64,000 bases of DNA, taken from positions 112,808-176,807 of IMG/VR virus record IMGVR_UViG_3300032285_004073, one strand, 5' to 3'. Numbering within the stretch: position 1 is the first letter of the stretch; every line of letters begins with the position of its first letter. This document shows positions 1 to 64,000 of the stretch, piece after piece. This stretch comes from a virus. Both the position numbers and the translations under genes were made by a program. The notes beneath the pieces are model-generated. The model did no database searches. It was not told the origin of the DNA and saw nothing but the letters and a program-made list of their open reading frames with translations.

Positions 1-2
1 TA

Positions 3-560
3 TATGCCCCTAAACAAAGAGTCTATGAAGCAATTAACACTCCAGCTCCTGGTGGTATAACACTTCCAGTAGTATCTGTTAATATAACTAATTTATCCAG
101 AGATAACTCTAGAGTTTTTAACAAATTAGAAGGATTTGCTATAGAAACTGGATCTCATTATAATAGATCTGGTGTATTACAGCATATACCGCAACCAGTA
201 CCGGTTAATATCGGAGTTAATATGACTATTGTCACAAAATTTCAATCAGACATGGATCAAATTATTAGCAATTTTGTTCCATACTGTGATCCTTATATTA
301 TTATCTCTTGGAAATTGCCATCCCCTTCTAAATCGACAGTTCCTTATGAATTAAGAACTGAAGTATTATGGAATGGAACCATCAATACGACTTATCCAAC
401 AGAATTAAATAATACACAAGCTCAAAGATTGGTAGCAGAAACTTCATTTACTATTAAAGGCTGGTTATTTAAGAATGTTAACGAAACAATAAATCGTATA
501 TATACTATAAATTCAGATTTTACTACAGATAATAATACTTCTATTTTTGATACTCTTTAA
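3..560 (+). CDS. gp15: Tail terminator/sheath stabiliser, T4 gp15-like (5' end lies outside the window)
   Basis: Frame is open from position 3 (YAPKQRVYEAI...TLPVVSVNITNLSRDNSR...PQPVPVNIGVNMTIVTKFQSDMDQIISNFVPY). Matches the gp15 YAPK...TLP...PVP..I...I.T....D..QI...I.PY pattern. The track ORF 222-560 is only the C-terminal part. Confidence 0.8.
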   Translation, partial: YAPKQRVYEAINTPAPGGITLPVVSVNITNLSRDNSRVFNKLEGFAIETGSHYNRSGVLQHIPQPVPVNIGVNMTIVTKFQSDMDQIISNFVPYCDPYIIISWKLPSPSKSTVPYELRTEVLWNGTINTTYPTELNNTQAQRLVAETSFTIKGWLFKNVNETINRIYTINSDFTTDNNTSIFDTL

Positions 561-569
561 TTTTAAGGA

Positions 570-575
570 TAAGTA
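570..575 (+). promoter_or_regulatory. Late-promoter-like TAAGTA
   Basis: TAA(A/G)TA motif 8 nt before the gp13 ATG; the same motif recurs before many structural genes. Confidence 0.5.
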
Positions 576-583
576 ATATTATA

Positions 584-1462
584 ATGGATCCAGTATTACC
601 TAATAGTTTTCACGGTTCTTCTACATTTGCACCTAAAATCACCACATATGATGCTTTAGCTCAAAGAGTAAGAAGATCTTTAGGAGAACCTTTAATTCAA
701 ATAGAAGTTAGTAGTGAGCAAATGTATGAAAACATAGATTATGCTTGCGAGTATTTTACTAAATTTGCAGGTACTACGGAAGAATTTTTAATTTTTAGAT
801 CAGATCTTTATGTCCCTGGAGTAGGACTTCCGGTAGGAAGATTAATGAATATTACTCCTCAATTATATAATTCAGCTAATCCAGATTCTGCCACCGCAAG
901 TGTAAGTGCTGGATGGGATATGGATAGAAATGCTTATAGACCAGTTGTTGATGTCTATTCATTCGCAGAGGGTAATAATACAGGTGTTAATACTTTGTTT
1001 ACTATAGAGCATACAATTGCTCAACAAGCATATTTTGGTCATCTTCTCGGTAATGTTGGTTATGATCTTATTACTTGGCAAGCTCTCAAAGGATGGTTGG
1101 ATACAAGAGACAAAGTTTTAGCCTTAACACCTTATATGCGTTTTGATCCTTATAATCAAGTATTAAAACTCATACCAGAACCACAAACACTTCCTCCTTA
1201 TTACGGATTAATTGGTTGTCATATGCAATTACCTATTAAAGACATTGTCAGCCAATTATGGGTTTATAGATATGTGTTAGCTTTGACTAAAATAAGTGTA
1301 GCTCATGTAAGAAGCAAATATGCCGGAACTAATATTTTTGGCGGACAAACAGTTAATGCTACAGATCTTTTCAGACAAGGAGAAAAGGAAAAAGACGAAT
1401 TAGAAGCAGAACTTAAGAAGGAAATGGTTGATACCTTGCCTCCTAAATTCTTTATTGGATAA
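584..1462 (+). CDS. gp13: Neck protein / head-tail adaptor, T4 gp13-like
   Basis: RRSLGEPLIQIEVSSEQMYENIDYACEYF resembles gp13 RRLGAP.I.VEVT..Q..D.I..A; C-terminal KYAGTNIFGGQTVNA..L...G.....E.....P..F.IG. Confidence 0.85.
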   Translation: MDPVLPNSFHGSSTFAPKITTYDALAQRVRRSLGEPLIQIEVSSEQMYENIDYACEYFTKFAGTTEEFLIFRSDLYVPGVGLPVGRLMNITPQLYNSANPDSATASVSAGWDMDRNAYRPVVDVYSFAEGNNTGVNTLFTIEHTIAQQAYFGHLLGNVGYDLITWQALKGWLDTRDKVLALTPYMRFDPYNQVLKLIPEPQTLPPYYGLIGCHMQLPIKDIVSQLWVYRYVLALTKISVAHVRSKYAGTNIFGGQTVNATDLFRQGEKEKDELEAELKKEMVDTLPPKFFIG

Positions 1463-1464
1463 TT

Positions 1465-1929
1465 TTGAAAATTCCAATTAAAAAGAAAAATAGAAAGTTT
1501 CTGCAAGGAACTTTTAATGCTCGTAATATAAACAAATACAAAGGTTCTTTACCTATTATATATAGAAGTTCTTTGGAACTAGCAGCTTTTCGTTGGATGG
1601 ATAATAACCCTAATGTAATTTCTTGGGGTTCAGAATCTGTGATTATACCTTATCAATCACCTTTAGATGGAAGAGTTCACAGGTATTTTGTTGATTTAGT
1701 TGCCTTGTTAAAAGATAAAGATGGAATTGATAAAAAACTTTTGATAGAAATTAAACCTTCTAAACAAACAGTCAAACCAATTGTTTCTGATCGCAAGAGT
1801 AATAAAACAATGATATATGAACAAACTCAATTTGTTCTTAATCAAGCCAAGTGGTCTGCAGCAGAGCAATGGGCTAAAAATAAAGGTTATATCTTTTTAA
1901 TTTTAACAGAAAAAGATTTAATTCAGTGA
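1465..1929 (+). CDS. gp4: Head completion nuclease, T4 gp4-like (TnsA-like fold)
   Basis: KYKG...IIYRSSLE...F.W.D.NPNV.SWGSE.V.IPY.SP.DG..HRYFVD...LIEIKP..QT; TTG start. Confidence 0.9.
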   Translation: MKIPIKKKNRKFLQGTFNARNINKYKGSLPIIYRSSLELAAFRWMDNNPNVISWGSESVIIPYQSPLDGRVHRYFVDLVALLKDKDGIDKKLLIEIKPSKQTVKPIVSDRKSNKTMIYEQTQFVLNQAKWSAAEQWAKNKGYIFLILTEKDLIQ

Positions 1930-1945
1930 TTGTGACGACTCGGAG

Positions 1946-1953
1946 TATAAATA
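1946..1953 (+). promoter_or_regulatory. T4-type late promoter TATAAATA
   Basis: Exact T4 gp55 consensus upstream of the prohead protease gene. Confidence 0.75.
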
Positions 1954-1969
1954 TTTCCAGTAAATTATT

Positions 1970-2644
1970 ATGAGTCAAAATGTTTATCGTCTTTTAGTAG
2001 AGGAACCCACCTATGAGGTCAAGTATCTTATAGAAGAAAAAAACAGAAACACTCCTTCCATCCTCCATATTGAAGGAGATTTCTTAATGGCCAATGAGCC
2101 TAATAGAAATAAAAGAGTTTATCCGTTAGAAGAAATGGCTAAAGAAGTTTCTCGTTATGAAAAAGATATGATTTTAAATAACAGGGCTACCGGTGAATTA
2201 AATCACCCTAATGAACCAGAAATTAATTTAGAGAGAGTTTGTCATATGGTGACCTCTCTTAGACAAGAGGGAAATATTTTTAAAGGTAAGTCTCGTGTGC
2301 TTTCCACACCTATGGGTCAAATAGTCCGTTCATTAATTATGGATGGTGTTAAACTCGGTGTTTCCAGTAGAGCTCTTGGGCGATTAGAGCCAGATGGCAA
2401 CGGCACCAATAGAGTTGCTGATTTTAAATTAGTTGCAGTCGATGTTGTAGCCGATCCTTCTGTACCATCTGCTTTTGTAAATGGTATTTTAGAATCCAAA
2501 CAATGGATTTTAGCCGATGATGGTAAATTTGCTCCTGTATATGATAAATTTGAAAAGAGCATATCATCTTTGCCTAAGAAACTCACAGATCAATACCTCA
2601 GAGAGCAAGTCATTAATTTTATTAATGCATTAAAAACTCTTTAA
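1970..2644 (+). CDS. gp21: Prohead core protease, T4 gp21-like
   Basis: NRNKRVYP, GELNHP, LGVSSRALG, DVVADPS motifs. Confidence 0.95.
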   Translation: MSQNVYRLLVEEPTYEVKYLIEEKNRNTPSILHIEGDFLMANEPNRNKRVYPLEEMAKEVSRYEKDMILNNRATGELNHPNEPEINLERVCHMVTSLRQEGNIFKGKSRVLSTPMGQIVRSLIMDGVKLGVSSRALGRLEPDGNGTNRVADFKLVAVDVVADPSVPSAFVNGILESKQWILADDGKFAPVYDKFEKSISSLPKKLTDQYLREQVINFINALKTL

Positions 2645-2661
2645 TTTACATTGTCTAAGGG

Positions 2662-2671
2662 TAAATAAATA
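2662..2671 (+). promoter_or_regulatory. Late promoter (overlapping TAAATA x2)
   Basis: TAAATAAATA ends 7 nt before ATG 2679. Confidence 0.55.
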
Positions 2672-2678
2672 ATATAAC

Positions 2679-2942
2679 ATGAGTATTCGTTCCATTATAT
2701 CAAAATTTGTAGCACAGATTTGTGAAAAAAATTACAAAGCTGCTAATTCTACTTTAGATCAAATAGTTTCCGAAAAAGTTACGGCTCGTATCAAAAAAAC
2801 AGCCGAAACACAAAAAGCCAAAAAACAGAAAAAAATTGGCAAAGTAATCGAAAAAGAAGTTAAGAAAGGTCATCCTGTAAAGCAAGCTGCTGCCATTGCT
2901 TACAAAAAAACAGAAAAAAAGGCCCCTAAGAAGAGTAAGTAA
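2679..2942 (+). CDS. Small basic prohead-associated protein
   Basis: Lies between gp21 and gp22; helical N-terminus; Lys-rich C-terminus with KKGHPVKQAAAIAYK. Confidence 0.65.
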   Translation: MSIRSIISKFVAQICEKNYKAANSTLDQIVSEKVTARIKKTAETQKAKKQKKIGKVIEKEVKKGHPVKQAAAIAYKKTEKKAPKKSK

Positions 2943-2959
2943 TTGCACAATTAAATTAT

Positions 2960-3838
2960 ATGGATCTCTCATCTATTCTCAAAAATATCGACAGTAATGT
3001 TTTAAATGAAGAAACAGCCACAGCTATTGCCGAGGCGTTTAAAAGTGCAGTTGATGAAAAAGTCAATAATAGAGTAACTCTTGAACTTGAAAGTGCTCTT
3101 AGCAAACAAGATGAAGAGCATGCCACAAAATTAGAAAATCTTTTAGAAGCCATTGACACTGATCATTCAGCTAAATTAGAAACAGTTGTTAATGCTATTA
3201 ATGAAAATCATACAGCCAAGTTAGAAAAGCTTGTTGAATATTACCGCAAGGCTCTTAATGAGAAAGCAGAAAACTTCAGCAACAAGGTTGTAGAAGAGCT
3301 TAGTAACTTTATCGATCTTTATATAGATAAAGCCATTCCTCAAACCCAATTAGAAGAAGCTGTTGCTAATACAACAGCTCGTCAACAGCTCGAGCAAATC
3401 AAAAACATTTTAGCCTTTGATCCATCTCACTTAAATGAAGATGTTAAAAAGATTATCACCCAAGGTAAAAACAAAGTTGATGAATTACAAAATCAATTAA
3501 ATGAATCTTATAGGGAAAATTTAACCCTTAAAGAACATCTTATCCATACACAATCAGCCCTTCTCTTAGAGGAGAAAACTAAGGGCATGCGTACAGCTAA
3601 AAAGAATTTTATTACAAAAATATTGAGCGACAAGTCACCTGAGTATATTTCAGAGAACTTAAATTATGTCGTTGAGATGTTCGAGAGAGAAGAGAAGGAA
3701 ACTTCAGCTTCCCTTGTAGAAGAAGCAAAAGAAGCTTCCTTATCCAAGGGTGTTAAAGTACCTGCCGCTGTAATTTCTGAGAAAAAAGAAATTGACAGTC
3801 CAGTCTCCGGATATCTTACAGCTTTAAAGTCGGTCTAA
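2960..3838 (+). CDS. gp22: Prohead scaffolding protein, T4 gp22-like
   Basis: Acidic coiled coil, FKSAVDEKV..., immediately upstream of the major capsid gene. Confidence 0.85.
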   Translation: MDLSSILKNIDSNVLNEETATAIAEAFKSAVDEKVNNRVTLELESALSKQDEEHATKLENLLEAIDTDHSAKLETVVNAINENHTAKLEKLVEYYRKALNEKAENFSNKVVEELSNFIDLYIDKAIPQTQLEEAVANTTARQQLEQIKNILAFDPSHLNEDVKKIITQGKNKVDELQNQLNESYRENLTLKEHLIHTQSALLLEEKTKGMRTAKKNFITKILSDKSPEYISENLNYVVEMFEREEKETSASLVEEAKEASLSKGVKVPAAVISEKKEIDSPVSGYLTALKSV

Positions 3839-3895
3839 GGCCGCTTTTATACGTTGGAGAAGAGCAATTAAGCACTTCCCGAATTCTATTCAAAT

Positions 3896-3900
3896 AGGAG
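3896..3900 (+). promoter_or_regulatory. Shine-Dalgarno AGGAG of the major capsid gene
   Basis: 8 nt before ATG 3909; one of very few clear SD sites in the window. Confidence 0.6.
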
Positions 3901-3908
3901 AACTATAT

Positions 3909-5387
3909 ATGAACAATGTCAAACCAGCCCCTGGTTTCATCGATCGCTCTCGCGCCACTCAACTCTTAGAGAAGTGGGCCCCTGTTCTTGATTATTCAAG
4001 TGACAAGGTTTCCCCAATCCAAGATGAGCATGCCCGTCTTTCAACAGCAATGTTGATGGAAAACCAAGAGCGTTGGTGCTTAGAGGAAGGTAGTGCTAAT
4101 TCTTATGGTGGCAGTGCCTTTGGCTCTGTCCCAGCAGGAGCTAACATCTACAATCCAGCTAATACCCAATATGCTTCTAGTGATAATTATGCGCAGAATG
4201 ATGCTCGCTTACCAAAGGTATTAATCCCAATGGTTCGCCGTACATTCCCAGAACTTATCACTAATGAGATCGTCGGTGTACAACCAATGAGTGGCCCAGT
4301 CGGACTTGCGTTCGCATTACGTTATCGCTATGAGGCAGATAGTTTAGGCTCAACGGGAGTTGATGGCTGGACCAGTGGTGTTTCACAAACCAGCAACACA
4401 GGCATCAGTCGTACAGGTGCAAACCCAACGACAGATGGCTCAGAACTTGGCTATAACTATCTTGATACTCGCTTTACTGGTACTTCAGCTGCCGCCCTTA
4501 CAGGTAACACGGATTTTTACTTCCCTGATTCCGATAAAGGTGTCGCTGCATTACTCAGTCAATTCGAGTTATCTGGAAACATTCCACAGGTCACTGTAGA
4601 GTTCAGTAAGACAGCAGTTGAAGCCGGCACACGCCGTCTCGCAGCTCGCTGGTCTGTTGAGCTCGAGCAGGATCTTAAGAACATGAACGGTCTCGATATC
4701 GACTCTGAATTAACAAATGCCATGAGCTATGAAATTCAAGCCGAAATCGATCGTGAAATGGTCATCAGAATGATCCAGACCTGTCTCAATGCCGGTTCTA
4801 CAAATGGATATAGCTTCTGGTACGCTGCTTCAGCCGACGCTCGTTGGCTCGGAGAGCGTAATCGTGACTTCTACAGCAAGGTAATCGTACAAGCCAATCG
4901 TATTGCTATCCGCAATCGTCGTGGTAGCGCTAATTTCATTATCGCTACACCTAAGGTTTGTGCTATCCTTGAGATGTTACCCGAGTTCCAGTGGATGCCT
5001 GTAAATGGCAACATCAACACCCAACCAACTGGCATTGCCAAGGTTGGCACACTTGGTGGCCGTTTCAACGTCTACCGTGATACTCGTACAGATGCTCAAT
5101 TCCTCGCAGGACAACGCAGTGCAGCTCAAGCTATTGACTATGCCCTCTTAGGCTACAAAGGCACAGAGTACTACGATACAGGTATCGTATACTGCCCATA
5201 TATCCCTGTCATGATTCAACGTACAATCGGGCCTAATGACTTCTCACCTCGCGTGGGACTCATGACCCGTTACGGTGTCGTAGATTATATCTTCGGTGCT
5301 AGCTTGTACTATCACGTAATCATCGTTAGCGGATTGGGTACCTCTTTTGCCGGCGGAGCCAATGGCCAGAGTACAATTTACATCTAA
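3909..5387 (+). CDS. gp23: Major capsid protein, T4 gp23-like
   Basis: LLEKWAP.L, ENQE, LIPMVRRTFPELI..EIVGVQPMSGP.GL.FALR, W..EL.QDL, EI.AEIDRE, YCPYIP, F.PR.G.MTRYG. Confidence 0.98.
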   Translation: MNNVKPAPGFIDRSRATQLLEKWAPVLDYSSDKVSPIQDEHARLSTAMLMENQERWCLEEGSANSYGGSAFGSVPAGANIYNPANTQYASSDNYAQNDARLPKVLIPMVRRTFPELITNEIVGVQPMSGPVGLAFALRYRYEADSLGSTGVDGWTSGVSQTSNTGISRTGANPTTDGSELGYNYLDTRFTGTSAAALTGNTDFYFPDSDKGVAALLSQFELSGNIPQVTVEFSKTAVEAGTRRLAARWSVELEQDLKNMNGLDIDSELTNAMSYEIQAEIDREMVIRMIQTCLNAGSTNGYSFWYAASADARWLGERNRDFYSKVIVQANRIAIRNRRGSANFIIATPKVCAILEMLPEFQWMPVNGNINTQPTGIAKVGTLGGRFNVYRDTRTDAQFLAGQRSAAQAIDYALLGYKGTEYYDTGIVYCPYIPVMIQRTIGPNDFSPRVGLMTRYGVVDYIFGASLYYHVIIVSGLGTSFAGGANGQSTIYI

Positions 5388-5413
5388 TCTTTAGTTGTAA
5401 ATTGTTAAAAGAT

Positions 5414-5450
5414 TTGCCTACCTTGATTGCTCGGGGTAGGCAATTTTTTT
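5414..5450 (+). terminator. Rho-independent terminator after gp23
   Basis: TTGCCTACCTTGA-TTGC-TCGGGGTAGGCAA stem (two G-U pairs) followed by a T run. Confidence 0.9.
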
Positions 5451-5452
5451 GC

Positions 5453-5481
5453 TTGTATTTTCCTTTACTATATATTAATAT
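5453..5481 (+). promoter_or_regulatory. Sigma70-type promoter, probably leaderless transcript
   Basis: TTGTAT-N17-TAATAT, ATG 6 nt downstream. Confidence 0.55.
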
Positions 5482-5487
5482 ATTTGT

Positions 5488-6033
5488 ATGAAATATGCTT
5501 TAACAGGATCTCATGGAGTAGGTAAGACTACTATTATTAATGAGCTATATGATTATCTAGAAGAATCTAAGATTAAACCTATTATTAATAGCAGTAATGC
5601 TCGTAAGATTGCTTTGTCTGGAAGAACAATTAATGATACAGGAGATGATATTGTTCAAATGATTGTTGAATGTAGTCATGTTAGTAAATTCTGTGAGGAT
5701 AATTGGTTTGCAGATCGAAGTGTTTTAGATGGTTATGCATATACGAAATATCTTCATGCTACTGGAAAGGTATCAGATGAAGTAATGAATGTAGTAGGTA
5801 AGCTTATGTCTACATTTGTTAAGCTTTATGATAATATCTTTTATATTCCAGTGGAGTTTGATATGATTAAAGATGGTGTTAGAAAAGAAGATTCTAAATT
5901 TCAAAAGAATATTGATAATATTATTTTTAATACGATGTATGATAATAATGTTCATTTTAATACTATTAGAGGTTCTGTGACAGAAAGAGTGGAAAAGATT
6001 AAGAGTATTATTCACCCTCACTTTGACTTCTAA
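5488..6033 (+). CDS. P-loop nucleotide kinase (AAA_28/NadR-like)
   Basis: GSHGVGKTT Walker A, DRSVLD, YD..FY.P.EF....DGVR. Confidence 0.8.
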   Translation: MKYALTGSHGVGKTTIINELYDYLEESKIKPIINSSNARKIALSGRTINDTGDDIVQMIVECSHVSKFCEDNWFADRSVLDGYAYTKYLHATGKVSDEVMNVVGKLMSTFVKLYDNIFYIPVEFDMIKDGVRKEDSKFQKNIDNIIFNTMYDNNVHFNTIRGSVTERVEKIKSIIHPHFDF

Positions 6034-6045
6034 GCCTTAAAAATT

Positions 6046-6501
6046 ATTCAAACTTTCGTCCCATACCCTGATTTTGTAGAGTCTGTTAAGTGCCTAGACA
6101 TGAGACGTCTAGGGAAACAAAGAGCTGAAGTATACGGATTGCTTCGGTCTTTTGAAATGGATCCAGAACAAGACAAGAAGCTTGGATTTAGAGATCCTAA
6201 TAAATGGATGTGGTGGGGTCATTTCAATCAATTGATTGATTATGGTATTGCCGCTTGTGATGAATGGATCTCTCGAGGATATAAAGATACCTGTAGAGAG
6301 AAGATAGCAGCTTACAGAGATGTTTTTTCAAAGAATAATGAACTTCCTTTTTGGTTTGGTAATGCCAAAGTGCATTATTCACATCAATGTGTTTTGTTGA
6401 AAAAGGATCCGGAACATTATAGTAAACATTTTCCCTTTGCAGACCCTAATCAAGGTTATATTTGGCCAGACTGCAGACATAACTTCTATTGGTATAAGTA
6501 A
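6046..6501 (+). CDS. Pyrimidine-dimer DNA glycosylase (DenV/MSMEG_6728-like); start probably ATT at 6046
   Basis: IQTFVPYPDF.ES...LD.RRLGKQR.E...MW.G...L..YG.A.C.EW..RG..D; P.W.G....H.SH...LL.KDPEHY. Confidence 0.85.
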   Translation: MQTFVPYPDFVESVKCLDMRRLGKQRAEVYGLLRSFEMDPEQDKKLGFRDPNKWMWWGHFNQLIDYGIAACDEWISRGYKDTCREKIAAYRDVFSKNNELPFWFGNAKVHYSHQCVLLKKDPEHYSKHFPFADPNQGYIWPDCRHNFYWYK

Positions 6502-6507
6502 TAGACA

Positions 6508-6957
6508 ATGGATTTTAAGAGTTATTATAATTTGAATGAAAATGTAAACAAATTTGATATTAATTGGCAAATAGTTCGCACTGATGCCAGAGATATTAAA
6601 GACGTATCAGAAAAAATTTCTTTTGTTATGAAATTTTTAAATGGTCATCCTACAAAAGAAAACTACGGAAGAGTTCATAATTGGCTCCGAATGACTAAAC
6701 TTGGTTATAAATCAGAACCAGAAAAAGCTCAAGAATTTGAACACGCTCTGGATCACATAGAAAACAATAAAGAAAAATATTCCTCACAAGAGGAACAAGG
6801 TGATATATCTTCTATTGATACTTCAAAACTTTTAAAAGTTTATAAAGATTTAAAGAAAAGAAAATATGGATTTCAGATTAAAACAGTACCCAAAGCACAT
6901 ACAGATTTTCTTCTAAAATTAGAAGATGAACTTAAAAAAAGAAAAATTAATCTTTAA
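6508..6957 (+). CDS. Hypothetical late protein, possible capsid-internal protein
   Basis: TAAGTA at 6495-6500; N-terminus MDFKSYYNLNE resembles T4 capsid-targeting/gp21-cleaved leaders. Confidence 0.6.
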   Translation: MDFKSYYNLNENVNKFDINWQIVRTDARDIKDVSEKISFVMKFLNGHPTKENYGRVHNWLRMTKLGYKSEPEKAQEFEHALDHIENNKEKYSSQEEQGDISSIDTSKLLKVYKDLKKRKYGFQIKTVPKAHTDFLLKLEDELKKRKINL

Positions 6958-6968
6958 TATTATTTCTG

Positions 6969-7448
6969 TCATAATTGAGGATCTGTACCCTCAATTAGTT
7001 CTATCTTTTCTCTTTTAGACGTTTTGTCATATAATTTAGACATTACTTCGTCTCGAGTTGCTATTAATACGTTGGTAGTAGCCGGTTTAAGACTTTTAAC
7101 AGCAGTAACTTCCATCTGTTTAAGTTCTTTATCACTTTTAATTTGTTTATTCTGAAGATTAATTTTATTTAAGCTATCTAAAGCCTTGGTAGTAGCATTA
7201 ATTAAAGATGCTAGCGCAGCAATTTCTTGAGGATTTTGTCCTGTAATGACGATGTCTTTCAAAGAATTGACCGCATCTAACCCAGCTTCTATATTTTCTG
7301 TAGTCTTTTTAAGAATATATTCATTAACATTATCATCAGTAACCTGTTCTTGTGGAACTATTTCTCTGCTTTGTATGTGTGGAGTGCTTGGTATAGAATC
7401 TGCTCTTAACTGCTCTACAATAGCATCTATTTCATTATTAGAATCCAT
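6969..7448 (-). CDS. Probable terminase small subunit, T4 gp16-like
   Basis: Size, helical core (EIAALASLINATTKALDSL) and C-terminal TNVLIATRDEVMSKL fit the gp16 pattern (EV...L......L....N.L.V.ST.EL...L). Confidence 0.6.
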   Translation of the reverse strand: MDSNNEIDAIVEQLRADSIPSTPHIQSREIVPQEQVTDDNVNEYILKKTTENIEAGLDAVNSLKDIVITGQNPQEIAALASLINATTKALDSLNKINLQNKQIKSDKELKQMEVTAVKSLKPATTNVLIATRDEVMSKLYDKTSKREKIELIEGTDPQL

Positions 7449-7449
7449 G

Positions 7450-7477
7450 TTGATTTATTATACACTTATATTAAAAT
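7450..7477 (+). promoter_or_regulatory. Sigma70-type promoter, probably leaderless transcript
   Basis: TTGATT-N16-TAAAAT, ATG 6 nt downstream at 7484. Confidence 0.55.
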
Positions 7478-7483
7478 ATAGCA

Positions 7484-7660
7484 ATGACAACGAAAATACT
7501 TATTGAAAACGGTGGAGAATTTCATATTCCCCATGAAAAAGTTGCAGAATTGATTAATTGGTTAAATCACGCTCAGGCAATTCGCACGACACCAAAAACA
7601 GAGCAAGTCAAAGAAATTATTAACAATCAATTTACTGGAAAAGAATTGATTAATGGTTAA
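7484..7660 (+). CDS. Small hypothetical protein, 58 aa (not in the ORF track)
   Basis: MTTKILIENGGEFHIPHEKVAELINWLNHAQAIRTTPKTEQVKEIINNQFTGKELING; fills the gap between the promoter and dUTPase. Confidence 0.7.
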   Translation: MTTKILIENGGEFHIPHEKVAELINWLNHAQAIRTTPKTEQVKEIINNQFTGKELING

Positions 7661-7669
7661 AATACCTTT

Positions 7670-8119
7670 ATGGACGAATTTAAAATAGAACCGATAAAGA
7701 TACACTTTATCAAAACACATCCCGATGCAGTTCTTCCTTCCAAGAAGAATGTTAACGATACGGGATATGATCTTACAGCAGTTGAAAATGTTACCATTCC
7801 AGCTAAGGGTGCAGCTGTAGTTCCTACAGGATTACAAGTAGCAAAGACGGAAAGAGGTTTATGGTATTTAATTTTACCAAGATCTGGTATGGGATTCAAA
7901 CATAGCATTCAACCGCATTTAGGTGTTATTGATAATGGATATAGAGGAGATTTAGCAGTAAAGCTTTATAACTTTTCAGACATTGATTATAATGTTAATA
8001 AAGGAGATCGCATAGCGCAGATAGCTTATTTTCCTTTATTGTGTATTGAATCATTTTGGGCTACAGAAACAGAAACAACAGATCGCGGAGATAACGGATT
8101 CGGCAGCTCAGGAAATTGA
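7670..8119 (+). CDS. dut: Trimeric dUTPase
   Basis: GYDL, PRSG, GVIDNGYRG, RIAQ, RG..GFGSSG motifs. Confidence 0.95.
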   Translation: MDEFKIEPIKIHFIKTHPDAVLPSKKNVNDTGYDLTAVENVTIPAKGAAVVPTGLQVAKTERGLWYLILPRSGMGFKHSIQPHLGVIDNGYRGDLAVKLYNFSDIDYNVNKGDRIAQIAYFPLLCIESFWATETETTDRGDNGFGSSGN

Positions 8120-9057
8120 TGACAAATCATTACGAAAAACTTTGGGTTGAGAAATATCGTCCTAAAACATTAAAGGATATTATTCTCTCAGAAGAGAATA
8201 GAAAGCATTTTGAAACCCTCGGAGAAGATACTCCTAATATTCTTTTCCACGGTTCGCCAGGAACTGGCAAAAGTACTTTAGCAAAAATTATTGTTAATGA
8301 CATTCTTAAATGCCAATATCTTTATATTAATGCTTCGGATGAAAGTGGAATTGATACTATTAGAAACAAAGTCATTAGTTTTGCCCAGACACGTTCAGTA
8401 GATGGTAAGAAAAAAGTAGTAATATTAGAAGAAGCAGATGGTCTTACAGGAGATGCATTACGCATTCTTCGCAATGTTATGGAAGAATATGTCGACACTA
8501 CTCGTTTTATTCTTACAGCTAATTATCTTAATAAGATAATAGAACCTATTAGATCCCGTTGTTTGCTTTTCAAATTACAACCCGATGTTTTAGACTGCGT
8601 ATCAAGAGTAGTTGATATTATCAAAGCAGAAAATATAACACTAGACGCTAGTGTTAAGTCTAAATTAGTAGAATGGACAAGTAATAGATATCCAGATCTT
8701 AGAAGAATTATTAATGATCTTCAAAAATGTTCCGTCACAGGAACCTTAACATTCTCAGAAGAAAATTTAGTGTCAGATCTCGCTGGGTTTATTATAAAGG
8801 GATTGACAACTGCTAAGATATCAGCTTTAGATCTCAGGAAGAAAGTTATTGAATCTGAAAAAACGTTTAATAATGATTACCAAACACTTTTAAAACAAAT
8901 ATTTGATTATATCTATGATTCTGATTTACCAGAGAAGGAAAAGAAAATACTCCTCGTAGACACTGGAGAATATCTTTATAGAGATAACTTTGTTCTAGAC
9001 CATGAAATTAATTTCTTTTGTTGTCTTCTTGCTATGGAAGCTTCTTTAAGAAATTAA
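8116..9057 (+). CDS. gp44: Sliding clamp loader ATPase subunit, T4 gp44/RFC-like
   Basis: WVEKYRP, GSPGTGKST, NASDESGIDTIR, (E)EAD, SRC motifs. Confidence 0.95.
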   Translation: MMTNHYEKLWVEKYRPKTLKDIILSEENRKHFETLGEDTPNILFHGSPGTGKSTLAKIIVNDILKCQYLYINASDESGIDTIRNKVISFAQTRSVDGKKKVVILEEADGLTGDALRILRNVMEEYVDTTRFILTANYLNKIIEPIRSRCLLFKLQPDVLDCVSRVVDIIKAENITLDASVKSKLVEWTSNRYPDLRRIINDLQKCSVTGTLTFSEENLVSDLAGFIIKGLTTAKISALDLRKKVIESEKTFNNDYQTLLKQIFDYIYDSDLPEKEKKILLVDTGEYLYRDNFVLDHEINFFCCLLAMEASLRN

Positions 9058-9617
9058 GCGTAACGTTTTTCAAATGCTCCAGAAGCTGGAATAGAAGTAT
9101 TTTTAGTAGGTAAAGATTGATCTTTCGGTCTATTGCCTAAAGCCCCAAAATCATTTTTTAATTCCTCCGGTTTAGACCCAATGGGTTGTTCATATTTATT
9201 AGGAACACCTTGGACCGGTGGTAAATTATTACCAAAACGCAATACTTCAATATATTTTAAATCTCCAGGAACCTCAAATTCATTAAATTCTGTAGGATAT
9301 TGAACAGTTCGAGGATCACATTTTAAAACTAATACAACATTATTAGAACCGGCAATACTATTTGCATCTTTAGCATTAGCATTATTGGAATTGCCATTTA
9401 CTTCACTAATAAAGAAAAAGGTATCAGGGTTTTGTTGTAAAATGTTTTGAATCCAAGAATGGAACAATTCATCTGTTTCATATCTTTGTTTATAGAAATC
9501 AGACTTAAAAAACTCTGGTCTGAGTTTTACTGGTGTTCCGGTGCGAAAACCTCCGTTTGTATAGTGGGCAAAGGCTCTTTCACATAAGGTTTCGAATTTA
9601 TTGAATTTTTGACTCAT
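9054..9617 (-). CDS. Hypothetical late protein
   Basis: 187-aa ORF divergent from gp25, sharing the palindromic late motif. Confidence 0.65.
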   Translation of the reverse strand: MSQKFNKFETLCERAFAHYTNGGFRTGTPVKLRPEFFKSDFYKQRYETDELFHSWIQNILQQNPDTFFFISEVNGNSNNANAKDANSIAGSNNVVLVLKCDPRTVQYPTEFNEFEVPGDLKYIEVLRFGNNLPPVQGVPNKYEQPIGSKPEELKNDFGALGNRPKDQSLPTKNTSIPASGAFEKRYA

Positions 9618-9636
9618 AGATATTGTATGTTAGACC

Positions 9637-9646
9637 TAAATATTTA
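9637..9646. promoter_or_regulatory. Palindromic TAAATATTTA: bidirectional late promoter candidate
   Basis: Perfect palindrome giving TAAATA on both strands in the 37-bp gap between divergent genes. Confidence 0.55.
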
Positions 9647-9654
9647 CCTCCGAC

Positions 9655-10161
9655 ATGGCAACTATTCACATAGATAATTTAATTAACCCTCGTCAAGTTA
9701 ATTCAAAGGCTACAGTTTTGACTCAACCTAATAAACCAACTGTAGCTGTTTATACAGATTTACACTTAGATTTATCCGAAATTTATAATATTGGAATAGG
9801 AACAAATCCACAAAAATCTAATGATATTAAAGTAGATAATGATGCAGCTGCTATAAAAAATTCTTTATATAATATTTTTACAACTATTCCCGGACAAAAA
9901 ATATTAAATCCTTCTTTTGGTTGTAATCTTAATCAATTTGTATTTGAAGAAGTATCTGAAATTAAAGGTAAAATAATAGGTGATACTATTTTAAATGCTA
10001 TTAATGTCTATGAACCCAGAGTTCAAGTCCTAAATATACAAGTATATCCTTTACCAGATCAACTGATGTATTACATTATTATGTCATATCAAATGGTTGG
10101 GATAGCTAGCACATTTTCAACGCAAATACAAATATTTCCAAATAATATCTTAATAGTATGA
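9655..10161 (+). CDS. gp25: Baseplate wedge subunit, gp25-like
   Basis: D..AIKNSL.NI..T.PG....NP.FG..L....FE......I...I..YEPRV. Confidence 0.9.
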   Translation: MATIHIDNLINPRQVNSKATVLTQPNKPTVAVYTDLHLDLSEIYNIGIGTNPQKSNDIKVDNDAAAIKNSLYNIFTTIPGQKILNPSFGCNLNQFVFEEVSEIKGKIIGDTILNAINVYEPRVQVLNIQVYPLPDQLMYYIIMSYQMVGIASTFSTQIQIFPNNILIV

Positions 10162-11957
10162 GTAACATCCCTTCCACACCAAATGATTATGTAGCCTTTG
10201 ATGCTACTAATATTAGCGATTTAATAATCAATCGTTTAAATCAAGGTCAGGTATTCACTGATCAAAATTATCAGGGATCTAATATGTCTGCTATTATAGA
10301 CATTATTAGTTATTCTTTTAGTACCTTATTATTTTATCTTAATAAAACAGCTTCAGAAAGTCTTTTTTCAGAAGCTCAGGTGTATGAAAACATGAATAGA
10401 ATTGTTAAACTTTTAAATTATAATCCTCTTGGTAGAATTACACAAAACGTACCTTATACTTTAAACTCTTCATCTTCCTTACCAGCTGGGAACTATATAA
10501 TCCCTCGTTACAGTTATATAAAAGTAGGAGCTGATACGTATTCATTTAATACAGACATAGCTTTTACAAATTCAGCAAACGGAGTAATTGAATTACAAAA
10601 TGTAAATTCTGATTTTTTCCTTTACCAAGGCCAATTTCAAGAATATCCTATATATTCGGCTCAAGGAATTAATAATGAAATACTTTATATTAGCTTGGGA
10701 TCTGACACTTATGTAGACCATTTTAATTTATTTGTTTATGTTAAAGATGTAAACACCGGATTATGGACTCAATGGAAACAAACTCCTAATTTATTTTTAA
10801 ATAAATCCACAGATAAAAATTATGAAATAAGATTTAATGCAAATAAAAATTATGAAATTAAATTTGGTGATAATATTAACGGATCAGCATTAAATGATGG
10901 CGACAAAGTCTTGGTATATTATTTAAATATAAATCCAAACGCTACAGCATTAGCAGCCAATACATTAAACAAATTACCAATTGCTCTCTATAATAGTGTA
11001 AATTACAATCAAATTTTAAATAACACTATTTCTAACCCAACATATATAATACCTCAAAATTATTTAAAATATGTAACTATTAATAATGATTATCCTTCTA
11101 ATCCTTATTCTGAAGAGGAAAGCGTTGATAGCATAAGAAATAACGCACCTAAAAATTTTAGTTTCCAACAAAGATTGGTCACAGCTAATGATTTTCAATC
11201 GTATATAAATTCAAATTATGCTCATTTATTTGCCAATAGTTCCGTAGTTAATAATGACGATTATTTAAGTGGCCATATAAAATATCTATATAACATAGGT
11301 ATAGATTCTCCGCAATCTGATAATAATATTTTATACAGCCAAATTAAATTTGCGAATAGTTGCAATTTTAATAATGTATACGTTTATCTTGTTCCTAAAA
11401 ATTCCACACAACAATACGTAGCAGCTTCGCAAAAGGAATTTATAATATCTGAACTACAAGAAAAAAAGGTTTTAACATCAGAAGTTGTGATTATAGATCC
11501 GGTTTATATGGCTTTAGATTTCTATGCCAAATCACCTTATTCTAAACCTTCAACTAATGACATTAATAATAGTAAACTTTTAATTTACAAACAATCTCAT
11601 AGTAGAAGATCTCCAGCTGGGATTCAAGCTGATGTAATAGCTTTAATTAAAAAGACATTTAATAATCAGACATCGACATTAGGTCAAATGATTGATTTGC
11701 ATAAATTGACAAATGATATTTTAAATATTGATGGAGTAGATCATATTCAAACATATAGAAGTGATACAGATTCTTATGCAGAAGGTATTTCCCTTTTAGT
11801 TTGGAATAATTCTTATCCTCAATTAGACGTTTATACAACATCTCAAAATATACAATTACAATACTTTCAATTTCCAGTATTTAATAACATAAACAATTTA
11901 ATTAATAGAATTCAAATTGTTGATAACAGTGGTGTAATTCAAGTTTCGGATTACTAA
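10158..11957 (+). CDS. gp6: Baseplate wedge subunit, gp6-like
   Basis: FTD.NY.GSN.S.IID..SY, ESLF..A, Y.I.FGD...G, ES.DSIR.NAP..F..Q.R.VT..D. Confidence 0.9.
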   Translation: MSNIPSTPNDYVAFDATNISDLIINRLNQGQVFTDQNYQGSNMSAIIDIISYSFSTLLFYLNKTASESLFSEAQVYENMNRIVKLLNYNPLGRITQNVPYTLNSSSSLPAGNYIIPRYSYIKVGADTYSFNTDIAFTNSANGVIELQNVNSDFFLYQGQFQEYPIYSAQGINNEILYISLGSDTYVDHFNLFVYVKDVNTGLWTQWKQTPNLFLNKSTDKNYEIRFNANKNYEIKFGDNINGSALNDGDKVLVYYLNINPNATALAANTLNKLPIALYNSVNYNQILNNTISNPTYIIPQNYLKYVTINNDYPSNPYSEEESVDSIRNNAPKNFSFQQRLVTANDFQSYINSNYAHLFANSSVVNNDDYLSGHIKYLYNIGIDSPQSDNNILYSQIKFANSCNFNNVYVYLVPKNSTQQYVAASQKEFIISELQEKKVLTSEVVIIDPVYMALDFYAKSPYSKPSTNDINNSKLLIYKQSHSRRSPAGIQADVIALIKKTFNNQTSTLGQMIDLHKLTNDILNIDGVDHIQTYRSDTDSYAEGISLLVWNNSYPQLDVYTTSQNIQLQYFQFPVFNNINNLINRIQIVDNSGVIQVSDY

Positions 11958-11962
11958 AATAG

Positions 11963-14900
11963 ATGCAAGCTACTCAGGATCCATTAATATTAAACGAATC
12001 AATTTATTTTGATTATTCCCCTCCTCCTACTTTTTCTGGGCATTATAATAGGCATCCTTTTAGAATTCACATAACATCTTCTCATAGCGATCAACATATT
12101 ATTTCTTTAGATGCAAAATATTCAAGATCTTACAACCCTCAACCTAATCCTAATAAATGGTCTTTTTTAAGACCTGAATATAGATTTTTAGATTTAAGTG
12201 GCAATAAAATTAATTACATAACCACTCAAGATACACCATTTTATATTGGTTCAGACGGTAATTTAAATAATGTTAGCGGAACCTTTATTGGTGTTAGTGG
12301 GTTTGCGGAATTTTATTTTATAGATGATATTTATAATTTTGACTTAGCCATAAACAATCAACCTTATACTACTATTATAGCTACTCTACAAACAAGTGGT
12401 ATAAATTATTTTTTCAATAACAATGAATATATTTCTACCTCATATGCCAATAGTTTAGCAACAGCATATCAACCTCATATTTTTTATTATCGAAATCCAG
12501 ATTATATAAAAATATCAGAAAATGGCGGTAGAGATTTTATTAACCCAAGATGGTCTGCCACAACACAACCAATTGTGTTTACTCTTAATTGGAATGGAAA
12601 TTATATCTACAATGATGTAAACATACCAACCTATAATGAACCTTATAATTTTTGTCATTATTTCCCCAATTCTCAAAATCAACAAATACAAATTAAAGCT
12701 AATACAGTTGGCGTAAGTTCCAATTTTAATGATAATCTAGTAATATCCTATAGTAATAAAGATGGTTATCGTTCTCAGAGTTATTGTAAGACATATTTTA
12801 ATATACCCAATAGTCAAACATCTCTCGGAGCTTATATTACAGCATCTGTTAATTTTGATTCTGGTCTAGATTTTACTGGAAATGCGTTTAGTCCCAAGAT
12901 TTGGATATCAAATCCTAATGCTGGTACAGTGACTATTGCTGAGTATAATGACCCTAGCATTTTTAATACTACAGATCCTAACTTTACATCGACTCAATTT
13001 AAAAATTTTAATGTACCTATTGTTATAAATCCAGATTATACCAAAGATAATTTTTCCACAATAGGATTTCATGGCATTAATAGTATAGCAGTTTTACCTC
13101 CTCCGGATTTTAAAGCATGGGCTTGTGACGGTGAATTAAATTACCTTTACAAATTTTCCACAGAGGGAAGTATAATTTCTGCAATTGATATTAACCAAAT
13201 AGTAAAAACACAAAAATTAGGTTTCTTTGTAGAAAATCAAGTTTCTCCAGCTTCTATTACATTAGATAGCAATCTTAATATTTGGATGACTTTATATGAT
13301 ACAGCATCTGTTTTAAAATTAGATCCTAATGGAAATTTCTTATTTGCTTTAAACCCATTATCATCCATCAATTATACACTTCCTCCTAATATAAATTATA
13401 ATTGGTATCTCTACAATGAAATGCAGCCATTATCTGGTGAGGTGCAAAACTTTATTGAACCTACCTATGTTGAAACAGATTTAAACAATAATATCTGGGT
13501 AACATATTCCAATTACGCTAGTGGATTTTTAATAAAATATGATACCAATGGCAATTTACTTAAAACTATTAGTTATCCAGTTCTTTCAAGTCCACAAGAT
13601 TTAGTAGTAGATAATGCAAATAATGTATGGGTTGCATTATCTAATAACTCTGGTGACACTTTAGGCACTTTGGAAAAAAGAAATTCCTTTGGAGTATTAC
13701 TAAGCTCCTTTGGAAATATTACTGGATTGAATAATTTGACTTTAGATTTAAATCAAAATATTTGGTTCACATATTCATATTCTAGAATAGCAACTATAGA
13801 TAATAACACCGCAAATATAACAACAATTAATGTATCAGATTATGATAATACACCTTTAGTAATTCCGAGAGACAACAATTCTCAAATATTTTATTCCTCA
13901 TCACCTCAGACCAAAATAGTATCCAATAGTATTAGTAACATCAACAGAATTATTTATAGCCTTTCAGATGTACCTGCAACAACACCAAGTGGAACTATTG
14001 CCAATTCCTCTTATACAACAGCTAGCCAACAAATTTTAGCAGCAAAGGCTCAGATTCAGCAAGCAGTTATTAACTATGCGGTGACTAATTACCCAAATGC
14101 CATGAGTAATAATCCAACTCTTACAGCGTATTGCTACAGAGATACTGGATTTATAGTAGATGCATTAGCTGCGGACATAGCCAATAATACAAATCATCGA
14201 TCAATTGAAGTGGGTAATTTTTACTACAAAGGTGTAACAAAAAATGTTAATGTACCTTATGGACAATTAATTCTGCCTTCTTACGAATTATCAGCAACAA
14301 TAAATTCTATTAATTACATTGCATCTTATATTAATTCCAATGTAGTTACAGATACTTCTAGAAAAACTGATGTGACATCACGTATGGCTGATGTAGTATA
14401 CCCTCTTCAAACCGGAGGAGCTTTAAAGGCATATTCTCCTGCTGGATCACCTACTACAGACGATATTAATATAGCCAATCTTATAGCTGCTAATAGATCT
14501 GCCCTTCAAGATAAAGTTTCTTATTATGTAATACAAAAGGGATATTTGTTTGATAGTGCTCTTTTACAAATTTGTAAAAGAGATGTTGGGTTGATTGTAG
14601 ATGCTATATACAATGATCTAGTATCCGGAGTCAATGCTAGGTCTATAGAATACGGCTTGGCATATTGGAATGGAAGCACTACAAGATTGCCAGACAGTCT
14701 TGTACCTAATCATAAAGAAAAAACAACAGATACATTTAATTATCTTAACACTTGTATTAAAGATCTTTTAGTTGCTAATGGGTATTTACAAGACACAACA
14801 CCTTCTCCTTACAATATATATGCAGATAAAGGATTAACTGTACCAGATGAATATACATCAGAAACAGCTTTGGAAGGTATAGCTGCCGATTATAAGGGCA

Positions 14901-15952
14901 ATATATATGTTATAAATTCTGTTGAAAATCAAGTATATATGTTTAATTCAACAACTAAGAATTTTACAAATAAATTTTATATTAATCCTCAAGGATTTAA
15001 TTTCTTCTACCAGAACAATATTAATAGCATAGATTATAATGTTTGGACTAAATCAGCTCAAGCTTATGGTGACTGGACTGGGTTTAGATGGATTAATAAA
15101 TATTATAAATATCAAAACTCAAGAATAATATCTTTAACTGGAAGATCTACTAATTTAGATTTTTACGGAAATCATGCGTTTGATGTTTTTAAAGTTAATG
15201 AAAATTTTGACATGGCTGGTCAAATGAAATCTTTAGCTTTTATGCCGGTTTTACAAGATAGCCCAGTTTTCTTTGATAATTTCTTAGGATCTATTTTCGG
15301 TAAAGCTCCTTTTAATCATAATGATCTAGGAATAGAAAGTTATGAAAAGATTGCAAATTTCTTACCCAATAATGTAGATATAGACACTTGTGGTATAGAC
15401 GAACTTTACAACTTAGCCAATTCAGTAAATCAACATGATGGTGATGACTTTACTTTAACCTATCCAAATGAAATTAAAAGATTAATGAATTTAGCTTCCA
15501 TAAATCAATCTATACTTTGGGGTACAACTTCCAAAAATCAAAATTACTTTAAGTCTCCGTCCACAGATGGAGTCTTGAATAGGGGTAAATTGTTAACTAA
15601 CAATTACACAGTTTCTGCTGGAACTCCTGTAATATTAAATACTAGATCACTTAACAGTTATGATCTAATACCCACAGGACCTATCAACGGTTCAACCAAT
15701 TATCCCTTATCTACATTAATTTCTTACATAGGTTTAGATCCACTTAATTGGGAAACATATTACAACATATATGAATTTATACCTGGATTTAGTAAAACGC
15801 TAACTGAAGGTATTATAGATTGGAATAATCCTCAAACAACCATTACTCAAAGTCAATCTTCTCATTATAATTGGGTTGGAAATGAACAAACGTTAGATAA
15901 ATTATTTTCATATAATTTATATAACGGATTAGGATTACTAAAGAATTATTAA
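11963..15952 (+). CDS. Large baseplate wedge protein (gp7-like position): beta-propeller repeats, two inserted phycobiliprotein-like domains, C-terminal wedge-like domain
   Basis: Follows gp6; repeats such as ITLDSNLNIWMT, VETDLNNNIWVT, LVVDNANNVWVA, IAADYKGNIYVI; CYRD and CKRD repeats; C-terminal FLG.IFG...YEKIANF...DIDTC.ID.L. Confidence 0.75.
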   Translation: MQATQDPLILNESIYFDYSPPPTFSGHYNRHPFRIHITSSHSDQHIISLDAKYSRSYNPQPNPNKWSFLRPEYRFLDLSGNKINYITTQDTPFYIGSDGNLNNVSGTFIGVSGFAEFYFIDDIYNFDLAINNQPYTTIIATLQTSGINYFFNNNEYISTSYANSLATAYQPHIFYYRNPDYIKISENGGRDFINPRWSATTQPIVFTLNWNGNYIYNDVNIPTYNEPYNFCHYFPNSQNQQIQIKANTVGVSSNFNDNLVISYSNKDGYRSQSYCKTYFNIPNSQTSLGAYITASVNFDSGLDFTGNAFSPKIWISNPNAGTVTIAEYNDPSIFNTTDPNFTSTQFKNFNVPIVINPDYTKDNFSTIGFHGINSIAVLPPPDFKAWACDGELNYLYKFSTEGSIISAIDINQIVKTQKLGFFVENQVSPASITLDSNLNIWMTLYDTASVLKLDPNGNFLFALNPLSSINYTLPPNINYNWYLYNEMQPLSGEVQNFIEPTYVETDLNNNIWVTYSNYASGFLIKYDTNGNLLKTISYPVLSSPQDLVVDNANNVWVALSNNSGDTLGTLEKRNSFGVLLSSFGNITGLNNLTLDLNQNIWFTYSYSRIATIDNNTANITTINVSDYDNTPLVIPRDNNSQIFYSSSPQTKIVSNSISNINRIIYSLSDVPATTPSGTIANSSYTTASQQILAAKAQIQQAVINYAVTNYPNAMSNNPTLTAYCYRDTGFIVDALAADIANNTNHRSIEVGNFYYKGVTKNVNVPYGQLILPSYELSATINSINYIASYINSNVVTDTSRKTDVTSRMADVVYPLQTGGALKAYSPAGSPTTDDINIANLIAANRSALQDKVSYYVIQKGYLFDSALLQICKRDVGLIVDAIYNDLVSGVNARSIEYGLAYWNGSTTRLPDSLVPNHKEKTTDTFNYLNTCIKDLLVANGYLQDTTPSPYNIYADKGLTVPDEYTSETALEGIAADYKGNIYVINSVENQVYMFNSTTKNFTNKFYINPQGFNFFYQNNINSIDYNVWTKSAQAYGDWTGFRWINKYYKYQNSRIISLTGRSTNLDFYGNHAFDVFKVNENFDMAGQMKSLAFMPVLQDSPVFFDNFLGSIFGKAPFNHNDLGIESYEKIANFLPNNVDIDTCGIDELYNLANSVNQHDGDDFTLTYPNEIKRLMNLASINQSILWGTTSKNQNYFKSPSTDGVLNRGKLLTNNYTVSAGTPVILNTRSLNSYDLIPTGPINGSTNYPLSTLISYIGLDPLNWETYYNIYEFIPGFSKTLTEGIIDWNNPQTTITQSQSSHYNWVGNEQTLDKLFSYNLYNGLGLLKNY
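14012..14770 (+). other. Two tandem phycobiliprotein(globin)-like domains inside the baseplate protein
   Basis: YCYRDTGFIVDALAADIANNTNHRSIEV (Cys724) and ICKRDVGLIVDAIYNDLVSGVNARSIEY (Cys871) align by eye with alpha-phycocyanin KCARDIGYYLR.VTYCLVAGGTGPLDEY, with flanking helices in register. Confidence 0.6.
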
Positions 15953-15967
15953 ATTGTATTTTCAATC

Positions 15968-15973
15968 TAAATA
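15968..15973 (+). promoter_or_regulatory. Late promoter TAAATA
   Basis: 9 nt before ATG 15983. Confidence 0.5.
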
Positions 15974-15982
15974 TTAAAAGAA

Positions 15983-18900
15983 ATGAGTTTTACTCCCACA
16001 TTAGCATATAATATACAAGGATCTGGAAACTACCCCTCAGAGAACTATATAAGTTATCCTTTACAGTCTTATTTTATAGCTAATTTAGGACCTTTAAAAT
16101 TTTATAACGGTTTAAAATATAGAAAAAAACCTTACAGTGATGTAGCTAACTTTTATTTAAACTCTCCTATTTTTAATTCTTTTTTTACTTATAGTAATGC
16201 TGTTACATCACAATATTCGGATATTACAGATCCGACCCAAGCCAATATTTTAGTAGAATCTTATAATACCATAGATTTTGGTGATTGGATATCCACACCT
16301 TCTATAACTTTAAATACATCTAACATAAGAAAAACTTACAACATTCCTTCAGAATTTAATTTATTTTATACTACTTTAAATCAAAATACGGATTTAAGTT
16401 ATGGATATTTATTATATCCTAGCAAATTATTTTTAAATCCAGTTAGCTTAACACAAAACGGAAATAACTGGAATTTAACCACAAATATTAATGTAGCATT
16501 ATCTTCGGTTATTGGAATAGAATCAAATTACATAGAACAAGACGCCGCGGATTATCATATAAACACCTATTTAAAAAATACACCCACTTTATTATCATTA
16601 GGATCCGCCGGTCTCAATAGTTCTTATAGTTTATTTTTTGACCTTTGTGCTAATCGTACTCGTACACATAGGCCTATTATTAATTTTACACAAGGATATA
16701 AACCAACATATTTTACTTCTATATTAGAACCTAATTCTATATTGAATCCCGACTCTTTAGTTGTGACATTTAGTGCTGCATGTTCTAATCCCACTTTTAG
16801 TATTACAGAACAAATTATATCTCAAGATGAACCAGATGTTTGGAAATATGATGAAACTACACATTTTAATAATACTTTTGTAATTTTATCATCATATGAT
16901 ATTAAAACAAAATCACCAGTACAAACATTTCAATTATATCAAACAATTACACCAGGAGGTGCAAATTATCCTTTAATTGACAGTAAAAATTGTGTTTTAA
17001 GTGCAACTTTATTTTTAAACAATTCTAATATTAGATATTCTAATCCTCTTTCCAAGAGCACTTACAACGTACATCATACAACGGATTCTATTTTAGGGAT
17101 TAGTTATATAGCAGATTGTGGATTATTTAAAAATAATGACCCTATTAGTGGTTCTCTTACAATCAATAGTAGTCCAGCAAGTTTTAAAACATCTGTACCT
17201 ATTAATAACGTAGCTAGTAATCAAACAATTGTTTGGACTACTCCGTATCCTCCTCATTATTATTCTTATAAAACAAAATTAGCAAATTCAGGCGCTTATT
17301 TAGATTCTAATTCTTTAAATTTTTATCTTTATTCTTCTAATGTACCTACATCAGATAATAACTATAATACTAATCAAAGCAGTTATTATGTTTTATTATC
17401 ATCCTATATTACATCGGATCATAATATTCTTAGTTACAGTTTAGACGCCGTCCCAAACGATCTTATTAGATTTCTTCCTGTTAATTTAGATCCTTTAATA
17501 GCCCCTAATTTAGTTTGTTCTTATGGACCATATACTTCGTTAGTAGCTGGTTCTGCTATACAGACATACAACTTAATTAATTCTCCGTGGGTACCGGTAT
17601 CTGCTGGTGATTGTTTGCGCATAGATTACCCTTATGGTATGTACGGACAAACACCTCTCAGTATAAGGTCATCTCTTTCTTCTAAGGTTGCGGGTCAATT
17701 AGATGCTTTTAATGCAACTAATTTTGTGTTGGCGCCAGATTATCAACAAAATAACGGATTTGCAATAGATTTACAAGTATTGAGTGAAGATTATAATCAA
17801 ATAACATTGAGTGTTTCTAATAATGTTTCTTTAAGCAGTTGGCCTTATATAGATTTGACATATAAAAATATATGTTGGTATTACACAAGTGATGATGTTT
17901 TACCTGATTTAAACATATCTTTAAATATAGCAGACTCAACTGGAAATATTCTCAGTTCTATACAACCTTATCAAGTAATACCTTTTAATAATTTAACATG
18001 GAATGTTAATATTTCTGGATATGGTCCCAATACTTTGACTATATACGTTTCATCTTCAGATGAAACAATAACTCAACCCTCATTTATTGATACTAATCCA
18101 TCACTATTTTCATATTTTGTAGAAAGACAATTTGCTGTAACACCTTTAATTGAATTGGATAACTTGAATATAGACAGAACAATTTCTTTACAAGCACAAT
18201 TACCAATTAACAATACTATAGTCAATATACCATCAGCTTACCAAGATTCCGCTATGTATTGGACTTGGTCTTTTGATGACATAACAGATCCCTCTTTACA
18301 ACCTATATCTGCCAATTACAATGTTTTAAGTTCAGACAATGTTACAATTATATCCAAAGATTATACACATTCAACACCTGGACCTATATCATTGTTAAGT
18401 TCTATAAATTTAGTAATAACACCTCCTCAAGGCAGTAGAGCACAAAATTTACACAATATAAAAGTTGTAGCCCATTCTGATATAATGAACCCTTCGGTTA
18501 TAGGATCCTACAGCTTCACTGTAGATGATTTTCCAAGTACAGATATTTTTAATGCAGATTTTACAACAAGATATAACAATGCTGAAGCAATTGTTTTAGG
18601 GAATACATCTTCCGGACATAATACGATAACTAGAAAGGGCAATGCATCACCTGGAACTAATTTATATTTTAAATTAATACCGTCAGACGTAGCTTCTAAT
18701 TTAGCAAATAATAATGGAGAATTAACTTGGTATTACAATAATCTAGCTATAGATTCAAATTCTGATAATAGTCTTAATTTTGATTTAAGTCTTAGTGCCA
18801 CACCTACAATTCAAAACAATATTTCAGCTGCATCCATTGCCTTAAAATTAACAAATTCTTTTGCTAATGGGTGGACTAGTGCTCATAATGTAAGCGCTAT

Positions 18901-20527
18901 AACATATTTTTATGCAGTTGATCCCATCGATTTTACAACACCTTTAGAATTTAATGTATTTCCACAATTTGGATGGATAGGTAATGATAATCAACTAACT
19001 ATCCTTGACGAGAATAACTATACTTTAATCAATAATCCATCAGCTTATGATAATACTGTAGGACAAACACAAAGTCTTTATTTATCTGCCAATAAAAATT
19101 ATTTTACAAAATACAATTATCAAAGTCAAACAAGCCCAGAAATAATAACCCTACCTTCTTATTTCGGATTAACAAATATAGGATATACACCAAGATCCTT
19201 AGAAGTATTTAATTACGGATTAATGATAGGACTTACGGCTTTTAATAATGATGTTTATCCGGAAATAATGGGTGTAAATTATTATGATCTTGTTAATATA
19301 AATAATGGTTATAATGTAATTGTTAACCAATTTAATATTACATCCCAAACTTTATCCGCCAAAAGCTTTTATACATCAAATTATATATACGATGAATATA
19401 ATAATCTCTATAATTCCATATTTGGCAATCTTTCTTCACTTTTAGTATATTGGAAACTAAATGAAGAAAGCGGTAATCGCTACGATTCAACTCCAAATGG
19501 ATACACTTTAATAGATGTAAATCCGTTTACTCCGTCCGGACAAGGTTTAATAGATAAAGGAATTATAGGAGATGGTTCTGGTTATTTAACTACTGCAAAC
19601 ACCATACCTCTTAGCGGTGATTTTACAATTAATTATTGGGTGAAACCAGAAAAAAATACAACTGGTAATTTCCAATGTTTTGCTGGTTCTGATAATGAAT
19701 TAAATTTTAATGTTCATTCTCGAGGTATATATTATGGTACCTGTAACAATTTTGTGAAAGCTTCTAAATTTATTGAAGTATCAAATGATTGGCATATGGC
19801 TACTCTCACCAGATCCATATCATCTGGTTTAGCAAATATATATTTAGACGGAAATTTAGTGGCAACAAACACATCTGATTTTACAGATTATACAGCTTAT
19901 TTTGGATTGTTGGCCACGTATGACGGTCAGTATGTAGACTCTGCCAATAATTCAATGTTGGATGAATTTAGTATATATAATCAGGTTATTAATATAAATC
20001 AAATATCAAATTTATATAATTATGGTTTAGGCATCACCTACCCATTAACAGATGATAATAGTTATACAACCTTATTAAATTTATCTTCTCTTATATCTCG
20101 CAATAATAACGGCAACAAATTCTTATGTGCTCCTGTTATTGTACCTTATAATGATTTGTATTTTTCATTTACGGTTAAAAATCTTTCCTTGGATCTTAAT
20201 AAAGAAAATACTATTTCAGTCACTCAAACCACTAAATCTAATGGTCCAGCGGTTATAGTCGGTGGGTCTATAACCTATTATCTTTCTAGTCAATATTGGG
20301 TTGAATCTAACACCATACCCTATGCTGATGGCACCTATGATATATTCAATATTACCTTAGGTGATCCTTTTATACCATTACAAAGTGGAGCTGAAGGTTT
20401 AGATAATTTTTATTTATATGCTATCCCTGATTTTTATCAACAGATACCACCTAGTGTTTTTGATTTAGCAAAAATAAATCAAGGATATAAAGGAAATACA
20501 AATATTTGGAGTTTAATAAATCCATGA
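15983..20527 (+). CDS. Large virion structural protein with a LamG/concanavalin-like domain (~19440-20030)
   Basis: LLVYWKLNE.SG...D, FTINYWVK, WHMATLT, IYLDG, LDEFSIYN motifs; Asn/Ser/Thr-rich beta protein in the baseplate operon. Confidence 0.7.
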   Translation: MSFTPTLAYNIQGSGNYPSENYISYPLQSYFIANLGPLKFYNGLKYRKKPYSDVANFYLNSPIFNSFFTYSNAVTSQYSDITDPTQANILVESYNTIDFGDWISTPSITLNTSNIRKTYNIPSEFNLFYTTLNQNTDLSYGYLLYPSKLFLNPVSLTQNGNNWNLTTNINVALSSVIGIESNYIEQDAADYHINTYLKNTPTLLSLGSAGLNSSYSLFFDLCANRTRTHRPIINFTQGYKPTYFTSILEPNSILNPDSLVVTFSAACSNPTFSITEQIISQDEPDVWKYDETTHFNNTFVILSSYDIKTKSPVQTFQLYQTITPGGANYPLIDSKNCVLSATLFLNNSNIRYSNPLSKSTYNVHHTTDSILGISYIADCGLFKNNDPISGSLTINSSPASFKTSVPINNVASNQTIVWTTPYPPHYYSYKTKLANSGAYLDSNSLNFYLYSSNVPTSDNNYNTNQSSYYVLLSSYITSDHNILSYSLDAVPNDLIRFLPVNLDPLIAPNLVCSYGPYTSLVAGSAIQTYNLINSPWVPVSAGDCLRIDYPYGMYGQTPLSIRSSLSSKVAGQLDAFNATNFVLAPDYQQNNGFAIDLQVLSEDYNQITLSVSNNVSLSSWPYIDLTYKNICWYYTSDDVLPDLNISLNIADSTGNILSSIQPYQVIPFNNLTWNVNISGYGPNTLTIYVSSSDETITQPSFIDTNPSLFSYFVERQFAVTPLIELDNLNIDRTISLQAQLPINNTIVNIPSAYQDSAMYWTWSFDDITDPSLQPISANYNVLSSDNVTIISKDYTHSTPGPISLLSSINLVITPPQGSRAQNLHNIKVVAHSDIMNPSVIGSYSFTVDDFPSTDIFNADFTTRYNNAEAIVLGNTSSGHNTITRKGNASPGTNLYFKLIPSDVASNLANNNGELTWYYNNLAIDSNSDNSLNFDLSLSATPTIQNNISAASIALKLTNSFANGWTSAHNVSAITYFYAVDPIDFTTPLEFNVFPQFGWIGNDNQLTILDENNYTLINNPSAYDNTVGQTQSLYLSANKNYFTKYNYQSQTSPEIITLPSYFGLTNIGYTPRSLEVFNYGLMIGLTAFNNDVYPEIMGVNYYDLVNINNGYNVIVNQFNITSQTLSAKSFYTSNYIYDEYNNLYNSIFGNLSSLLVYWKLNEESGNRYDSTPNGYTLIDVNPFTPSGQGLIDKGIIGDGSGYLTTANTIPLSGDFTINYWVKPEKNTTGNFQCFAGSDNELNFNVHSRGIYYGTCNNFVKASKFIEVSNDWHMATLTRSISSGLANIYLDGNLVATNTSDFTDYTAYFGLLATYDGQYVDSANNSMLDEFSIYNQVININQISNLYNYGLGITYPLTDDNSYTTLLNLSSLISRNNNGNKFLCAPVIVPYNDLYFSFTVKNLSLDLNKENTISVTQTTKSNGPAVIVGGSITYYLSSQYWVESNTIPYADGTYDIFNITLGDPFIPLQSGAEGLDNFYLYAIPDFYQQIPPSVFDLAKINQGYKGNTNIWSLINP

Positions 20528-22536
20528 GCGTTTATACATCACCAGCAATTCAATTAACAACATATGCAGACCAAACTACGCAGATATATATGTCTACTGT
20601 TTATGCATTAGTAAGTTCTCAAGTTTTTGTAGAATATAAAAATCCATTTTTAAACAACAACAATCCCAGTTCTTATGTGTTACAATATATTACAGATTTT
20701 GGAGAAGGAGATGTAATTTACTCCGACCCCTCAGACAAGGTATATTATAGTTATAAGAATCCAGGAACTTATTATGTATCATATTCTGCCGTATTATATT
20801 CTAACACGGACAACACAACTTCCATTACACCTGCAAATTCGTTAGTACCATTTGTAATAGAAGCCTCCTGGAAACCTTTTAATGCCAATGAAATAAGATA
20901 TGCCAAAGATCTTATATTAAAATTTCCTTATAATTTAAATCAAATACAAATACAGCCTAATGAATGGGGTGTCAAAGATATTTTTAATACTGCTATAACT
21001 CGTTTACAAGATAATTTAAATTATTTATTATATAACACTAAAACTTTAAACACAAACACTCCAACAGAATATATTGGTTGGTTAGGAAACAATTCCAATA
21101 GTAGAGGAAGTGGTATAAAATGGAACACACAAACATATAACCCTCTCTATTTAAACAACGCATCGTTAGCAACCACACAAGGATCTTCTTATTTTAATAA
21201 TTTAAAAGACAGTGTAGAAATTTTAGATCGTATTTATGTGCTGGACGATACAAGTTTTAGAGCCTTTTATTCTTCAGCTGTACCAACAGAAATAAAATTT
21301 TCTAATACTCAACAAATAGCCTCACTATTAGTAAATCCTTCATCATTAGATTCTAATGACTCCGGTGACACGGTTTATATATCGGATCCCCTAAAGAATA
21401 TAGTATATAAATTCAACATAGATATTACTAATAATGAAATTAACGTACAATTATTTACAGGAGGTTTTGGCGGAGTTGCAGATCATGATAAATTTAATTC
21501 CCCGGTTCAAGTATATTATTTTAAAGAAAATGTATACGTTTTAGATTATAACAACAAATGTGTTAAACAATACAATAAAGATTTAAACTGGATATATACC
21601 TATTATTGTGACGCATTTGAATCAGACCAACCAGCAAGTGTTACAGTCAATCCATCAACATCGGATGTTTATATTTTAAGTGAATCAGCTAATGTGTATA
21701 TATTTAAAAATTTAAATAGCAATCCATACAATTCATTTAGTGCTTTAGAAGCAAAAGACGGGACAAATTTAAACAAAATTATTTTTGATGATTCCGGGGA
21801 TTTTTTCTACATATTATCAGTTAGTAATATATACAAATATTCCTATATTAATACATTTATAAATAAACTTAATATAGAAAACAACCCTTCCATTAATTAT
21901 ATTAGCATTAATAAATCCACCAACAAATCATTTTTAATTACTAGTATTCATTCTATACTAAAAATACAAGATGTATTAGAGACATTTCAATTAGGCGGTG
22001 GATTACCTTACAATTATTGGACAAAAGAACAATTACTGGTTTCAGAAGATGAATTTTCATCCGATATTAATTATAATCGCTCTTTAATTAGAATGGCTCA
22101 AAATGTCAAAACTTTTAGAGATACACTAAATGCTCAAATGGTTTTAGTACAAGCAGATATTCCTTACATTTCTTGGGTTCCTATTGATGTTTCCAATCAA
22201 CCGCTTTTAGACTCTGATGTTGAAAACGAAACATTGGGTGTTGGTGTTAATGAATTACACGTACCCTCGGTTTTCAATAAAGAATTAGACAAAATATATA
22301 CTTCTTTATCCACTCTATTAAATTTTTTAAATATTAATAATGCTGTACCCGAATCTCAATGTTCTGGTAAATTTTGTTGGTCTTGGAAAGCATTATCAAC
22401 TTATAATATAACTTTACCTGTAGTTAGAACTTGTGATATGAATCCTACAAGCTACAAAGAATTATTAGGCGCGTTTCCTGTGGGTTATGCTCCTAGTAAA
22501 ACTTGGGGTGAAGCTATCTCAAATTGTTGTAATTAA
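20524..22536 (+). CDS. Virion structural protein with PKD-like N-terminus and NHL-type beta-propeller
   Basis: DFGEG...Y.Y..PG.Y.VS; KFNSPVQV....VYVLDYNN..VK; ATGA overlap with the upstream stop supports the 20524 start. Confidence 0.7.
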   Translation: MSVYTSPAIQLTTYADQTTQIYMSTVYALVSSQVFVEYKNPFLNNNNPSSYVLQYITDFGEGDVIYSDPSDKVYYSYKNPGTYYVSYSAVLYSNTDNTTSITPANSLVPFVIEASWKPFNANEIRYAKDLILKFPYNLNQIQIQPNEWGVKDIFNTAITRLQDNLNYLLYNTKTLNTNTPTEYIGWLGNNSNSRGSGIKWNTQTYNPLYLNNASLATTQGSSYFNNLKDSVEILDRIYVLDDTSFRAFYSSAVPTEIKFSNTQQIASLLVNPSSLDSNDSGDTVYISDPLKNIVYKFNIDITNNEINVQLFTGGFGGVADHDKFNSPVQVYYFKENVYVLDYNNKCVKQYNKDLNWIYTYYCDAFESDQPASVTVNPSTSDVYILSESANVYIFKNLNSNPYNSFSALEAKDGTNLNKIIFDDSGDFFYILSVSNIYKYSYINTFINKLNIENNPSINYISINKSTNKSFLITSIHSILKIQDVLETFQLGGGLPYNYWTKEQLLVSEDEFSSDINYNRSLIRMAQNVKTFRDTLNAQMVLVQADIPYISWVPIDVSNQPLLDSDVENETLGVGVNELHVPSVFNKELDKIYTSLSTLLNFLNINNAVPESQCSGKFCWSWKALSTYNITLPVVRTCDMNPTSYKELLGAFPVGYAPSKTWGEAISNCCN

Positions 22537-22551
22537 AGGGACAATTTCTGG

Positions 22552-22615
22552 TAAATATTATTAATCAATTCAACAATAGTGACCAGCAATGGTTCTATGG
22601 GGCAACCCATTGGCT
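22552..22615 (+). promoter_or_regulatory. Late promoter plus structured 5' leader (two GCAA tetraloop hairpins)
   Basis: TAAATA 22552-57; GACCA-GCAA-TGGTT 22581-94; ATGGG-GCAA-CCCAT 22597-610. Confidence 0.5.
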
Positions 22616-22627
22616 TGAGAAAGGATT

Positions 22628-25600
22628 ATGTCTAATAGATTTCACTCAAAATTTCACCGTTCTAATCACCACACTTATACAAATAGTGCGAACCCCGATG
22701 CAGGCCATGACCCTATAGCCAGTCCGGATTCACCTTTTTTAGGTGATTTTGTTTTAAAAGGAGGATTAAGTGCTTTAGTACCTTCAGGAAGCAAATACTC
22801 CGCTACCTTTTTAGGAGCTGGTGTTGGTGTAGGCACAATCACACCTAATACAAGCTTAACAGTTGTTGGATCTATTAGTGCTTCTAATAATATTATAGTT
22901 GGTTATAATAACCAGGCAGTTGATACATCTAGTATTGGTGGTGGTTTTAATAATTCTATCAGTAGTCCATATTCTTATATAGGAGATGGTTCTAATAATT
23001 CTATTAGTAATTCTTATTCTTACATTGGTGGTGGTAATAATAATAATATTTCTGGAAGATATTCTTTCATAGCTGCAGGGTCTTCTAATTATACCAATTT
23101 TCCAAATACGTTTATTTTAGGATCTGGGTTATCTGCTAATCAAGCGAATTTTACATTTGTTAATAATTTAAGTACACCCGGATCGGTCATTGCTAATAGT
23201 ATATCATCTAGATTTATATATTTGTTACATAGCAATCCTAATGATGGTATTAATCCAGTTGTATTTTTAGGTGAAAACGGTAATGGGTCTTTATCTGGTT
23301 TTAATACATCATATGATGAAATACAAAACAAATATTTCATATCTACATTTTTTGGCGACGGCTCTATAGTTCCATATACAACAGCCTTTTTAATAGACCA
23401 AAGTGGTAATGTGGGTATTAATACAAATAGCCCTAACAATAAATTAACTGTTAATGGATCTATCAGTGGTTTAGGCAATCTTTATATTAATAGCAATGAA
23501 TACATTACAGGTTCATCTTATGTTTCTGGTAATCAACTTTTAGCAGGATCCTCTTATATTTCCGGGTCTCAATATCTTTCTGGAGCTTATTCTGTTAAAG
23601 GACATATATATGCATCTGGATCTCAATATCTTTCAGGTTCATTATTCACTGGTAATAATGTAAGCATTAATACAACTAATCAAACCAATGCTTTAACGGT
23701 AAAGGGTTCTATTAGTGCTTCAGATACATTATATGGTAATACCATTAATTGTGCTACTTTAAATGCTACTACTTTAAATGCTACTAATGAATTTGTAACA
23801 AATAAAACCACAGTATATTTTTCATCATCTACTGGAAATTCTTTAATATTAGGAAATCAATTTAATCTCACTCCATTGACATTATCCGGTAATGCAGTTT
23901 TATTAAACGCCTTTAATTCATCAACTCTTAATCCGGTGTTTTATATGACATCAAATGGATATGTTGGTATCAATACCAATAATCCTTCTGCCAACCTTAC
24001 TGTAGTTGGAAACATAAATGCTTCTAGTGATATAAGCACAAGTGGATCTTTATTAGCTTCTAAACCAATTGTAGTTTCTACTTCACCTACATCCAATTTA
24101 AATATAGCTCCATTATCTGCGACAGGTTCTGCGACAGGTTCTGTTTATAGTTCTATACAAAATATTGTAGCAGGTGTTAGTGCTAGCACAGATTATACAA
24201 TGTACAATGATCAAGGCAATTATTTGGATATTGGTATTAATAGCTCTCAATACAACGGAAATCTTTATTATCCTAAATTCAACATAGTAGGTCCTGGTGA
24301 TTCTTATATATTTAATACAGCTAACAACATTGTTATGGGTACAGGATCTTCTTCAGGAAATCTTTTATTCTTTACAGGAGGCACTTCTTCAAGCAATGAA
24401 AGAATGAGAATTACCAATAGTGGTAATATTGCTATTGGAACTACAACAACTGATTCTAATTCCGTTCTTACCATTAAAGGTGATGTTTCTATTAACGGAA
24501 ATCTTAGTTACAACAACAGTAATAATGGTCCGGTTATTAACGGATCTGTAAGAAACATTATCTTAGGTTCTGCTGGACAGGGATACTCTTCCGCTCCAAC
24601 AATAACCATAGATCCTCCCACAGATGTTTTAGACAATAATATTCAAGCAACTGCAACGTGTACTATTAATAATGGCGCTATTAACTCTATAACTATAACT
24701 AATCCGGGTCGTGGTTATATAACACATCCTAATATTACTATTTCTGGAGGAGGATCTCCGACTCAACCCGCAGTGATGTGGGCTATGGCAGATGTTAGAG
24801 CTACATCTAACCCTAGAGGCAGATCTAGCTATGCATCAACAGTTTTATTTTCAGATGGTAGGTTATTTAGTGCTGGGTATAATAACTCAATTCCTAACGG
24901 ATATTCTGTATCCGGTACTAGTTATGTTAATCCTGTAAACGTACCTATATATACTAGCTCTGATACCAATCCTTCATATTTTGTAATACCAGAAACTTAT
25001 TCATTAAACACTCCAGCTGGGTATCAAAATATACCAGCAGGTAGACCCGTTGAATACTGGAATACAGGTGATCATTTATATGTATTAGACAGTAATGGAA
25101 ATCTTTGGAGCGGAGGTGAAAATGCCAACGGAGAATTAGGATTAGGAAATAATACATCTCAATACATTTTAACTCGAATAATATTCAATCAAAACAGTTC
25201 GACATACGGACAATTACTTAATACTAATAATCAAATTGTGAGATTTTCAGTTTCTAAGGATGCCGACAGATCCGGCAGAACATCTTGTATAGCTCTTGCA
25301 GCTAATGGCGCTATATATACTTGGGGTTATAATGGATGGGGTCAATTAGGAATAGTTAATTCCAAAGGAACATTAAATACAGCTGCTCATAATTCACCGG
25401 TTTGTCTTAACAATTATGTAGGCGGAAACACTGGAGTAGGAGGTGGAACGTCTATAACAGTACCCTCAGCACCATCAGCTCCTTACGTATTTCCTAAACA
25501 ATATAAAAACGTTTACATGATAGGAGATGGATATACAAGCTGTTCTTTTATATTAAAAAATGATGGTAGTGTACTAGCCGCGGGATATAACGCATTTGGT

Positions 25601-26410
25601 CAACTTGGTATCGGTAATACAACTAACCCTCCTTCATTTACACCAGTATTATCCGCAGCAAATGCCCCAATAGGTAATGTAAAAGAAATTCACGGTAATA
25701 GTTATGGTGGAGGTTATATAAGCTGTACATATTTCTTATGTAATGATGGATCCCTTTGGTCTACAGGTCATAATAGTTATGGTGCTCTTGGACTCGGTGA
25801 TACTACTCAAAGAGTGTATGCTACTAAAATTACAGCTTTATCAAATTATAATATAACTAAATTTAGGACTATGACTAGACAAGAAGATTATGGTTTTTGT
25901 GTTGCTAGTGATGGTACTAATATATGGACCTGGGGCAGAAACGATTTTGGTCAATTAGGAAAAGGTGTAGCTAATAATACTGCCAATCCGACTCCTTTCT
26001 TAGTTAATACTGTTCCTTTAAATTATTCCAATACCCCCAACACTACAACTTATGTAGGTAATGCCGCTACTACTTGGAGTGGAATTACTATTAAAGATAT
26101 AGCCATTGGTCAAGCATGTTTTGCCATATTAACAAACAATGGTAAGGTTTACAGTTGTGGATATAATAAAGTAGGACAATTAGGATTATCTAATGGTCTA
26201 GACTATGCTGCGTTTTTAACTCATGTTAATATACCGACAGATAATGCAGCTTCTATAGCGATTTGTGGACCCACTGTAAATCAATTTTTACAGATTATCA
26301 CATCTTCCGGCAAAATCTATGCTAGTGGTTATAATGGCCACGGAGAATTGGGCACTGGTGATACAGGAGGTTATTATTACCTACCCACTCAAGTTTACAA
26401 AGGGTTATAA
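22628..26410 (+). CDS. Tail fibre/spike protein with C-terminal RCC1/BLIP-II-like propeller
   Basis: VGI.T..P...LTV.G.I repeats, GGG.NN.I beta-roll repeats, then W.WG.N..GQLG RCC1 repeats. Confidence 0.8.
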   Translation: MSNRFHSKFHRSNHHTYTNSANPDAGHDPIASPDSPFLGDFVLKGGLSALVPSGSKYSATFLGAGVGVGTITPNTSLTVVGSISASNNIIVGYNNQAVDTSSIGGGFNNSISSPYSYIGDGSNNSISNSYSYIGGGNNNNISGRYSFIAAGSSNYTNFPNTFILGSGLSANQANFTFVNNLSTPGSVIANSISSRFIYLLHSNPNDGINPVVFLGENGNGSLSGFNTSYDEIQNKYFISTFFGDGSIVPYTTAFLIDQSGNVGINTNSPNNKLTVNGSISGLGNLYINSNEYITGSSYVSGNQLLAGSSYISGSQYLSGAYSVKGHIYASGSQYLSGSLFTGNNVSINTTNQTNALTVKGSISASDTLYGNTINCATLNATTLNATNEFVTNKTTVYFSSSTGNSLILGNQFNLTPLTLSGNAVLLNAFNSSTLNPVFYMTSNGYVGINTNNPSANLTVVGNINASSDISTSGSLLASKPIVVSTSPTSNLNIAPLSATGSATGSVYSSIQNIVAGVSASTDYTMYNDQGNYLDIGINSSQYNGNLYYPKFNIVGPGDSYIFNTANNIVMGTGSSSGNLLFFTGGTSSSNERMRITNSGNIAIGTTTTDSNSVLTIKGDVSINGNLSYNNSNNGPVINGSVRNIILGSAGQGYSSAPTITIDPPTDVLDNNIQATATCTINNGAINSITITNPGRGYITHPNITISGGGSPTQPAVMWAMADVRATSNPRGRSSYASTVLFSDGRLFSAGYNNSIPNGYSVSGTSYVNPVNVPIYTSSDTNPSYFVIPETYSLNTPAGYQNIPAGRPVEYWNTGDHLYVLDSNGNLWSGGENANGELGLGNNTSQYILTRIIFNQNSSTYGQLLNTNNQIVRFSVSKDADRSGRTSCIALAANGAIYTWGYNGWGQLGIVNSKGTLNTAAHNSPVCLNNYVGGNTGVGGGTSITVPSAPSAPYVFPKQYKNVYMIGDGYTSCSFILKNDGSVLAAGYNAFGQLGIGNTTNPPSFTPVLSAANAPIGNVKEIHGNSYGGGYISCTYFLCNDGSLWSTGHNSYGALGLGDTTQRVYATKITALSNYNITKFRTMTRQEDYGFCVASDGTNIWTWGRNDFGQLGKGVANNTANPTPFLVNTVPLNYSNTPNTTTYVGNAATTWSGITIKDIAIGQACFAILTNNGKVYSCGYNKVGQLGLSNGLDYAAFLTHVNIPTDNAASIAICGPTVNQFLQIITSSGKIYASGYNGHGELGTGDTGGYYYLPTQVYKGL

Positions 26411-26428
26411 TAAGGTAATTATATTATA

Positions 26429-27079
26429 ATGTCTTTTTATAGTTCTACCATATTATTATCAAACTCTAATACAATAAATGTTAGTAATTATGCACCTTTT
26501 TATTTAAGTGTAGATCCTTCTGGAGTTACAACTCCTAATTTAGTTAGACAAATAGATTATATTTGGGGAGACGGTACTTCTCATTCTCAAGTATTAAATC
26601 CGAACCCAACGAGTAATGGTGATCCCCGAAATTATATACAAAATAAACAATTTCTTTCCAAGGATCCGGTTTTATCAGTTTATTTAATAAAGGTTAATGT
26701 TTACACATTAGGGTCTTCAGATCCTATCACTTTTACAATTAACTTAAATTTACAAAATCCTCAATTAGAATCTAATAATATTTTTAATGAATTTCACCTT
26801 GTTAAAACAAAAATGTTTGGACCTGATAACCAGATGCTATATACATTTGAAACTCAAAATCCTAATAACATAATGATGTCTGTCGTTAATTGGAAAAATA
26901 AATCAGCGCCATTATCACTACCTAAATCACCTTTTGTGATTGAAAATAGACCTTATCAACTCACTCAACCTTTAGGATTATCTTCAACTCAACCAGCCAA
27001 AGACATAACAATTGAAAATCCTGCAGATACACCACCCAATCCGGATTTTGGAACCTCAATAAAACGCTTATATCCTTAA
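26429..27079 (+). CDS. Hypothetical virion protein (PKD-like WGDG motif)
   Basis: IDYIWGDGT; co-oriented in the structural cluster. Confidence 0.6.
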   Translation: MSFYSSTILLSNSNTINVSNYAPFYLSVDPSGVTTPNLVRQIDYIWGDGTSHSQVLNPNPTSNGDPRNYIQNKQFLSKDPVLSVYLIKVNVYTLGSSDPITFTINLNLQNPQLESNNIFNEFHLVKTKMFGPDNQMLYTFETQNPNNIMMSVVNWKNKSAPLSLPKSPFVIENRPYQLTQPLGLSSTQPAKDITIENPADTPPNPDFGTSIKRLYP

Positions 27080-27080
27080 T

Positions 27081-27764
27081 ATGAATTTATACTCTGATAT
27101 TAACAATGCTGGTGAACTTTGGTTAAAAGATTTTCAAAGTAATATAAAACCAGCTTACAATTTACTTTCATCTATATTTATAAAATATAAAAATAATCAA
27201 AATTTTTATCAAGATTTAAATTCTAATAATATTTTAAAATTTGATACTTTTTATGATTCACTTTTTATACAAACAAAAAGTGGATATATTTTTGAAAAAA
27301 TAACAACAAAAGATAATGGCATTTTTCCTTATAGCCAATTTTCAACATTTACATCTTCAACTTCTACAAATAATATAGATTACTGGTTAGACGAAAAATC
27401 TAAAAAAGTATATTTTTCTGGATTTAATGATTTATTGGATTTCAATACACACAAAATTATTTTTTCTATATTTTTAAAAGAATTTAATTTAAATGATGGA
27501 AAGATAAATGATTTATTTTCTCGCACCATAATTCTACCATTATGTTCCGCGCCTACATGGACCAATAGTAATGGGATAAAAGAGGACCCTAAATTAACAT
27601 ATAATCCAGATACGGATTTATTTAATATTTCTTTTTTGATAAAAGATATCAATTTGAATATAGGATTAATAAGTGTTAATTTTGATACTCAAAAAATAGA
27701 TGCTATAAACACTTTTATACCTTTTGTAGGATCGGTTGACATACCTAACATAACAATAAATTAA
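27081..27764 (+). CDS. Hypothetical virion protein
   Basis: 227-aa ORF tightly packed in the structural cluster. Confidence 0.6.
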   Translation: MNLYSDINNAGELWLKDFQSNIKPAYNLLSSIFIKYKNNQNFYQDLNSNNILKFDTFYDSLFIQTKSGYIFEKITTKDNGIFPYSQFSTFTSSTSTNNIDYWLDEKSKKVYFSGFNDLLDFNTHKIIFSIFLKEFNLNDGKINDLFSRTIILPLCSAPTWTNSNGIKEDPKLTYNPDTDLFNISFLIKDINLNIGLISVNFDTQKIDAINTFIPFVGSVDIPNITIN

Positions 27765-27787
27765 TACATTAAAATTGCAGTTTTCTC

Positions 27788-27795
27788 TATAAATA
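27788..27795 (+). promoter_or_regulatory. T4-type late promoter TATAAATA
   Basis: Exact consensus, 6 nt before ATG 27802. Confidence 0.7.
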
Positions 27796-27801
27796 TATCA
27801 A

Positions 27802-29568
27802 ATGGCTTACACAAGAATTCCAAGTTTACCAGGTAATATTACAGTCGACGATGTCAATGATCTTTTAGCCATTGAACAGGATATTACTAGAAAAATTACA
27901 CCATTAACTCTAGTAACTTCCACCGTTCAACAATTATCAACCACAACCGTATTACAGAATACAGACTTATTACCTGTATCACAAGGCGCCTTTAATAACA
28001 TAACCAACAACGTATCCATAGACACGTTAATTAAATATATAGAACAAAATGTTCAATCTATTCAAGATTGTTTTTATGTCGGAACTTACGGAGTAGATGA
28101 AGATAATGATTTAGCCGGAAGAGGTCGTAACGAAGAAGCTCCGTTCTTAACCATTAAAAAAGCCGTTGCAAGAGTTGCTCAATTAAGAGCACAGGGTGAT
28201 AATTCACCTTATACTATATTTGTAAAATCAGGAACTTATGTAGAACAAAATCCTATTTATCTCCCAGCTTATACATCCATCATTGGTGATGGTTTGAGAA
28301 GAGTCAGTATTAGACCAGCAAATCCTACATTAGATATTTTTTGGGTTAATAATGCTTGTTATATTTGGGGAGTAACATTTAGAGGTCATATGAGCCCTTC
28401 AGCTGCAGTAGCATTCCCCATTTCACAAGATGCATTAAACAATGTAGCGCCATATAATACTGATCCCTCACCTTATACATTAGCGTTTAATAACGCATAT
28501 AATTATCAAGACCCGACACATGTAAACAATTATGTAATAGATGCTTCTTTGTATCAACGTAATCCTATTATAACAGTTAGTCCTTACACTCAAGGTTGCA
28601 CCTCTTATGCAGAACAGTCTTATACAAGAGGAGTAGGAAATAATGATGCCGGGTGTGGAATGAGAATAGACGGAGCCTTGGTAAATGGTCCTCTTCCGGA
28701 TGGTGCAGGTATAAGAAGTATGGTTATTGATTCCTTTACTCAGGTTAATCAAGGAGGTAAAGGTATACATCTCCTCAATCATGGTTATGCTCAATTTGTT
28801 AGTACCTTTACAGTTTGTACAACAGAAGGAATTTTAGCAGAAAGTGGTGCAACTTGTTCTATCAGTACTTCTAATTGCACTTTTGGATTGTCTGGTCTAG
28901 TAGCTAGAGGAATGTCCAAAACACCAATATTATCTGGTATTTTTGCAGGAGGCGGATCAGGTGTTAATTCTTTCTCTATAACCAATGTAGGACCGGTTCC
29001 TATTAACAACAATCAGATCATAGCACAATTACCTTATCCCGGATTAGCTTTCACTGTAGGAGATAACTCCATAATACCGTCTTCTGGTGCAGGGTATTCT
29101 GGTATAAGTGAACAAACAATAAGTCCTATTAGTAAGACTAATAGATTATTAAATTTCTTTATTAATAATCCAGTAGTTAAAACTGGTAATAATACTTATA
29201 GAATAGATTTGGATAATAATATAGGTGCAAATCTAGGAGCTTATGTAGGCCAAACTGTAAGATTCTATGCAAGAAGTGCTATAGCAACCGGATCTCACAC
29301 CTTTGAATATATGGGTTGTGGTACCAATATATTAAGTGCTCTTCCTTCTCATGGTGGACAAGTAAATAATTCCAATGAAGTAGTGTATGATGGTTTATAC
29401 GACACTAATGCCCCTGGTATAGTTTACTATACAAGTTCTAATGAAAAGGGTAATTTTAAAGTAGGTCCCAATTTTACTATTGTACAAAGTACTGGTACTA
29501 TTGAAGGAGATACATTTAAAAGATCTATTTTAACTTTAGTTACTCCATTAACGATAGCTTTGGAATAA
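27802..29568 (+). CDS. Virion structural protein with pectin-lyase-like beta-helix
   Basis: G.D.N....G.....PF.TIK.A, I.V.SG.Y.E.NPI.LP...SI.GD.LR.V.I.P, SPY.Q.CT, G.GMRIDG motifs. Confidence 0.7.
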   Translation: MAYTRIPSLPGNITVDDVNDLLAIEQDITRKITPLTLVTSTVQQLSTTTVLQNTDLLPVSQGAFNNITNNVSIDTLIKYIEQNVQSIQDCFYVGTYGVDEDNDLAGRGRNEEAPFLTIKKAVARVAQLRAQGDNSPYTIFVKSGTYVEQNPIYLPAYTSIIGDGLRRVSIRPANPTLDIFWVNNACYIWGVTFRGHMSPSAAVAFPISQDALNNVAPYNTDPSPYTLAFNNAYNYQDPTHVNNYVIDASLYQRNPIITVSPYTQGCTSYAEQSYTRGVGNNDAGCGMRIDGALVNGPLPDGAGIRSMVIDSFTQVNQGGKGIHLLNHGYAQFVSTFTVCTTEGILAESGATCSISTSNCTFGLSGLVARGMSKTPILSGIFAGGGSGVNSFSITNVGPVPINNNQIIAQLPYPGLAFTVGDNSIIPSSGAGYSGISEQTISPISKTNRLLNFFINNPVVKTGNNTYRIDLDNNIGANLGAYVGQTVRFYARSAIATGSHTFEYMGCGTNILSALPSHGGQVNNSNEVVYDGLYDTNAPGIVYYTSSNEKGNFKVGPNFTIVQSTGTIEGDTFKRSILTLVTPLTIALE

Positions 29569-29583
29569 TTATATATAACTATT

Positions 29584-29937
29584 ATGGCAAACTACCCACT
29601 TAATTATTTCTTAAGAAAATCTCAAGCTGTAACAACAATTCCTACAATTGTTTATACAGTACCATTTGAAAGAGCTGGTATTCTCATTACAGCTTTAGCT
29701 AGTAATTTAACAAATACAACCCAGACAGTAAATGTATCATTATCGACTACTTCAGTAGCTGGTAGTAATTTCGATATTCTTAAGAATTTTCAATTACCTC
29801 CTAATGATACAACCAATGTAGTAATTAATAAATTAGTCTTAGGAGAATACGATAATTTTATTATATCAGCACCCAATGCTCCCTTGGGATCTGTTAATAT
29901 TACTCTTTCAGTATTAGAATCGGTTAATACCCGATAA
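29584..29937 (+). CDS. Small virion structural protein
   Basis: VYT.P.....I...L.SN...T..V.V; P.ND......KLVL...D; I.LS.LE pattern typical of small T4-like tail-associated proteins. Confidence 0.6.
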   Translation: MANYPLNYFLRKSQAVTTIPTIVYTVPFERAGILITALASNLTNTTQTVNVSLSTTSVAGSNFDILKNFQLPPNDTTNVVINKLVLGEYDNFIISAPNAPLGSVNITLSVLESVNTR

Positions 29938-29945
29938 CATTAATC

Positions 29946-32900
29946 ATGCAGTCCTACCACCAGACAGTAGCAAATGAAATTCCTTTAAAGAGTTTGGCGT
30001 CCGTTACAAGTCGCCATATTCCTTATTTGTTTAATTTCATATCTTTAGATTTTGCAGAACCTAGTTTGGGGTTACCTACAGGATCATCTACTCAAAAATC
30101 TAATACCAATTATTATTTTCCAGTCATTACCATTCATCCCACTTATAGTGGTTCTAGAGCATTTACAGGAGCCAATTCTTTATATGTAAATAATACCACT
30201 TTATATGTAGGTACTAATATTGTAGCTGGTCCTGGTAATATTACCAATAACACATCTTCTAGTATTGTAGGTGGGTCTAGTAATGCAACAGTTGCTTGTA
30301 ATTCATTCATAGGTGGAGGCTCCGGTAATTCTGCCATTGGTGCCTATTCAAATGTAGTAGGTGGTATAAGCAATAGTGCTAAGGGTCTTTATTCTTCAAT
30401 TCTTGGTGGTAATTTAAATAATGCAGATAATAATGCTTCTGTAATTGCCGGTGGAACCGGTAATATAGCTTGTGGTTACGCTTCTGCAACATTAGGAGGC
30501 AAATACAATTGTGTTACTGGAGATTATTCTTCTGCTATAGGAGCATGTAATACTGTTTCAGGAGATTACTCGACCGTAACAGGTCTGGGCAATAATACAA
30601 AAGGTGATTATACTGCTATAATAGGTGGTAGTAATAATATCATTTGTCAAAGTAAGGCTGGAGATTATGGCGGATCTGTTATAATTGGAGGAAGTACTAG
30701 TTGTATTATTAATAACTCTTTCAATACAATTGCTGGAGGAGAAGGTCATTGTCTACATAATACATCACACGCCTTTGTAGGTGGTGGTATAGGCAATAAT
30801 ATTGAAGGATACTTTTGTCAAAATACTCCGTACCTGGATAGTGCCACTATAGTCGGCGGCTATGTCAATTATATTGGTTGTCATGGATGTAATGCATTCA
30901 TTGGTGGTGGTAGTTTCAATTCAGCATGTTGTGGGGCTTCTAGTGTTGTAGGTGGATGTTATAATAAAGCTGTCGGATGTCAATCCACGGTATCTGGTGG
31001 ATATTCCAATTCTGCCTGTGGTGAGAGTTCTTTTGTAGGTGCAGGTTTTAATAATTGTGCTAATGGACGATTTTCTTTTGTAGGTGCAGGGTTTGGTAAT
31101 CGTGCTGACGGAAATTATTCAGTAGTAGTAGGGGGAGGTAGTGATTTTTGTGAATCAAATACGGCTTCTAGTGATTACTCTTTTATCGGTGCTGGAAGCT
31201 GTAACTGTATTGAATTGTGCGCCTTTGGTTCTGTCATAGTGGGCGGACAAAGCAATTGTATTGCAGGAGCATGTTTACATCAAAGCGCTTTTAATTCTGT
31301 TATAGTAGGTGGCGTTAATAATAGTATCTCCGAAACTGGATGCGGTTCTTTTATAGGCGGTGGTAGTAGCAATAACGTTTCTGGAAGATATTCTGTTATA
31401 GTAGGTGGTGGATTAGATCCTAATACAGTTTCTGGAAACTATTCTTTTATTGGGTCTGGTGGCAATCATTGTTTATGTGGAGACAGTTCATTTATAGGTG
31501 CTGGCGGAGAAAATAAAATAGGTCGATTCTATAATTCTGCTATATTATCAGGAGCAACAAATACTCTTAGTGGTGATGAATCCGCAATTATATCTGGTTT
31601 ATGCAATATTATTTGTAATAATACAGAAGCTTCTATTATAGGTGCAGGTCAATGTAATCACTTAAACGGTTATAGTTCTTTCTTAGGTGCCGGTACGGAA
31701 AATAAAATTTGTGCAGCTGATGCTTCATCTATAGTATCCGGTTGTTCTAATACTATAAAACATTGCCAAAATGGTTGTAGTGTCACAGGTTCTTTTATAG
31801 GTGGCGGTAGTACCAATTATATAAAAAATGATTATTCAGCTATAGTTGGTGGTTACTTAAATACAAACTCTGGCAAATATTCTATTGTAGGAGCAGGTTC
31901 TGGTAATAAAATCTCCAGTAATTTATCATTTATAGCAGGTGGTCAATGCAATGATACAAAGACCTTTGATAATACCTTTATTTTAGGTTCCAAATTAAGT
32001 GCTTCTAAAATTGATTTTACCTATGTTAATAATATCTCTTCTCAGGGTGATGTAAGAGCTAACTATATTAGTTCCAATAGTAGTAATATAACATCTCTTA
32101 CATCTACCAATATAGTTACTAGCAATATTAAAGCACTAGGCATTCTGACAGTCTCGGGAAATGCTATTTTTGGTAATGATGTATCGATAAACAATAATCT
32201 TACAGTATATGGATTAATTTGTGCTGTAAGTGGTATTAAATTTAATACAACCTATGTATCTGCTACAACTGCTTTAAGTGTTATTAATACAGGTATAGGG
32301 CCAGCGTTTTATGTAAGTCAAACAGGTACTTATGATATAGCGCAATTTGTATCTACTCAGGGTTATGAAGTATTGCACGTAGGCAACTCTCCGGTTCTTC
32401 CTTCTAATGGTACAAATGGATATGTTGGTATTAACACTAAGACACCTAATGCAGAACTTACTGTTAATGGTTCTATATCTTCTAATAATTCAATATATAT
32501 TAAGAATTCTGTATATGCAGATAAGATCTATACCCAGACTTTATCAGCTGCCAGTACTATCATAACAAATGATTTATCATCTAATAATAGCGTATATTCT
32601 ATTATATATAAAACACCTCGTGGTAACAGTGATCAATGGCAATCCGTTTATGATAACCAAACCAACATTCTCACCTTAACAGGTAATTGGCAATCAACAT
32701 ATCAAACCGTATGTGCTTTAAGTGCTAGATGGGAATCTGTATATCAAACGGTTTGTGCTTTAAGTGCTGGGTGGCAAACTTTCTATCAAAATTCTAGTTC
32801 GTTTGCAACTACATCTTTTGTACAAAATAATTTCTTACCATTATCCGGTGGCACCATGATTGGTGATATTAGTTCTGTTAATGTTATTAAGGCTAGAGGT

Positions 32901-33386
32901 TTCTGGGCTAACAATACCTATAATAGTTTAAGTGGTAGTGGTGTTATTATTGACTATCTCCAAGGTTCACCAGGCGTAGGACGCATTAGTGTAAATAATG
33001 ATACCGGTTCCGATTCCCTAGCGTTTTACAGCAAAGGTGTAATCAATAATACACCCACATTATATCTTTCATCAAATAATTTTGTTGGTATTAATACACC
33101 CATACCAAACCAACACTTAACCGTCAATGGAAACATCAGTGCCACTGGTATCATATTTGGAGCAGGCACTTTATACAAAGCTGTAACTTCTATAGGTAAC
33201 GGTACATTACGCACTTTTAATTTTAATCACAACTTAAATACAAGAGACATTGTCACACAGGTTTATGATAATATCACCTATGCAGTGGTATATCCTACCA
33301 TAGTGAATACCGGTCTGAATTCTGTAAGTATTACATTCAACACAGCACCAGCCTTAACGGCTTATAGAGTAGTAGTACAAGGATAA
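29946..33386 (+). CDS. Cys-rich tail fibre/adhesin with S.I.GG..N beta-roll repeats
   Basis: More than 25 S/A-x-I/V-x-G-G-x-x-N repeats; VGINT.TP...LTV.G motifs; C-terminal HNLNT.D..V.VYD domain. Confidence 0.75.
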   Translation: MQSYHQTVANEIPLKSLASVTSRHIPYLFNFISLDFAEPSLGLPTGSSTQKSNTNYYFPVITIHPTYSGSRAFTGANSLYVNNTTLYVGTNIVAGPGNITNNTSSSIVGGSSNATVACNSFIGGGSGNSAIGAYSNVVGGISNSAKGLYSSILGGNLNNADNNASVIAGGTGNIACGYASATLGGKYNCVTGDYSSAIGACNTVSGDYSTVTGLGNNTKGDYTAIIGGSNNIICQSKAGDYGGSVIIGGSTSCIINNSFNTIAGGEGHCLHNTSHAFVGGGIGNNIEGYFCQNTPYLDSATIVGGYVNYIGCHGCNAFIGGGSFNSACCGASSVVGGCYNKAVGCQSTVSGGYSNSACGESSFVGAGFNNCANGRFSFVGAGFGNRADGNYSVVVGGGSDFCESNTASSDYSFIGAGSCNCIELCAFGSVIVGGQSNCIAGACLHQSAFNSVIVGGVNNSISETGCGSFIGGGSSNNVSGRYSVIVGGGLDPNTVSGNYSFIGSGGNHCLCGDSSFIGAGGENKIGRFYNSAILSGATNTLSGDESAIISGLCNIICNNTEASIIGAGQCNHLNGYSSFLGAGTENKICAADASSIVSGCSNTIKHCQNGCSVTGSFIGGGSTNYIKNDYSAIVGGYLNTNSGKYSIVGAGSGNKISSNLSFIAGGQCNDTKTFDNTFILGSKLSASKIDFTYVNNISSQGDVRANYISSNSSNITSLTSTNIVTSNIKALGILTVSGNAIFGNDVSINNNLTVYGLICAVSGIKFNTTYVSATTALSVINTGIGPAFYVSQTGTYDIAQFVSTQGYEVLHVGNSPVLPSNGTNGYVGINTKTPNAELTVNGSISSNNSIYIKNSVYADKIYTQTLSAASTIITNDLSSNNSVYSIIYKTPRGNSDQWQSVYDNQTNILTLTGNWQSTYQTVCALSARWESVYQTVCALSAGWQTFYQNSSSFATTSFVQNNFLPLSGGTMIGDISSVNVIKARGFWANNTYNSLSGSGVIIDYLQGSPGVGRISVNNDTGSDSLAFYSKGVINNTPTLYLSSNNFVGINTPIPNQHLTVNGNISATGIIFGAGTLYKAVTSIGNGTLRTFNFNHNLNTRDIVTQVYDNITYAVVYPTIVNTGLNSVSITFNTAPALTAYRVVVQG

Positions 33387-33397
33387 TTTAAATATAT

Positions 33398-35203
33398 ATG
33401 GCTATTAATTTTTTAGATAACGTTTGCGTAAACACAACATTAAGTGCAACTTCAATTTGTTCTTCAAATTTCTGTGGAACAACTTTTTGCGGAACAAATT
33501 TCTACGGTAATGGTTGTGGGTTAACTAACTTAAATGTACCACCTACAACGGCAATATATATTCCGGGCACTGGATTAGGATCAATTAAACCTTTATCCGG
33601 ATCTAATACATCATCAGGGTTTTATTCCATTGTATTAGGAGGTGTCAATAATTCATCTTTAAGTTCTTTTAATGCTATAGGTAATGGATGTTACAATTAC
33701 ACGGAAGGTCGTTATTCCTTGGTAGGAAATGGTTCTTCTAATTGTATTACGCAAAACAATCTTATCTTGATAGGCTCAACTATATTAAACGGATTTGACA
33801 ATTCTATTAATAATAGCACTGGAGGCAATAATAGCATTAATAACACTATTATTGCAGGTTCCAATAACCTTATAGATACTTCTTGCTTCTCTTCCTCTAT
33901 AAATGGTTGTGGACAAAAAATAGGTGCTTATGGATGTTATGCCACTCTTATTAATGGATGTTTAAATAATATAGGAACTGATAAACATTCAACTATAGCT
34001 AACGGATGTTGTAATCAAACTTTAAACGGAAATAACAATTTCATAGGAGCTGGTGTTTGTAATTTGATGAACGGAGCACAATGCTCGACTATATTAAATG
34101 GTTTGAGAAATTGTGTAGGTACCACTTATCTATCTTTAGCAAATGGATTTATTGCCGGAGGTTGTTATAACACTATATGTAGTGGAACTTGCAATTCTTA
34201 CATTTTAGGATGTAATATTACTGCAGGAACCTCTAATACCACCTTCGTAAATAATCTTAGCTCCGGTGGATCAATTTGTAGTACAACATTATATGTCAAT
34301 GGTACACAAATAAATCCAGTTTCTCCGTATGCTTTTAGTAATACCGGAACTAATAACATTGTTACAGCTTGTACTACTCAAAATAATTGTTTTTCACAAG
34401 ATGCTCAATTAAACATCTGTAATTCAGTTATAGGTAGTGGATATAATAATACTATTGCTACTCGTAATCCTAATAATAGTATTAACTCCATGTGTAACTC
34501 CGTTATCAACGGAGGAAGTAATAATTGCATTTCTGCTTATCAAAGCTCCATGCTCAATAATGTTATTGGTGGTGGTGACAATAACAAAATATATAATTCT
34601 AATTATGCATTTATAGCAAATGGAAATTACAATTCTGTAACAGCCAATAACGTTTTTGTCTTAGGTTCTGGATTAAGTGCCAATCAATCTAATTTCACTT
34701 ATGTTAATAATTTAAGTTCTCAGGGCGTTATAACGACCCCCACTATAAGTGCTACTAATACATTTTTAACTAATATAACTTCAACAAATATTGTTGCTAA
34801 TAATATAACAGCCAATAGTAATTTATATGTTAATGGTAATATTACTACCTCAGGTAATATATTTGGTCTTAATCCGTCACCTTTTACTCCTATATCAGGA
34901 AATACCTATAGTCTTCAATTGTCAGACAATTCTTCTACATTCGGTGCTCTCAATGCCGGAGGGTTGATATTATCAATTTTAGGTAATATTAGTTACCCAA
35001 CAGGATATCAAATTAGTATGATTCAATTAGGTGGTATGACTGCACAGGTTTATGTCTCTGGAGGTTATGTCTCTGGAGTTGGAAGTATAAATGTTAATTC
35101 TTCTAATGGATATCTTAAGACAAGCTCTCAATATTCAGCTGCTAGTTTAATTTATACAGGTGCTACTGCAGGTTGGGTATTATACGGCGATCTCTCTAAT
35201 TAA
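33398..35203 (+). CDS. Cys-rich tail fibre paralog
   Basis: Same repeats and the shared ILGS.L.A....T.VNNLSS module; C-terminal QYSAASLIY domain. Confidence 0.7.
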   Translation: MAINFLDNVCVNTTLSATSICSSNFCGTTFCGTNFYGNGCGLTNLNVPPTTAIYIPGTGLGSIKPLSGSNTSSGFYSIVLGGVNNSSLSSFNAIGNGCYNYTEGRYSLVGNGSSNCITQNNLILIGSTILNGFDNSINNSTGGNNSINNTIIAGSNNLIDTSCFSSSINGCGQKIGAYGCYATLINGCLNNIGTDKHSTIANGCCNQTLNGNNNFIGAGVCNLMNGAQCSTILNGLRNCVGTTYLSLANGFIAGGCYNTICSGTCNSYILGCNITAGTSNTTFVNNLSSGGSICSTTLYVNGTQINPVSPYAFSNTGTNNIVTACTTQNNCFSQDAQLNICNSVIGSGYNNTIATRNPNNSINSMCNSVINGGSNNCISAYQSSMLNNVIGGGDNNKIYNSNYAFIANGNYNSVTANNVFVLGSGLSANQSNFTYVNNLSSQGVITTPTISATNTFLTNITSTNIVANNITANSNLYVNGNITTSGNIFGLNPSPFTPISGNTYSLQLSDNSSTFGALNAGGLILSILGNISYPTGYQISMIQLGGMTAQVYVSGGYVSGVGSINVNSSNGYLKTSSQYSAASLIYTGATAGWVLYGDLSN

Positions 35204-35204
35204 T

Positions 35205-37553
35205 ATGATTGCTAATACTATAGGAACTCTTAGTAAATTAAATAGACAGGTAAAAAATACAGTTCCTACAATAGATGTATATTCTGGTACATTTTACCAA
35301 GTTCCTTTTGAACGAGCCACTTTTGATATATCCCTAACTAATTTAATTGATGATATACAATTAACATATTTTAAATCAGCAGATTATGGCAGCACTGGGG
35401 TTAATTACATATTATATTCCCCAGATTTAAAATATGTTTATTTAATAAACAACACCCACGTCATTCAAGCCGATAATTCTAACAATAAGGGACCTTTAGC
35501 TTCGGTATATGGCGACTCGGTAAAATTTAAAGTAATTAAATCCTGGAATATTGTCGGTGAAGCAATAGGATCTCATTGTCAGTATGGTGGTACGGCTTGT
35601 ATAACCTCTGATGGGCGTTACTTATACGTTCCAACTTACAACCCGTCATCAGCCCCAGGGTCCCGAGCAGGTATTAATATAATAGATACCGTAACTAATA
35701 CTCAAAATTCTCTTGCACAAGGTTATAGAAATTTTTCTACTTTCTTGTCTAAAGACGAAAAATTCTTATTTGTATCTGACCAAGGACTAAATGGTCTTTA
35801 TGCATTTGACATTTCAACAGATAAGATGAATCCTAGGTATTTAACTGGAGGATCCTTATATGATCCCAATATTACTAATAATAATACTAATAGTGGTATT
35901 ATATCCCCTGATAATAAAAATATTTACGTTTCAAGTAATACTCTAGGTGTATTCAAGGTTCCTTTATCTACGTATAATAATAGTGTAGAATTTAAACAAC
36001 CAATTATTAGGTACACGGCCGTGAATGGAGACAATATTAGCAATGGTAATCCAGAGGGATTGAGTATTTCACCAGATGGCAATATATTATATATACCGAA
36101 TTATTCCGTTACTAATGACTCTAAAAAACACTTAGTTCACGTTTTTAATTTATCCTCTAATACAATAACAGGATATTATAGTTCTAGTGACATCCCCACC
36201 AGTCAACAAAAGCCAAGAAACAGTTTTTTAGATCCTACATATACTTATTATTATGATTATAGTTTTCCGTTAACAAATAGCCCGTACGTACTAGTTAGGC
36301 CAATTTCTGATTTTGGTAACGTAAGGGCTGTTCCAGTGTGTTTTGATGGTGCAGGAACAAACTACACACGAACTATAGGAATACCTCCTATAGTCCCTGC
36401 ATCAGCTACTAATTTAAATTTAACCTATAACCGTTCTACAAAATCTCTCACAGCAACCTGGGTTGGATCACCCTATAGTGGCTTTACAGCACCATATAAC
36501 TATTCTCAAACAGCACAATATACTTTAAATTTAACTTCTCCTATACAAACATTAACAACCACAACAACAGCAACAACAGCATTTTTTTCTAATGTTTCTT
36601 CAGACAATGTTTTTAAGGCTTCTCTTTTTTCTTTTAATTCTGTAGGAAAATCATCTAACTATTATCAATTTTTTAGTACAGCATCTTATACTATTACAGC
36701 TTTTGTGCTTGGTGGCGGTGGTAGTGGTGGTGATCAACCATCTTCTGCTAATAGTGGTGGTGGTGGTGGTGGTGCAGCTGTTGCTGCAACTGCATTCCTT
36801 ACTAGTGGCCTTACCTATAATGTTACAGTAGGTAAAGGGGGTGTAGCCGGAGCTTCTTATGGGGGAGTAGAAGACGGTGGATACAGTGCTTTCTCAAATT
36901 TCTATTATTTATCAGCTGATGGAGGTGGAGCCGGGGGATCCAATACTACACCAGCCCATAGTAAAGGGACTGGAGGAGGTGCTGCTGGTACCTATGAAGA
37001 TGGAACCTCTAATCCTGGGGGCTATGGTATAGCGCCGTTTGGAAGTAACGGAGGAAGTAGCACTATTCATTCTGCTGGTGGTGGTGGTAGTGCTCAAAAC
37101 GCTACAGGAGGTATACAATATAATGCAAATGGTGGAGACGGTACGGCATATGTCGGCGGACAAGGTGCCCACGGTAATAATGCATTTTTGATAGATGCTC
37201 TAAGAGGAGGAACTAAACTTCTTGACCTCGGGCAAGATTTTTATGGAGGTGGAGGTGGAGGTGGAGATTATAATCCACTTAATTCCGGTTATGGAGCCTG
37301 GGGAGGTAATGGAGGCGGGGGTTCCGGTGGATATGGTATATATAATTTAGGATCTTCAGCTGGAGTCAACGGTAAAGGTGGAGGTGGAGGTGCCGGTCAC
37401 AATGGTGGACATGGCGTCGTAAAACTCTTTATACCGACCAAATATTATTCTGGTAAGACTACAGGATCACCAACAGTTACAACCACAACATTTAGTTCAG
37501 ACCCTATTATAGTTTTAACCTATAACTATCCAGGTGGAACTTACACTGCTTAA
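35205..37553 (+). CDS. Virion protein: YVTN-like beta-propeller, FN3-like linker, glycine-rich C-terminal domain
   Basis: I.SDG.YLYV, LS.D.KFL.V, ISPDGN.LY repeats; VLGGGGSGG...GGGGG domain; ATG 35205 directly follows the upstream stop. Confidence 0.7.
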   Translation: MIANTIGTLSKLNRQVKNTVPTIDVYSGTFYQVPFERATFDISLTNLIDDIQLTYFKSADYGSTGVNYILYSPDLKYVYLINNTHVIQADNSNNKGPLASVYGDSVKFKVIKSWNIVGEAIGSHCQYGGTACITSDGRYLYVPTYNPSSAPGSRAGINIIDTVTNTQNSLAQGYRNFSTFLSKDEKFLFVSDQGLNGLYAFDISTDKMNPRYLTGGSLYDPNITNNNTNSGIISPDNKNIYVSSNTLGVFKVPLSTYNNSVEFKQPIIRYTAVNGDNISNGNPEGLSISPDGNILYIPNYSVTNDSKKHLVHVFNLSSNTITGYYSSSDIPTSQQKPRNSFLDPTYTYYYDYSFPLTNSPYVLVRPISDFGNVRAVPVCFDGAGTNYTRTIGIPPIVPASATNLNLTYNRSTKSLTATWVGSPYSGFTAPYNYSQTAQYTLNLTSPIQTLTTTTTATTAFFSNVSSDNVFKASLFSFNSVGKSSNYYQFFSTASYTITAFVLGGGGSGGDQPSSANSGGGGGGAAVAATAFLTSGLTYNVTVGKGGVAGASYGGVEDGGYSAFSNFYYLSADGGGAGGSNTTPAHSKGTGGGAAGTYEDGTSNPGGYGIAPFGSNGGSSTIHSAGGGGSAQNATGGIQYNANGGDGTAYVGGQGAHGNNAFLIDALRGGTKLLDLGQDFYGGGGGGGDYNPLNSGYGAWGGNGGGGSGGYGIYNLGSSAGVNGKGGGGGAGHNGGHGVVKLFIPTKYYSGKTTGSPTVTTTTFSSDPIIVLTYNYPGGTYTA

Positions 37554-37558
37554 TAAGT

Positions 37559-38017
37559 TTATGGTCTGACCATAGAAAGCAAATAACTACCCTTGTTAAG
37601 GATGGTTAAAATATCTTCCTTAGTATTATTAAGACCTGAACATACTGTATTTACAAAAGTATTAAATTCCACAGAGGACAGTATATTCTTAAGTTGTGTA
37701 CTAATATCATTATAAGAATTAATAGTAGTAGCCGGGTCTACATTATATTGTGACAAATCTTGAGTATCTATTTGTAAATTGAAGGATGGGAATATTGCAT
37801 TATAAGATTTAGTTGTTCCTATAATCTCTTCCTGAAGCTTGTCAAAGGATTCGTCTAGACTTTCATATACTTCTCCTAATATTTCATGTACATTAATATC
37901 TTCTGCATACCAATGGAGTAGATGAATATGAGTTTGGACAGACTTTAAAATTAAACCAAATACCCTCGTAGAGTCTAAAGAGTCTGGCGTTGTTATTTTG
38001 ACAATTTCTATTTCCAT
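37559..38017 (-). CDS. Ferritin/Dps-like four-helix-bundle protein (DUF5856-like)
   Basis: HIHLLHW...HEILGEVYESLDESFDKLQEEIIG matches the Dps-like H..HW...H..L...Y......D...E pattern. Confidence 0.7.
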   Translation of the reverse strand: MEIEIVKITTPDSLDSTRVFGLILKSVQTHIHLLHWYAEDINVHEILGEVYESLDESFDKLQEEIIGTTKSYNAIFPSFNLQIDTQDLSQYNVDPATTINSYNDISTQLKNILSSVEFNTFVNTVCSGLNNTKEDILTILNKGSYLLSMVRP

Positions 38018-38021
38018 AATT

Positions 38022-38450
38022 TTATTTTTTTCTAAATATTTCTACCTTTATAAGAAAATCTCCTGTAGTAGTCTCACTAGTACTTACAAGATCATACTCA
38101 AAAGGTATATCAGATTCTATATAGGTTTGTTGTGGACCCTGAAGTGAAGGAGGTATTTCTGGTTTAATAGCAGATAATGATAACCCATCTACAACTACTT
38201 CATATCCATTGTCCTTATAATCCTTAGCCATAGACTCTAATAAGGTTTCTTGATTTTTAAAAAATAATCTCCATACCGGAATGGGTAATAAAGTATTAAG
38301 AGCTGTTATTCTTATAGAACACATTTCACACGGTTTATCTTGTCCAGTTATGGCATGTGTTAACCATCCAATAGCTTTAGAATGCAATAAACAAGCTATC
38401 ACATCACCTAAACCTTTGGCATATCTTAATTTTAAATTTGGTGTTTTCAT
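38022..38450 (-). CDS. Hypothetical protein with GLGD...CxxC..R...LN motif
   Basis: KGLGDVIA...KPCEMCSIRITALN; the ATG at 38450 avoids a long overlap with the upstream gene. Confidence 0.6.
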   Translation of the reverse strand: MKTPNLKLRYAKGLGDVIACLLHSKAIGWLTHAITGQDKPCEMCSIRITALNTLLPIPVWRLFFKNQETLLESMAKDYKDNGYEVVVDGLSLSAIKPEIPPSLQGPQQTYIESDIPFEYDLVSTSETTTGDFLIKVEIFRKK

Positions 38451-38454
38451 AATA

Positions 38455-39951
38455 TTAATAAAATATACTAACAGAACCACTTCCCCCTTCTTGCCCCCAT
38501 CCAAATCCATTTGCTTTACCGGTATACGTATCTTTAATAGGTGCTCCCTTCCCTCCATTTTGTGTATACCTTATGATAAATCCTTGAATTGATACATAAT
38601 CCTTTCCATCAGAACCCGCATATGCTCCATTGTCTTTATCAACAACTATACCTCCTATTCCTCCGTTTAACCCTCCTCCTCCTCCACCACCTGCACCACC
38701 ACTAGAAGAAGTTTTATTAGTACCTTTATTCCCGGCAATAGCACCACTAGAAGTGTATGAAAGTTTAGCCTGGCCTGCTGATAGTGTACCTGCGCCACCA
38801 CCTCCTCCGCCTCCCGCAGCAATTAATTTTATTTTATCATTAATAGAAACAACTGTAGCTCCTCCACCTCCACCTCCACTACCTCCATAAAGCCCTTTGC
38901 CTAAAGAACCTCCATTTCCTCCATTATAATTCAAAGAATTTTTACCTCCATTACCGCCAAAATCCGCCGGTCTTTTATTATTAAAACCAGGGTAACCTCC
39001 ATAACCTATGGATATCTTAATTTTATCACCAGGTGCTACAGGGATCACTCCATCTAATTCATGGCCACCATTTGCATCTCCTCCTTTATGATTGGCAGTA
39101 GCTCCGCCTCCTCCGCCTCCCCCTCCTATAGCCACCACTGTAATAGAGGTTATCCCATCAGGGACAGTCCATACGCTATCTTTTATAAAATCTATTTTAT
39201 TTTTATTGAGATTAGGTAATGACAAAGGCTGATTGGCTGCTAGAGATGTTGATAAGGTATTAACAAAAGTTAATGGTGAATAAACTGAATCTCTAAAAAT
39301 ATAATTTACATATGTCCATACATTGTTTATATTTTGAAATTGTACAATTATAGCTTGTGAGATATAAACACTTTCTCTTGATAAATTTACATTCATTAAT
39401 CTATCCCAATATCCAAAACTCTTAGGACTTTTGGCAGTTGCTAAAAGGTGATCTGAATTTTTAATATTAGGTGCATAACTATAAGGGAAGAATGTTAAAT
39501 CTATAATAGTATTTTGCGGATAATCTTTTGTAGAATAATTGGTAGTTAACCAAGATTGTCCAACGTGTTTTAATTTAGCATCAACAAAATTATCTATATC
39601 TTTTGTATTTGTAGATTTTAATACTAACGGTGATCGGTTGGCATCTATAGGATACAACACAGAAAATTCTAAATGGCTCCAAGCAGCACTTAAAACGTTA
39701 ACCGTTGTTATAGCTCGTAAAATGTTATCAACTTTGGCCTCTGTGTATGATGCGCTTAATGTTTTATAGTTAGAAACCAATGAAGAAAAGTTGTTAAAAA
39801 TATTCAACAGATTACTATCATTATTATAAAAGATACTGGAAAGATTGCATATAGTTGTATCTAAAGATAATACATTATAATTATGTTTACCTACAGAATC
39901 ACCCACACTGTCATTTATATCTATATTTAAAGTAGGTATTATACAGTTCAT
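38455..39951 (-). CDS. Virion protein, paralog 3 of a triplet, with glycine-rich C-terminal domain
   Basis: N-terminal I...D.VGDS....N.N...L shared with the two adjacent genes; W.VP.G.T.I.V...GGGGGGG domain. Confidence 0.7.
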   Translation of the reverse strand: MNCIIPTLNIDINDSVGDSVGKHNYNVLSLDTTICNLSSIFYNNDSNLLNIFNNFSSLVSNYKTLSASYTEAKVDNILRAITTVNVLSAAWSHLEFSVLYPIDANRSPLVLKSTNTKDIDNFVDAKLKHVGQSWLTTNYSTKDYPQNTIIDLTFFPYSYAPNIKNSDHLLATAKSPKSFGYWDRLMNVNLSRESVYISQAIIVQFQNINNVWTYVNYIFRDSVYSPLTFVNTLSTSLAANQPLSLPNLNKNKIDFIKDSVWTVPDGITSITVVAIGGGGGGGGATANHKGGDANGGHELDGVIPVAPGDKIKISIGYGGYPGFNNKRPADFGGNGGKNSLNYNGGNGGSLGKGLYGGSGGGGGGATVVSINDKIKLIAAGGGGGGGAGTLSAGQAKLSYTSSGAIAGNKGTNKTSSSGGAGGGGGGGLNGGIGGIVVDKDNGAYAGSDGKDYVSIQGFIIRYTQNGGKGAPIKDTYTGKANGFGWGQEGGSGSVSIFY

Positions 39952-40754
39952 GCTACTAAGAATTTATCAAATACCCAATTACAATCAACTACTTTAAAAG
40001 ACATAGTTATCATATCTTGTAATTCCTGTCTATCCACATAGTTAATACCTACATTTGCTTTTATATATCCAGTGGCTTGCATATCCAGACCCTGTACTAT
40101 TTTACTAATGTATGGACTATCAAAAGAACAATTAGAATCCTGAGGTATTGCACATTTAAAAATAAAAGGTTTTTTAGTTTTAGTATCATTGCAGTTAAAA
40201 GTAGTTTGATTACAATGGACTATACCGGTGCTATATGTTACACAATTTGCTACGATTTTATCGTTTTTAGTTTTACAAATGGTACTAGCGGTTTGTATAC
40301 TAGAATTGTTGTTAACTCTTTCTGTATATCTGTGTAGATATACTACAGCTTGTTGATTTTGAACATAATTAGGAACAATTGTATTAGAATTATTAACTGG
40401 ATAATTAGCATTAAGCCAGGTGCCAACCATTTCTAAATAAGTGGATTGTGTTAAGGTATTAGATAAAATTTCTGGATAGAAAGCCGTAATTGGATTTAAC
40501 CATTTAGCACTATTAGAAAAAACTAAGGTTGTTAATGTATTTAAATTTGCTGAATTACTTTGAATAAAAGTAAGAGAATCTTGTATATAATTTAAATTAT
40601 CAAAAAAGAAACCAATTACTGGTATAATTTCATTGTTATAACTATATTGAATATCATTAACCCAATCATTTAAATTAGAATAATTTGTATTTATATCTGA
40701 TAAACTATCACCTATAGCAGACGAAGATAAAATTTGAGAAAATGTATAATTCAT
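39948..40754 (-). CDS. Virion protein, paralog 2, with Cys-rich variable segment
   Basis: AIGDSLSDINTNY; YP; WL..NYP; Cys-rich insert; TAAATA 3 nt upstream. Confidence 0.65.
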   Translation of the reverse strand: MNYTFSQILSSSAIGDSLSDINTNYSNLNDWVNDIQYSYNNEIIPVIGFFFDNLNYIQDSLTFIQSNSANLNTLTTLVFSNSAKWLNPITAFYPEILSNTLTQSTYLEMVGTWLNANYPVNNSNTIVPNYVQNQQAVVYLHRYTERVNNNSSIQTASTICKTKNDKIVANCVTYSTGIVHCNQTTFNCNDTKTKKPFIFKCAIPQDSNCSFDSPYISKIVQGLDMQATGYIKANVGINYVDRQELQDMITMSFKVVDCNWVFDKFLVA

Positions 40755-40760
40755 ATATAT

Positions 40761-41549
40761 TTAGCTTTTTATAACCCATTCAAATTTACCTGGATTGTAG
40801 GGATCTGGGTTTGATATCAATTCATAGGATATAGTTTTATATACAAACCTATCATAATCACTTGCTTGGTATTTAATATTAAGCTTAGATCCTCCTGAAC
40901 CAGGACAAGAAAAATTTACAGTAGTATCAGGCGTTGTATTAGTACAATGTGTTTTGGCATCAGAACAAATATGTTGACCTTTAATATCTTGGTTACAACC
41001 TATGGTTCTTCTAGGGTCTGGACAAGGTTTACATTGAATTAATACAGTTCCGTTACTAGGTTTACAGGTTTCTAAATAACTTTCTGAAAATTTAAAATTA
41101 AAGGTATTATCATAATACAATTTAACAAACAAATTAATCACTTGATATGGAGAATAGTTATTAGTAGGGAAATTAAGTTTGACCCAATCTAATAACATAT
41201 TAGCTGATGGGCTAGCTGACCATGTATTATAATTGAGGATTTTGGGGTAGTATAATGAGAATTCATTTACAGACCAAGAAGCACTTAATGTTTGCACCGT
41301 GTTAATAGCTCCGTAATAATTTTGTATTATTCGCTGTATGTTTAAACTCATGTTTTGCATGGTAGCACTAAACTGATTCACAGTAGTACAAAGTGCTTGC
41401 CAATTATTTAAATCCCTTGACAAACTTAACAGATTGGAACTCAGCACTACAACGTTAGTATTAATAATATCAAGAGAATTTCCAACACAAGAATTCTCAT
41501 CTATTAAATCTATATTAGCGCAAGTAGGATCGGTTTTATGTAATTCCAT
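40761..41549 (-). CDS. Virion protein, paralog 1, with Cys-rich variable segment
   Basis: CVGNSLDIINTNV; YP; WV..NFP; Cys-rich insert. Confidence 0.65.
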   Translation of the reverse strand: MELHKTDPTCANIDLIDENSCVGNSLDIINTNVVVLSSNLLSLSRDLNNWQALCTTVNQFSATMQNMSLNIQRIIQNYYGAINTVQTLSASWSVNEFSLYYPKILNYNTWSASPSANMLLDWVKLNFPTNNYSPYQVINLFVKLYYDNTFNFKFSESYLETCKPSNGTVLIQCKPCPDPRRTIGCNQDIKGQHICSDAKTHCTNTTPDTTVNFSCPGSGGSKLNIKYQASDYDRFVYKTISYELISNPDPYNPGKFEWVIKS

Positions 41550-41551
41550 TT

Positions 41552-44500
41552 TTATTTCCAATTAATCTTATAAAGAGATGTATGCACAGGTGAGAATTTA
41601 TTTAAAATTCTTTTTATAGCATTTTGTATACTAACCTTTACATTATCACTTACATTCAAATTACGTATATTAATATTATAATATTTACTTTTACTTCCCT
41701 GGAGTTGAAATTTAAACCAATGTTTAATTTCTTCTACATAATTTCTAGTGCCTATTTGCATATCCCAATTCAAAGTTTTAAACTCTGGCGCAAATTCTGA
41801 TGAATGATATATTTGTTGCATCTCCCCGGTTGTTAAATATATATTATACATTCTTAAATCTGCAACAGATCCCACAAAACGATATCCTTGTGTAGAATTT
41901 AAAAAGTTATTTAAAATAGTATTTTTTACAGAAGCTGCTCCGAGAAGTAAAGATGTTCTGTAATCGTAATGTAATTGTTGAGTATTAGGAAAGAAATTAG
42001 TATGACTTACTGCAATGGCATCAACCATATACTGAGCAAATCCCTGCGTACTATCAAAAACCAAACTAAAATGATGCCACCCAGGAGAAAGAGAAGATGG
42101 GTCAAAATTTAATGATATTAATCTAGCATAATTATTATCCGCATCTGCAACCTTAAATTTCCAACACAAATTATGTCTGGTTGAATAATATTTTCTTAAA
42201 TTTTGATATCCAGTAAAATCACCTTTAGAAATAAAATTTATAGAATCTTGAGGATTAGTTAATCCTCCTAAATTTATTCGAGATACAGCTTGTCCGTTTT
42301 GATCTATAAGATAAGCTTCATTGACCGTGGAATCAATCATTACCATTAAATCATCATGGTAAGAAGATAAAGAACATTTATTAGTTAATAAAGGAGAATC
42401 TATAAAATTAATATATCTATTGCGTTCCTTATTTTGTGTAGACGGATAAGATGTATAAGAATCCTGTGTAGTTACTTTTAATAAATTTTCCTGGGCTAAT
42501 ATATAAGCTGGTTCTTTGTCAGTTGTTGAAAGGAAATGATAATCTTCTTCTAAAGAAGAACTCATAATAGGAATCTGCACTGGTTTAGGAACCGGACAAT
42601 TACTTTGATCTAATAAATTAGAACCTAGGCTATAAGAAAATACAAAATTACCTTTAGAATCTATTTTCGTATATTTTTCATCATTAGATATAATCCAAAG
42701 ATTGTTTTCTCGATCACAAGTTATTTGTCTAGATAACCCTACAACTCCAAATATATTTCTATTCTTATAGAGGTTAATACCTATTATTTCCCAGATATTA
42801 TTATTGTTATCTATAACTGAGGCATTACCATAAATCTCTATCAACTTATTGTTCAAATCTATTTCTATACGGTTAGTAGAAGAAGAAACAGAGACAAGAG
42901 ACACATAGCTACAATTAGCGTCTAATAACATATATTTTTTAATACTGTTATCGTATATATAGAAATAACCAACACTATTCATTTCTATTTGATCAATCTG
43001 TTTTAAGAAAGAAGCATTGGGAATAGTTCTGTCTATAATAATTTTATTATCTGGATCATATTTTATAGCTCTAAAATTTAAAGTGTCAAAGACCCAATAA
43101 CTATAATCTGGTAATCTTTGAACTATACTAAAGGAATGATAATTTGGATCTAGATTGTTTACAGTATTTAAAGAAATAGTATTTTTAGATATTTCGGAGA
43201 ATCTATAATTTAGATTGTGTATACTATTAGTAGCATTATTAACAATTGTTAAAACAGGAGCCTGTAAACGAGATTCGTTTATTAAACCAAATCCGCTACC
43301 GTAATAGTTACCAAATATTTGATACCCATTAATATTACTCCAGTCATCAGCTTTGACCCAGAGAGAAACTGATAATTTATCATTTGGCAATAAACTATCT
43401 GTAGCCGGAAATACTGCATAATTTTCACCAGTCAAATTAAAATAATTGTCTTTAAAATCTGTAGGCAAACTATTATAAACCAATCCATTATTACTAAATA
43501 CAGAACTGTCTATTAATGGCGAAGACAACCAATCAGTTATAGTCAATACATTAGAAGGACTATTGTTAACATAATTGTAATTTAAAGAAGGTAAAAAGTT
43601 TTTACTATCTGATCTCCCTGTGTGATGATACTTATAAAGTATTCCTGGCTTTAAATTTACTTGAGATACTATATCATAGATATACGGTAGGTCTGGATTT
43701 AATCTATCATTATAAACTAAAGAAGTCGCTGATAATGCTTGATCCGAAGTATAATAAGCTGAATTATAATATCTATCTTTCCATACTAAAGAATTATCGG
43801 AATTTCTACATAACCAAGAACACAACCAAATATTATTCACATCATTAGAAGAAAACAAATTCAACCCAGTTGTATGTTCTGTATAACTATAAGCATTGGT
43901 GTAGATTCTATCTGAAACACCTGGTAGTTCTCCTCCTACTGCTCCACTCTCAATAAAACCAGCTTCATTAATAGAAACAATATTTGATGTAGGACTATAG
44001 AAAAAATAGGTATCACCTACAGGCAATTCCATTTTTAATGTATTAGTTTGATATCCTAGGTGAATAGAATTTAATCCACCAGACTGATTAGTACCAGAAT
44101 ATATTTTCGTATATATTCTATTATTGGATAAATTATTATAGTTGTATTCTGTGGTCTGATAATTTTTTAAGGGATGAAAATATAAATCAGTTTCCGCTCC
44201 AGAGGATGTTATATTGAAATTTTCTGTAGGGAATATACCAAGATAATTTTGAAGATAATTTGTATTTTTAGAATATACATGTAAACCGTTTTGAACATTT
44301 AATGGTGATGCTTGATACTTCACTAAAAAACTATTTGCCACACTATCAAAAGATTTTGTTTTACTTTGATAGGAAGACAAATAAAAGACTGCATTAGTTG
44401 GTAAAGCCGAAGTAGGGTCTATATTGACTAGAGATAAAACACCATCAACACTTGCTACTATGTTATTAAAATTAGATCCTGCAGAGAATAATGAAATATA

Positions 44501-46276
44501 ACGATCTCCTAAAAGGTAATCGAATAATTGACTAGAATCTATGTTAGCAGAATTTTTTAAAGGAGTGAATTTTAATTCATCATTCACAATAGTTAAAATT
44601 TGTCCTTGGTTATTTTCTATATATACCTGTGACTTATAAAAATTAAATTTTAATTTATTAATTTCATTGATGTTAGAGAAATATGTATTGATCAACATGC
44701 TGTCGCTAACACCGAAAATATTACCATCAATATCTGCTAAAGGACTTTCTATTAAAGATAATTTATTTGTGATTTCCGGTAGATTATTATCTGATAATAT
44801 ATTGTCGTTTTGGTTTAATGTAGTTAAGAATATACCGTTTTTATTATTAAATGTGATATCTTGTAAATTTTGGAGACCATCAAATATATTAAAAGACATA
44901 CCATTACTAAAAGTAACTGGAGTTTTAGATAATTTTAGTTGTTCTCCTATGATATTAAAATCCAAAGCATTCCAATAGACTCCAGAAAAATTTTTAACAT
45001 GAATTGCTGGTGTTGGTGTAGGAGGAAGTATTACATCAAAATTATTATGAGAAGTAACTGGTGGTGTAGAAGTAACTGGTGGTGTAGAAGTAACTGTTTG
45101 AAATTGAACTAAATTATTGACTCTAGGTGATCCCAAACCTGTAACCAAATCATAGCCGATTGAATTACTATATCCATTACTACCGCTGGTTATGTCTATA
45201 AAATACTTAGAATAATTGGAACTAGCTAAATTATACAAAGTGGTGTTTATGTTTTCTTTACCTACAATATTTAAACCAGCACTGTTCATTTTTGCTATAA
45301 TAGCAGCCCATTGAGGTGCACCAGCACTGGTCCCCACCGTAGAATACCACCCCGAAAGATTGGTATTAGGGTTAGTCATATAAACAGCTACGCCAGCTCC
45401 ATTAACTTCTCCAGCATGATATGATACATCAGGTATTCCTCTTCCTACAAAAGAATTAAAGCCATTTTGATAAGAAGGTCTAGCATTTATATTACTAATT
45501 CCTCCTCCACTACCAGACCAGCCAACCTCTGTATATGTTCCTTGATAAACATTATAATGTGTAGGTGTACCACCATATAGTACAGTACCACCCACTCCCA
45601 ATACATATGGTGAAGCAGCAGGCCAATTTATCTCTGCACCCCAATCACCAGCAGCTGCAACATATTGTGCACTTGTGTTTTCAAATAAAGTATCTGGATA
45701 ATGACCAACCTGATAATCATATCCTTGATAACAAAAACTCATGGATAATATATTGGCTTTAAGTGTATTAATAGCATAATCAATACACTTAAAGACATGA
45801 TATCCGTCTGGATCCACTATTAATGCAATATTAGCAGATAATGCCATAGCATGTGCATATTGCACGTCTAAATTTGTTTCCAAAGCCCATCCTGAATCAT
45901 AGCTAGAAGGCGTTCCGAAAGGGTAATATATTTGAATATTAGTAGAAGGTATTCCTGCCGCAGCGCAAAATGTATCTAGATCTGATTGTACATTAGGATT
46001 ACCAAATACATCTATAATAGCTATAGTTTGACCAGCACCATCAGAATTAAAAGATCCACTAACTATATTTGTTACAGAATTAAATCCATAATAATCATAT
46101 AAATTAGAAGGTACCAACCAACCATTTCCCGTAGGAAATGCTGCAGAAGTTACTGGAGCTGGGATGGTATCTCCATTTATATAAGAACCTGTCTCACCAG
46201 TTAAATTACCATTTTCATCTGTGTACCCCCATCTAATTAAAGGCACTGGTTTAACATTTGCTAAAGGATCTTCCAT
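41552..46276 (-). CDS. Virion protein: N-terminal S53 (sedolisin/kumamolisin-type) protease domain fused to a LamG/propeller structural protein
   Basis: GAGQTIAIID, E133-TNL-D137, AAGD211, PAASPYVLGVGGT, RGIPDVS, GTS317AGAP, DIT.GSNG, GYDLVTGLGSP; LamG halves SVSLWVK and WHHFSLV...DLRMYN. Confidence 0.85.
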   Translation of the reverse strand: MEDPLANVKPVPLIRWGYTDENGNLTGETGSYINGDTIPAPVTSAAFPTGNGWLVPSNLYDYYGFNSVTNIVSGSFNSDGAGQTIAIIDVFGNPNVQSDLDTFCAAAGIPSTNIQIYYPFGTPSSYDSGWALETNLDVQYAHAMALSANIALIVDPDGYHVFKCIDYAINTLKANILSMSFCYQGYDYQVGHYPDTLFENTSAQYVAAAGDWGAEINWPAASPYVLGVGGTVLYGGTPTHYNVYQGTYTEVGWSGSGGGISNINARPSYQNGFNSFVGRGIPDVSYHAGEVNGAGVAVYMTNPNTNLSGWYSTVGTSAGAPQWAAIIAKMNSAGLNIVGKENINTTLYNLASSNYSKYFIDITSGSNGYSNSIGYDLVTGLGSPRVNNLVQFQTVTSTPPVTSTPPVTSHNNFDVILPPTPTPAIHVKNFSGVYWNALDFNIIGEQLKLSKTPVTFSNGMSFNIFDGLQNLQDITFNNKNGIFLTTLNQNDNILSDNNLPEITNKLSLIESPLADIDGNIFGVSDSMLINTYFSNINEINKLKFNFYKSQVYIENNQGQILTIVNDELKFTPLKNSANIDSSQLFDYLLGDRYISLFSAGSNFNNIVASVDGVLSLVNIDPTSALPTNAVFYLSSYQSKTKSFDSVANSFLVKYQASPLNVQNGLHVYSKNTNYLQNYLGIFPTENFNITSSGAETDLYFHPLKNYQTTEYNYNNLSNNRIYTKIYSGTNQSGGLNSIHLGYQTNTLKMELPVGDTYFFYSPTSNIVSINEAGFIESGAVGGELPGVSDRIYTNAYSYTEHTTGLNLFSSNDVNNIWLCSWLCRNSDNSLVWKDRYYNSAYYTSDQALSATSLVYNDRLNPDLPYIYDIVSQVNLKPGILYKYHHTGRSDSKNFLPSLNYNYVNNSPSNVLTITDWLSSPLIDSSVFSNNGLVYNSLPTDFKDNYFNLTGENYAVFPATDSLLPNDKLSVSLWVKADDWSNINGYQIFGNYYGSGFGLINESRLQAPVLTIVNNATNSIHNLNYRFSEISKNTISLNTVNNLDPNYHSFSIVQRLPDYSYWVFDTLNFRAIKYDPDNKIIIDRTIPNASFLKQIDQIEMNSVGYFYIYDNSIKKYMLLDANCSYVSLVSVSSSTNRIEIDLNNKLIEIYGNASVIDNNNNIWEIIGINLYKNRNIFGVVGLSRQITCDRENNLWIISNDEKYTKIDSKGNFVFSYSLGSNLLDQSNCPVPKPVQIPIMSSSLEEDYHFLSTTDKEPAYILAQENLLKVTTQDSYTSYPSTQNKERNRYINFIDSPLLTNKCSLSSYHDDLMVMIDSTVNEAYLIDQNGQAVSRINLGGLTNPQDSINFISKGDFTGYQNLRKYYSTRHNLCWKFKVADADNNYARLISLNFDPSSLSPGWHHFSLVFDSTQGFAQYMVDAIAVSHTNFFPNTQQLHYDYRTSLLLGAASVKNTILNNFLNSTQGYRFVGSVADLRMYNIYLTTGEMQQIYHSSEFAPEFKTLNWDMQIGTRNYVEEIKHWFKFQLQGSKSKYYNINIRNLNVSDNVKVSIQNAIKRILNKFSPVHTSLYKINWK
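45050..45096. repeat. 18-bp tandem repeat x2.6 encoding a VTSTPP linker
   Basis: AGAAGTAACTGGTGGTGT repeated at the junction between the protease and the structural part. Confidence 0.85.
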
Positions 46277-46282
46277 CTTATA

Positions 46283-46288
46283 TATTTA
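46283..46288 (-). promoter_or_regulatory. Late promoter TAAATA
   Basis: 6 nt upstream of ATG 46276 on the minus strand. Confidence 0.55.
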
Positions 46289-46304
46289 TTATTAAGTCCT
46301 ATAT

Positions 46305-49300
46305 TTAAGATTTAAATAACCCGTAATTGTTACCAAATACATCAGTTCTCCACTGATTTAAGACGCCCTTATTAGTTAGTAAAGAAGTAATTCTATCATT
46401 ATATGAATTAAAACTTAATTCGTTTCTGAAAGTAGGAGGATAGTTAGGCCCTCCAGTCCAAACTTTAAAATTATTAGGATCCCAAAATTGAAAATTATCA
46501 CTTTGAGTACTGAGACCTATTTGATTTTTAGTATCAATTTCGTAACTAGATTGATAAGGGACTAATTTTTGATTATTAACTGTATCTATAATAGTACCAG
46601 CTACCTTTCCAGCATAGTATGGTTGAAACATCCAACTATTATCTACATGATTAATAATAACCGGTGCTAGTTGATCATTTTTTGATAAACCTCTATTTCT
46701 TGGACCATATTTCTCTATATCTAAAAACAACAATTCAGCACTTATAGAATTGAAATAAGTTACACTATTAAGATCTAAACTTATATTATATCCTTTACCT
46801 CTGTAATAAGAAGTACCAAATCTATCTGGCGACATATAACCACCCGTCTGGGTTTTTGAAACCATATTAGAAGGGAATGATACTGTAGCAACTGTAGGGA
46901 AATGCACATTATCTAAATTAGCATAAGGTTCCATTGCTTCTGTTACTAAACTAGAAACGACCGGGAAAAAACTATTATTGCAAAAATTAATATTATATAA
47001 ATTTTGTGTATATTTAAATGGATTTCTAGAATAGTAATTATACTTTGCTGGTTTGAAATCTGAATAACTTTCTAATGTTAAATCACTCTTTTCGTCTGTG
47101 GAATAAGTTACTAAATTTAAAAGAGTAGAAGGTGTCAAATTATAACAAGAGTTAGGAGCCTCTTTATTAATAATCAGTTTATTCCATTGAATATTAAAAG
47201 TAGGAACAGTAAATGGTAAAAATTCTTTCCAATCAATGTTACGATTGCTTCTGTTTATATATTCTATATAACAGTTATTATTTAAAACCATCTGAGATAT
47301 TTCTGGTTGGCTTATAGGAACATAATCATTTACAAATCTAATTTGACCTGCAAAGCTCATGGTTTGCTTATTAAAATTGTTAACCGAATCCGTATTTACA
47401 TATACTTTGCCCCAGAAAGGTTTAGCTCCAAAATTAACTCCTACAGCACTTAAACTATATTGGTTAGTACCATAATCCCAGCCATCCAATTTGACATTAA
47501 TCGGAAATGATATACTAGGTGTATTGAAACTACCTTTCAAAGCATCTGTATGTATAACTGAAGAACGATGACTATATTTGATATAATCTCCAGGTCTTAG
47601 AACCATATCCGATGGAATAAAAGTTTGTGTCCAACTACCGTTTGAAGATAATATAGCCTTATACCAAGAAGGTATCCCAGGACCACAACCTAATAATTTT
47701 AAAGAATAATATTGAATAAAATTATTCAAATCACCGTCTGAGTCTAATAGATAATTTCGTAGATTAAAATAACAACCATCAGAAGACATGGTCTCCATTA
47801 TTTGGTTATAACTTGCATAGTAACCTATATCCATAGAGGTTATTTCTACGCCTGTGTTTTTAATTTGTAAAGCTATTGGTATAGCTTGACCTATGTTATT
47901 AGTTTCTTGACCATCACTAAATATTAGAATTTTTTTAGAAGCATTTGGTCTAGGGCAATTATCATAACTTGGTAATTCTGCAACCTGATTTATAGTTTCG
48001 TTTAAATCTATACAAGCTCCTGATAAATTTGAAACAGAACAACGATTATCTGCAGGATAATTTGTATAAAGAATTGTCTGAGCTAACTGTAATGCATCAG
48101 ATATATTTGTAGAGAAATTGGGATAATCTTCTATATTAGTTTGATTTATTTTATCTAATATATAATATATATCTTTAGTTAAAAATGATAAAAGTTTAAC
48201 ATTACTATCAAAAGATATTAAAGATATTTTAACATCAGCTTGAGTATTGTTTATAGAGACCGCCAAAGACTTTAATAATTGTTTAACAGTGTCAATATCA
48301 AATCGTTGACTTCTACTATTGTCTAACAATACAACTAAATCCACTTGACCAGAAAAATTATTAGGACAATTGATGCTTAAATTATTATATACATGATTTA
48401 TTACAAGATAAGGAACAGTAGCATTTGTTGATGCTGTACTGATTTTAAGAGGATTCCTATAATAGGTATATCTTCTCCCTGTCTTTAATATCATAGGCTT
48501 ATTGTTCCCAGTTTGCCATTTACCAGTACCAAAACCTATATCTAAATCCTTAGTACCATCTATCTGGAAAAAAGAAAATTGAGGACTATTATAAACATTT
48601 AAACCTCTAGTATCAATCCAATTATCTATTTTAAAACTAGAACCAAGACCAAAAGGATCAGCGAAAAGATAATCTGCCATTCCATAATAATCTTTAAGAG
48701 TCTGTCCTTGATTGCCTATAGGTGAATGATTAACAGCTTTGCAAGTACAAGGATGAGTATTAAGAGGAAAAGATTTTGTATTGTTTAAAGGATTTGGATT
48801 TTGGTAATCTTGATTAGTATAAAAATCATGAGGAAATGATTTACCATAAGCACAATCACTAGAATGTTTACAATAATAAAATACATCTTCTGCTGGAGTA
48901 TCTGGTCCTAACCAAATAAATGAAGTATATCCTCCTTCATTAACTTTAAAATTGAGAGAGCTTTGTATAGAACTGTCTATGTAATTAGCGCAATGTGTAG
49001 CTGGAGTGTCGTATACTGGAATAGAATTAACAATGTCGAGTTGACTCAAAGAACCACTTCCTAACCAAGCGGCTTCAATAGGATCGTTATTTACACCAAA
49101 ATTTAATTTATAAATTACATCTGCTTCATTTAAAGTAGTACCTGCAACAGCTCCGGACATAGCATATCCGTTATGTATGTCTTTTAACGCAATGGGTAAA
49201 CAAACTTCTTTATCTAGGGTTGCTGGGACATTAGATGTAGTACTATCAATAACAGTTAAAGGCCAATATATATTATTATCACCTACTGATATAGGTAAAT

Positions 49301-50795
49301 TAGTATAATCAAATTTATATAAAAATGCTTGTTCTGTTGCACTTAAAGAATTGTCTGAATAAACGGAATTAATTCTTAAGTTATTTTCTCTTTTAATAAT
49401 ATTGTCTGCAACATCAGAAAATTTACCAGCTAAAGATCCTTGATTTACTAAACTAGTTTGATTGAGATAAAGATCTGAACCAGAGGACAAAGGAGTAGAA
49501 GATGTGTAATATTTTGATAATATCTTTTGTTTAATAGTAGGATCAAGAACTTCAAATAAAGGTTGAGACTCATCATTTATACTATATTCTTTAAAATCTA
49601 AACTCTTGTAATCTAATTTAAAACCTACATAAGGAAATAAAAATGAAGTAGTGTCATTAGCCTTTAATGTTTTAGCAAGAGTATCATAAACTGTTTGTTG
49701 TGATATACCTTTTAACCAAGCACCTTCTATGACTCCATTTTTATCAGTAAAGATTAAATCGGAATCTAAATAGCTATTACCTGTAACATAACGATTCAAT
49801 GTAAAATTAGAATCATTAATATTAAGAGGTTCAAATATATTAGTAAAAACATCTTCGTTAGTAATTTTATCGCCACTAGGCCAATAGAACCAATTATTTC
49901 CATATTGGAAATCTAAATTCATTATATAATCAGGAGGTCTATTATCCTCGGTTAAAGGTACAGCAGTTAACCCATAAACATTTTCTCCTAGATATTTTTG
50001 AGAACCTATAATTTGATTATTGATTAAAGATGTAAAAGAAGAAGAAAGGGCTAGAGTCGAAAGAGTGGAAAACGATGTAAGGTATTGATTAAAAATTTTA
50101 GATAGAGGAGTAGGAGCAACTCTTGAAAGGAATCGAGTTGATAACAATCCGTTTATTTCTGAATCAGATAAATCAGTAAAAGGTTCTGCATCTGTAAAGC
50201 TTATATATTCATCTATAGAAATTGAAGGATCTGAATCATGGTAATTGTTTTTATCATATAATTCTTCTATTTCTATAAAGAAATCTTCTTTAACTTCCGA
50301 CAACTCCGGATAAAATGATGCTAATGGTGATACTGGAACTCTAGTATATGAATAATCTTTTTTTGTAAAATTGTTTAAAACATATTCATATAAAACATTT
50401 TCTAAACCTAAATTAGAACCATTTAAACTATCTCTGGTTTTAGTTCTTTTTAAAAATTCTCTTTTGGATATTATTATTTGAGATATCTCTTTGAGCTTAT
50501 GTGCAATATAAGGAATAACATAAATTAGATCTTCATCCTTTGTATAGTCAATATCTGATAAGAACAAATCTCTTTCGTCTTGATTAAAAAGATGGGTCAG
50601 ATCTTTTATTAATTGTATATATTGTTGTTTAACACTTTGAGATATCGTATAAGATGAATTTTTAGTATTACTATTCTGATACCAGGAATTAAGATAATCT
50701 AAATAGACTCTTTGAGATGTATCACCAGAACTGCCTTGTTCATTAGCCCAGTCTTGATACGATAAAGGTGTAGAAGTGTTTAACGAAATACTCAT
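46305..50795 (-). CDS. Large virion structural protein with an inserted VWA domain (~47700-48345)
   Basis: DLVVLLDNSRS (MIDAS DxSxS), TNISDAL..A, KKILIFSDG. Confidence 0.75.
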   Translation of the reverse strand: MSISLNTSTPLSYQDWANEQGSSGDTSQRVYLDYLNSWYQNSNTKNSSYTISQSVKQQYIQLIKDLTHLFNQDERDLFLSDIDYTKDEDLIYVIPYIAHKLKEISQIIISKREFLKRTKTRDSLNGSNLGLENVLYEYVLNNFTKKDYSYTRVPVSPLASFYPELSEVKEDFFIEIEELYDKNNYHDSDPSISIDEYISFTDAEPFTDLSDSEINGLLSTRFLSRVAPTPLSKIFNQYLTSFSTLSTLALSSSFTSLINNQIIGSQKYLGENVYGLTAVPLTEDNRPPDYIMNLDFQYGNNWFYWPSGDKITNEDVFTNIFEPLNINDSNFTLNRYVTGNSYLDSDLIFTDKNGVIEGAWLKGISQQTVYDTLAKTLKANDTTSFLFPYVGFKLDYKSLDFKEYSINDESQPLFEVLDPTIKQKILSKYYTSSTPLSSGSDLYLNQTSLVNQGSLAGKFSDVADNIIKRENNLRINSVYSDNSLSATEQAFLYKFDYTNLPISVGDNNIYWPLTVIDSTTSNVPATLDKEVCLPIALKDIHNGYAMSGAVAGTTLNEADVIYKLNFGVNNDPIEAAWLGSGSLSQLDIVNSIPVYDTPATHCANYIDSSIQSSLNFKVNEGGYTSFIWLGPDTPAEDVFYYCKHSSDCAYGKSFPHDFYTNQDYQNPNPLNNTKSFPLNTHPCTCKAVNHSPIGNQGQTLKDYYGMADYLFADPFGLGSSFKIDNWIDTRGLNVYNSPQFSFFQIDGTKDLDIGFGTGKWQTGNNKPMILKTGRRYTYYRNPLKISTASTNATVPYLVINHVYNNLSINCPNNFSGQVDLVVLLDNSRSQRFDIDTVKQLLKSLAVSINNTQADVKISLISFDSNVKLLSFLTKDIYYILDKINQTNIEDYPNFSTNISDALQLAQTILYTNYPADNRCSVSNLSGACIDLNETINQVAELPSYDNCPRPNASKKILIFSDGQETNNIGQAIPIALQIKNTGVEITSMDIGYYASYNQIMETMSSDGCYFNLRNYLLDSDGDLNNFIQYYSLKLLGCGPGIPSWYKAILSSNGSWTQTFIPSDMVLRPGDYIKYSHRSSVIHTDALKGSFNTPSISFPINVKLDGWDYGTNQYSLSAVGVNFGAKPFWGKVYVNTDSVNNFNKQTMSFAGQIRFVNDYVPISQPEISQMVLNNNCYIEYINRSNRNIDWKEFLPFTVPTFNIQWNKLIINKEAPNSCYNLTPSTLLNLVTYSTDEKSDLTLESYSDFKPAKYNYYSRNPFKYTQNLYNINFCNNSFFPVVSSLVTEAMEPYANLDNVHFPTVATVSFPSNMVSKTQTGGYMSPDRFGTSYYRGKGYNISLDLNSVTYFNSISAELLFLDIEKYGPRNRGLSKNDQLAPVIINHVDNSWMFQPYYAGKVAGTIIDTVNNQKLVPYQSSYEIDTKNQIGLSTQSDNFQFWDPNNFKVWTGGPNYPPTFRNELSFNSYNDRITSLLTNKGVLNQWRTDVFGNNYGLFKS

Positions 50796-50801
50796 TTAAG
50801 A

Positions 50802-50954
50802 TTAATTTTGTGGTATGGTAATCGGAGTAGATGTTTGATTACCCTTATCGTCTGTACAGCATTGTGAAATATTCAAAACATATACCGGAAAACTTCCTTT
50901 AACGACTTTATTATTTTTAATATAAGATAATAATTTAATAATAGTCTGATTCAT
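50802..50954 (-). CDS. Small hypothetical protein, 50 aa (not in the ORF track)
   Basis: MNQTIIKLLSYIKNNKVVKGSFPVYVLNISQCCTDDKGNQTSTPITIPQN; preceded by TAAGTA. Confidence 0.5.
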   Translation of the reverse strand: MNQTIIKLLSYIKNNKVVKGSFPVYVLNISQCCTDDKGNQTSTPITIPQN

Positions 50955-50963
50955 ATTATCAAA

Positions 50964-50969
50964 TACTTA
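50964..50969 (-). promoter_or_regulatory. Late-promoter-like TAAGTA heading the minus-strand structural block
   Basis: TACTTA on the plus strand, back-to-back with the heme oxygenase promoter. Confidence 0.5.
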
Positions 50970-50970
50970 C

Positions 50971-50998
50971 TTGACATAGCAATTTTTTTTAATATAAT
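50971..50998 (+). promoter_or_regulatory. Consensus sigma70 promoter of the bilin cassette, probably leaderless
   Basis: TTGACA-N16-TATAAT, ATG 6 nt downstream. Confidence 0.8.
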
Positions 50999-51004
50999 AG
51001 CTGT

Positions 51005-51577
51005 ATGAATGATAAAAATTTACAACAACGCTTAAAAGAAGAGACTGCAGAGTTACATCGTGAGTCGGAACAACACCCTTTGATGCAATCATTTGTAACA
51101 GGTTCTTTTAAAAAAGAACACCTACTGGATGTATTAATTAATCTCCTTCCTATCTATCAGGTTGTAGAACAACGACTTATCTCTAAAGAAATTATTAACA
51201 ATCCAGAACTCAAGAGAAGTATTAATATTCAAAAAGATATTGATAAACTTGTGCAAGACATAGGTTTAGGTAATCGACAAGTAAGAAAGATTACATCACA
51301 TTGGTTATCTTTTTCTTGGTCTAGAAAATTAGATCTCTTAAAGGGTGATCTCTATCTCAGATGGTTGGCAGATTTCTATGGAGGAAGAATTCTTGCCAAG
51401 TCTCAAGCACCCTATAATGAAACATATGCTTCAGAAAACCCAGGTGCAGTTATTACTACAGTAAGATATATTTTAGATCAAACCTCAAATGATACTACAG
51501 ACGACGAAATTGTAGAGCATACTAAGGGATTTTTTAAATTTCATATTCAGTTATTTGAAGATATATGGACCAATTAA
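51005..51577 (+). CDS. ho1: Heme oxygenase (Ho1/HemO-like)
   Basis: LKEETAELH18RESE (proximal His helix); LYLRWLADFYGGRIL matches HAYTRYLGDLSGGQIL; F...I.LFE. Confidence 0.9.
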   Translation: MNDKNLQQRLKEETAELHRESEQHPLMQSFVTGSFKKEHLLDVLINLLPIYQVVEQRLISKEIINNPELKRSINIQKDIDKLVQDIGLGNRQVRKITSHWLSFSWSRKLDLLKGDLYLRWLADFYGGRILAKSQAPYNETYASENPGAVITTVRYILDQTSNDTTDDEIVEHTKGFFKFHIQLFEDIWTN

Positions 51578-52209
51578 GACAGTATTTTGATACCATTACA
51601 CAAGACTTTAATAGTCTTTTAGGTTATTCAAAAACAGGACCTAGTAATTTTATTAGACCAAATTGGATTAACAATTACTACGAACATCATAATCCAGCGT
51701 TAAGACATGCCCATCTTCAGTATTATAAAACTGATAGAATTGGTATTGTACACCTCAACGTATTTCCACAACCCACAATTGATTATCCTATATTAGGTGC
51801 AGACTTAATTGAAATTGGTGGCAAGATTACTGGGTTCTTTCTTGATGTAACACCTATTCATAAAAATCAAATTATACAAAAATCTCTTATACAATTTAAA
51901 AGTATATTGAAGTCACCTCAAAGAAAATTACCAGAATGGGCTAATTTCTTTAGTGAAAATTTTATCTGTATTACACCAGATGAAAATGAAATTGATTATA
52001 TTATGAATAGTTCGAGATATATTATACGTAACTATCTTATTAATCTTAAATTGTATAAAGACAAATATAAGGAAAATATAAAAAAGCAAAATGATTATTG
52101 TATTGGACAAAAGAAAAACGATAAGACATTTAAAGCATTAGCAGCTGATATCGGCGAAGAAGAAGCTAAAAATTTCCTTAATAATTTTATGTTCCCAGAA
52201 ATAGGCTAA
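51565..52209 (+). CDS. Ferredoxin-dependent bilin reductase, PcyA/PcyX-like
   Basis: RHAHLQ...VH63LNVFP...PILGAD80...DVTP, RKLPEWA.FFS, QNDYC..QKKNDKT..AL....G..EA..F....F align with PcyA. Confidence 0.9.
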   Translation: MDQLRQYFDTITQDFNSLLGYSKTGPSNFIRPNWINNYYEHHNPALRHAHLQYYKTDRIGIVHLNVFPQPTIDYPILGADLIEIGGKITGFFLDVTPIHKNQIIQKSLIQFKSILKSPQRKLPEWANFFSENFICITPDENEIDYIMNSSRYIIRNYLINLKLYKDKYKENIKKQNDYCIGQKKNDKTFKALAADIGEEEAKNFLNNFMFPEIG

Positions 52210-52218
52210 GTATCAATA

Positions 52219-52413
52219 ATGGATTCCAATTATAGTAATGATGCAGGACAACGCTACCCGACAGGGTTTGAATCAAATGTAAATCGCAGTATAGCTGGTA
52301 ATGTAGTACTTAAAATACCGATACCTCATAAAAACCAACACCAAAAAAAAATTAAAGATCTTTCTGATTGTATCACCAGATTAGCAAATCTTTTAACGAA
52401 AATCAACTCTTAA
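52219..52413 (+). CDS. Hypothetical protein
   Basis: 64 aa; TAAGTA at 52207-12, 6 nt upstream. Confidence 0.55.
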   Translation: MDSNYSNDAGQRYPTGFESNVNRSIAGNVVLKIPIPHKNQHQKKIKDLSDCITRLANLLTKINS

Positions 52414-52449
52414 TATTTGATTTTCGAGATTCTCTTCATAATTAGATAC

Positions 52450-52638
52450 ATGATACACAAATACAAAATTAATATCTCTTTCTCAGGTTCTACTTTCGGT
52501 GAAAGGGAAACAGCTCTTAATAGAGAAATAGAAAAAGTTCAAAGAGCACTTGTATCCCGAGGATTTAAAGTCATTGATTTTGAGGTTAATAGTAAAACAT
52601 ATCAAAAGGCTATTGTAACTTTTACTTATAATGGTTGA
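52450..52638 (+). CDS. Hypothetical protein (start uncertain, 52417 or 52450)
   Basis: Co-oriented and tightly packed. Confidence 0.5.
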   Translation: MIHKYKINISFSGSTFGERETALNREIEKVQRALVSRGFKVIDFEVNSKTYQKAIVTFTYNG

Positions 52639-52673
52639 TTTTTAGGTCTTATTGTTATAATATAACAAACTAT

Positions 52674-53126
52674 ATGAAAACAAATATCGAAATATTTTTA
52701 TCTTTTATTATTAAGAGCGTCTCTGGTCTTTTACTTAAATTGATTCCGGGTTTAACACTATTGGTTAATATAAATAAGTGGGCAAACATAAATATTGAAT
52801 TAATTTCAGATGAAAAATCTTTAGTTGAAGCTGATTATTACAATCTTTCTGAAAACGATATTGTTAATTTATTTAGAGAACTTAAATATCTTGCAGAAGA
52901 AGGACATTCTAACCATAAGCAATATCTTATTAAGAGAGTTAATTTCTTAGCAAATGAAGGATTAAATTTTACAGACAATATTAATCTTCCAGAATATCGC
53001 AAACTTAGTCCAGATGAAATCCAAGATATCTTTTTTAAAGATATTGAAAAACCTAAGAGAGGACGCAAAAAGGGTTCACATTCTAAAAGAGATAAAAAGG
53101 GTCGGTTCACTTCTAAAAAGAAGTAA
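52674..53126 (+). CDS. Hypothetical protein with basic C-terminal tail
   Basis: KPKRGRKKGSHSKRDKKGRF; start uncertain (52635 or 52674). Confidence 0.55.
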   Translation: MKTNIEIFLSFIIKSVSGLLLKLIPGLTLLVNINKWANINIELISDEKSLVEADYYNLSENDIVNLFRELKYLAEEGHSNHKQYLIKRVNFLANEGLNFTDNINLPEYRKLSPDEIQDIFFKDIEKPKRGRKKGSHSKRDKKGRFTSKKK

Positions 53127-53151
53127 AATATCCACAATGTGAATATTTTGG

Positions 53152-53180
53152 TTGATCTTTCCCCTATTTGGGAATATTAT
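53152..53180 (+). promoter_or_regulatory. Sigma70 promoter of the DUF932 gene
   Basis: TTGATC-N17-TATTAT, then a G-poor CA-rich leader; imperfect inverted repeat 53125-53149 just upstream. Confidence 0.6.
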
Positions 53181-53230
53181 AGATCTAACAATAACACCAA
53201 AACATTAACAACCAAATAAAACACACACAT

Positions 53231-54040
53231 ATGGATACATACACACTAAATCAAGCAATTCAGATGGCGCCCGCAATCGCCGCAACGGAGCCTTCACCGA
53301 TCGTTTCTGATCGTTACAGCTTCATCAACACCGGAGAGTTCCTCGAGAAGGCAATCGATTCCGGTTGGACCATCCGTGATGTTCGCCAGAGCAGGAACCG
53401 TTTCGGGATGCACAAGGTGGACCTCATCCAGACCCAGTACAAGGACAGTAGCACAGTGGGAGAGGGTATGCCTCAGATCAGCATCATCAATAGCCACGAT
53501 CGCTCCAAGCGATTTCAGGTTATGATGGGCTTTTTCCGTTTGGTTTGTTCCAATGGTCTTGTGATTGCCACAGGAGCTAATCTTAATATTCGAGCCATGC
53601 ACCGCTTCGGTGATGATAAGCTCTCTACTCTCATGAGCACCATGGAGCAGGGTATTAAGCAGTTCAGCGTCATTGGTCAGAAGGTTGATCAGTTCCGCGA
53701 TCGTATTCTCTCTCAGGAAGAGAAGAATGCCCTGGCGCGCTTCGCTCACTACATCAGGTTCCGTTATCGCCAGAATCTTCCTACCTCCATTAAGCCAGAT
53801 GCTCTCCTTGGAGTTCGTAGGGATGTGGATAAGGGAGATGATCTCTGGAGGGTTTACAACACCATCCAGGAGAATATGACTCATGGAGGTCTTAACCTTG
53901 GACGCGGTCTCACCCGTCTTGAGGATGATACTCGTTTCAATAGTGAGTTCTGGGTCGGAGCTGAGGCAGCTCTTACGCACCGCGGAGCTGATTTCGAACA
54001 CACGCTCAAGTCCCTCTTCCCTAAGAAGGAGAGGGCATAA
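53231..54040 (+). CDS. DUF932/DUF945 family protein (phage/plasmid)
   Basis: SDRY.FI.T, NSHD.S..FQ...G.FR.VCSNG, DLW.V.N..QEN motifs; GC-rich, C-ending codons. Confidence 0.85.
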   Translation: MDTYTLNQAIQMAPAIAATEPSPIVSDRYSFINTGEFLEKAIDSGWTIRDVRQSRNRFGMHKVDLIQTQYKDSSTVGEGMPQISIINSHDRSKRFQVMMGFFRLVCSNGLVIATGANLNIRAMHRFGDDKLSTLMSTMEQGIKQFSVIGQKVDQFRDRILSQEEKNALARFAHYIRFRYRQNLPTSIKPDALLGVRRDVDKGDDLWRVYNTIQENMTHGGLNLGRGLTRLEDDTRFNSEFWVGAEAALTHRGADFEHTLKSLFPKKERA

Positions 54041-54044
54041 TCAT

Positions 54045-54170
54045 ATGGCTGGCAAAGGATCCAAACCTCGTATTAAAGACTATAAGAAGTATGTTGAGAA
54101 CTTTCCAAAGCCCTCTAAAAAAGTAGAGGGCTTTGTGACAGTCAAAGGCAAACAAACTAAAAAATATTAA
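54045..54170 (+). CDS. Small basic protein, 41 aa
   Basis: MAGKGSKPRIKDYKKYVENF...; ATG 4 nt after the DUF932 stop. Confidence 0.6.
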   Translation: MAGKGSKPRIKDYKKYVENFPKPSKKVEGFVTVKGKQTKKY

Positions 54171-54250
54171 ATTGAAAGTCAAAGATATGGCAGTGATTAT
54201 TCCTAGATAAGCTTGCTCTTCCTTATTATTATCTATAATATATATTCATA

Positions 54251-54769
54251 ATGAAAAACATAGCAAAACTTATTTTAGTGATATTAGCTCTATATCTTTC
54301 GGCTTGTGCTTATTACCCTCCTCCATATGTAAATGCAGAAGGAGTCACAGTTTATCCGCAAGCATGCTATGGTACCGGAGGGGTATATGGTGGTGGATAT
54401 TATCCAATTTACGGAGGATACGGAGGTTGGGGTGGTTGGGGTGGTGGTTACGGATCTGGCAACAGTCTCTTTGGTTGGAATAATGGTAATAACGGTAATA
54501 CTACCATTAATAATGTTTATACCGGAGGCAATACTACAGTGTCTGCTACATCTACAAGAAATATAAATACAACCTCATATAGAGGAAACAATAGTGGTGG
54601 AGGTAGTTATCCAGTTTATGGCAATGCCGGTAGTTATCGAGGTGGAGGTAGCTATCCTGTTTATGGTAATACGGGCGGTTATCGAGGCGGAGGATATGGA
54701 GGAGGCGGTTATCGAGGCGGAGGATATGGAGGAGGCGGTTATCGAGGCGGAGGAGGATATCATCGATAA
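54251..54769 (+). CDS. Gly/Tyr-rich lipoprotein with RGG-like tail
   Basis: Signal peptide with LSAC19 lipobox; GGYRGGGYGG repeats. Confidence 0.75.
   Translation: MKNIAKLILVILALYLSACAYYPPPYVNAEGVTVYPQACYGTGGVYGGGYYPIYGGYGGWGGWGGGYGSGNSLFGWNNGNNGNTTINNVYTGGNTTVSATSTRNINTTSYRGNNSGGGSYPVYGNAGSYRGGGSYPVYGNTGGYRGGGYGGGGYRGGGYGGGGYRGGGGYHR
54674..54754 (+). repeat. 30-bp coding tandem repeat x2.7
   Basis: GGCGGTTATCGAGGCGGAGGATATGGAGGA unit, no spacers. Confidence 0.85.
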
Positions 54770-54900
54770 TGTATTACTTTTGGTTAGTATATTATTTTAT
54801 TAAAAAATCTCCAGAGATTATATATCTCTATATATACAGAGAGATTCTTTATATTAGATTATTAATTTTTGAATTGTTTGATATCTAGAATAAATATCTA

Positions 54901-55887
54901 GTGACCCAAATTTTTAATTTAACAATTCAAAAACTTTTAAGCGAATCTAAAGCAATGGCTTTGACTCCTGAAGAGGATCAAGAAGTTAAAAAGGCTATTA
55001 TAGAATATAAAGAATTAATATCATTAATGGATGAAGTAGGTATTAATAACCCTCATCGTCTTACCCCTAAACAAATGTTAGATTTAGGGCAATATAAGAT
55101 AGCCGGTAAACCTATAATTTTTAAAGACATATACATAGGCGGTGAAAGAATCCACGGTATTCAATTAAGTGATATCAAATATAAAAACCGAGCTAAAAAA
55201 GAAGGTAAGCAAGATACTAAGGCCATAGTATATGTAAATTTTGCAAAAGCAAAAATAGATTTAGCAGCTTATATTTTTGAAGCGGATAAGGAAAATAGAG
55301 CTTTGGGTATCAAAAAACCTACAGTAGTCATTAATAATGATTATGTAGGTGGTAAATTAAAAGATCTTTATGCTTTAATTTCTCATGAAATTTTACACGG
55401 CGTTCAAAGATATAAAACACGTAGTCCTGGATATGAACAAGCCACAGAAGACATTATGAATGGCTTAGAATGGGATAAAGTGGATTATTATACAGACCCA
55501 GGAGAAATGGAAGTTCAGATAGGAGAAGTTGTTGGTAACATTCGTTATTATTTTGATAATGAATATTCTAAATATCAAAAGTTTAATAAAACAGAAGGTT
55601 ACCCTGTAAAGGGATGGGAAGAAAGAAAAAAACTTATATTAGAAGATTTAAAAAGATTCTTTAGTAACCCACCGGAAAATTATTACGAATATAAAAAATT
55701 TAAAGTTCCAGAATATTTAAAGCGTAGTGAAGATTTCATAGAAACTATTGTAGGACTCTATGGAGCATCCAAAGAAACCGATAAAGGATACGAAAAGAAA
55801 CAATGGGAAAAACCTTGGAGAAAGCTTCAATCTGCATTATTTAACGTATACAATGAATTGGACAAAAAATATTTAAAACCTTCATAA
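54901..55887 (+). CDS. Putative zincin metallopeptidase, late protein
   Basis: ISHEILHGVQ (HExxH) and downstream Y...P.E.E; TAAATA 4 nt before the GTG. Confidence 0.6.
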   Translation: MTQIFNLTIQKLLSESKAMALTPEEDQEVKKAIIEYKELISLMDEVGINNPHRLTPKQMLDLGQYKIAGKPIIFKDIYIGGERIHGIQLSDIKYKNRAKKEGKQDTKAIVYVNFAKAKIDLAAYIFEADKENRALGIKKPTVVINNDYVGGKLKDLYALISHEILHGVQRYKTRSPGYEQATEDIMNGLEWDKVDYYTDPGEMEVQIGEVVGNIRYYFDNEYSKYQKFNKTEGYPVKGWEERKKLILEDLKRFFSNPPENYYEYKKFKVPEYLKRSEDFIETIVGLYGASKETDKGYEKKQWEKPWRKLQSALFNVYNELDKKYLKPS

Positions 55888-55922
55888 TACTTAATATACA
55901 TAGATATATCATAAGTATTAAT

Positions 55923-56309
55923 GTGAACTCTCACCCCTCAGAAGAGCATATCCAGGAAAAGGTTTTAGCAAATTTTCAAAATGCTGCAAAGATTTTTTAC
56001 GAAGATTTACAAGATGATTTTTTAAAAGATATTCGAGCCAAATTAGATGATGGTACTATTCAAGTAGATGAAGATGAAATAGCAGAACTTTCTTTAAAAT
56101 ATGCCAAAGAATATGAGTCCATGTTAAAAAGGACTAAAAAAGAAGAAAAGTTTATTAAAGGTTATGTTAATGATACTTTTGATTTAGTTTGTGATAGTCT
56201 TAGTGAAGGTTTAATAGAAAAAGAAGAAGCTGAAATAGTATTTGTAACCCTTAAACATATACTCACAGCGGGTAAAATAGAAACAGATAAAAATACCAAA
56301 TTAAAATAA
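55923..56309 (+). CDS. Hypothetical acidic protein
   Basis: TAAGTA at 55912-17, 5 nt before the GTG. Confidence 0.55.
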   Translation: MNSHPSEEHIQEKVLANFQNAAKIFYEDLQDDFLKDIRAKLDDGTIQVDEDEIAELSLKYAKEYESMLKRTKKEEKFIKGYVNDTFDLVCDSLSEGLIEKEEAEIVFVTLKHILTAGKIETDKNTKLK

Positions 56310-56312
56310 TAT

Positions 56313-56340
56313 TTGACATACGTTCTTATTGTTATAAAAT
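56313..56340 (+). promoter_or_regulatory. Sigma70 promoter, probably leaderless
   Basis: TTGACA-N16-TAAAAT, ATG 7 nt downstream. Confidence 0.75.
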
Positions 56341-56347
56341 AATAAGA

Positions 56348-56572
56348 ATGAAATATATCACTTATATTATATATTGTGTATTTATGTACAGCTTAACATT
56401 TATGCCTTTTTTCTATGTTATTTTTTGGAAAAATGCTAGTCCTTGGTGGTTTTTATTGGCAGCTCTTATGGCAAATTGTACGTCATCACCATCTGCTTGG
56501 GGATTATCTGGAGAGATTAAAAAGGACGTAGAAGAAAAGATTTCACACATTATTACAGATGACAAGGAATGA
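56348..56572 (+). CDS. Small membrane protein (two TM segments)
   Basis: Hydrophobic N-half, SPWWFLLA. Confidence 0.65.
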   Translation: MKYITYIIYCVFMYSLTFMPFFYVIFWKNASPWWFLLAALMANCTSSPSAWGLSGEIKKDVEEKISHIITDDKE

Positions 56573-56693
56573 AAAATTAATCCTTAATTCAGAAGATTAT
56601 AATTGGTATAAAGAATATAGAAAACAGATTTTGAATCTTCCTAAGGACCAAAAATTCAAAAAAAAGAAAAAAAGAACTTTCCATTCCAAATAA
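56559..56693 (+). CDS. Small basic protein, 44 aa (not in the ORF track)
   Basis: MTRNEKLILNSEDYNWYKEYRKQILNLPKDQKFKKKKKRTFHSK fills the gap. Confidence 0.45.
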   Translation: MTRNEKLILNSEDYNWYKEYRKQILNLPKDQKFKKKKKRTFHSK

Positions 56694-56714
56694 TATTCTA
56701 TATTATACTTGGAT

Positions 56715-56969
56715 ATGAATTGCAAAACCTGCTATAACCCAATTGAACAAGAACGTCTCTTTATTCTCCCTAACACCGTGTTTTGTGCATCATGTGCACA
56801 AAAACATAATAATGTAAAACCTCGCAAAGGTATTATGTGCTACGGGTCTAAAGATTGTGGCGAAATTCAAATCGTATCAGCAGACTATTACGAAGCCAAT
56901 AAAAATTATTTTGTTCCTATTGGAGCTCGTAGCGCTGTAAAGAATTTTAGTAAAAATGTTTGCGCATGA
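56715..56969 (+). CDS. DksA/TraR-type C4 zinc-finger protein
   Basis: CKTC..PI..ERL..LP....CASC pattern. Confidence 0.8.
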   Translation: MNCKTCYNPIEQERLFILPNTVFCASCAQKHNNVKPRKGIMCYGSKDCGEIQIVSADYYEANKNYFVPIGARSAVKNFSKNVCA

Positions 56970-57205
56970 GTAAATATGTCCTGCAACGCTGGTCGGGGGT
57001 AGCTTGGTATGATACTATGTGCTCCCCTTATGAGACTATGGGGGAAATCAAAGCTCACCTGAAAGATTATGGGTGGCATTATACAGAAAGCAATCCTTAC
57101 AGAATTAAAGATTATAATCCGAAACAAAAAATTAAAAATTATTTTCCAAAATATAATTTAAATTCTGATAAGGGCGTGGTTGTACAAAATACATTTAATT
57201 TCTGA
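56966..57205 (+). CDS. Hypothetical protein
   Basis: ATGA overlap with the DksA/TraR stop. Confidence 0.6.
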   Translation: MSKYVLQRWSGVAWYDTMCSPYETMGEIKAHLKDYGWHYTESNPYRIKDYNPKQKIKNYFPKYNLNSDKGVVVQNTFNF

Positions 57206-57476
57206 CCCAAAAATAAGCGTAAGTATTTGGGTGCAACCAGTAGATCATCTTACAGAAAAATGGACCAGTTTCCATAAAAATGACAAAGAGGCTCAAAAAG
57301 AACTTGAACAAAAATTAATTAAGTTTAGTGAAACACATTTAATAGTTACGGCAAAGAAAACTCTTATAGAATCTAAGCGTACTCGAGGTAGGTTAGAAAA
57401 TAAAAAAGACGGACAAGAGCTTTTTATTTATTCTTTTATGGTGGTTAAGGCCCCTAAGAAGATAAATAGTATATAA
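57180..57476 (+). CDS. Hypothetical protein (start uncertain)
   Basis: Co-oriented; its stop overlaps the next ATG. Confidence 0.5.
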   Translation: MYKIHLISDPKISVSIWVQPVDHLTEKWTSFHKNDKEAQKELEQKLIKFSETHLIVTAKKTLIESKRTRGRLENKKDGQELFIYSFMVVKAPKKINSI

Positions 57477-57871
57477 TGAATAAGAAAGATTTAGATTTAA
57501 TTTCAGAAGCTTATGTCAAAGTAAATAAAACAAAGGCTACTCTTCAGGAGTCTTTTAATTACACAGAACTTGCACATCAAATTTTACATGCAGCTGAAGA
57601 GCTCATGAATGATGGAGTCAGACATACCTTTGCTGAAGTCTGGCACGGTAATGAAGACTACGAAGTAATTTTAGAACGCTATATAGATAGTATTAAAGAT
57701 TTAGTTATCATAGCTTCTCAGTTAAAGAAAGGTGATTTGGAAAAAGTTAAAAAACTTTACAATAGTTTAGACATGGTAGCAAAAGATCATCTTCCAAGAT
57801 CTTTTACTATGTTAGTTGACAATCTTACAGTATCCAATCCTTCAGAAGAAGAGAAAGAAAAAAATGCCTAA
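57476..57871 (+). CDS. Hypothetical late protein, possible capsid cargo
   Basis: TAAATA at 57463-68; N-terminal DLISEAY...LQES (I/L-x-E sites). Confidence 0.6.
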   Translation: MNKKDLDLISEAYVKVNKTKATLQESFNYTELAHQILHAAEELMNDGVRHTFAEVWHGNEDYEVILERYIDSIKDLVIIASQLKKGDLEKVKKLYNSLDMVAKDHLPRSFTMLVDNLTVSNPSEEEKEKNA

Positions 57872-58169
57872 AATTGTTTATTGGGGTGGCCAAGATTATA
57901 AAGTCGTAGACGGTCAAAAGTCTTATGGCCCTTTTAGCAAACAAGAAGCAGAAGAGTTTGTAAAAGAATTAGAAGATTTAAACAAACCAGGTACTTACGA
58001 AGATTTTAAAAAACTATTTGGTCCTCTTCGCGCTGAACTTAAAAAGCATATTGAAGATACTAAAGTTCAACGCGAAGAGGAAGCTAGAAAAAAGAAAGCA
58101 GCTGGTGAAGCAGAATTAAAAAGTCTTTCTTTCAAAAGACATTTCTCAGACTCTCAAAGTCTTTCCTAG
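57864..58169 (+). CDS. Hypothetical protein
   Basis: MPKIVYWGG...; overlaps the upstream stop. Confidence 0.55.
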   Translation: MPKIVYWGGQDYKVVDGQKSYGPFSKQEAEEFVKELEDLNKPGTYEDFKKLFGPLRAELKKHIEDTKVQREEEARKKKAAGEAELKSLSFKRHFSDSQSLS

Positions 58170-59237
58170 ACTATTAACAGTGGCTTTGTTCCCGTGAACA
58201 ACCACCGGTTCAACACCTATTACATCATCTGTATAGTTGATAATTGAAAATCCATTTTGCCAGTTGCAACTTGGTGCATAATCCGGATCCATCTTACAAG
58301 CACAACCATTTTCATAGTTAGTATTATAGATGTCACCCCTGAGCCCTGCTGCTGGAATTCTTTGACACGTCATGCCCATACGATGAGTATGATTAGTCAT
58401 AGTAGACGTCATCTTCTTCTCCCATTCTCCACGAGCTGACATAGCTCCTATTTTTCTAACAACAGTTCCGTGATAGACAATAAAGTTTGTAGGTAATACA
58501 ACTTCATCAACTAATTTAATTCTACTCCAAGACTCTTTAGGGAAGAAGAGATTTTGATAAGAAAGTTCATCTTTAGCAATCTCGGCCAACTCTCCTAACT
58601 GAGCACTAAGATATCTCCAAAGCCTTCCTTCAACGGAATTGCCTGAATGATTAGCATTAGTCTCAAAGATTAAGGAACCAAACGGTTCTGTAACATCATG
58701 AAGAAGTTTTAAGAATTTATGGTATGCCTCTCTTTCTTTAAGAAGACTTTGTTTATATCTAGCATCCTTTGGATACTTACTAACTGCAAACATATCCATA
58801 GTATCACCATTAAGGATAACTTGCTGTGGTTTAGTCTCTGCAACAGTTTGCAAGAAAAGATCTAAAGTATTCCAATCTTCACAACCAAAATGTGTATCTC
58901 CTATAACACAAGCAATTTTATTAGCTTCTTGTCTAACTTTAGATCTCTCCGGAGCTGGATAAACAATAGGAGCCAATTCCTCAATCGATAATTTAGGATT
59001 TTTAGCAATTGGATCAAATGGAACATATACATCATCTTCACCCAACTCACTATCTTCTGAATAGTATTCATCTACAATAGTTGTTACCGTGTGATGTTTA
59101 CGAGGGCTCACCCAATCAAATATGGTTGACCTGGGTACACCCAGCAGATTAGATATTTCAGTCTTGGACTTACCCTGTTGGAAGAGATCCTGTGCTAAGG
59201 ATTTCTTCTGATCTCGTGTTAGAATGTTATTAGACAT
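58146..59237 (-). CDS. HTH-domain calcineurin-like metallophosphoesterase
   Basis: GKSKTEISNLLGVPRSTIFDW (HTH); GDTH, GD..D, ANH, HG, NHTH motifs. Confidence 0.85.
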   Translation of the reverse strand: MSNNILTRDQKKSLAQDLFQQGKSKTEISNLLGVPRSTIFDWVSPRKHHTVTTIVDEYYSEDSELGEDDVYVPFDPIAKNPKLSIEELAPIVYPAPERSKVRQEANKIACVIGDTHFGCEDWNTLDLFLQTVAETKPQQVILNGDTMDMFAVSKYPKDARYKQSLLKEREAYHKFLKLLHDVTEPFGSLIFETNANHSGNSVEGRLWRYLSAQLGELAEIAKDELSYQNLFFPKESWSRIKLVDEVVLPTNFIVYHGTVVRKIGAMSARGEWEKKMTSTMTNHTHRMGMTCQRIPAAGLRGDIYNTNYENGCACKMDPDYAPSCNWQNGFSIINYTDDVIGVEPVVVHGNKATVNSLGKTLRV

Positions 59238-59299
59238 TGTTTTTATATTAATAAATATTTTAAATATATCAAGTATTAATTTTTAGGGGTTCTTTTTGA

Positions 59300-59328
59300 T
59301 TGACCTTTCCCTAATTATTAGATATTAT
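59300..59328 (+). promoter_or_regulatory. Sigma70 promoter, probably leaderless
   Basis: TTGACC-N17-TATTAT, ATG 6 nt downstream. Confidence 0.7.
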
Positions 59329-59334
59329 TAATAC

Positions 59335-59964
59335 ATGAAAAATAACAATACCACATTGACAGAAGCATATTCCTCTATCTACAATGAAGATATCACCACC
59401 GAGAAAGGTGCTCAACACACACAAGAGCTTATCACACAGCTTCTTGATTACCTTAGCAAGGGTCAGACTATTGCAGCCTTTAAGTATAAATCTAAGGGTC
59501 TCGGGGAGACTGCAGACTACCAGGTACATTTGAATGTTGATTATAAAAAGGCTAAGGAAGAGGATTATAAAAAGCTCGAAGCTTATGAGCCTCAGACAGA
59601 ATTGGAAGCGCAAGCCAAGGAGCACCTTCTCAATCTCTATCGCAACCCAAAAGCTCGTACTCAGAAGCAATTGGACACCTATACCAGTTATGGTAAGGGT
59701 ATCCGAGTCAATAATAACAATGGTTTGTTGCATCTCTTTGGTTACAAGATTAACAAGAAGACCATTGAAAATGGGGTAGAGAAAAAAGATACTCGCGGAG
59801 AACTCAAGAAGGCTTGTGATAATCTCAAGATCAAGCTCAACTTTCTACACCAGGCAATTCGAGATTTTATTCTTGATCCAGACCATATCATTAGCCTCAA
59901 GGCTAAAGGCAATGTCATTGAATTTCAACAAGATGACAACGGTGCTAGCACTGGAGGGGAATAA
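59335..59964 (+). CDS. Hypothetical early protein, GC-richer codon usage
   Basis: 209-aa ORF directly under its own promoter. Confidence 0.7.
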   Translation: MKNNNTTLTEAYSSIYNEDITTEKGAQHTQELITQLLDYLSKGQTIAAFKYKSKGLGETADYQVHLNVDYKKAKEEDYKKLEAYEPQTELEAQAKEHLLNLYRNPKARTQKQLDTYTSYGKGIRVNNNNGLLHLFGYKINKKTIENGVEKKDTRGELKKACDNLKIKLNFLHQAIRDFILDPDHIISLKAKGNVIEFQQDDNGASTGGE

Positions 59965-59972
59965 GTAATTTG

Positions 59973-60914
59973 GTGAATTTTAGAGAATTCTTTACAGAAA
60001 GATATATTTCCAGTGATGGGGTAGCAGACAGGTATTATAAATTACCTTCATCTAAGCTACCTCATTACATTTTAAAAGATGAATTGACTCAATATAAATT
60101 TTCTAATGATAAAGAAAATTCTATTGGAGTCTTAAAACCGTATCGTAGAGCTGGAAACGTACATGCGGCTTGTACTTTTGAACCTAATAAATTAGATTTA
60201 AGAGTATTTCTTTTCCATTTAGCCAAGTATAGACATACAGATGAAAAACCTAAAAACGCTTTTCATCAAAGACTTTGGAAAGATTTCTATGAATCTGTTG
60301 TAGACGATACAGTCCGCATTGTTAATGAACAATTAAAGTTCAATCCAGATGCTGTTTTATATTATGTACAATCTAAAAGTCCTTTTAATGAAGCAGTAAG
60401 AAGTAAAATCAATACACCTTCTCATAAGGTAAGCAAGAAAACCTTTGGTGATTTGTATAAGATATATAAGTCTAATAAGTTTATTCTTAACTCATTAGTT
60501 AAGTCCAATATTAAAGATGATAAATATCCCAATCGTAGTATTATAGCTAAAAATGCTTTAGAAAAATTATTAGATATAGTAGGCAAGGATGGAAACATTC
60601 AACAAGAACCTTTGTCTTTAGAAAAGGTTGCAGAGTATATAATCGATTTAAAGGTAATAGATAAAAATAAAATACCAGCTGGAGATGCAGGGTTTGCAAC
60701 TAATAAAGCCTGGGTTCAAGAACGTCTAGTACCTAATGGGTTTTTTAATTTGCCCGATGCTAGTGGAAAAACTATTATAGTTATAGACGATAATATCAAT
60801 TCAGAAAGTACCTATATGGAAATTAATAGTAAAATAAATCAAAGGGATAAATATATTAAAATTATTTGGGTAGTAGGTATTATGCCTGAAGAAGTTATAA
60901 AAAATATAAAATAG
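59973..60914 (+). CDS. Phosphoribosyltransferase-fold protein with capsid-targeting-like N-terminus
   Basis: KTIIVIDDNINSEST resembles the PRPP-binding loop; MNFREFFTE; TAAGTA 5 nt upstream. Confidence 0.6.
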   Translation: MNFREFFTERYISSDGVADRYYKLPSSKLPHYILKDELTQYKFSNDKENSIGVLKPYRRAGNVHAACTFEPNKLDLRVFLFHLAKYRHTDEKPKNAFHQRLWKDFYESVVDDTVRIVNEQLKFNPDAVLYYVQSKSPFNEAVRSKINTPSHKVSKKTFGDLYKIYKSNKFILNSLVKSNIKDDKYPNRSIIAKNALEKLLDIVGKDGNIQQEPLSLEKVAEYIIDLKVIDKNKIPAGDAGFATNKAWVQERLVPNGFFNLPDASGKTIIVIDDNINSESTYMEINSKINQRDKYIKIIWVVGIMPEEVIKNIK

Positions 60915-60915
60915 T

Positions 60916-61515
60916 ATGCAATTTAAAGAATTCTTTACAGAAGAAAAAAATGTAACACCAGAAAAGAGGTATCACAATATGGTTATTCTTTACGGAATGC
61001 CGGCATCTGGTAAGTCTTCAGTCCTTAGACACGGATTAATTAATCTTCCTAATATTAAAGTGTTAACATCTGATCATTGGTTAGAAATGATAGCCAAAAA
61101 GGAAAATTTAAATTTAAAAGACCCAGCAGTTGTTAATGCTTTACATAAAAGAGTATCTCCAAAATTTGACAAATACCGAGAAGACGTTCTCCATACCAAT
61201 AATAAAGCTAACATCGTTATAGAAAATATTGGTAAAAATTATCATAAGCTTTTAAAATTAATAACAAAAGCCCAATCAGAAGGTTTTAGAGTTATATTAG
61301 TTTGGATCAAAGTGGAAAAAGAAACCTCAGTGAAGGCTAATGTTGCAAGAGATAGATTTGTCAATCCAGAAGAAATAGAAATTTCTTATGAAAATACACG
61401 TAAACATTTTGAAGCATTAGTTGATGATGTAGACGAAGCATGGATAATAGATAATGATACACATCCAAATTTTAATGATTTTAGAAGTTCTAAATTTGTA
61501 AAAAGAATAAAATGA
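60916..61515 (+). CDS. P-loop kinase (AAA_33/zeta-toxin-like) with capsid-targeting-like N-terminus
   Basis: GMPASGKS, SD, IVIE, G..V.LV...V....S...N..R.R; MQFKEFFTEE. Confidence 0.75.
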   Translation: MQFKEFFTEEKNVTPEKRYHNMVILYGMPASGKSSVLRHGLINLPNIKVLTSDHWLEMIAKKENLNLKDPAVVNALHKRVSPKFDKYREDVLHTNNKANIVIENIGKNYHKLLKLITKAQSEGFRVILVWIKVEKETSVKANVARDRFVNPEEIEISYENTRKHFEALVDDVDEAWIIDNDTHPNFNDFRSSKFVKRIK

Positions 61516-61709
61516 ATATTGATAAGTTAACAAAAGAACAATTAATAGAAATTCTTAATGAGCTAAAGACTTGTGAGGGAACTATTTATGATGTATTTGA
61601 AAATACAACTAATCCCAATACTAAAATATGGATTCATGCATGGAGACGATATTGTGATAACTCTAGCGACATAGAAGATTATTATCCTCCGTCTTTAATA
61701 AATTTATGA
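61512..61709 (+). CDS. Hypothetical protein
   Basis: ATGA overlap with the upstream stop. Confidence 0.55.
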   Translation: MNIDKLTKEQLIEILNELKTCEGTIYDVFENTTNPNTKIWIHAWRRYCDNSSDIEDYYPPSLINL

Positions 61710-61849
61710 CATTGGAAGAAGAAAGAGACTACTGGAAAGAGTTAGTTAAAGAATTAGCTGACAGAATGGATCAGGAAATTATAAAAGAATATAAATTAAA
61801 AATAGAAAATAATAGTTGCAATTCTGAACAATTAGAGTTATTATTTTAA
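61706..61849 (+). CDS. Small hypothetical protein, 47 aa (not in the ORF track)
   Basis: MTLEEERDYWKELVKELADRMDQEIIKEY...; ATGA overlap. Confidence 0.45.
   Translation: MTLEEERDYWKELVKELADRMDQEIIKEYKLKIENNSCNSEQLELLF
61816..61844 (+). promoter_or_regulatory. Sigma70 promoter for the tRNA/ncRNA transcript
   Basis: TTGCAA-N17-TATTAT, ending 38 nt before the tRNA. Confidence 0.6.
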
Positions 61850-61882
61850 ACATAAGAATTGATCTTTGATAGTACATTTTAA

Positions 61883-61955
61883 CGCAGGATGGACAAACGG
61901 TTAAGTCGTTGCGCTCATAACGCAAAGATTCCGGGTTCGATTCCCGGTCCTGCCA
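61883..61955 (+). tRNA. tRNA-Met(CAT), initiator-like, CCA not encoded
   Basis: Full cloverleaf; CAT at 61916-18; unpaired C1:C72, A11:U24; anticodon stem TTGCG/CGCAA; T loop TTCGATT. Confidence 0.9.
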
Positions 61956-61961
61956 AATATT

Positions 61962-62410
61962 GCCAGTGTATCTTTATATACCAAGTATTGTTTAAGTGGC
62001 TGCTTAAACAATACAAGCCCTCAGCCAAAGGGGCTGGCTTATAAAATTTAACCGCTCTCTAGTTGTAGGTATAATCCTAGAGAGGAGTAAAGCTGAGTTG
62101 TCCGTTGGTGATTAGTAAGCTTTACTTTCGTTGGGGGAGCCAAAGACCTATGGTAAGCTTCGATCCCAGTGTTTGATAAATACAGACTAGACGGCGCGCT
62201 GGCTCCATGCCGGCACCCGTTGAGAAAGAAACAAAATCCGGAACAAAAGTCTTTCATACCACTAATTTCTTTAGTAATGCTACCAAACGCATGTCTCAAG
62301 TCGTGGGAGTACGGATACCGAAGCCGTTGGAACGCAGAGAGATAAAGAAAAAGTAAGAAGACTCGTTGCCTTGACGATACCAGCGCGATGGTGAGAGGAA
62401 CGTATAAAAG
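61962..62410 (+). ncRNA. Large structured RNA of unassigned family, downstream of the tRNA
   Basis: GC-richer intergenic stretch with many perfect helices, non-nested complementarities and a 6-bp loop-loop match; bounded by a promoter and a terminator. Confidence 0.7.
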
Positions 62411-62413
62411 AAA

Positions 62414-62459
62414 AATAGGAGCTAAAGCTTTAGTCAAGCAGAGGCTCCTATTTTTTTTT
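62414..62459 (+). terminator. Rho-independent terminator ending the tRNA/ncRNA unit
   Basis: AATAGGAGC (62414-22) / GCTCCTATT (62444-52) followed by a T run. Confidence 0.8.
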
Positions 62460-62460
62460 C

Positions 62461-62489
62461 TTGTATTTCCTTCTATAATTTTATATTAT
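62461..62489 (+). promoter_or_regulatory. Sigma70 promoter, probably leaderless
   Basis: TTGTAT-N17-TATTAT, ATG 6 nt downstream at 62496. Confidence 0.65.
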
Positions 62490-62495
62490 AGATAC

Positions 62496-62900
62496 ATGAT
62501 AGAACAAACACCACTTCCTTTCTTTTGTAATGATGGCGGCTTTAAGGCTTCTGGCATTAAGGACACTAATAATTGCACGGTTATAAGCTTTGCAATTGTT
62601 ACTGGTGTTGAATATAAAACAGCAGATTATATTGCAGTAAAAACCAAGCGTCGTCGTAGTTGTGGGCATTGGCCACATAAGATGGTTGCATATGCTAAAA
62701 GAGTTTATAATTTTAAATTTAAAAAATTTAAATTCTCCTCTATGACAATACAAAAATTTATTAGGACCTATCCAAGTGGTAGATATTATGTTGCTACTAA
62801 TAGGCATTGTTTTGCAATTATTGATGGTGTCGTTAATGATCATTCTGATATCAATAAACGTTTTGGAATCATTAAAGAGGCATGGCAATTTATTAATTAA
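62496..62900 (+). CDS. Phage protein with candidate Cys-His dyad (papain-like?)
   Basis: NNCTV..FAI..G..Y ... G.YYV...HCFAIIDG...D; true start 62496 rather than 62388. Confidence 0.65.
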   Translation: MIEQTPLPFFCNDGGFKASGIKDTNNCTVISFAIVTGVEYKTADYIAVKTKRRRSCGHWPHKMVAYAKRVYNFKFKKFKFSSMTIQKFIRTYPSGRYYVATNRHCFAIIDGVVNDHSDINKRFGIIKEAWQFIN

Positions 62901-62925
62901 TCCTATATATTATAACAATGCCTCA

Positions 62926-63222
62926 ATGAACCCTTTATCAGAGCTCAAAGAACATAGGTTTAATGGAATGATCCCTGAGAAGGAGATCTTAAAGAATTTG
63001 CCTGAAGATATTGTTCCTATCTGGGAGAAGTATATGAGAGGCAAAACAGTTCAAGAGATTGGATTTGATGATTGGGGAATCTATGATTATGATTATGATG
63101 CCTTTCGTAGGCATATTATCAATCTTTGTCTAAAGCATATGGATGATGAAGATAAGGAGAAAAGAGCTGTTGTATTAGATGAGTTAACTAAACAGGCCCA
63201 GAACCTTGATATGGGATATTGA
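62926..63222 (+). CDS. Hypothetical protein
   Basis: In-frame ATG after the upstream stop; the track extension to 62776 overlaps the previous gene. Confidence 0.6.
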   Translation: MNPLSELKEHRFNGMIPEKEILKNLPEDIVPIWEKYMRGKTVQEIGFDDWGIYDYDYDAFRRHIINLCLKHMDDEDKEKRAVVLDELTKQAQNLDMGY

Positions 63223-63229
63223 AAAAAGC

Positions 63230-63258
63230 TTGAAGTGTCCTAAAGAGCCCTATAGTAT
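63230..63258 (+). promoter_or_regulatory. Sigma70 promoter, probably leaderless
   Basis: TTGAAG-N17-TAGTAT, ATG 6 nt downstream. Confidence 0.55.
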
Positions 63259-63264
63259 AAAGGC

Positions 63265-63549
63265 ATGAAAAAGAAAATTGATGCAACCCATAAGGAATTC
63301 TGTGATTGGTTTCTTGCTGAAATTAGGCAAAAAGGAGATATGAATGAGATTAAGAAGGAATGGTCAGAAGTAGAGGCCTGTATCTATGAATCTGATAAAG
63401 ATTATAAGATGTACTTTAAACTCTATAAAGATGATGATAGGTCTGTAAGACAGATTAAAGGTTCAAAGCAGCTCTTTAATCCAACTATTGTTATTGATAA
63501 AGATGAAGAGGGTAATTTAATTGGAATAGAAATTCTAGCATACAAGTAA
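63265..63549 (+). CDS. Hypothetical protein
   Basis: 94-aa ORF; C-terminal IDKDEEGNLIGIEIL resembles DUF2283-type motifs. Confidence 0.6.
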   Translation: MKKKIDATHKEFCDWFLAEIRQKGDMNEIKKEWSEVEACIYESDKDYKMYFKLYKDDDRSVRQIKGSKQLFNPTIVIDKDEEGNLIGIEILAYK

Positions 63550-63550
63550 T

Positions 63551-63880
63551 ATGAATTATATATTCGCAGTTATTACCAAGGTCCCAAAGCCTAAGGATGG
63601 CAATGTCTATGATGCTGTTATGGTTAAGGACTGGGATGAGTTTAATAAGGAGCAGATTTATCGAATGGCTGTAGAAGAGGACTTTGATAAGCCTAATGAT
63701 TATATTAATGCTCATATCCCTGTGTTTGCCTTAGGGGAAGTCCTTATCCTTGATGGATCTTATGGTAGGGAGATAGCTGGAATGAGGAGGAAGCCATCGA
63801 AGTGGTTTGTAGATGTTGAAGAGTTTGATAACCTAGATGATGCTGTAAAGAAGGCTCAAGAAGTACTCAAGGAGGATTAA
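63551..63880 (+). CDS. Hypothetical protein
   Basis: 109-aa ORF, 1 nt after the upstream stop. Confidence 0.6.
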   Translation: MNYIFAVITKVPKPKDGNVYDAVMVKDWDEFNKEQIYRMAVEEDFDKPNDYINAHIPVFALGEVLILDGSYGREIAGMRRKPSKWFVDVEEFDNLDDAVKKAQEVLKED

Positions 63881-63883
63881 AAT

Positions 63884-64000
63884 ATGAATGAAGAAAGATA
63901 CTATCCAGGTAAAGGTTGTCAATGCTATGCACACTCTGAATATGAATGTGCTTGTAATGTAGATTGGACAGAACCTGAAGTCTATGAATTGAGGGATGAA
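63884..64000 (+). CDS. Hypothetical Cys-containing protein (3' end lies outside the window)
   Basis: MNEERYYPGKGCQCYAHSEYECACNVDWTEPEV...; open to the window end. Confidence 0.55.
   Translation, partial: MNEERYYPGKGCQCYAHSEYECACNVDWTEPEVYELRDE

What the first reader, a model, noticed from the sequence alone, without database searches (positions are those of the whole stretch)
14012..14770. Phycobiliprotein-like domains with intact bilin-attachment CxRD motif inside a baseplate protein: candidate bilin-pigmented virion system
Seen: a ~300-aa helical insert interrupts the beta-propeller of the gp7-position protein and holds two repeats. Repeat 1 is TASQQILAAKAQIQQAVINYAVTNYP...YC724YRDTGFIVDALAADIANNTNHRSIEV...ATINSINYI. 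Repeat 2 is IANLIAANRSALQDKVSYY...IC871KRDVGLIVDAIYNDLVSGVNARSIEY...TTDTFNYL. Established: alpha-phycocyanin reads AAKALTDNAQSL...KFP...KC84ARDIGYYLR.VTYCLVAGGTGPLDEY...WYVEALKYI, where Cys84 binds the bilin covalently and Arg86/Asp87 contact it. Both repeats keep C-x-R-D-x-G, and repeat 2 also keeps LVxG......EY. Inference: these are globin-fold bilin-binding domains displayed on the virion. The same window encodes heme oxygenase plus a bilin reductase (51005-52209), which would supply the chromophore. This would give a role to phage bilin cassettes outside host photosynthesis: light sensing, timing of adsorption, photoprotection or antioxidant shielding. I recall similar C.RD.G..VDA repeats in large T4-like cyanophage virion proteins but cannot verify that here.
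Basis: partly seen in the sequence, partly recalled or inferred. Interest (0 to 1): 0.92.

Follow-up and report, generated by a model that had tools for sequence, protein, structure and literature searches.

The report
Phycobiliprotein-like domains in phage baseplate
A baseplate protein of an uncultured T4-like phage carries two inserted domains that are true relatives of the pigment-holding phycobiliproteins and keep their pigment-attachment residues, in a genome that also makes bilin pigment, so the virus particle may carry pigment, but nobody has tested this.

Summary
ORF 11963-15952 (1329 aa) sits in the gp7 position after gp25- and gp6-like genes. Residues about 634-962 are a clean insertion that orthologues in two related phages lack. 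The insert holds two homologous ~125-aa helical repeats with C724-x-R-D-x-G and C871-x-R-D-x-G.

These repeats are real phycobiliprotein (PBP) relatives:
- Relatives pass Pfam PF00502.
- A 121-repeat profile hits phycocyanin alpha in the PDB, with the Cys on Cys84.
- hhalign against CpcA/CpcB gives 91% probability.
- AlphaFold models (pLDDT 88) match PBPs best (Z 16.7, 1.9 A).

The repeat belongs to a large, apparently phage-only family: 1646 clusters, with up to 37 copies per giant fibre protein. C, R and D are 94-98% conserved. It occurs in 13 of 14 cultured cyanomyoviruses tested.

Heme oxygenase and a bilin reductase are confirmed at 51005-52209. The genome as held shows no psbA, CpeT or CpeS.

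Bilin binding is plausible, about 50%, but unproven. Co-occurrence with bilin genes is mixed: P-SSM2 and Pelagibacter phage Mosig have the cassette but no repeats.

I found no paper describing this. The scan had already noted the same repeat family on other DNA.

The parts
11963..15952 (+). gp7-position baseplate-module protein (1329 aa): a beta-propeller protein carrying the insert
   Evidence: The ORF is. It follows the gp25-like and gp6-like genes. NHL/SGL/SBBP/Vgb_lyase propeller signatures lie at residues 386-652 and 972-983. Orthologues in G055, G066, G061 and G065 also sit next to gp6.
13862..14848 (+). Inserted helical module (residues 634-962) holding both phycobiliprotein-like repeats and their linker helices
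   Evidence: It is absent from orthologues L215:3636-7226:- and L216:4175-7390:-. The AlphaFold2 model has pLDDT 88.3, pTM 0.85 and is all-helical. Best structural match is 8or7_A, Z 15.3.
14006..14410 (+). Repeat 1 (residues 682-816, subtype A), motif Y-C724-Y-R-D-T-G; the Cys codon is at 14132-14134
   Evidence: HMM domain score 121.5 bits. AF2 pLDDT 88.8, pTM 0.83. Foldseek and VIA top hits are all phycobiliproteins. phmmer top PDB hit is far-red allophycocyanin, aligned at C-x-R-D.
14456..14827 (+). Repeat 2 (residues 832-955, subtype B), motif I-C871-K-R-D-V-G; the Cys codon is at 14573-14575
   Evidence: HMM domain score 111.5 bits. Homologous to repeat 1. Matches phrog_4527 'short tail fiber protein' at residues 836-935.
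51005..51577 (+). Heme oxygenase (190 aa)
   Evidence: Pfam PF01126, E 1.7e-12. It overlaps the next gene by 13 nt, the same arrangement as in Pelagibacter phage Mosig.
51565..52209 (+). Ferredoxin-dependent bilin reductase (214 aa), divergent
   Evidence: Pfam PF05996, E 6.3e-22. At most 30% identical to cyanophage PcyA. The best full-length match among cultured phages is the Mosig FDBR.
9655..11957 (+). gp25-like and gp6-like baseplate wedge genes, which set the context
   Evidence: phrog_261/43 for 9655-10161. phrog_219, E 2.7e-34, for 10158-11957.

Best explanation
Shown: the gp7-position baseplate protein has acquired a ~330-aa module made of two phycobiliprotein-fold (bilin-binding globin) domains. 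Each domain is the globin core without the N-terminal X-Y hairpin. Each keeps the attachment-type Cys and the Arg-Asp pair (C-x-R-D-x-G) at the position of the light-harvesting Cys84 site. The domain belongs to a very large, apparently phage-restricted repeat family of giant fibre and baseplate proteins.

Inferred: each domain binds one linear tetrapyrrole in the phycobiliprotein manner. The Cys would form the thioether, the Asp would contact the pyrrole nitrogens and the Arg a propionate. Attachment would probably be without a lyase, as in BBAG-1/3 and ApcE. Loading would happen in the infected cell, with a bilin made by the phage's own heme oxygenase and bilin reductase. The assembled baseplate would then carry pigment.

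Most speculative: the pigment serves as a light sensor or gate for adsorption, rather than for light harvesting.
For: Homology:
- PF00502 is passed by relatives.
- Profile against PDB sequences, E 0.0032, with Cys on Cys84.
- hhalign against CpcA/CpcB, probability 91%, E 1.1e-6 over PBP residues 38-143.
- AF2 pLDDT 88-89.
- All top Foldseek hits are PBPs.
- VIA Z 16.7, rmsd 1.9 A.

Constraint on the motif:
- In 457 repeat copies averaging ~24% identity, C is 94%, R 97%, D 98% and G 92% conserved.
- 355 of 457 copies have exactly one Cys, and it is this one.
- C, R and D are all present in 429 of 457 copies.

Precedent: CXRD marks PBPs and the self-assembling BBAG-1/3, while BV-specific BBAG-2 lacks it (PMC10151467).

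Bilin supply:
- HO and FDBR are in the same genome.
- No psbA, CpeT or CpeS was found in the 82% of the genome held.
- Every repeat-bearing genome of at least 82% estimated completeness that I checked either has its own FDBR (G000, G011, G065) or is a psbA-carrying or cultured cyanophage.
- Three complete relatives without an FDBR have no repeats (G055, G063, G067).

Modularity: the array is inserted at a different site of the orthologous protein in G065.
Against: - No chromophore has been observed, and I know of no report of pigmented cyanophage virions.
- Pocket geometry could not be inspected.
- The window repeats alone do not reach Pfam thresholds.
- The cassette occurs without repeats in P-SSM2, in Mosig, and in G066 and G074, whose gp6 region is present.
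- The repeats occur in cyanophages without an FDBR: Syn9, S-ShM2, S-SM1, S-PM2 and DSL-LC03.
- The lineage co-occurrence is small and not corrected for relatedness. The hypergeometric p is about 0.03. A 2x2 table of better-covered genomes gives about 0.24. Both are my arithmetic.
- HO/FDBR lie 36 kb from the gene and are not adjacent to it.
- Two of the most conserved columns, Asp at C+14 and Tyr at C+30, are not classic PBP signature positions.
Confidence: 0.5

Rival explanations
1. Chromophore-free structural module. A phycobiliprotein-derived helical domain was co-opted as a rigid spacer or display unit in phage fibres and baseplates. On this view the C-x-R-D-x-G helix is kept for folding, packing or inter-domain contacts, not for ligand binding.
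For: - The domain is used as a bead-like repeat, 1 to 37 copies, in fibres of very different lengths.
- It is inserted at different sites of orthologous proteins.
- It occurs in phages regardless of FDBR.
- 16 copies have Ser in place of Cys yet keep R-D.
- Phage-specific invariant residues exist that PBPs lack.
Against: - 94-98% conservation of exactly the residues that bind bilin in PBPs, at ~24% overall identity, is hard to explain by packing alone.
- A lone, near-invariant Cys in an extracellular protein is unusual.
- BV-binding BBAG-2, which shares the fold, does without the CXRD motif (PMC10151467).
Confidence: 0.33
2. The pocket binds a different ligand, or the domain is a host-recognition module. 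Candidates are another tetrapyrrole, a host surface molecule, or a redox-active or disulfide-forming Cys. The heme oxygenase and reductase would then serve an unrelated purpose, such as iron release or host physiology.
For: - It lies in adsorption-apparatus proteins, next to LamG, VWA, pentaxin and RCC1-like adhesin-type domains.
- P-SSM2 and Mosig show that the cassette has some function independent of the repeats.
Against: - No conserved His or other heme-type ligand was seen among the conserved columns.
- The conserved set matches the PBP bilin site, not any other known ligand site.
Confidence: 0.12
3. Chance or compositional resemblance: a generic helical bundle that merely looks like a phycobiliprotein.
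For: - Helical proteins often give middling structural Z-scores (note).
- Pfam finds nothing in the window repeats alone.
Against: - Independent sequence evidence agrees with the fold evidence.
- PBPs outrank other globins (Z 16.7 against about 12).
- The motif aligns residue for residue.
Confidence: 0.02

Closest known systems
Light-harvesting phycobiliproteins (CpcA/B, ApcA/B, CpeA/B; Pfam PF00502), including the ApcE bilin-binding domain
   Same: - Same globin-type fold over PBP residues ~33-159.
- Detectable sequence homology.
- C-x-R-D-x-G (in most family copies preceded by Lys) aligned to Cys84/Arg86/Asp87; B-type copies such as repeat 2 also keep G-G/N after the helix.
- A similar 'A..NY(L/I)' helix near the C-terminus.
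   Different: - No N-terminal X-Y hairpin for alpha-beta pairing.
- Tandem domains fused inside giant virion proteins, instead of free ~160-aa subunits.
- Found in phages only, not in cells.
- Extra invariant Asp (C+14) and Tyr (C+30).
- No linker proteins.
- Bilin binding is untested.
BBAG-1/BBAG-3 bilin biosynthesis-associated globins (Rockwell, Martin and Lagarias 2023, PMC10151467)
   Same: - PBP paralogues outside photosynthesis that carry CXRD.
- They attach several bilins without a lyase.
- They are genomically linked to HO and FDBR genes in heterotrophs.
- Their function is unknown.
   Different: - BBAGs are stand-alone cellular proteins in conserved clusters with V4R and Fe-S proteins.
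- Here the domains are repeats in virion proteins, and the HO/FDBR pair lies 36 kb away.
- The phylogenetic position relative to BBAGs was not determined.
Phage bilin-biosynthesis cassettes (ho1 with pebS, pcyA or pcyX) and the phage lyase CpeT
   Same: - The window has the overlapping HO-FDBR pair seen in Pelagibacter phage Mosig.
- The purpose of such cassettes in phages of Prochlorococcus and of heterotrophs is stated as open (PMC2984593; PMC11480375).
   Different: - No published target protein in the virion.
- The cassette also occurs in phages with no repeats: P-SSM2 and Mosig.
T4 gp7 baseplate wedge protein
   Same: Same gene position after gp25 and gp6. The DSL-LC03 protein at this position is annotated 'baseplate wedge initiator' and also carries the repeat.
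   Different: No sequence similarity to gp7 families was detected. P0001 and the DSL-LC03 protein share only the PBP-like repeats.

Membership tests
Phycobiliprotein family (Pfam PF00502 Phycobilisome protein) | Sequence-profile membership | tested here: met
   The window repeats alone give no Pfam hit. Homologous repeats in P0030, P0032, P0035 and P0048 pass the gathering score at 33-41 bits against 22.2. The family profile hits phycocyanin alpha, E 0.0032. hhalign against CpcA/CpcB gives 91%, E 1.1e-6.
Phycobiliprotein family (Pfam PF00502 Phycobilisome protein) | Globin-like PBP fold | tested here: met
   AF2 pLDDT 88.8, pTM 0.83. Foldseek top hits are all PBPs, TM 0.62-0.77. VIA gives 8or7_A at Z 16.7, rmsd 1.9 A over 124 aa, above globin sensors at Z ~12.
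Phycobiliprotein family (Pfam PF00502 Phycobilisome protein) | Cys at the Cys82/84 position within C-x-R-D | tested here: met
   C724 and C871 are present and aligned to Cys84. Conservation across 457 copies is 94-98%.
Phycobiliprotein family (Pfam PF00502 Phycobilisome protein) | N-terminal X-Y helices mediating alpha-beta heterodimers and (alpha-beta)3 discs | tested here: not met
   For the single repeat, structural and profile alignments start at PBP residue ~33-38. The repeats are covalently linked in tandem instead.
Phycobiliprotein family (Pfam PF00502 Phycobilisome protein) | Covalently bound bilin chromophore | not testable with these tools
   Needs expression with HO and FDBR, or mass spectrometry of virions.
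Phycobiliprotein family (Pfam PF00502 Phycobilisome protein) | Cognate lyase (E/F, S/U or T type) in the same system | tested here: not met
   No CpeT (PF06206) or CpeS (PF09367) was found in the 82%-complete genome. E/F-type lyases were not searched. Lyase-free attachment is known for BBAGs.
BBAG-1/3 (bilin biosynthesis-associated globins) | CXRD-bearing globin genomically associated with HO or FDBR genes | tested here: inconclusive
   The same genome has HO and FDBR, but 36 kb away. Association across genomes is mixed. No phylogeny against BBAGs was made.
T4 gp7 baseplate wedge protein | Sequence homology to gp7 | tested here: inconclusive
   No gp7 family appears in the Pfam or PHROGs hits. 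Only synteny after gp25 and gp6 supports the label.

The most novel reading that the evidence does not exclude
The phycobiliprotein-like domains are bilin-loaded photoreceptors carried on the virion. Light absorbed by the fibre or baseplate pigment would gate adsorption or baseplate triggering. That would explain three things at once: light-dependent adsorption of cyanomyoviruses that does not need host photosynthesis, the unexplained bilin cassettes of phages infecting Prochlorococcus and heterotrophs, and the phage lyase CpeT.

A small lead points this way. P-HM1, P-HM2 and S-PM2 adsorb only in light and carry repeats. P-SSM2 adsorbs in the dark and is the only cultured cyanomyovirus tested without repeats (PMC6628666).
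Probability: 0.2. Interest if true: 0.95.

Novelty: new variant of a known kind. Interest (0 to 1): 0.8.

Why it matters
Phycobiliproteins are regarded as antenna proteins of cyanobacteria and algae. Here a large sister group sits in phage adsorption organelles with its pigment site under strong constraint.

If the domains bind bilin, three open questions get a concrete and cheap test:
- Why do phages of Prochlorococcus and of heterotrophs make bilins? Reviews and a 2024 paper state this is unresolved.
- What is the natural substrate of the phage CpeT?
- How can cyanophage adsorption depend on light without host photosynthesis?

This window is a good test case. The module is minimal, with two domains of 330 aa. 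The phage's own HO and FDBR are at hand. Natural orthologues exist without the insert.

Tried and rejected
Searches that found nothing or added little:
- Pfam on the insert alone: no hit.
- megablast of the region against cultured phages: no match.
- The search for related loci with the insert as a single protein: nothing.

Tools not available:
- The Jia 2010 and Gasper 2017 papers are not held.

Pattern scan of prokaryote genomes:
- 72 hits, of which 64 did not match the repeat HMM and look like chance matches (my estimate of chance hits is about 50).
- 8 were real, all low-GC contigs that I take to be misbinned phage contigs in MAGs.
- So there is no evidence for a cellular home.

Corrections and ideas dropped:
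- L004 and L111 (G044) from the viral pattern scan were also chance hits. I therefore dropped G044 as a 'repeats without bilin source' exception.
- The idea that the window is an ordinary cyanophage: rejected as unsupported. There is no psbA, and gp44 is at most 39% identical to Kyanoviridae.
- Strict co-occurrence with HO/FDBR: rejected.

Literature: eight full-text searches in all, five of them aimed at prior descriptions; none turned up a description of phycobiliprotein-like domains in phage structural proteins.
Full report
**The gene and the insert**

Window 11963-15952 (+) is one 1329-aa ORF. It follows a gp25-like wedge gene (9655-10161; phrog_261/43) and a gp6-like wedge gene (10158-11957; phrog_219, E 2.7e-34). 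It is therefore in the gp7 position of a T4-type baseplate module.

No gp7 family was detected. Against the protein at the same position in Synechococcus phage DSL-LC03, only the repeats discussed here are shared. 'gp7' is thus positional.

Weak NHL, SGL, SBBP and Vgb-lyase matches at residues 386-652 and 972-983 indicate a beta-propeller on both sides of the finding.

Orthologues next to gp6 in two related IMG/VR phages are 49% and 56% identical to the window protein. They are G055 (L215:3636-7226:-, 1196 aa) and G066 (L216:4175-7390:-, 1071 aa). Both lack residues ~634-960 cleanly.

In G065 the orthologue (P0009, 2036 aa) has six such repeats, but inserted near the C-terminus instead. The module therefore moves as a cassette.

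**The repeats**

Residues 682-816 and 832-955 are homologous to each other (E 6e-10). They carry C724-Y-R-D-T-G and C871-K-R-D-V-G.

Searching with residues 670-950 found 77 large proteins, which together hold 489 copies.

In 457 full-length copies:
- The Cys is 94% conserved, Arg 97%, Asp 98% and Gly 92%.
- A downstream Asp is 97% and a Tyr about 100% conserved.
- Mean column identity is only 24%.
- 355 copies have exactly one Cys, and it is this one.
- C, R and D are all present in 429 copies. Sixteen C-to-S copies keep R-D, and eight have lost all three.

Two subtypes alternate in the family. Subtype A resembles repeat 1 and subtype B resembles repeat 2.

**Relationship to phycobiliproteins**

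- Pfam finds nothing in the window repeats alone. Relatives pass the PF00502 gathering score, for example P0030 at 41 bits against 22.2, covering profile positions 27-140 of 155.
- phmmer of the insert against PDB sequences ranks far-red allophycocyanin first, at E 0.24.
- A profile of 121 diverse repeats (A1) returns phycobiliprotein chains, nearly all phycocyanin alpha, in 28 of 30 hits. The best is 6jpr_A, E 0.0032, with 'akCaRDvGyIvdA' on 'AKCVRDVGYYLRI'.
- hhalign of A1 against six CpcA/CpcB sequences taken from cyanobacterial plasmids (A4) gives probability 91%, E 1.1e-6. It pairs repeat columns 6-104 with PBP residues 38-143.
- AlphaFold2 of repeat 1 gives pLDDT 88.8, pTM 0.83. The whole insert gives pLDDT 88.3, pTM 0.85.
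- Foldseek's top hits are all phycobiliproteins, ApcE or smURFP, with TM 0.62-0.77.
- The Foldseek-independent search puts 8or7_A first at Z 16.7, rmsd 1.9 A over 124 residues (PBP residues 33-159). Next come ApcE and phycoerythrins at Z 13.5-14.6, photocobilins at about 13, and globin sensors at about 12.

The domain is therefore the PBP globin core without the X-Y hairpin.

Rockwell et al. 2023 note that CXRD is shared by PBPs and by the lyase-independent BBAG-1/3, and is absent from BV-specific BBAG-2 (PMC10151467).

**Distribution**

- The profile finds 1646 clusters at 50% identity among 1.84 billion representatives. Proteins reach 6382 aa with 37 copies.
Of these, 118 are true giant ORFs with 1-22 copies.
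- The same pattern in 185,579 prokaryote species genomes gave 72 hits. Only 8 were real, all on low-GC MAG contigs that I take to be misbinned phage.
- Among cultured T4-like cyanophages, the profile finds repeats in 13 of 14: S-PM2, DSL-LC03, P-HM1, P-HM2, P-SSM4, Syn9, P-RSM4, P-SSM7, P-RSM6, S-SSM4, P-TIM40, S-ShM2 and S-SM1. P-SSM2 has none.
- S-PM2 and DSL-LC03 copies carry K-C-x-R-D-x-G-Y.
- BFVD matches are annotated tail or structural proteins.

**The window's phage**

The genome is an IMG/VR record of 176.8 kb, estimated 82% complete, with only these two repeats. In the record as held it shows no psbA, CpeT or CpeS.

Its gp44 is at most 39% identical to any cultured phage. Its FDBR is at most 30% identical to cyanophage PcyA, and the best full-length match is the Pelagibacter phage Mosig enzyme. 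The overlapping HO-FDBR arrangement is the same as in Mosig.

The host is unknown and need not be a cyanobacterium.

**Does the cassette go with the repeats?**

Among 23 gp44-relatives:
- Repeats occur in G061, G065 and G068.
- FDBR occurs in G061, G065 and G066.
- The complete genomes G055, G063 and G067 have neither.

The jumbo phage G011 (328 kb, 92% complete) has 19 repeats in one ORF plus adjacent HO and FDBR, and no psbA.

Every repeat-bearing genome of at least 82% estimated completeness that I could check has either its own FDBR or psbA.

Exceptions run the other way:
- Mosig and P-SSM2 have the cassette but no repeats.
- G066 (77% complete) has an FDBR, and its gp7-position orthologue lacks the insert.
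- G074 (46% complete) has the closest FDBR and a gp6 gene but no repeats.

Inside cyanophages there is no association: 8 repeat-bearing phages have an FDBR and 5 do not.

My hand calculation for the lineage gives p about 0.03 (hypergeometric, own genome excluded). A 2x2 table of better-covered genomes gives about 0.24. Neither is corrected for relatedness or fragment size.

CpeT is present in 9 of 13 repeat-bearing cultured phages and in none without repeats. It is absent from G012 (complete), DSL-LC03, G011, G065 and the window genome.

**Interpretation**

Homology and purifying selection on the bilin-site residues are shown. Bilin binding is inferred, at about 50%. The main rival is a chromophore-free structural module, at about one third.

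A light-sensing role is a lead only. Adsorption of P-HM1, P-HM2 and S-PM2 needs light but not host photosynthesis, and tail fibres were suggested as possible sensors (PMC6628666). These three phages have repeats. P-SSM2 adsorbs in the dark and has none. That is n = 4, against a high base rate of repeats.

From my own memory, not checked here: the cyanophage CpeT binds phycoerythrobilin, but transfer to a host phycobiliprotein was not demonstrated. The paper was not available.

**Novelty**

Eight full-text searches in all, five of them aimed at prior descriptions, found no description of PBP-like domains in phage structural proteins. Two papers state that the purpose of phage bilin genes is unresolved.

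Earlier notes of this scan describe the same repeat family in at least eight other genomes. The family-level finding is therefore not unique to this window.

What this window adds:
- A minimal two-domain insert in a baseplate propeller.
- A phage-encoded HO-FDBR pair in a genome that shows neither psbA nor a CpeT/CpeS lyase in the 82% held.
- Natural orthologues with no insert, or with the array at another site.

Noticed in passing
L001 (NC_006820.1, S-PM2) 8446-13273: The RefSeq record places 16 tRNA features inside the 3779-aa giant ORF. ARAGORN finds none there. It finds a tRNA cluster upstream instead (locus 3272-5192), interleaved with cpeT. The annotated positions look like an artefact.
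   Followed up: partly
L001 3842-17157 (S-PM2): cpeT lies about 1.4 kb upstream of the giant repeat-bearing ORF. Between them are tRNAs, small ORFs and a 2OG-Fe(II) oxygenase.
   Followed up: no
L125 (Pelagibacter phage Mosig) 1590-6675: The HO-FDBR pair sits behind a ferrochelatase, endonuclease V and four 2OG-Fe(II) oxygenase genes, directly before the neck genes. This phage has no PBP-like repeat.
   Followed up: partly
window 41552-50795 (-): Two giant ORFs lie immediately upstream of the HO-FDBR pair. One is 1574 aa with a pentaxin/LamG-like end, the other 1496 aa with a VWA domain. They are probably adhesin-type virion proteins.
   Followed up: partly
window 15983-26410 (+): The baseplate module continues with three proteins: a 1514-aa protein with a Laminin_G_3 domain, a 676-aa protein of unknown family, and a 1260-aa protein with RCC1-like repeats.
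   Followed up: no
G028 (IMG/VR contig behind L069) 171043-171916: psbA is found in three pieces separated by a TGA and a TAG. This may be an intron-interrupted psbA, which from memory is known in some cyanophages.
   Followed up: no
L232, L268, L271, L276 (Rhodobacteraceae bacterium Water_Bin34): Three contigs of one MAG carry giant repeat ORFs. Their coverage differs widely (5.7x, 67x, 88x) and their GC is 37-41%. They are probably phage contigs misbinned into the MAG.
   Followed up: partly
window 53231-54040 (+): A DUF932 protein (PF06067, E 2.8e-22) lies just downstream of the bilin cassette.
   Followed up: no
IMG/VR contigs behind L003-L122: Most repeat-bearing contigs of 45-125 kb are rated only 12-36% complete. 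This implies a class of ~350-kb jumbo phages rich in these repeats. Its one near-complete member (G011) encodes HO and FDBR.
   Followed up: partly

What the first reader, a model, noticed from the sequence alone, without database searches (positions are those of the whole stretch)
50971..52209. Self-contained heme oxygenase + bilin reductase cassette beside the virion genes, with no photosynthesis genes in view
Seen: a consensus TTGACA-N16-TATAAT promoter drives two overlapping genes (13-nt overlap). They sit back-to-back with the promoter of the minus-strand tail block. Established: HO opens heme to biliverdin IXa; PcyA makes phycocyanobilin; phage PebS and PcyX make phycoerythrobilin. Such cassettes are known in cyanophages and in some phages thought not to infect cyanobacteria, and their purpose there is unresolved. 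No psbA, hli, petF or CpcT/CpeT-type lyase gene is recognisable in this window. Inference: the product is used by a phage protein, most plausibly the CxRD domains at 14012-14770, with host ferredoxin as electron donor.
Basis: partly seen in the sequence, partly recalled or inferred. Interest (0 to 1): 0.8.

Follow-up and report, generated by a model that had tools for sequence, protein, structure and literature searches.

The report
Phage bilin cassette feeding pigment-binding baseplate
An uncultured lake-type relative of phage T4 carries its own two-gene kit for turning heme into a bilin pigment, and comparison with other phages suggests the pigment is loaded onto phycobiliprotein-like domains in the phage's own baseplate, which could explain why phages of non-photosynthetic bacteria make such pigments.

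Summary
Window 51005-51577 encodes a heme oxygenase (HO). Window 51565-52209 encodes a ferredoxin-dependent bilin reductase (FDBR). They overlap by 13 nt, behind the only perfect TTGACA-N16-TATAAT in the window. The held 176.8-kb record (CheckV 82%) has no psbA/psbD, hli, plant-type ferredoxin, CpeT, CpeS, GAF or AlaS-type gene.

The FDBR belongs to a distinct metagenomic clade on the PcyA/PcyX branch. It keeps the His88 and Asp105 equivalents but has Gln at the Glu76 site, where 44 of 54 clade members have Glu.

The 'CxRD' domains are real relatives of phycobiliproteins by profile search, AlphaFold model and fold searches, and they sit in a gp7-like baseplate protein.

The key new result is comparative. 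All six near-complete phage genomes found through this domain have a bilin source: four carry HO+FDBR, one HO alone, and one is a psbA/hli cyanophage. Three complete relatives without the domain have neither gene. The reverse does not hold: pelagiphage Mosig and record G002 have the cassette but not the domain.

In cultured cyanophages the domain is present in S-PM2, P-HM1 and P-HM2, whose adsorption needs light. It is absent from P-SSM2 and P-SSP7, which adsorb in the dark.

The scan noted a similar cassette on another genome (e1-5375513) and these domains here (e1-5831405). Nothing has been tested biochemically.

The parts
50971..50998 (+). Sigma70-type promoter TTGACA-N16-TATAAT. The -10 box ends 6 nt before the HO start codon, so the mRNA would be leaderless or nearly so.
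   Evidence: Similar boxes lie upstream of HO in relatives.
51005..51577 (+). Heme oxygenase, 190 aa. Proximal His18 is at 51056-51058. The distal helix reads LADFYGG, with the Asp and the Gly-Gly kept.
   Evidence: Pfam PF01126 E 1.7e-12. Alignment to human HO-1 chains. His invariant in 15 phage HOs.
51565..52209 (+). Ferredoxin-dependent bilin reductase, 214 aa, on the PcyA/PcyX branch. Gln52 (51718-51720) sits at the PcyA Glu76 site, His63 (51751-51753) at His88 and Asp80 (51802-51804) at Asp105.
   Evidence: Pfam PF05996 E 6.3e-22. PDB PcyA 2g18 E 7.4e-19 and PcyX 5owg E 9.3e-17. Alignments and tree.
51565..51577 (+). 13-nt overlap of the HO stop with the FDBR start (translational coupling). 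The same overlap occurs in L094, L096, L097 and L098.
11963..15952 (+). gp7-like baseplate protein P0001 (1329 aa). It follows a gp6-like wedge gene and is the proposed acceptor of the bilin.
   Evidence: phrog_219 for the upstream gene and phrog_4527 for the repeat region. P-HM2 has the same gene order, with the repeats inside its gp7.
14012..14377 (+). Phycobiliprotein-like globin domain 1, CYRD motif, Cys724 at 14132-14134.
14453..14818 (+). Phycobiliprotein-like globin domain 2, CKRD motif, Cys871 at 14573-14575.
   Evidence: AlphaFold pLDDT 90.4. Foldseek top hits are all phycobiliproteins. VIA-align Z 12.9 to allophycocyanin.
10158..11957 (+). gp6-like baseplate wedge subunit, which fixes the neighbour P0001 as the gp7 position.
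   Evidence: phrog_219 E 2.7e-34.
50802..50954 (-). Small ORF heading the minus-strand tail block, preceded by a TAAGTA late-type motif.

Best explanation
The region is a mobile, two-gene bilin-synthesis operon with its own promoter. Host RNA polymerase would read it from a sigma70-type promoter, which suggests early expression (inferred). The heme oxygenase opens host heme to biliverdin. The translationally coupled reductase, using a host ferredoxin, reduces biliverdin to a phycobilin. Most clade members carry the full PcyA triad, so they should make phycocyanobilin. This phage has Gln at the Glu76 site, so it may stop at a phytochromobilin-like, A-ring-reduced product (inferred). The most likely sink is the phage's own gp7-like baseplate protein. 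It carries two phycobiliprotein-like globin domains that keep the Cys-x-Arg-Asp bilin-attachment site, at Cys724 and Cys871. Attachment would probably need no lyase, as reported for bacterial BBAG globins. The result would be a pigmented baseplate, and its use may be light sensing at adsorption (speculative).
For: Enzymes:
- Both pass their Pfam cut-offs, match solved PcyA, PcyX and HO-1 chains and keep the catalytic His/Asp and the proximal His.

Operon:
- The overlap and promoter are conserved in relatives, and the unit moves as one between genome positions.

Acceptor:
- A profile of 123 repeats finds only phycobiliproteins among its top 40 PDB hits. The best E is 1.6e-4, with the Cys aligned on Cys84.
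- The model has pLDDT 90.4.
- Foldseek and VIA-align place bilin-binding globins on top, with Z 12.9.
- Cys, Arg and Asp are kept in 92%, 93% and 95% of about 1,590 repeats.

Co-occurrence:
- Near-complete genomes with the domain: G005, G078, G080 and G085 carry HO+FDBR, G083 carries HO only, and G046 is a psbA/hli cyanophage.
- Complete relatives without the domain (G066, G068, G071) have neither gene.
- The FDBRs of domain-bearing phages fall in at least four groups only 25-35% identical to one another, which argues against simple shared descent.

Other acceptors:
- No other acceptor or lyase family was found in the genome: PF00502, GAF, CpeT, CpeS.

Literature:
- BBAG-1 and BBAG-3 globins with a CXRD motif bind bilins without lyases (PMC10151467).
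- The purpose of such phage cassettes is open, and BBAG-like partners have been suggested (PMC11480375).
Against: - No experiment supports any step.
- The cassette occurs without the domain in the complete Mosig genome. In G002 (77% complete) the gp7 ortholog lacks exactly the insert.
- G001 and G058 orthologs also lack the insert, though those records are under 50% complete.
- Pfam's phycobilisome model does not hit the domains.
- Fold-search E-values are weak (0.2-0.7), and helical models can reach Z of about 13 by chance.
- Many domain-bearing records without HO/FDBR are fragments and cannot be scored.
- The cassette and the acceptor gene lie 35 kb apart and seem to belong to different expression classes.
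- 18% of the genome is not held.
Confidence: 0.55

Rival explanations
1. Iron and heme economy. The heme oxygenase frees iron from host heme for phage iron enzymes, and the reductase only removes biliverdin so that the oxygenase keeps turning over. The bilin itself has no target.
For: Mosig and G002 carry the cassette without any CxRD domain. In Mosig the cassette lies beside four 2OG-Fe(II) oxygenases and a ferrochelatase. In G083 a lone HO lies next to the di-iron RNR small subunit. Iron supply has been discussed in the literature (PMC11480375).
Against: Iron release needs no FDBR, yet HO and FDBR are always coupled in 16 of 17 HO-bearing records. The residues that set regiospecificity are conserved or switch only between Glu and Gln. 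This reading does not explain why HO is found in every near-complete domain-bearing, psbA-free genome and in none of three complete domain-free relatives.
Confidence: 0.2
2. Classical cyanophage auxiliary gene. The host is a cyanobacterium and the cassette tops up chromophore for host phycobilisomes or photoreceptors.
For: The nearest cultured relatives by major capsid protein are cyanophages, at about 35% identity. Among cultured phages the CxRD domain is found only in cyanophages.
Against: psbA/psbD, hli, Fer2, CpeT and CpeS are absent from the 82%-complete record. psbA and hli are also absent from the complete relative G005, and psbA from the complete HO+FDBR genomes G080 and G085. Every psbA/hli record with the domain lacks HO/FDBR. 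The FDBR lies outside the cyanophage PcyA clade.
Confidence: 0.1
3. Host manipulation. The bilin is delivered to a host phytochrome, BBAG or other bilin sensor in a heterotrophic host, to reprogram it during infection.
For: PcyA from the freshwater phage CB_2 can load a phytochrome in vitro, and such roles are discussed (PMC11480375). Heterotrophic bacteria have bilin-binding globins (PMC10151467). The promoter type suggests early expression.
Against: The host is unknown, so no target is in view. This reading does not predict the link with virion CxRD domains.
Confidence: 0.1
4. Decaying or inactive passenger genes with no present function.
For: Gln replaces the PcyA Glu76 equivalent. The HO is short at 190 aa, with Ala at the human Gly139 position.
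Against: Both frames are intact and score above their Pfam cut-offs. The catalytic His and Asp are invariant in 54 of 54 clade members, and the operon structure is conserved across about 50 homologs.
Confidence: 0.03

Closest known systems
Marine phage hemO-pcyX cassette (PcyX EBK42635, PDB 5owg; Pelagibacter phage Mosig EXVC030M)
   Same: It is a two-gene unit with HO upstream of, and overlapping, an FDBR of the PcyA/PcyX branch. It sits in a T4-like phage without photosynthesis genes.
   Different: Identity is about 28-30%. PcyX has Asp at the Glu76 site and the window has Gln. The window's family forms its own clade. Mosig has no CxRD domain.
Freshwater phage CB_2 hemO + pcyA + alaS (PMC11480375)
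   Same: The phage is freshwater-type with a presumed heterotrophic host. Its FDBR is described as lying between PcyA and PcyX and was shown to make phycocyanobilin. The purpose is unresolved.
   Different: No AlaS-type gene is in the held record. The CB_2 sequence could not be brought in, so membership of the same clade is untested. The window has Gln, not Glu, at the Glu76 site.
Cyanophage ho1 / pcyA / pebS auxiliary genes (P-SSM2, P-SSM4, P-RSM6)
   Same: The enzyme families are the same and they occur in T4-like phages.
   Different: Those genes are usually not a coupled HO-FDBR pair. They come with psbA, hli, petF and cpeT, which are absent here. The window FDBR lies outside the cyanophage PcyA and PebS clades.
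Bacterial pre-PcyA / HO / BBAG gene clusters (Rockwell, Martin and Lagarias 2023, PMC10151467)
   Same: Bilin synthesis is paired with a phycobiliprotein-like globin that carries a CXRD motif, in a non-photosynthetic setting. Attachment needs no lyase.
   Different: Here the globin is a repeat inserted in a virion baseplate protein 35 kb from the enzymes. The FDBR keeps His88, so it is not pre-2 or pre-3 by that residue rule. There are no V4R or Fe-S partners.

Membership tests
Heme oxygenase (PF01126, HO-1 type) | Profile match above the curated cut-off | tested here: met
   48.1 bits against a cut-off of 23, covering profile positions 2-204.
Heme oxygenase (PF01126, HO-1 type) | Proximal heme-ligand His and distal-helix Asp-x-x-Gly-Gly | tested here: met
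   His18 aligns with human HO-1 His25. LADFYGG aligns with L(G/A)DLSGG, with Ala at the Gly139 position. The His is invariant in 15 phage HOs.
Heme oxygenase (PF01126, HO-1 type) | Converts heme to biliverdin IX-alpha | not testable with these tools
   Needs an enzyme assay.
Ferredoxin-dependent bilin reductase (PF05996) | Profile match above the curated cut-off | tested here: met
   78.8 bits against a cut-off of 31. Six-frame search gives 77.8 bits.
PcyA | Catalytic triad Glu76, His88, Asp105 (Synechocystis numbering) | tested here: not met
   His63 and Asp80 are present but Gln52 replaces the Glu. 44 of 54 clade members do have Glu.
PcyA | Falls inside the cyanobacterial/cyanophage PcyA clade | tested here: inconclusive
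   The quick ML tree puts the window family in its own clade (SH-aLRT 99), apart from cyanophage PcyA. No cellular PcyA, AX-clade or pre-PcyA sequences could be included, and the root lies on a very long PebS branch.
PcyX | Asp at the Glu76 site (Asp55) and clustering with PcyX | tested here: not met
   The window has Gln. Mosig, G014 and G080 have Asp and cluster away from the window family.
PebS / PebA branch | Sequence affinity to PebS or PebA | tested here: not met
   PebA 2x9o scores E 1 and 12 bits, against PcyA at 71 bits. The PebS group is separated by the longest branch in the tree.
Phage hemO-FDBR cassette | HO directly upstream of, and coupled to, an FDBR in a phage genome | tested here: met
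   The 13-nt overlap. Adjacency holds in all 17 FDBR-bearing records examined.
Phycobiliprotein / BBAG bilin-binding globins (for the proposed acceptor domains) | Globin fold of the phycobiliprotein type | tested here: met
   pLDDT 90.4. The best VIA-align hit is allophycocyanin 8or7_A with Z 12.9, rmsd 2.4 A over 106 residues. All top Foldseek hits are phycobiliproteins.
Phycobiliprotein / BBAG bilin-binding globins (for the proposed acceptor domains) | CXRD motif aligned on Cys84, Arg86, Asp87 | tested here: met
   Profile alignment to CpcA, best E 1.6e-4. Conservation is 92%, 93% and 95% over about 1,590 repeats.
Phycobiliprotein / BBAG bilin-binding globins (for the proposed acceptor domains) | Match to Pfam Phycobilisome PF00502 | tested here: not met
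   No hit at E up to 10, either on the genome or on the domains alone.
Phycobiliprotein / BBAG bilin-binding globins (for the proposed acceptor domains) | Covalent bilin binding | not testable with these tools
   Needs co-expression, a zinc blot and mass spectrometry.

The most novel reading that the evidence does not exclude
The phage builds a light sensor into its baseplate. It makes its own bilin because its heterotrophic host cannot supply one, and loads it onto phycobiliprotein-like domains in gp7, so that light gates the baseplate switch or adsorption. The same domains, loaded with host bilins, would be the long-sought cause of light-dependent adsorption in cyanophages such as S-PM2 and P-HM1/2.
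Probability: 0.3. Interest if true: 0.95.

Novelty: new variant of a known kind. Interest (0 to 1): 0.8.

Why it matters
Heme oxygenase plus bilin reductase cassettes in phages that do not infect cyanobacteria have been known since about 2016 and shown to be active. Their purpose is still openly unresolved (PMC11480375). This locus, with the comparative data collected here, offers a concrete and cheaply testable answer: the pigment is for the virus particle itself.

If that is right, it would be the first chromophore-bearing phage structural protein. It would widen the known range of phycobiliprotein relatives. It would also link to a second open question, namely why some cyanophages adsorb only in the light and independently of host photosynthesis (PMC6628666).

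The Glu/Gln switch at the Glu76 site inside one clade is a natural experiment on FDBR regiospecificity.

Tried and rejected
- blastn of the cassette against cultured phages: no match.
- Pfam on the CxRD domains, and PF00502 on the whole genome: nothing.
- Scan of bacterial genomes with the FDBR alignment: only one 3.4-kb contig, in a Lake Lanier 'Proteobacteria' MAG. This is too weak for a host call.
- Named cellular FDBR references (PcyA, AX clade, pre-PcyA, PebA/B, HY2, CB_2) could not be brought into the tree. A profile search returned only unnamed metagenomic proteins, and PDB chains are not available as sequences.
- A paper search for PcyA E76Q found nothing in the held library. The statement that Glu76 is needed for 18-vinyl reduction rests on PMC10151467.
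Sample origin and the longer 193,758-bp contig seen could not be examined.
- ARAGORN found no tmRNA.
- A broad repeat alignment was too diverse to scan with, so a narrower one was used.
- PHROGs on the flanking genes gave little.
- Rejected: adjacency to the tail genes as a functional clue, because the cassette sits elsewhere in relatives.
- Rejected: the domains as heme-binding globins, because no His is conserved among the repeat columns.

Full report
**What is there.**
The window is the last 64 kb of a 176,807-bp IMG/VR virus record. The record is linear, CheckV 82% complete, 31.6% G+C.
- Two ORFs on the plus strand, 51005-51577 (190 aa) and 51565-52209 (214 aa), overlap by 13 nt.
- Pfam assigns them to Heme_oxygenase (48.1 bits, cut-off 23) and Fe_bilin_red (78.8 bits, cut-off 31).
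- TTGACA-N16-TATAAT at 50971-50998 is the only perfect match in the window. The chance expectation is 0.25, and 21 of 100 shuffles give at least one.
- The -10 box ends 6 nt before the ATG, so the transcript would be leaderless or nearly so.
- Relatives also carry sigma70-like boxes directly before the HO start. Four of them keep the 13-nt overlap.
- The flanking genes are instead preceded, 11-17 nt before their starts, by TAAGTA or TAAATA motifs. These are 10-16 times enriched upstream of genes in this genome. I read them as late-type promoters; that is an inference.

**Are the enzymes intact?**
- The HO keeps the proximal His (His18, aligned with human HO-1 His25) and the distal Asp-x-x-Gly-Gly, with Ala at the Gly139 position. 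The His is invariant in 15 phage HOs.
- The FDBR aligns with Synechocystis and Nostoc PcyA (E 1e-14 and 7.4e-19) and with PcyX (E 9.3e-17). PebA, HY2 and PEBB score at noise level.
- Read off that alignment, PcyA His88 and Asp105 correspond to His63 and Asp80. Both are invariant in 54 of 54 clade members. Glu76 corresponds to Gln52.
- In the clade, 44 members have Glu and 10 have Gln. The Gln group comprises the window and its closest kin, plus one member of a second subfamily.
- Glu76 is reported as specific to PcyA and required for 18-vinyl reduction (PMC10151467). Most of the clade should therefore make phycocyanobilin. The window enzyme may stop after A-ring reduction (inference).

**Phylogeny, as far as the tools allowed.**
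- About 50 homologs of 211-230 aa exist, all metagenomic.
- A quick maximum-likelihood tree rooted on PebS puts the window in a well-supported clade of 50 (SH-aLRT 99). That clade is separate from cyanophage PcyA, and from a group made of Mosig PcyX plus two jumbo-phage enzymes. A second subfamily (G005, G002, a Lake Lanier MAG contig) lies near the base.
- Cellular references and the CB_2 enzyme could not be added. The exact place relative to AX-clade PcyA and pre-PcyA is therefore open.

**The rest of the genome.**
- Six-frame profile searches of the held record found none of the following: Photo_RC (psbA/psbD), Chloroa_b-bind (hli), Fer2, CpeT, CpeS, Phycobilisome, GAF, or Aminotran_1_2 (AlaS type).
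- The major capsid protein is about 35% identical to cyanophage gp23. The lineage is common in metagenomes, with about 600 capsid matches.
- The host remains unknown. The electron donor and the heme must come from it, so the cassette is not fully self-contained.

**The proposed acceptor.**
- The 1329-aa protein at 11963-15952 follows a gp6-like wedge gene. It carries two repeats of about 115 aa, with CYRD and CKRD motifs.
- The repeat is widespread. It matches 491 protein clusters, in proteins of up to 6,382 aa with up to 25 copies.
- Over about 1,590 copies, Cys, Arg and Asp are kept in 92%, 93% and 95%. No His is conserved.
- Pfam sees nothing. A profile of 123 diverse repeats, however, finds only phycobiliproteins among its top 40 PDB hits. 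The best E is 1.6e-4, with the Cys on Cys84.
- The AlphaFold model is confident (pLDDT 90.4, pTM 0.81, five helices).
- All top Foldseek hits are phycobiliproteins or derived fluorescent proteins. Probabilities are 0.9-1.0 and TM reaches 0.72, but E is only 0.2-0.7.
- An all-against-all structural search ranks a far-red allophycocyanin first (Z 12.9, rmsd 2.4 A, 106 residues). A photocobilin globin and the ApcE bilin domain follow.
- I accept the homology and note the weak single-method statistics. This agrees with the earlier scan note e1-5831405, which I retested from scratch.

**Does the cassette go with the domain?**
I took two samples of viral contigs found through the domain. I tested their records for FDBR, HO, psbA and hli.

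| Near-complete record (at least 90%) | Completeness | Bilin source found |
|---|---|---|
| G005 | 100% | HO+FDBR |
| G078 | 92% | HO+FDBR |
| G080 | 100% | HO+FDBR |
| G085 | 100% | HO+FDBR |
| G083 | 99% | HO only |
| G046 | 100% | psbA and hli, no HO/FDBR |

- In G083 the HO lies between an endonuclease and the RNR small subunit.
- All six therefore have a bilin source.
- All four psbA/hli records with the domain lack HO/FDBR.
- In one jumbo lineage, the four contigs that reach the expected position, 62 kb from the domain gene, have the cassette. The four that end before it do not.
- Three complete relatives found through the capsid gene (G066, G068, G071) lack the domain, HO and FDBR.
- The FDBRs of domain-bearing phages fall into at least four groups that are only 25-35% identical to one another, with Glu, Gln, Asp or Asn at the Glu76 site. 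The pairing has therefore arisen or persisted in very different cassettes and phage types.
- Among 50,697 cultured-phage records, the FDBR appears outside cyanophages only in Mosig. The background rate is therefore very low.

**Counter-examples in the other direction.**
- Mosig (complete) has HO plus PcyX but no domain. A positive control was included in the same search.
- G002 (77% complete) has the cassette and a clear gp7 ortholog that lacks exactly residues 632-952.
- G009 carries the repeats in a different protein, so the domain is a movable module.
- The cassette also moves. It sits at three different genome positions in G000, G001 and G002/G004/G005.
- My reading: a domain-bearing phage needs a bilin source, but a bilin cassette can also serve other ends.

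**A lead from cultured phages.**

| Phage | Repeats found with the profile | Adsorption (PMC6628666, citing Jia et al. 2010) |
|---|---|---|
| S-PM2 | 11-12 | needs light, independent of host photosynthesis |
| P-HM1 | 5 | does not adsorb in the dark |
| P-HM2 | 5 | does not adsorb in the dark |
| P-SSM4 | 3 | not stated |
| P-RSM6 | 7 | not stated |
| S-SSM6b | 4 | not stated |
| P-SSM2 | 0 | adsorbs in the dark |
| P-SSP7 | 0 | adsorbs in the dark |

- In P-HM2 the repeats sit inside gp7, the baseplate wedge initiator, after gp25 and gp6. The window has the same arrangement.
- Five of five phages with a known phenotype fit. The sample is small and related, so this is a hypothesis, not a result.

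**Verdict.**
- The cassette itself is a new clade of a known kind.
- The new element is the evidence that it supplies a chromophore to phycobiliprotein-like domains of the virion. I hold this at about 55%.
- The light-sensor reading stands at about 30%.
- No paper in the held library describes phage-borne bilin-binding globins.
- The scan had noted a similar cassette on another genome (e1-5375513).

Noticed in passing
window 50993-51007: The -10 hexamer ends 6 nt before the HO start codon and no Shine-Dalgarno sequence is visible, so the HO mRNA would be leaderless or nearly so. Relatives show the same tight spacing.
   Followed up: partly
whole genome; e.g. window 50955-50970 (minus strand) and 52204-52218: TAAGTA[AT] and [GAC]TAAATA heptamers are 10-16 times enriched 11-17 nt upstream of start codons. 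They are probably the phage's late-type promoter. The cassette lacks them.
   Followed up: partly
window 51718-51720 and clade members P0003-P0015, G062: Glu and Gln alternate at the PcyA Glu76 site within one FDBR clade (44 Glu, 10 Gln). Jumbo-phage relatives have Asp or Asn. This looks like a natural series for regiospecificity.
   Followed up: partly
cultured cyanophages: S-PM2 LN828717.1 46016-48397 and 156666-160697; P-HM2 GU075905.1 54712-57459 (gp7) and 82604-83779: The phycobiliprotein-like repeat is common in giant baseplate and fibre proteins of cultured marine cyanophages. Its presence tracks the published light-dependent adsorption (S-PM2, P-HM1/2 against P-SSM2, P-SSP7).
   Followed up: partly
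L286 (G083:C1:34500-40500): A 99%-complete domain-bearing phage has a lone heme oxygenase between a non-specific endonuclease and the RNR small subunit, with no FDBR. It would yield biliverdin only.
   Followed up: partly
L003, L005, L007, L008 against window 50971-52209: The HO-FDBR pair sits at three different genome positions in related phages, each time as an intact unit. It behaves like a mobile moron.
   Followed up: yes
G002:C1:60692-63889 against window 11963-15952: The gp7 ortholog of a related phage lacks exactly the two-domain insert (residues 632-952). G005 has six repeats at the same site, and G009 carries them in another protein. This is clean domain gain or loss.
   Followed up: yes
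L114 (RFNV01000158.1): A 3.4-kb contig binned in a Lake Lanier 'Proteobacteria' MAG encodes an FDBR of the G002/G005 subfamily. It is probably phage DNA in the bin, and is the only hint of habitat or host.
   Followed up: no
window 46305-50795 (minus), 22628-26410, 53231-54040: The tail-block giant protein has a von Willebrand A domain. Another virion-region protein has RCC1 repeats. A DUF932 gene lies just downstream of the cassette.
   Followed up: no

Follow-up and report, generated by a model that had tools for sequence, protein, structure and literature searches.

Comparative analysis indicates that positions 61816-62459 on the plus strand of the window (the whole 64,000-nucleotide stretch of DNA analysed here) form one transcription unit, which runs from a promoter through a tRNA-Met, a module B', a core RNA, a twister-type ribozyme and a tail module to a terminator. 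The core appears as a compact body of five covariation-supported helices and two pseudoknots, and is an RNA without known family, not catalogued in Rfam 15. Behind it lie ~85 nt that, judged from alignment and covariation, are a divergent twister-class ribozyme for which cleavage is predicted. The preliminary description of this region found no family assignable by eye; this holds for most of the region, the core included, but not for its 3' ~85 nt, now placed in the twister class.

The window makes up the final 64 kb of an IMG/VR virus record, which is linear, 176.8 kb long and estimated to be 82% complete. The source is an uncultured T4-like phage, and baseplate protein gp6 of the record is ~25% identical to gp6 of T4-like cyanophages. 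The record contains ten tRNA genes: nine are found at 15-21 kb, and the tRNA-Met of the unit stands alone at the other end.

A consensus scan places a sigma-70-type promoter, TTGCAA-17-TATTAT, at 61816-61844 (plus strand, 9/12 matches). Its geometry is kept in three related loci (L037, L053 and L055), with TTGCAA or TTGCCA, the spacing of 17 and TATTAT, TATATT or TAATAT; the spacer sequences are divergent. The same loci carry a near-identical 5' leader (61851-61882 in the window, plus strand, ..AAGAAUUGAUCUUUGAUAGUACAUUUUAA) that links promoter and first module and in which transcription is predicted to start. Then follows the tRNA-Met with anticodon CAU (61883-61955, plus strand), recognised by ARAGORN and by the Rfam tRNA model at 61.3 bits. 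It has a C1-C72 mismatch and is in this respect initiator-like, its CCA is not encoded, and the units of L009, L023 and L055 are likewise headed by a tRNA-Met. The other end is formed by an intrinsic terminator (62416-62459, plus strand), UAGGAGC .. GGCUCCUA with a run of nine U. Its hairpin (62416-22/62443-50) shows compensatory changes, for instance AUGAGGGA/UCCCUCAU in L039, and the U run comes next in 5/5 sequences. That promoter, tRNA, structured region and terminator belong to one unit, as had been proposed, is borne out by the conservation of promoter geometry, leader and terminator in relatives.

The region between tRNA and terminator (61956-62460) has a GC content of ~45%, against ~30% in the flanks, and its folding beats 100/100 shuffles (MFE z = -3.76). 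An ORF check of this region revealed no credible ORF. Small ORFs of 49 and 58 aa on the plus strand and of 129 aa on the minus strand do cluster with relatives, but we regard them as spurious, since this clustering only reflects conservation of the RNA. Together with the covariation described below, these results uphold the earlier claim of a structured non-coding RNA region.

Homologs were obtained by exact-word and composite pattern scans, which yielded L004 and L005 from IMG/VR and L009 and L019 from metagenomes; L022-L055 were collected once the twister had been recognised. The loci L006-L008, L010-L018, L020 and L021, from the composite pattern and an 18-mer metagenome scan, were discarded on inspection as mostly chance matches in coding DNA. 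A strict core pattern matches 20 IMG/VR loci and has 0 matches in 185,579 prokaryote species genomes. Using BLAST, neither the window unit nor the unit of L026 has a homolog in 50,697 GenBank phage records; the window unit shows tRNA similarity only. Full-text searches of the literature returned no description of the core RNA. Searches of IMG/VR with two flanking proteins (a 199-aa kinase and a 134-aa downstream protein) gave no related loci, and no protein neighbour that might hint at a partner or function of the core is common to the window and its relatives. Other loci do share neighbours with one another, namely an HNH endonuclease and proteins that match the Pfam families NT5C and DUF932 weakly and below threshold.

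The core (62055-62262, plus strand, ~210 nt) is delimited by a covariance model, R1. The underlying alignment comprised fourteen and later eighteen distinct sequences over ~235 nt, all from uncultured viral contigs. Helices H1 to H4 come from RNAalifold; H5 was added, after which R1 was built. The model finds one core copy per locus in 24 loci (18 distinct sequences), with a reduced variant in L039. On the plus strand of the window the helices are H1 (62055-62/62077-84; compensatory changes in 5/8 pairs), H2 (62086-94/62118-26; 8/10 pairs), H3 (62133-40/62157-67), H4 (62187-94/62217-24) and H5 (62225-29/62250-54), to which is added a hairpin H4b (62198-203/62209-14) with an invariant UCCAU loop and a covarying stem extension. 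The preliminary description had called for homologs to be collected and their covariation assessed. Among the 18 distinct sequences 95.0% of the cells in core helices are paired (83.6% in shuffles), and changes on both sides are seen in 30 of the 56 core pairs. Shuffles give 16.3 +/- 2.1 such pairs, and 0/500 of them attain the observed number, although these controls overstate the significance because the sequences are related. Shifting the partners by 1-3 columns lowers pairing to 42-55%.

Two loop pairings lock the helices together, and the pairs of neither were contained in the model used to align the core. PK1 joins the H2 loop GUCCGU (62100-05) to ACAGAC in the H3/H4 junction (62182-87, both plus strand). 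It is paired in 96.3% of cells, with three of its five pairs changed on both sides, as in GUCUGU/ACAGAC, GCUCGU/ACGAGC and GCUUGU/ACAAGC; the window's own version carries one C-A mismatch. PK2 joins the H1 loop GUAGGU (62065-70) to the H3 loop ACCUAU (62146-51, both plus strand) and is paired in 92.8% of cells. L045 and L055 have C-G in place of U-A, the one pair of PK2 that is changed on both sides; there are also several G-U/G-C switches. In the reduced core of L039 H3 is missing and the H1 loop is short, a joint reduction that fits PK2.

Six helices had been named in the preliminary description, and two of them are recovered as core helices: CTCTCTAG/CTAGAGAG is H1 and AGTAAAGCT/AGCTTTACT is H2, at the positions given above. 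GGAGCCA/TGGCTCC (62136-42/62200-06) finds no support: it shows no covariation, since both strands are invariant, and it clashes with the covarying inner helix of H3 and with H4b. The remaining three had to be given up. In TTGAGA/TCTCAA (62220-25/62294-99), TCTCAA lies in the L4 loop of the twister and has GAGAG as its true partner. The long-range helix CGCGCTGG/CCAGCGCG (62195-202/62380-87) is not kept in L019 and L022; instead, a local hairpin of the form ACCN..NGGU covaries, and it persists in L037 despite the lack of a core there. AAAGAC/GTCTTT (62142-47/62249-54), from which pseudoknots had been deduced, is 67%/40% paired, and GTCTTT is part of the covarying H5. Pseudoknots do exist, but at the sites of PK1 and PK2.

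The loop of H5 in the window is an A-rich stretch of 20 nt around the palindrome UCCGGA (62237-62242, plus strand), a candidate kissing site. The loops follow the pattern ACAAA-[palindrome]-AYAAA, and 7 of 8 distinct H5 loops hold a perfect palindrome of at least 6 nt (6-10 nt), in five versions: UCCGGA, UCGGCCGA, UUCUAGAA, UACUAGUA and CUCUAGAG. Shuffling leaves an average of 0.75 of the eight loops with a palindrome, and the highest count over 2000 trials was 4. Changes on both sides are seen in 3/4 palindrome pairs. L009 and L004 have near-identical cores that differ at the palindrome (UCGGCCGA versus UCCGGA), which suggests a switch of pairing specificity. A palindrome without spacer cannot fold on itself, so the simplest reading is loop-loop pairing of two copies; this suggests that the core is built for pairing with a copy of itself and may dimerise. 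The dimerisation initiation site of HIV-1 offers a precedent, being a 6-nt self-complementary loop, flanked by A residues and variable between lineages yet palindromic, through which a loop-loop homodimer is formed. This is a mechanistic analogy only: sequence and biology are unrelated and the loop of the core measures 18-20 nt. It may also be noted that a dimeric DNA-binding protein would read such a palindrome too.

Directly downstream, the element at 62266-62350 (plus strand) has the layout of the type-P1 twister, a self-cleaving ribozyme reportedly described by Roth et al. in 2014. The assignment follows from alignment to the Rfam model RF03160 and from covariation. From 5' to 3' the plus strand shows P1 (62266-73/62343-50), a predicted cut between U62275 and A62276 (A62276-A62277 being the conserved AA), P2 (62278-80/62334-36), P4 (62290-93/62302-05) with the 8-nt L4 loop UCUCAAGU (62294-301), a hairpin at the P5 position (62306-30) and G62337, which is invariant in the twister alignment. 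The order of P1, UAA cut site, P2, P4, L4, A-rich strand, P2, G-A with T1, and P1 is that of the type-P1 twister, as is the pairing of L4 with L1 (pseudoknot T1, 62295-97/62339-41) and with L2 (pseudoknot T2, 62282-83/62300-01); the element also retains the A that follows the cut and the G at the base of P2. The U-A cut site, both pseudoknots and this G are features of the class, and the guanine is its proposed general base (PMC6154101).

RF03160 aligns end to end at 62271-62345 in a 181-nt scan, scoring 17 bits against a gathering score of 67.2. The relatives, also aligned end to end, score 25-45 bits (35.8 for L004, 34.1 for L019 and 27.3 for L009) and are likewise below threshold, and a search of the whole record with this model returned nothing at E <= 10. 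As 67.2 bits is a threshold of the model and not a property of the RNA, we name the element a twister-type variant rather than a curated member. Its low score results from covaried pseudoknot bases, which are read as mismatches, and from the 25-nt insert at the P5 position. Compared with the Rfam consensus, L4 reads UCUCAAGU instead of UCCCAAGC, L1 GAGAG instead of GAGGG and L2 ACC instead of GCC, and the departures of L1 and L2 are compensated within T1 and T2: CUC in L4 stands opposite GAG in L1 (consensus CCC and GGG), and AC in L2 opposite GU in L4 (consensus GC and GC). Unlike most twisters, the subfamily has a hairpin of 21-27 nt at the P5 position, and the window's P2 has only three pairs, the fourth being a U-C mismatch. 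Hairpins at this position have been reported for ~1% of twisters (PMC6154101).

In 22 sequences P1 is 4-9 bp long, takes several unrelated sequences and covaries, and P4 (4 bp) is present and covarying in 22/22. UAA at the cut is invariant in the 22 aligned sequences, in part because the search pattern fixed UAA; the twister of L055, which was found via its core, has CAA at this position. T1 and T2 were assessed in an unbiased way, by an IMG/VR scan using a pattern in which the tested positions were free, giving 60 distinct sequences. The middle pair of T1 is U-A in 20, A-U in 21, C-G in 12, G-C in 4 and U-G in 2, with one exception, and the T2 pair is A-U in 58 and G-C in 2, with zero mismatches. 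Both pseudoknots covary.

Two further modules complete the unit. Module B' (61962-62038, plus strand), an 80-nt four-way junction closed by the helix GCCAGU/GCUGGC, contains the complementary loops UGGCUG and CAGCCA. In L037 two of its arms are compensated (GUAU/AUAC to GUG/CAC, and CCCU/AGGG to CUCU/AGAG); in L055 it is absent and the tRNA directly adjoins the core. Tail module D1 (62359-62405, plus strand), GACUCGUUG .. CGAU-ACCA-loop-UGGU-GAG .. AACGU, is kept in L019, L022, L037, L039 and L052, and its central hairpin covaries through ACCA/UGGU, ACCG/CGGU and ACUGA/UCAGU. Neither B' nor D1 matches a family in Rfam.

The arrangement of these parts differs among the relatives. L037 has the promoter, leader, B', twister, tail and terminator of the window without tRNA and core, and in L055 the promoter, leader and tRNA-Met are as in the window, with core and twister following without B'. 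A 103-nt tRNA separates core from twister in L009, and in L004 and L005 ~6 kb with ~14 small ORFs lies in between. Other modules, or the leader only, precede the twister in L023, L032, L033 and L044, and the unit of L024 forms the end of an operon of a tmRNA and several tRNAs. The core abuts P1 of the twister in 13 distinct sequences, and L019, L022 and L052 have upstream modules, core, twister, tail and terminator in one shared order. Given that modules are found apart or recombined in relatives, the region is best seen as a chain of independent folded modules, of which, to judge from these loci, twister and terminator form the usual 3' end.

Rfam 15 was searched at the gathering score and at E <= 10 with the window, the region and 12 related loci. 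The only matches are to tRNA, tmRNA and, below threshold, the twister; nothing in Rfam corresponds to the core, the tails or modules A, B, B', C and E. GOLLD (RF02032) gives no match at E <= 10 in a 901-nt region or in the whole 176.8-kb record. The same holds for ROOL (RF03087) in the 901-nt region, and this search carries weight; the whole-record search for ROOL also gives nothing at E <= 10, with its control silent too. RNase P types A and B (RF00010 and RF00011) are without match at E <= 10 in region and record. RNase P had been suggested by the P4-like GAGCCAAAGAC and GGAACAAAAGUCUUU, and was dropped since the P4-like pairing AAAGAC/GUCUUU does not hold in relatives. Neither ARAGORN nor Rfam detects a tmRNA (RF00023) in the window; in relatives, a tmRNA is encoded by a gene of its own at another place in the same RNA island. 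The proposed check against GOLLD, ROOL, RNase P and tmRNA yields no match, and the Rfam scans uncovered the sub-threshold twister.

Like GOLLD and ROOL, the core is phage-encoded, adjacent to a tRNA and pseudoknotted. In the cryo-EM report on those RNAs (PMC12286853) they self-associate via kissing loops, whereas for the core oligomerisation is suggested by one palindromic loop. The core is also smaller, with ~210 nt where ROOL has roughly 580 and GOLLD often >800, its helices and conserved sequences differ, and it is followed by a ribozyme. What remains of the proposed GOLLD/ROOL-like context is the tRNA-adjacent phage setting, not the family membership. Stable RNAs C and D of T4 (species 1 and 2) are small RNAs of the tRNA cluster, co-transcribed with the tRNAs and processed from a precursor. 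Compared by description only, they resemble the RNAs proposed here as stable RNAs co-transcribed with tRNAs in a T4-type phage; to our knowledge no ribozyme takes part in their processing. A further parallel is found in the theta (HDV-like) ribozymes near tRNAs of gut phages, where a small ribozyme likewise sits in a tRNA-containing phage RNA unit and its cleavage would define an RNA end (PMC10879173). The difference lies in the ribozyme, twister versus HDV-like, and in the trimmed RNA, which here is mostly structured RNA other than tRNA.

Several other explanations have to be weighed against a chain of separate RNAs. The region 61956-62459 had been described as one RNA of ~450 nt, and could be a single large ornate RNA of ~450-500 nt, either a divergent GOLLD/ROOL-like molecule or a new class. 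Every part does lie within one promoter-to-terminator unit, three loci (L019, L022, L052) keep the shared module order, and GOLLD too follows a Met-tRNA (as in env-38) and can hold tRNAs in its linker (PMC12286853). However, modules stand alone or recombined in L037, L055, L004, L009 and L023, the proposed helices from core to downstream sequence are both non-conserved, no long-range helix connects modules, an internal twister would cut such an RNA, and GOLLD and ROOL are without match even at E <= 10. We consider this reading unlikely, and the membership in GOLLD or ROOL that the preliminary description entertained is not sustained. It is about equally improbable that the core is a cis-acting leader, similar to a riboswitch or allosterically coupled to the twister, which responds to a ligand or factor by controlling cleavage, termination or downstream genes. 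Compact pseudoknotted folds are typical of aptamers, the core often abuts P1 (13 distinct sequences), and in L004 and L005 it stands directly before the ~14 small ORFs, which end in twister and terminator. Against this, there is no ORF from core to terminator in the window and most relatives, the twister occurs with other modules or none before it (L023, L032, L037, L044), a tRNA (L009) or 6 kb (L004) may separate it from the core, and the palindromic loop has no obvious ligand-sensing role.

We likewise give little credit to the idea that the element only looks like a twister in structure, or is an inactive relic of one, with the 3' end of the core produced by the terminator or host RNases. 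Scores of 17-45 bits in all sequences, against the gathering threshold of 67.2, and a P2 of just three pairs in the window could be taken in its favour, but the score is explained by the pseudoknot changes and the 25-nt insert, all class-defining elements are kept, and a relic would not maintain a T1 that covaries through four Watson-Crick pair types and a T2 that alternates between A-U and G-C. Least probable of all, and in our judgement very improbable, is that the repeats act as DNA, H1 as an operator round a -10 box and the H5 palindrome as the site of a dimeric protein. Palindromes are classic protein sites, and TTAACC-16-TATAAT (62048-62075) scores 10/12, the best site of the promoter scan in the region; yet relatives have AATAAT, AATTAT or CCATAG in place of TATAAT, whereas the stem around it covaries. 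The H1 loop, moreover, covaries with the loop of H3 at a distance, and the palindrome remains a palindrome through its changes of sequence, as would suit pairing rather than a fixed protein site.

The reading that we prefer, and regard as rather probable, is that the phage unit yields several RNAs, among which a twister-trimmed, self-pairing core acts in trans during infection. The sigma-70-type promoter would drive a transcript of leader, tRNA-Met, B', core, twister, tail module and intrinsic terminator, from which host tRNA-processing enzymes would free the tRNA. The twister would fold co-transcriptionally and cut between U62275 and A62276, detaching ribozyme, tail and terminator and leaving the upstream RNA with a 2',3'-cyclic phosphate at its 3' end, ~13 nt past helix H5; trimming of the 3' tail of the core transcript is the most likely function of the ribozyme. 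The 5' side of the core would be freed by host RNA processing, or by tRNA 3'-end processing where the tRNA adjoins the core, as in L055. The idea that the twister-generated end is circularised or repaired by a phage ligase was dropped, as no RtcB, Rnl1 or Rnl2 was found in the 82%-complete record, with the Rnl1 control silent. Once free, the core would fold into its five helices locked by the two loop pseudoknots, and palindromic H5 loops may pair between copies, which makes a homodimer or higher oligomer the probable working form. This complex would then act in trans, and its target would be a factor of RNA metabolism or translation, belonging to host or phage, for which it would provide a scaffold or decoy. 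Such an infection-time scaffold or decoy is by analogy with GOLLD and ROOL (PMC12286853) the most likely role of the core complex, and this cellular role is above all the conjectural part of the scheme.

More tentatively, and with somewhat less than an even chance in our view, the core might represent a new class of self-assembling phage RNA, in which the changing palindrome sets which copies pair, resulting in types of self-recognition. If so, it would resemble GOLLD and ROOL in kind but at a size amenable to structural and genetic study, excised between a tRNA and a twister, and it might bind or act on a component of host RNA processing or translation.

The consequences extend beyond this phage. 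A sizeable twister subfamily escapes the Rfam model because its pseudoknot bases have co-varied, showing a blind spot of model-based annotation. A ribozyme that trims a non-coding RNA would follow the logic of engineered guide RNA cassettes flanked by tRNA and ribozyme. Phage RNA islands with tRNAs, tmRNA, GOLLD and ROOL are widespread, and at ~210 nt the core is a tractable member: covariation defines it well, including both tertiary pairings, it has a loop that probably pairs with itself, and its size suits probing, cryo-EM with a dimer and mutational tests. Finally, the shuffling of modules among phages suggests a toolkit of independent small RNAs rather than one machine.

The RNA unit carries, at window 61962-62038, an 80-nt four-way junction, module B', in which two hairpin loops are complementary to each other (UGGCUG against CAGCCA). 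Module B' was also found at a related locus, L037, where two arms show compensatory changes and both loops have the same sequences as in the window; it is absent from another, L055. At least four more closed RNA modules of 80 to 130 nt each lie in relatives between the tRNAs and the core or twister: module A (closing sequences GACCG..CGGUC), module B (GAUUACUG..CAGUAAUC), module C (GACUAG..CUAGUC) and module E. These occur at L004 8300-8420 (-), L009 490-690 (-) and L019 815-1150 (-), and at L023, L024, L032 and L033. Relatives also show two additional tail types 3' of the twister, one being CCCUGUG..GCAGGGAC. Neither these tails nor modules A, B, C and E gave any match in Rfam.

Within the core, the 3' strand of helix H3 (window 62157-62167 and relatives) reads GCUU(C/U)GAUCC, with a U-N-N-G-A motif resembling a T-loop. 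For some of the relatives, UUUGAUCCUG shows a 10-nt match to the 5' end of 16S rRNA, which may be due to chance. The promoter-like site TTAACC-16-TATAAT at window 62048-62075 has the top score of the region (10 of 12 matches) and falls within helix H1 and its loop. The site is probably coincidental, because its TATAAT is not conserved among the relatives, but an internal transcription start could still exist here in this phage.

Directly upstream of the promoter of the RNA unit are the genes for a zeta-toxin/AAA_33-type P-loop kinase (window 60916-61515, Pfam E = 9e-10) and for a 314-aa protein (window 59970-60914) that has no Pfam match. We found no link between the RNA unit and either protein, and the pair is not conserved beside the unit in relatives. 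Matches to the twister pattern, belonging to the L4 UCCCAAGU / GGG subtype, were seen on IMG/VR contigs labelled as giant-virus MAGs, in records named GVMAG-M/-S-3300012954 (L058, L062, L069, L084, L085, L089, L095 and L097). Seven of these eight loci come from records named GVMAG-S-3300012954-83, and the check on P4 pairing failed in five.

Phage-encoded tmRNA genes (68-115 bits) share the RNA island and strand of the core/twister unit at L019 (2347-2804 (-), downstream of the unit), L024 (6818-7268 (-), upstream) and L033 (5230-5662 (+), upstream); the window has none. At L009 a 103-nt tRNA-like gene with an enlarged anticodon or variable region (145-247 (-); Rfam tRNA 47.8 bits, no ARAGORN call) is inserted between core and twister, reminiscent of GOLLD, a large phage RNA whose linker can contain tRNAs. 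Core and twister lie about 6 kb apart at L004 (1991-8293 (-)) and likewise at L005/L030, which are on the same 218-kb contig. There, about 14 small same-strand ORFs are flanked by the core and by the twister plus terminator, as if a gene cassette had been placed between two RNA bookends.
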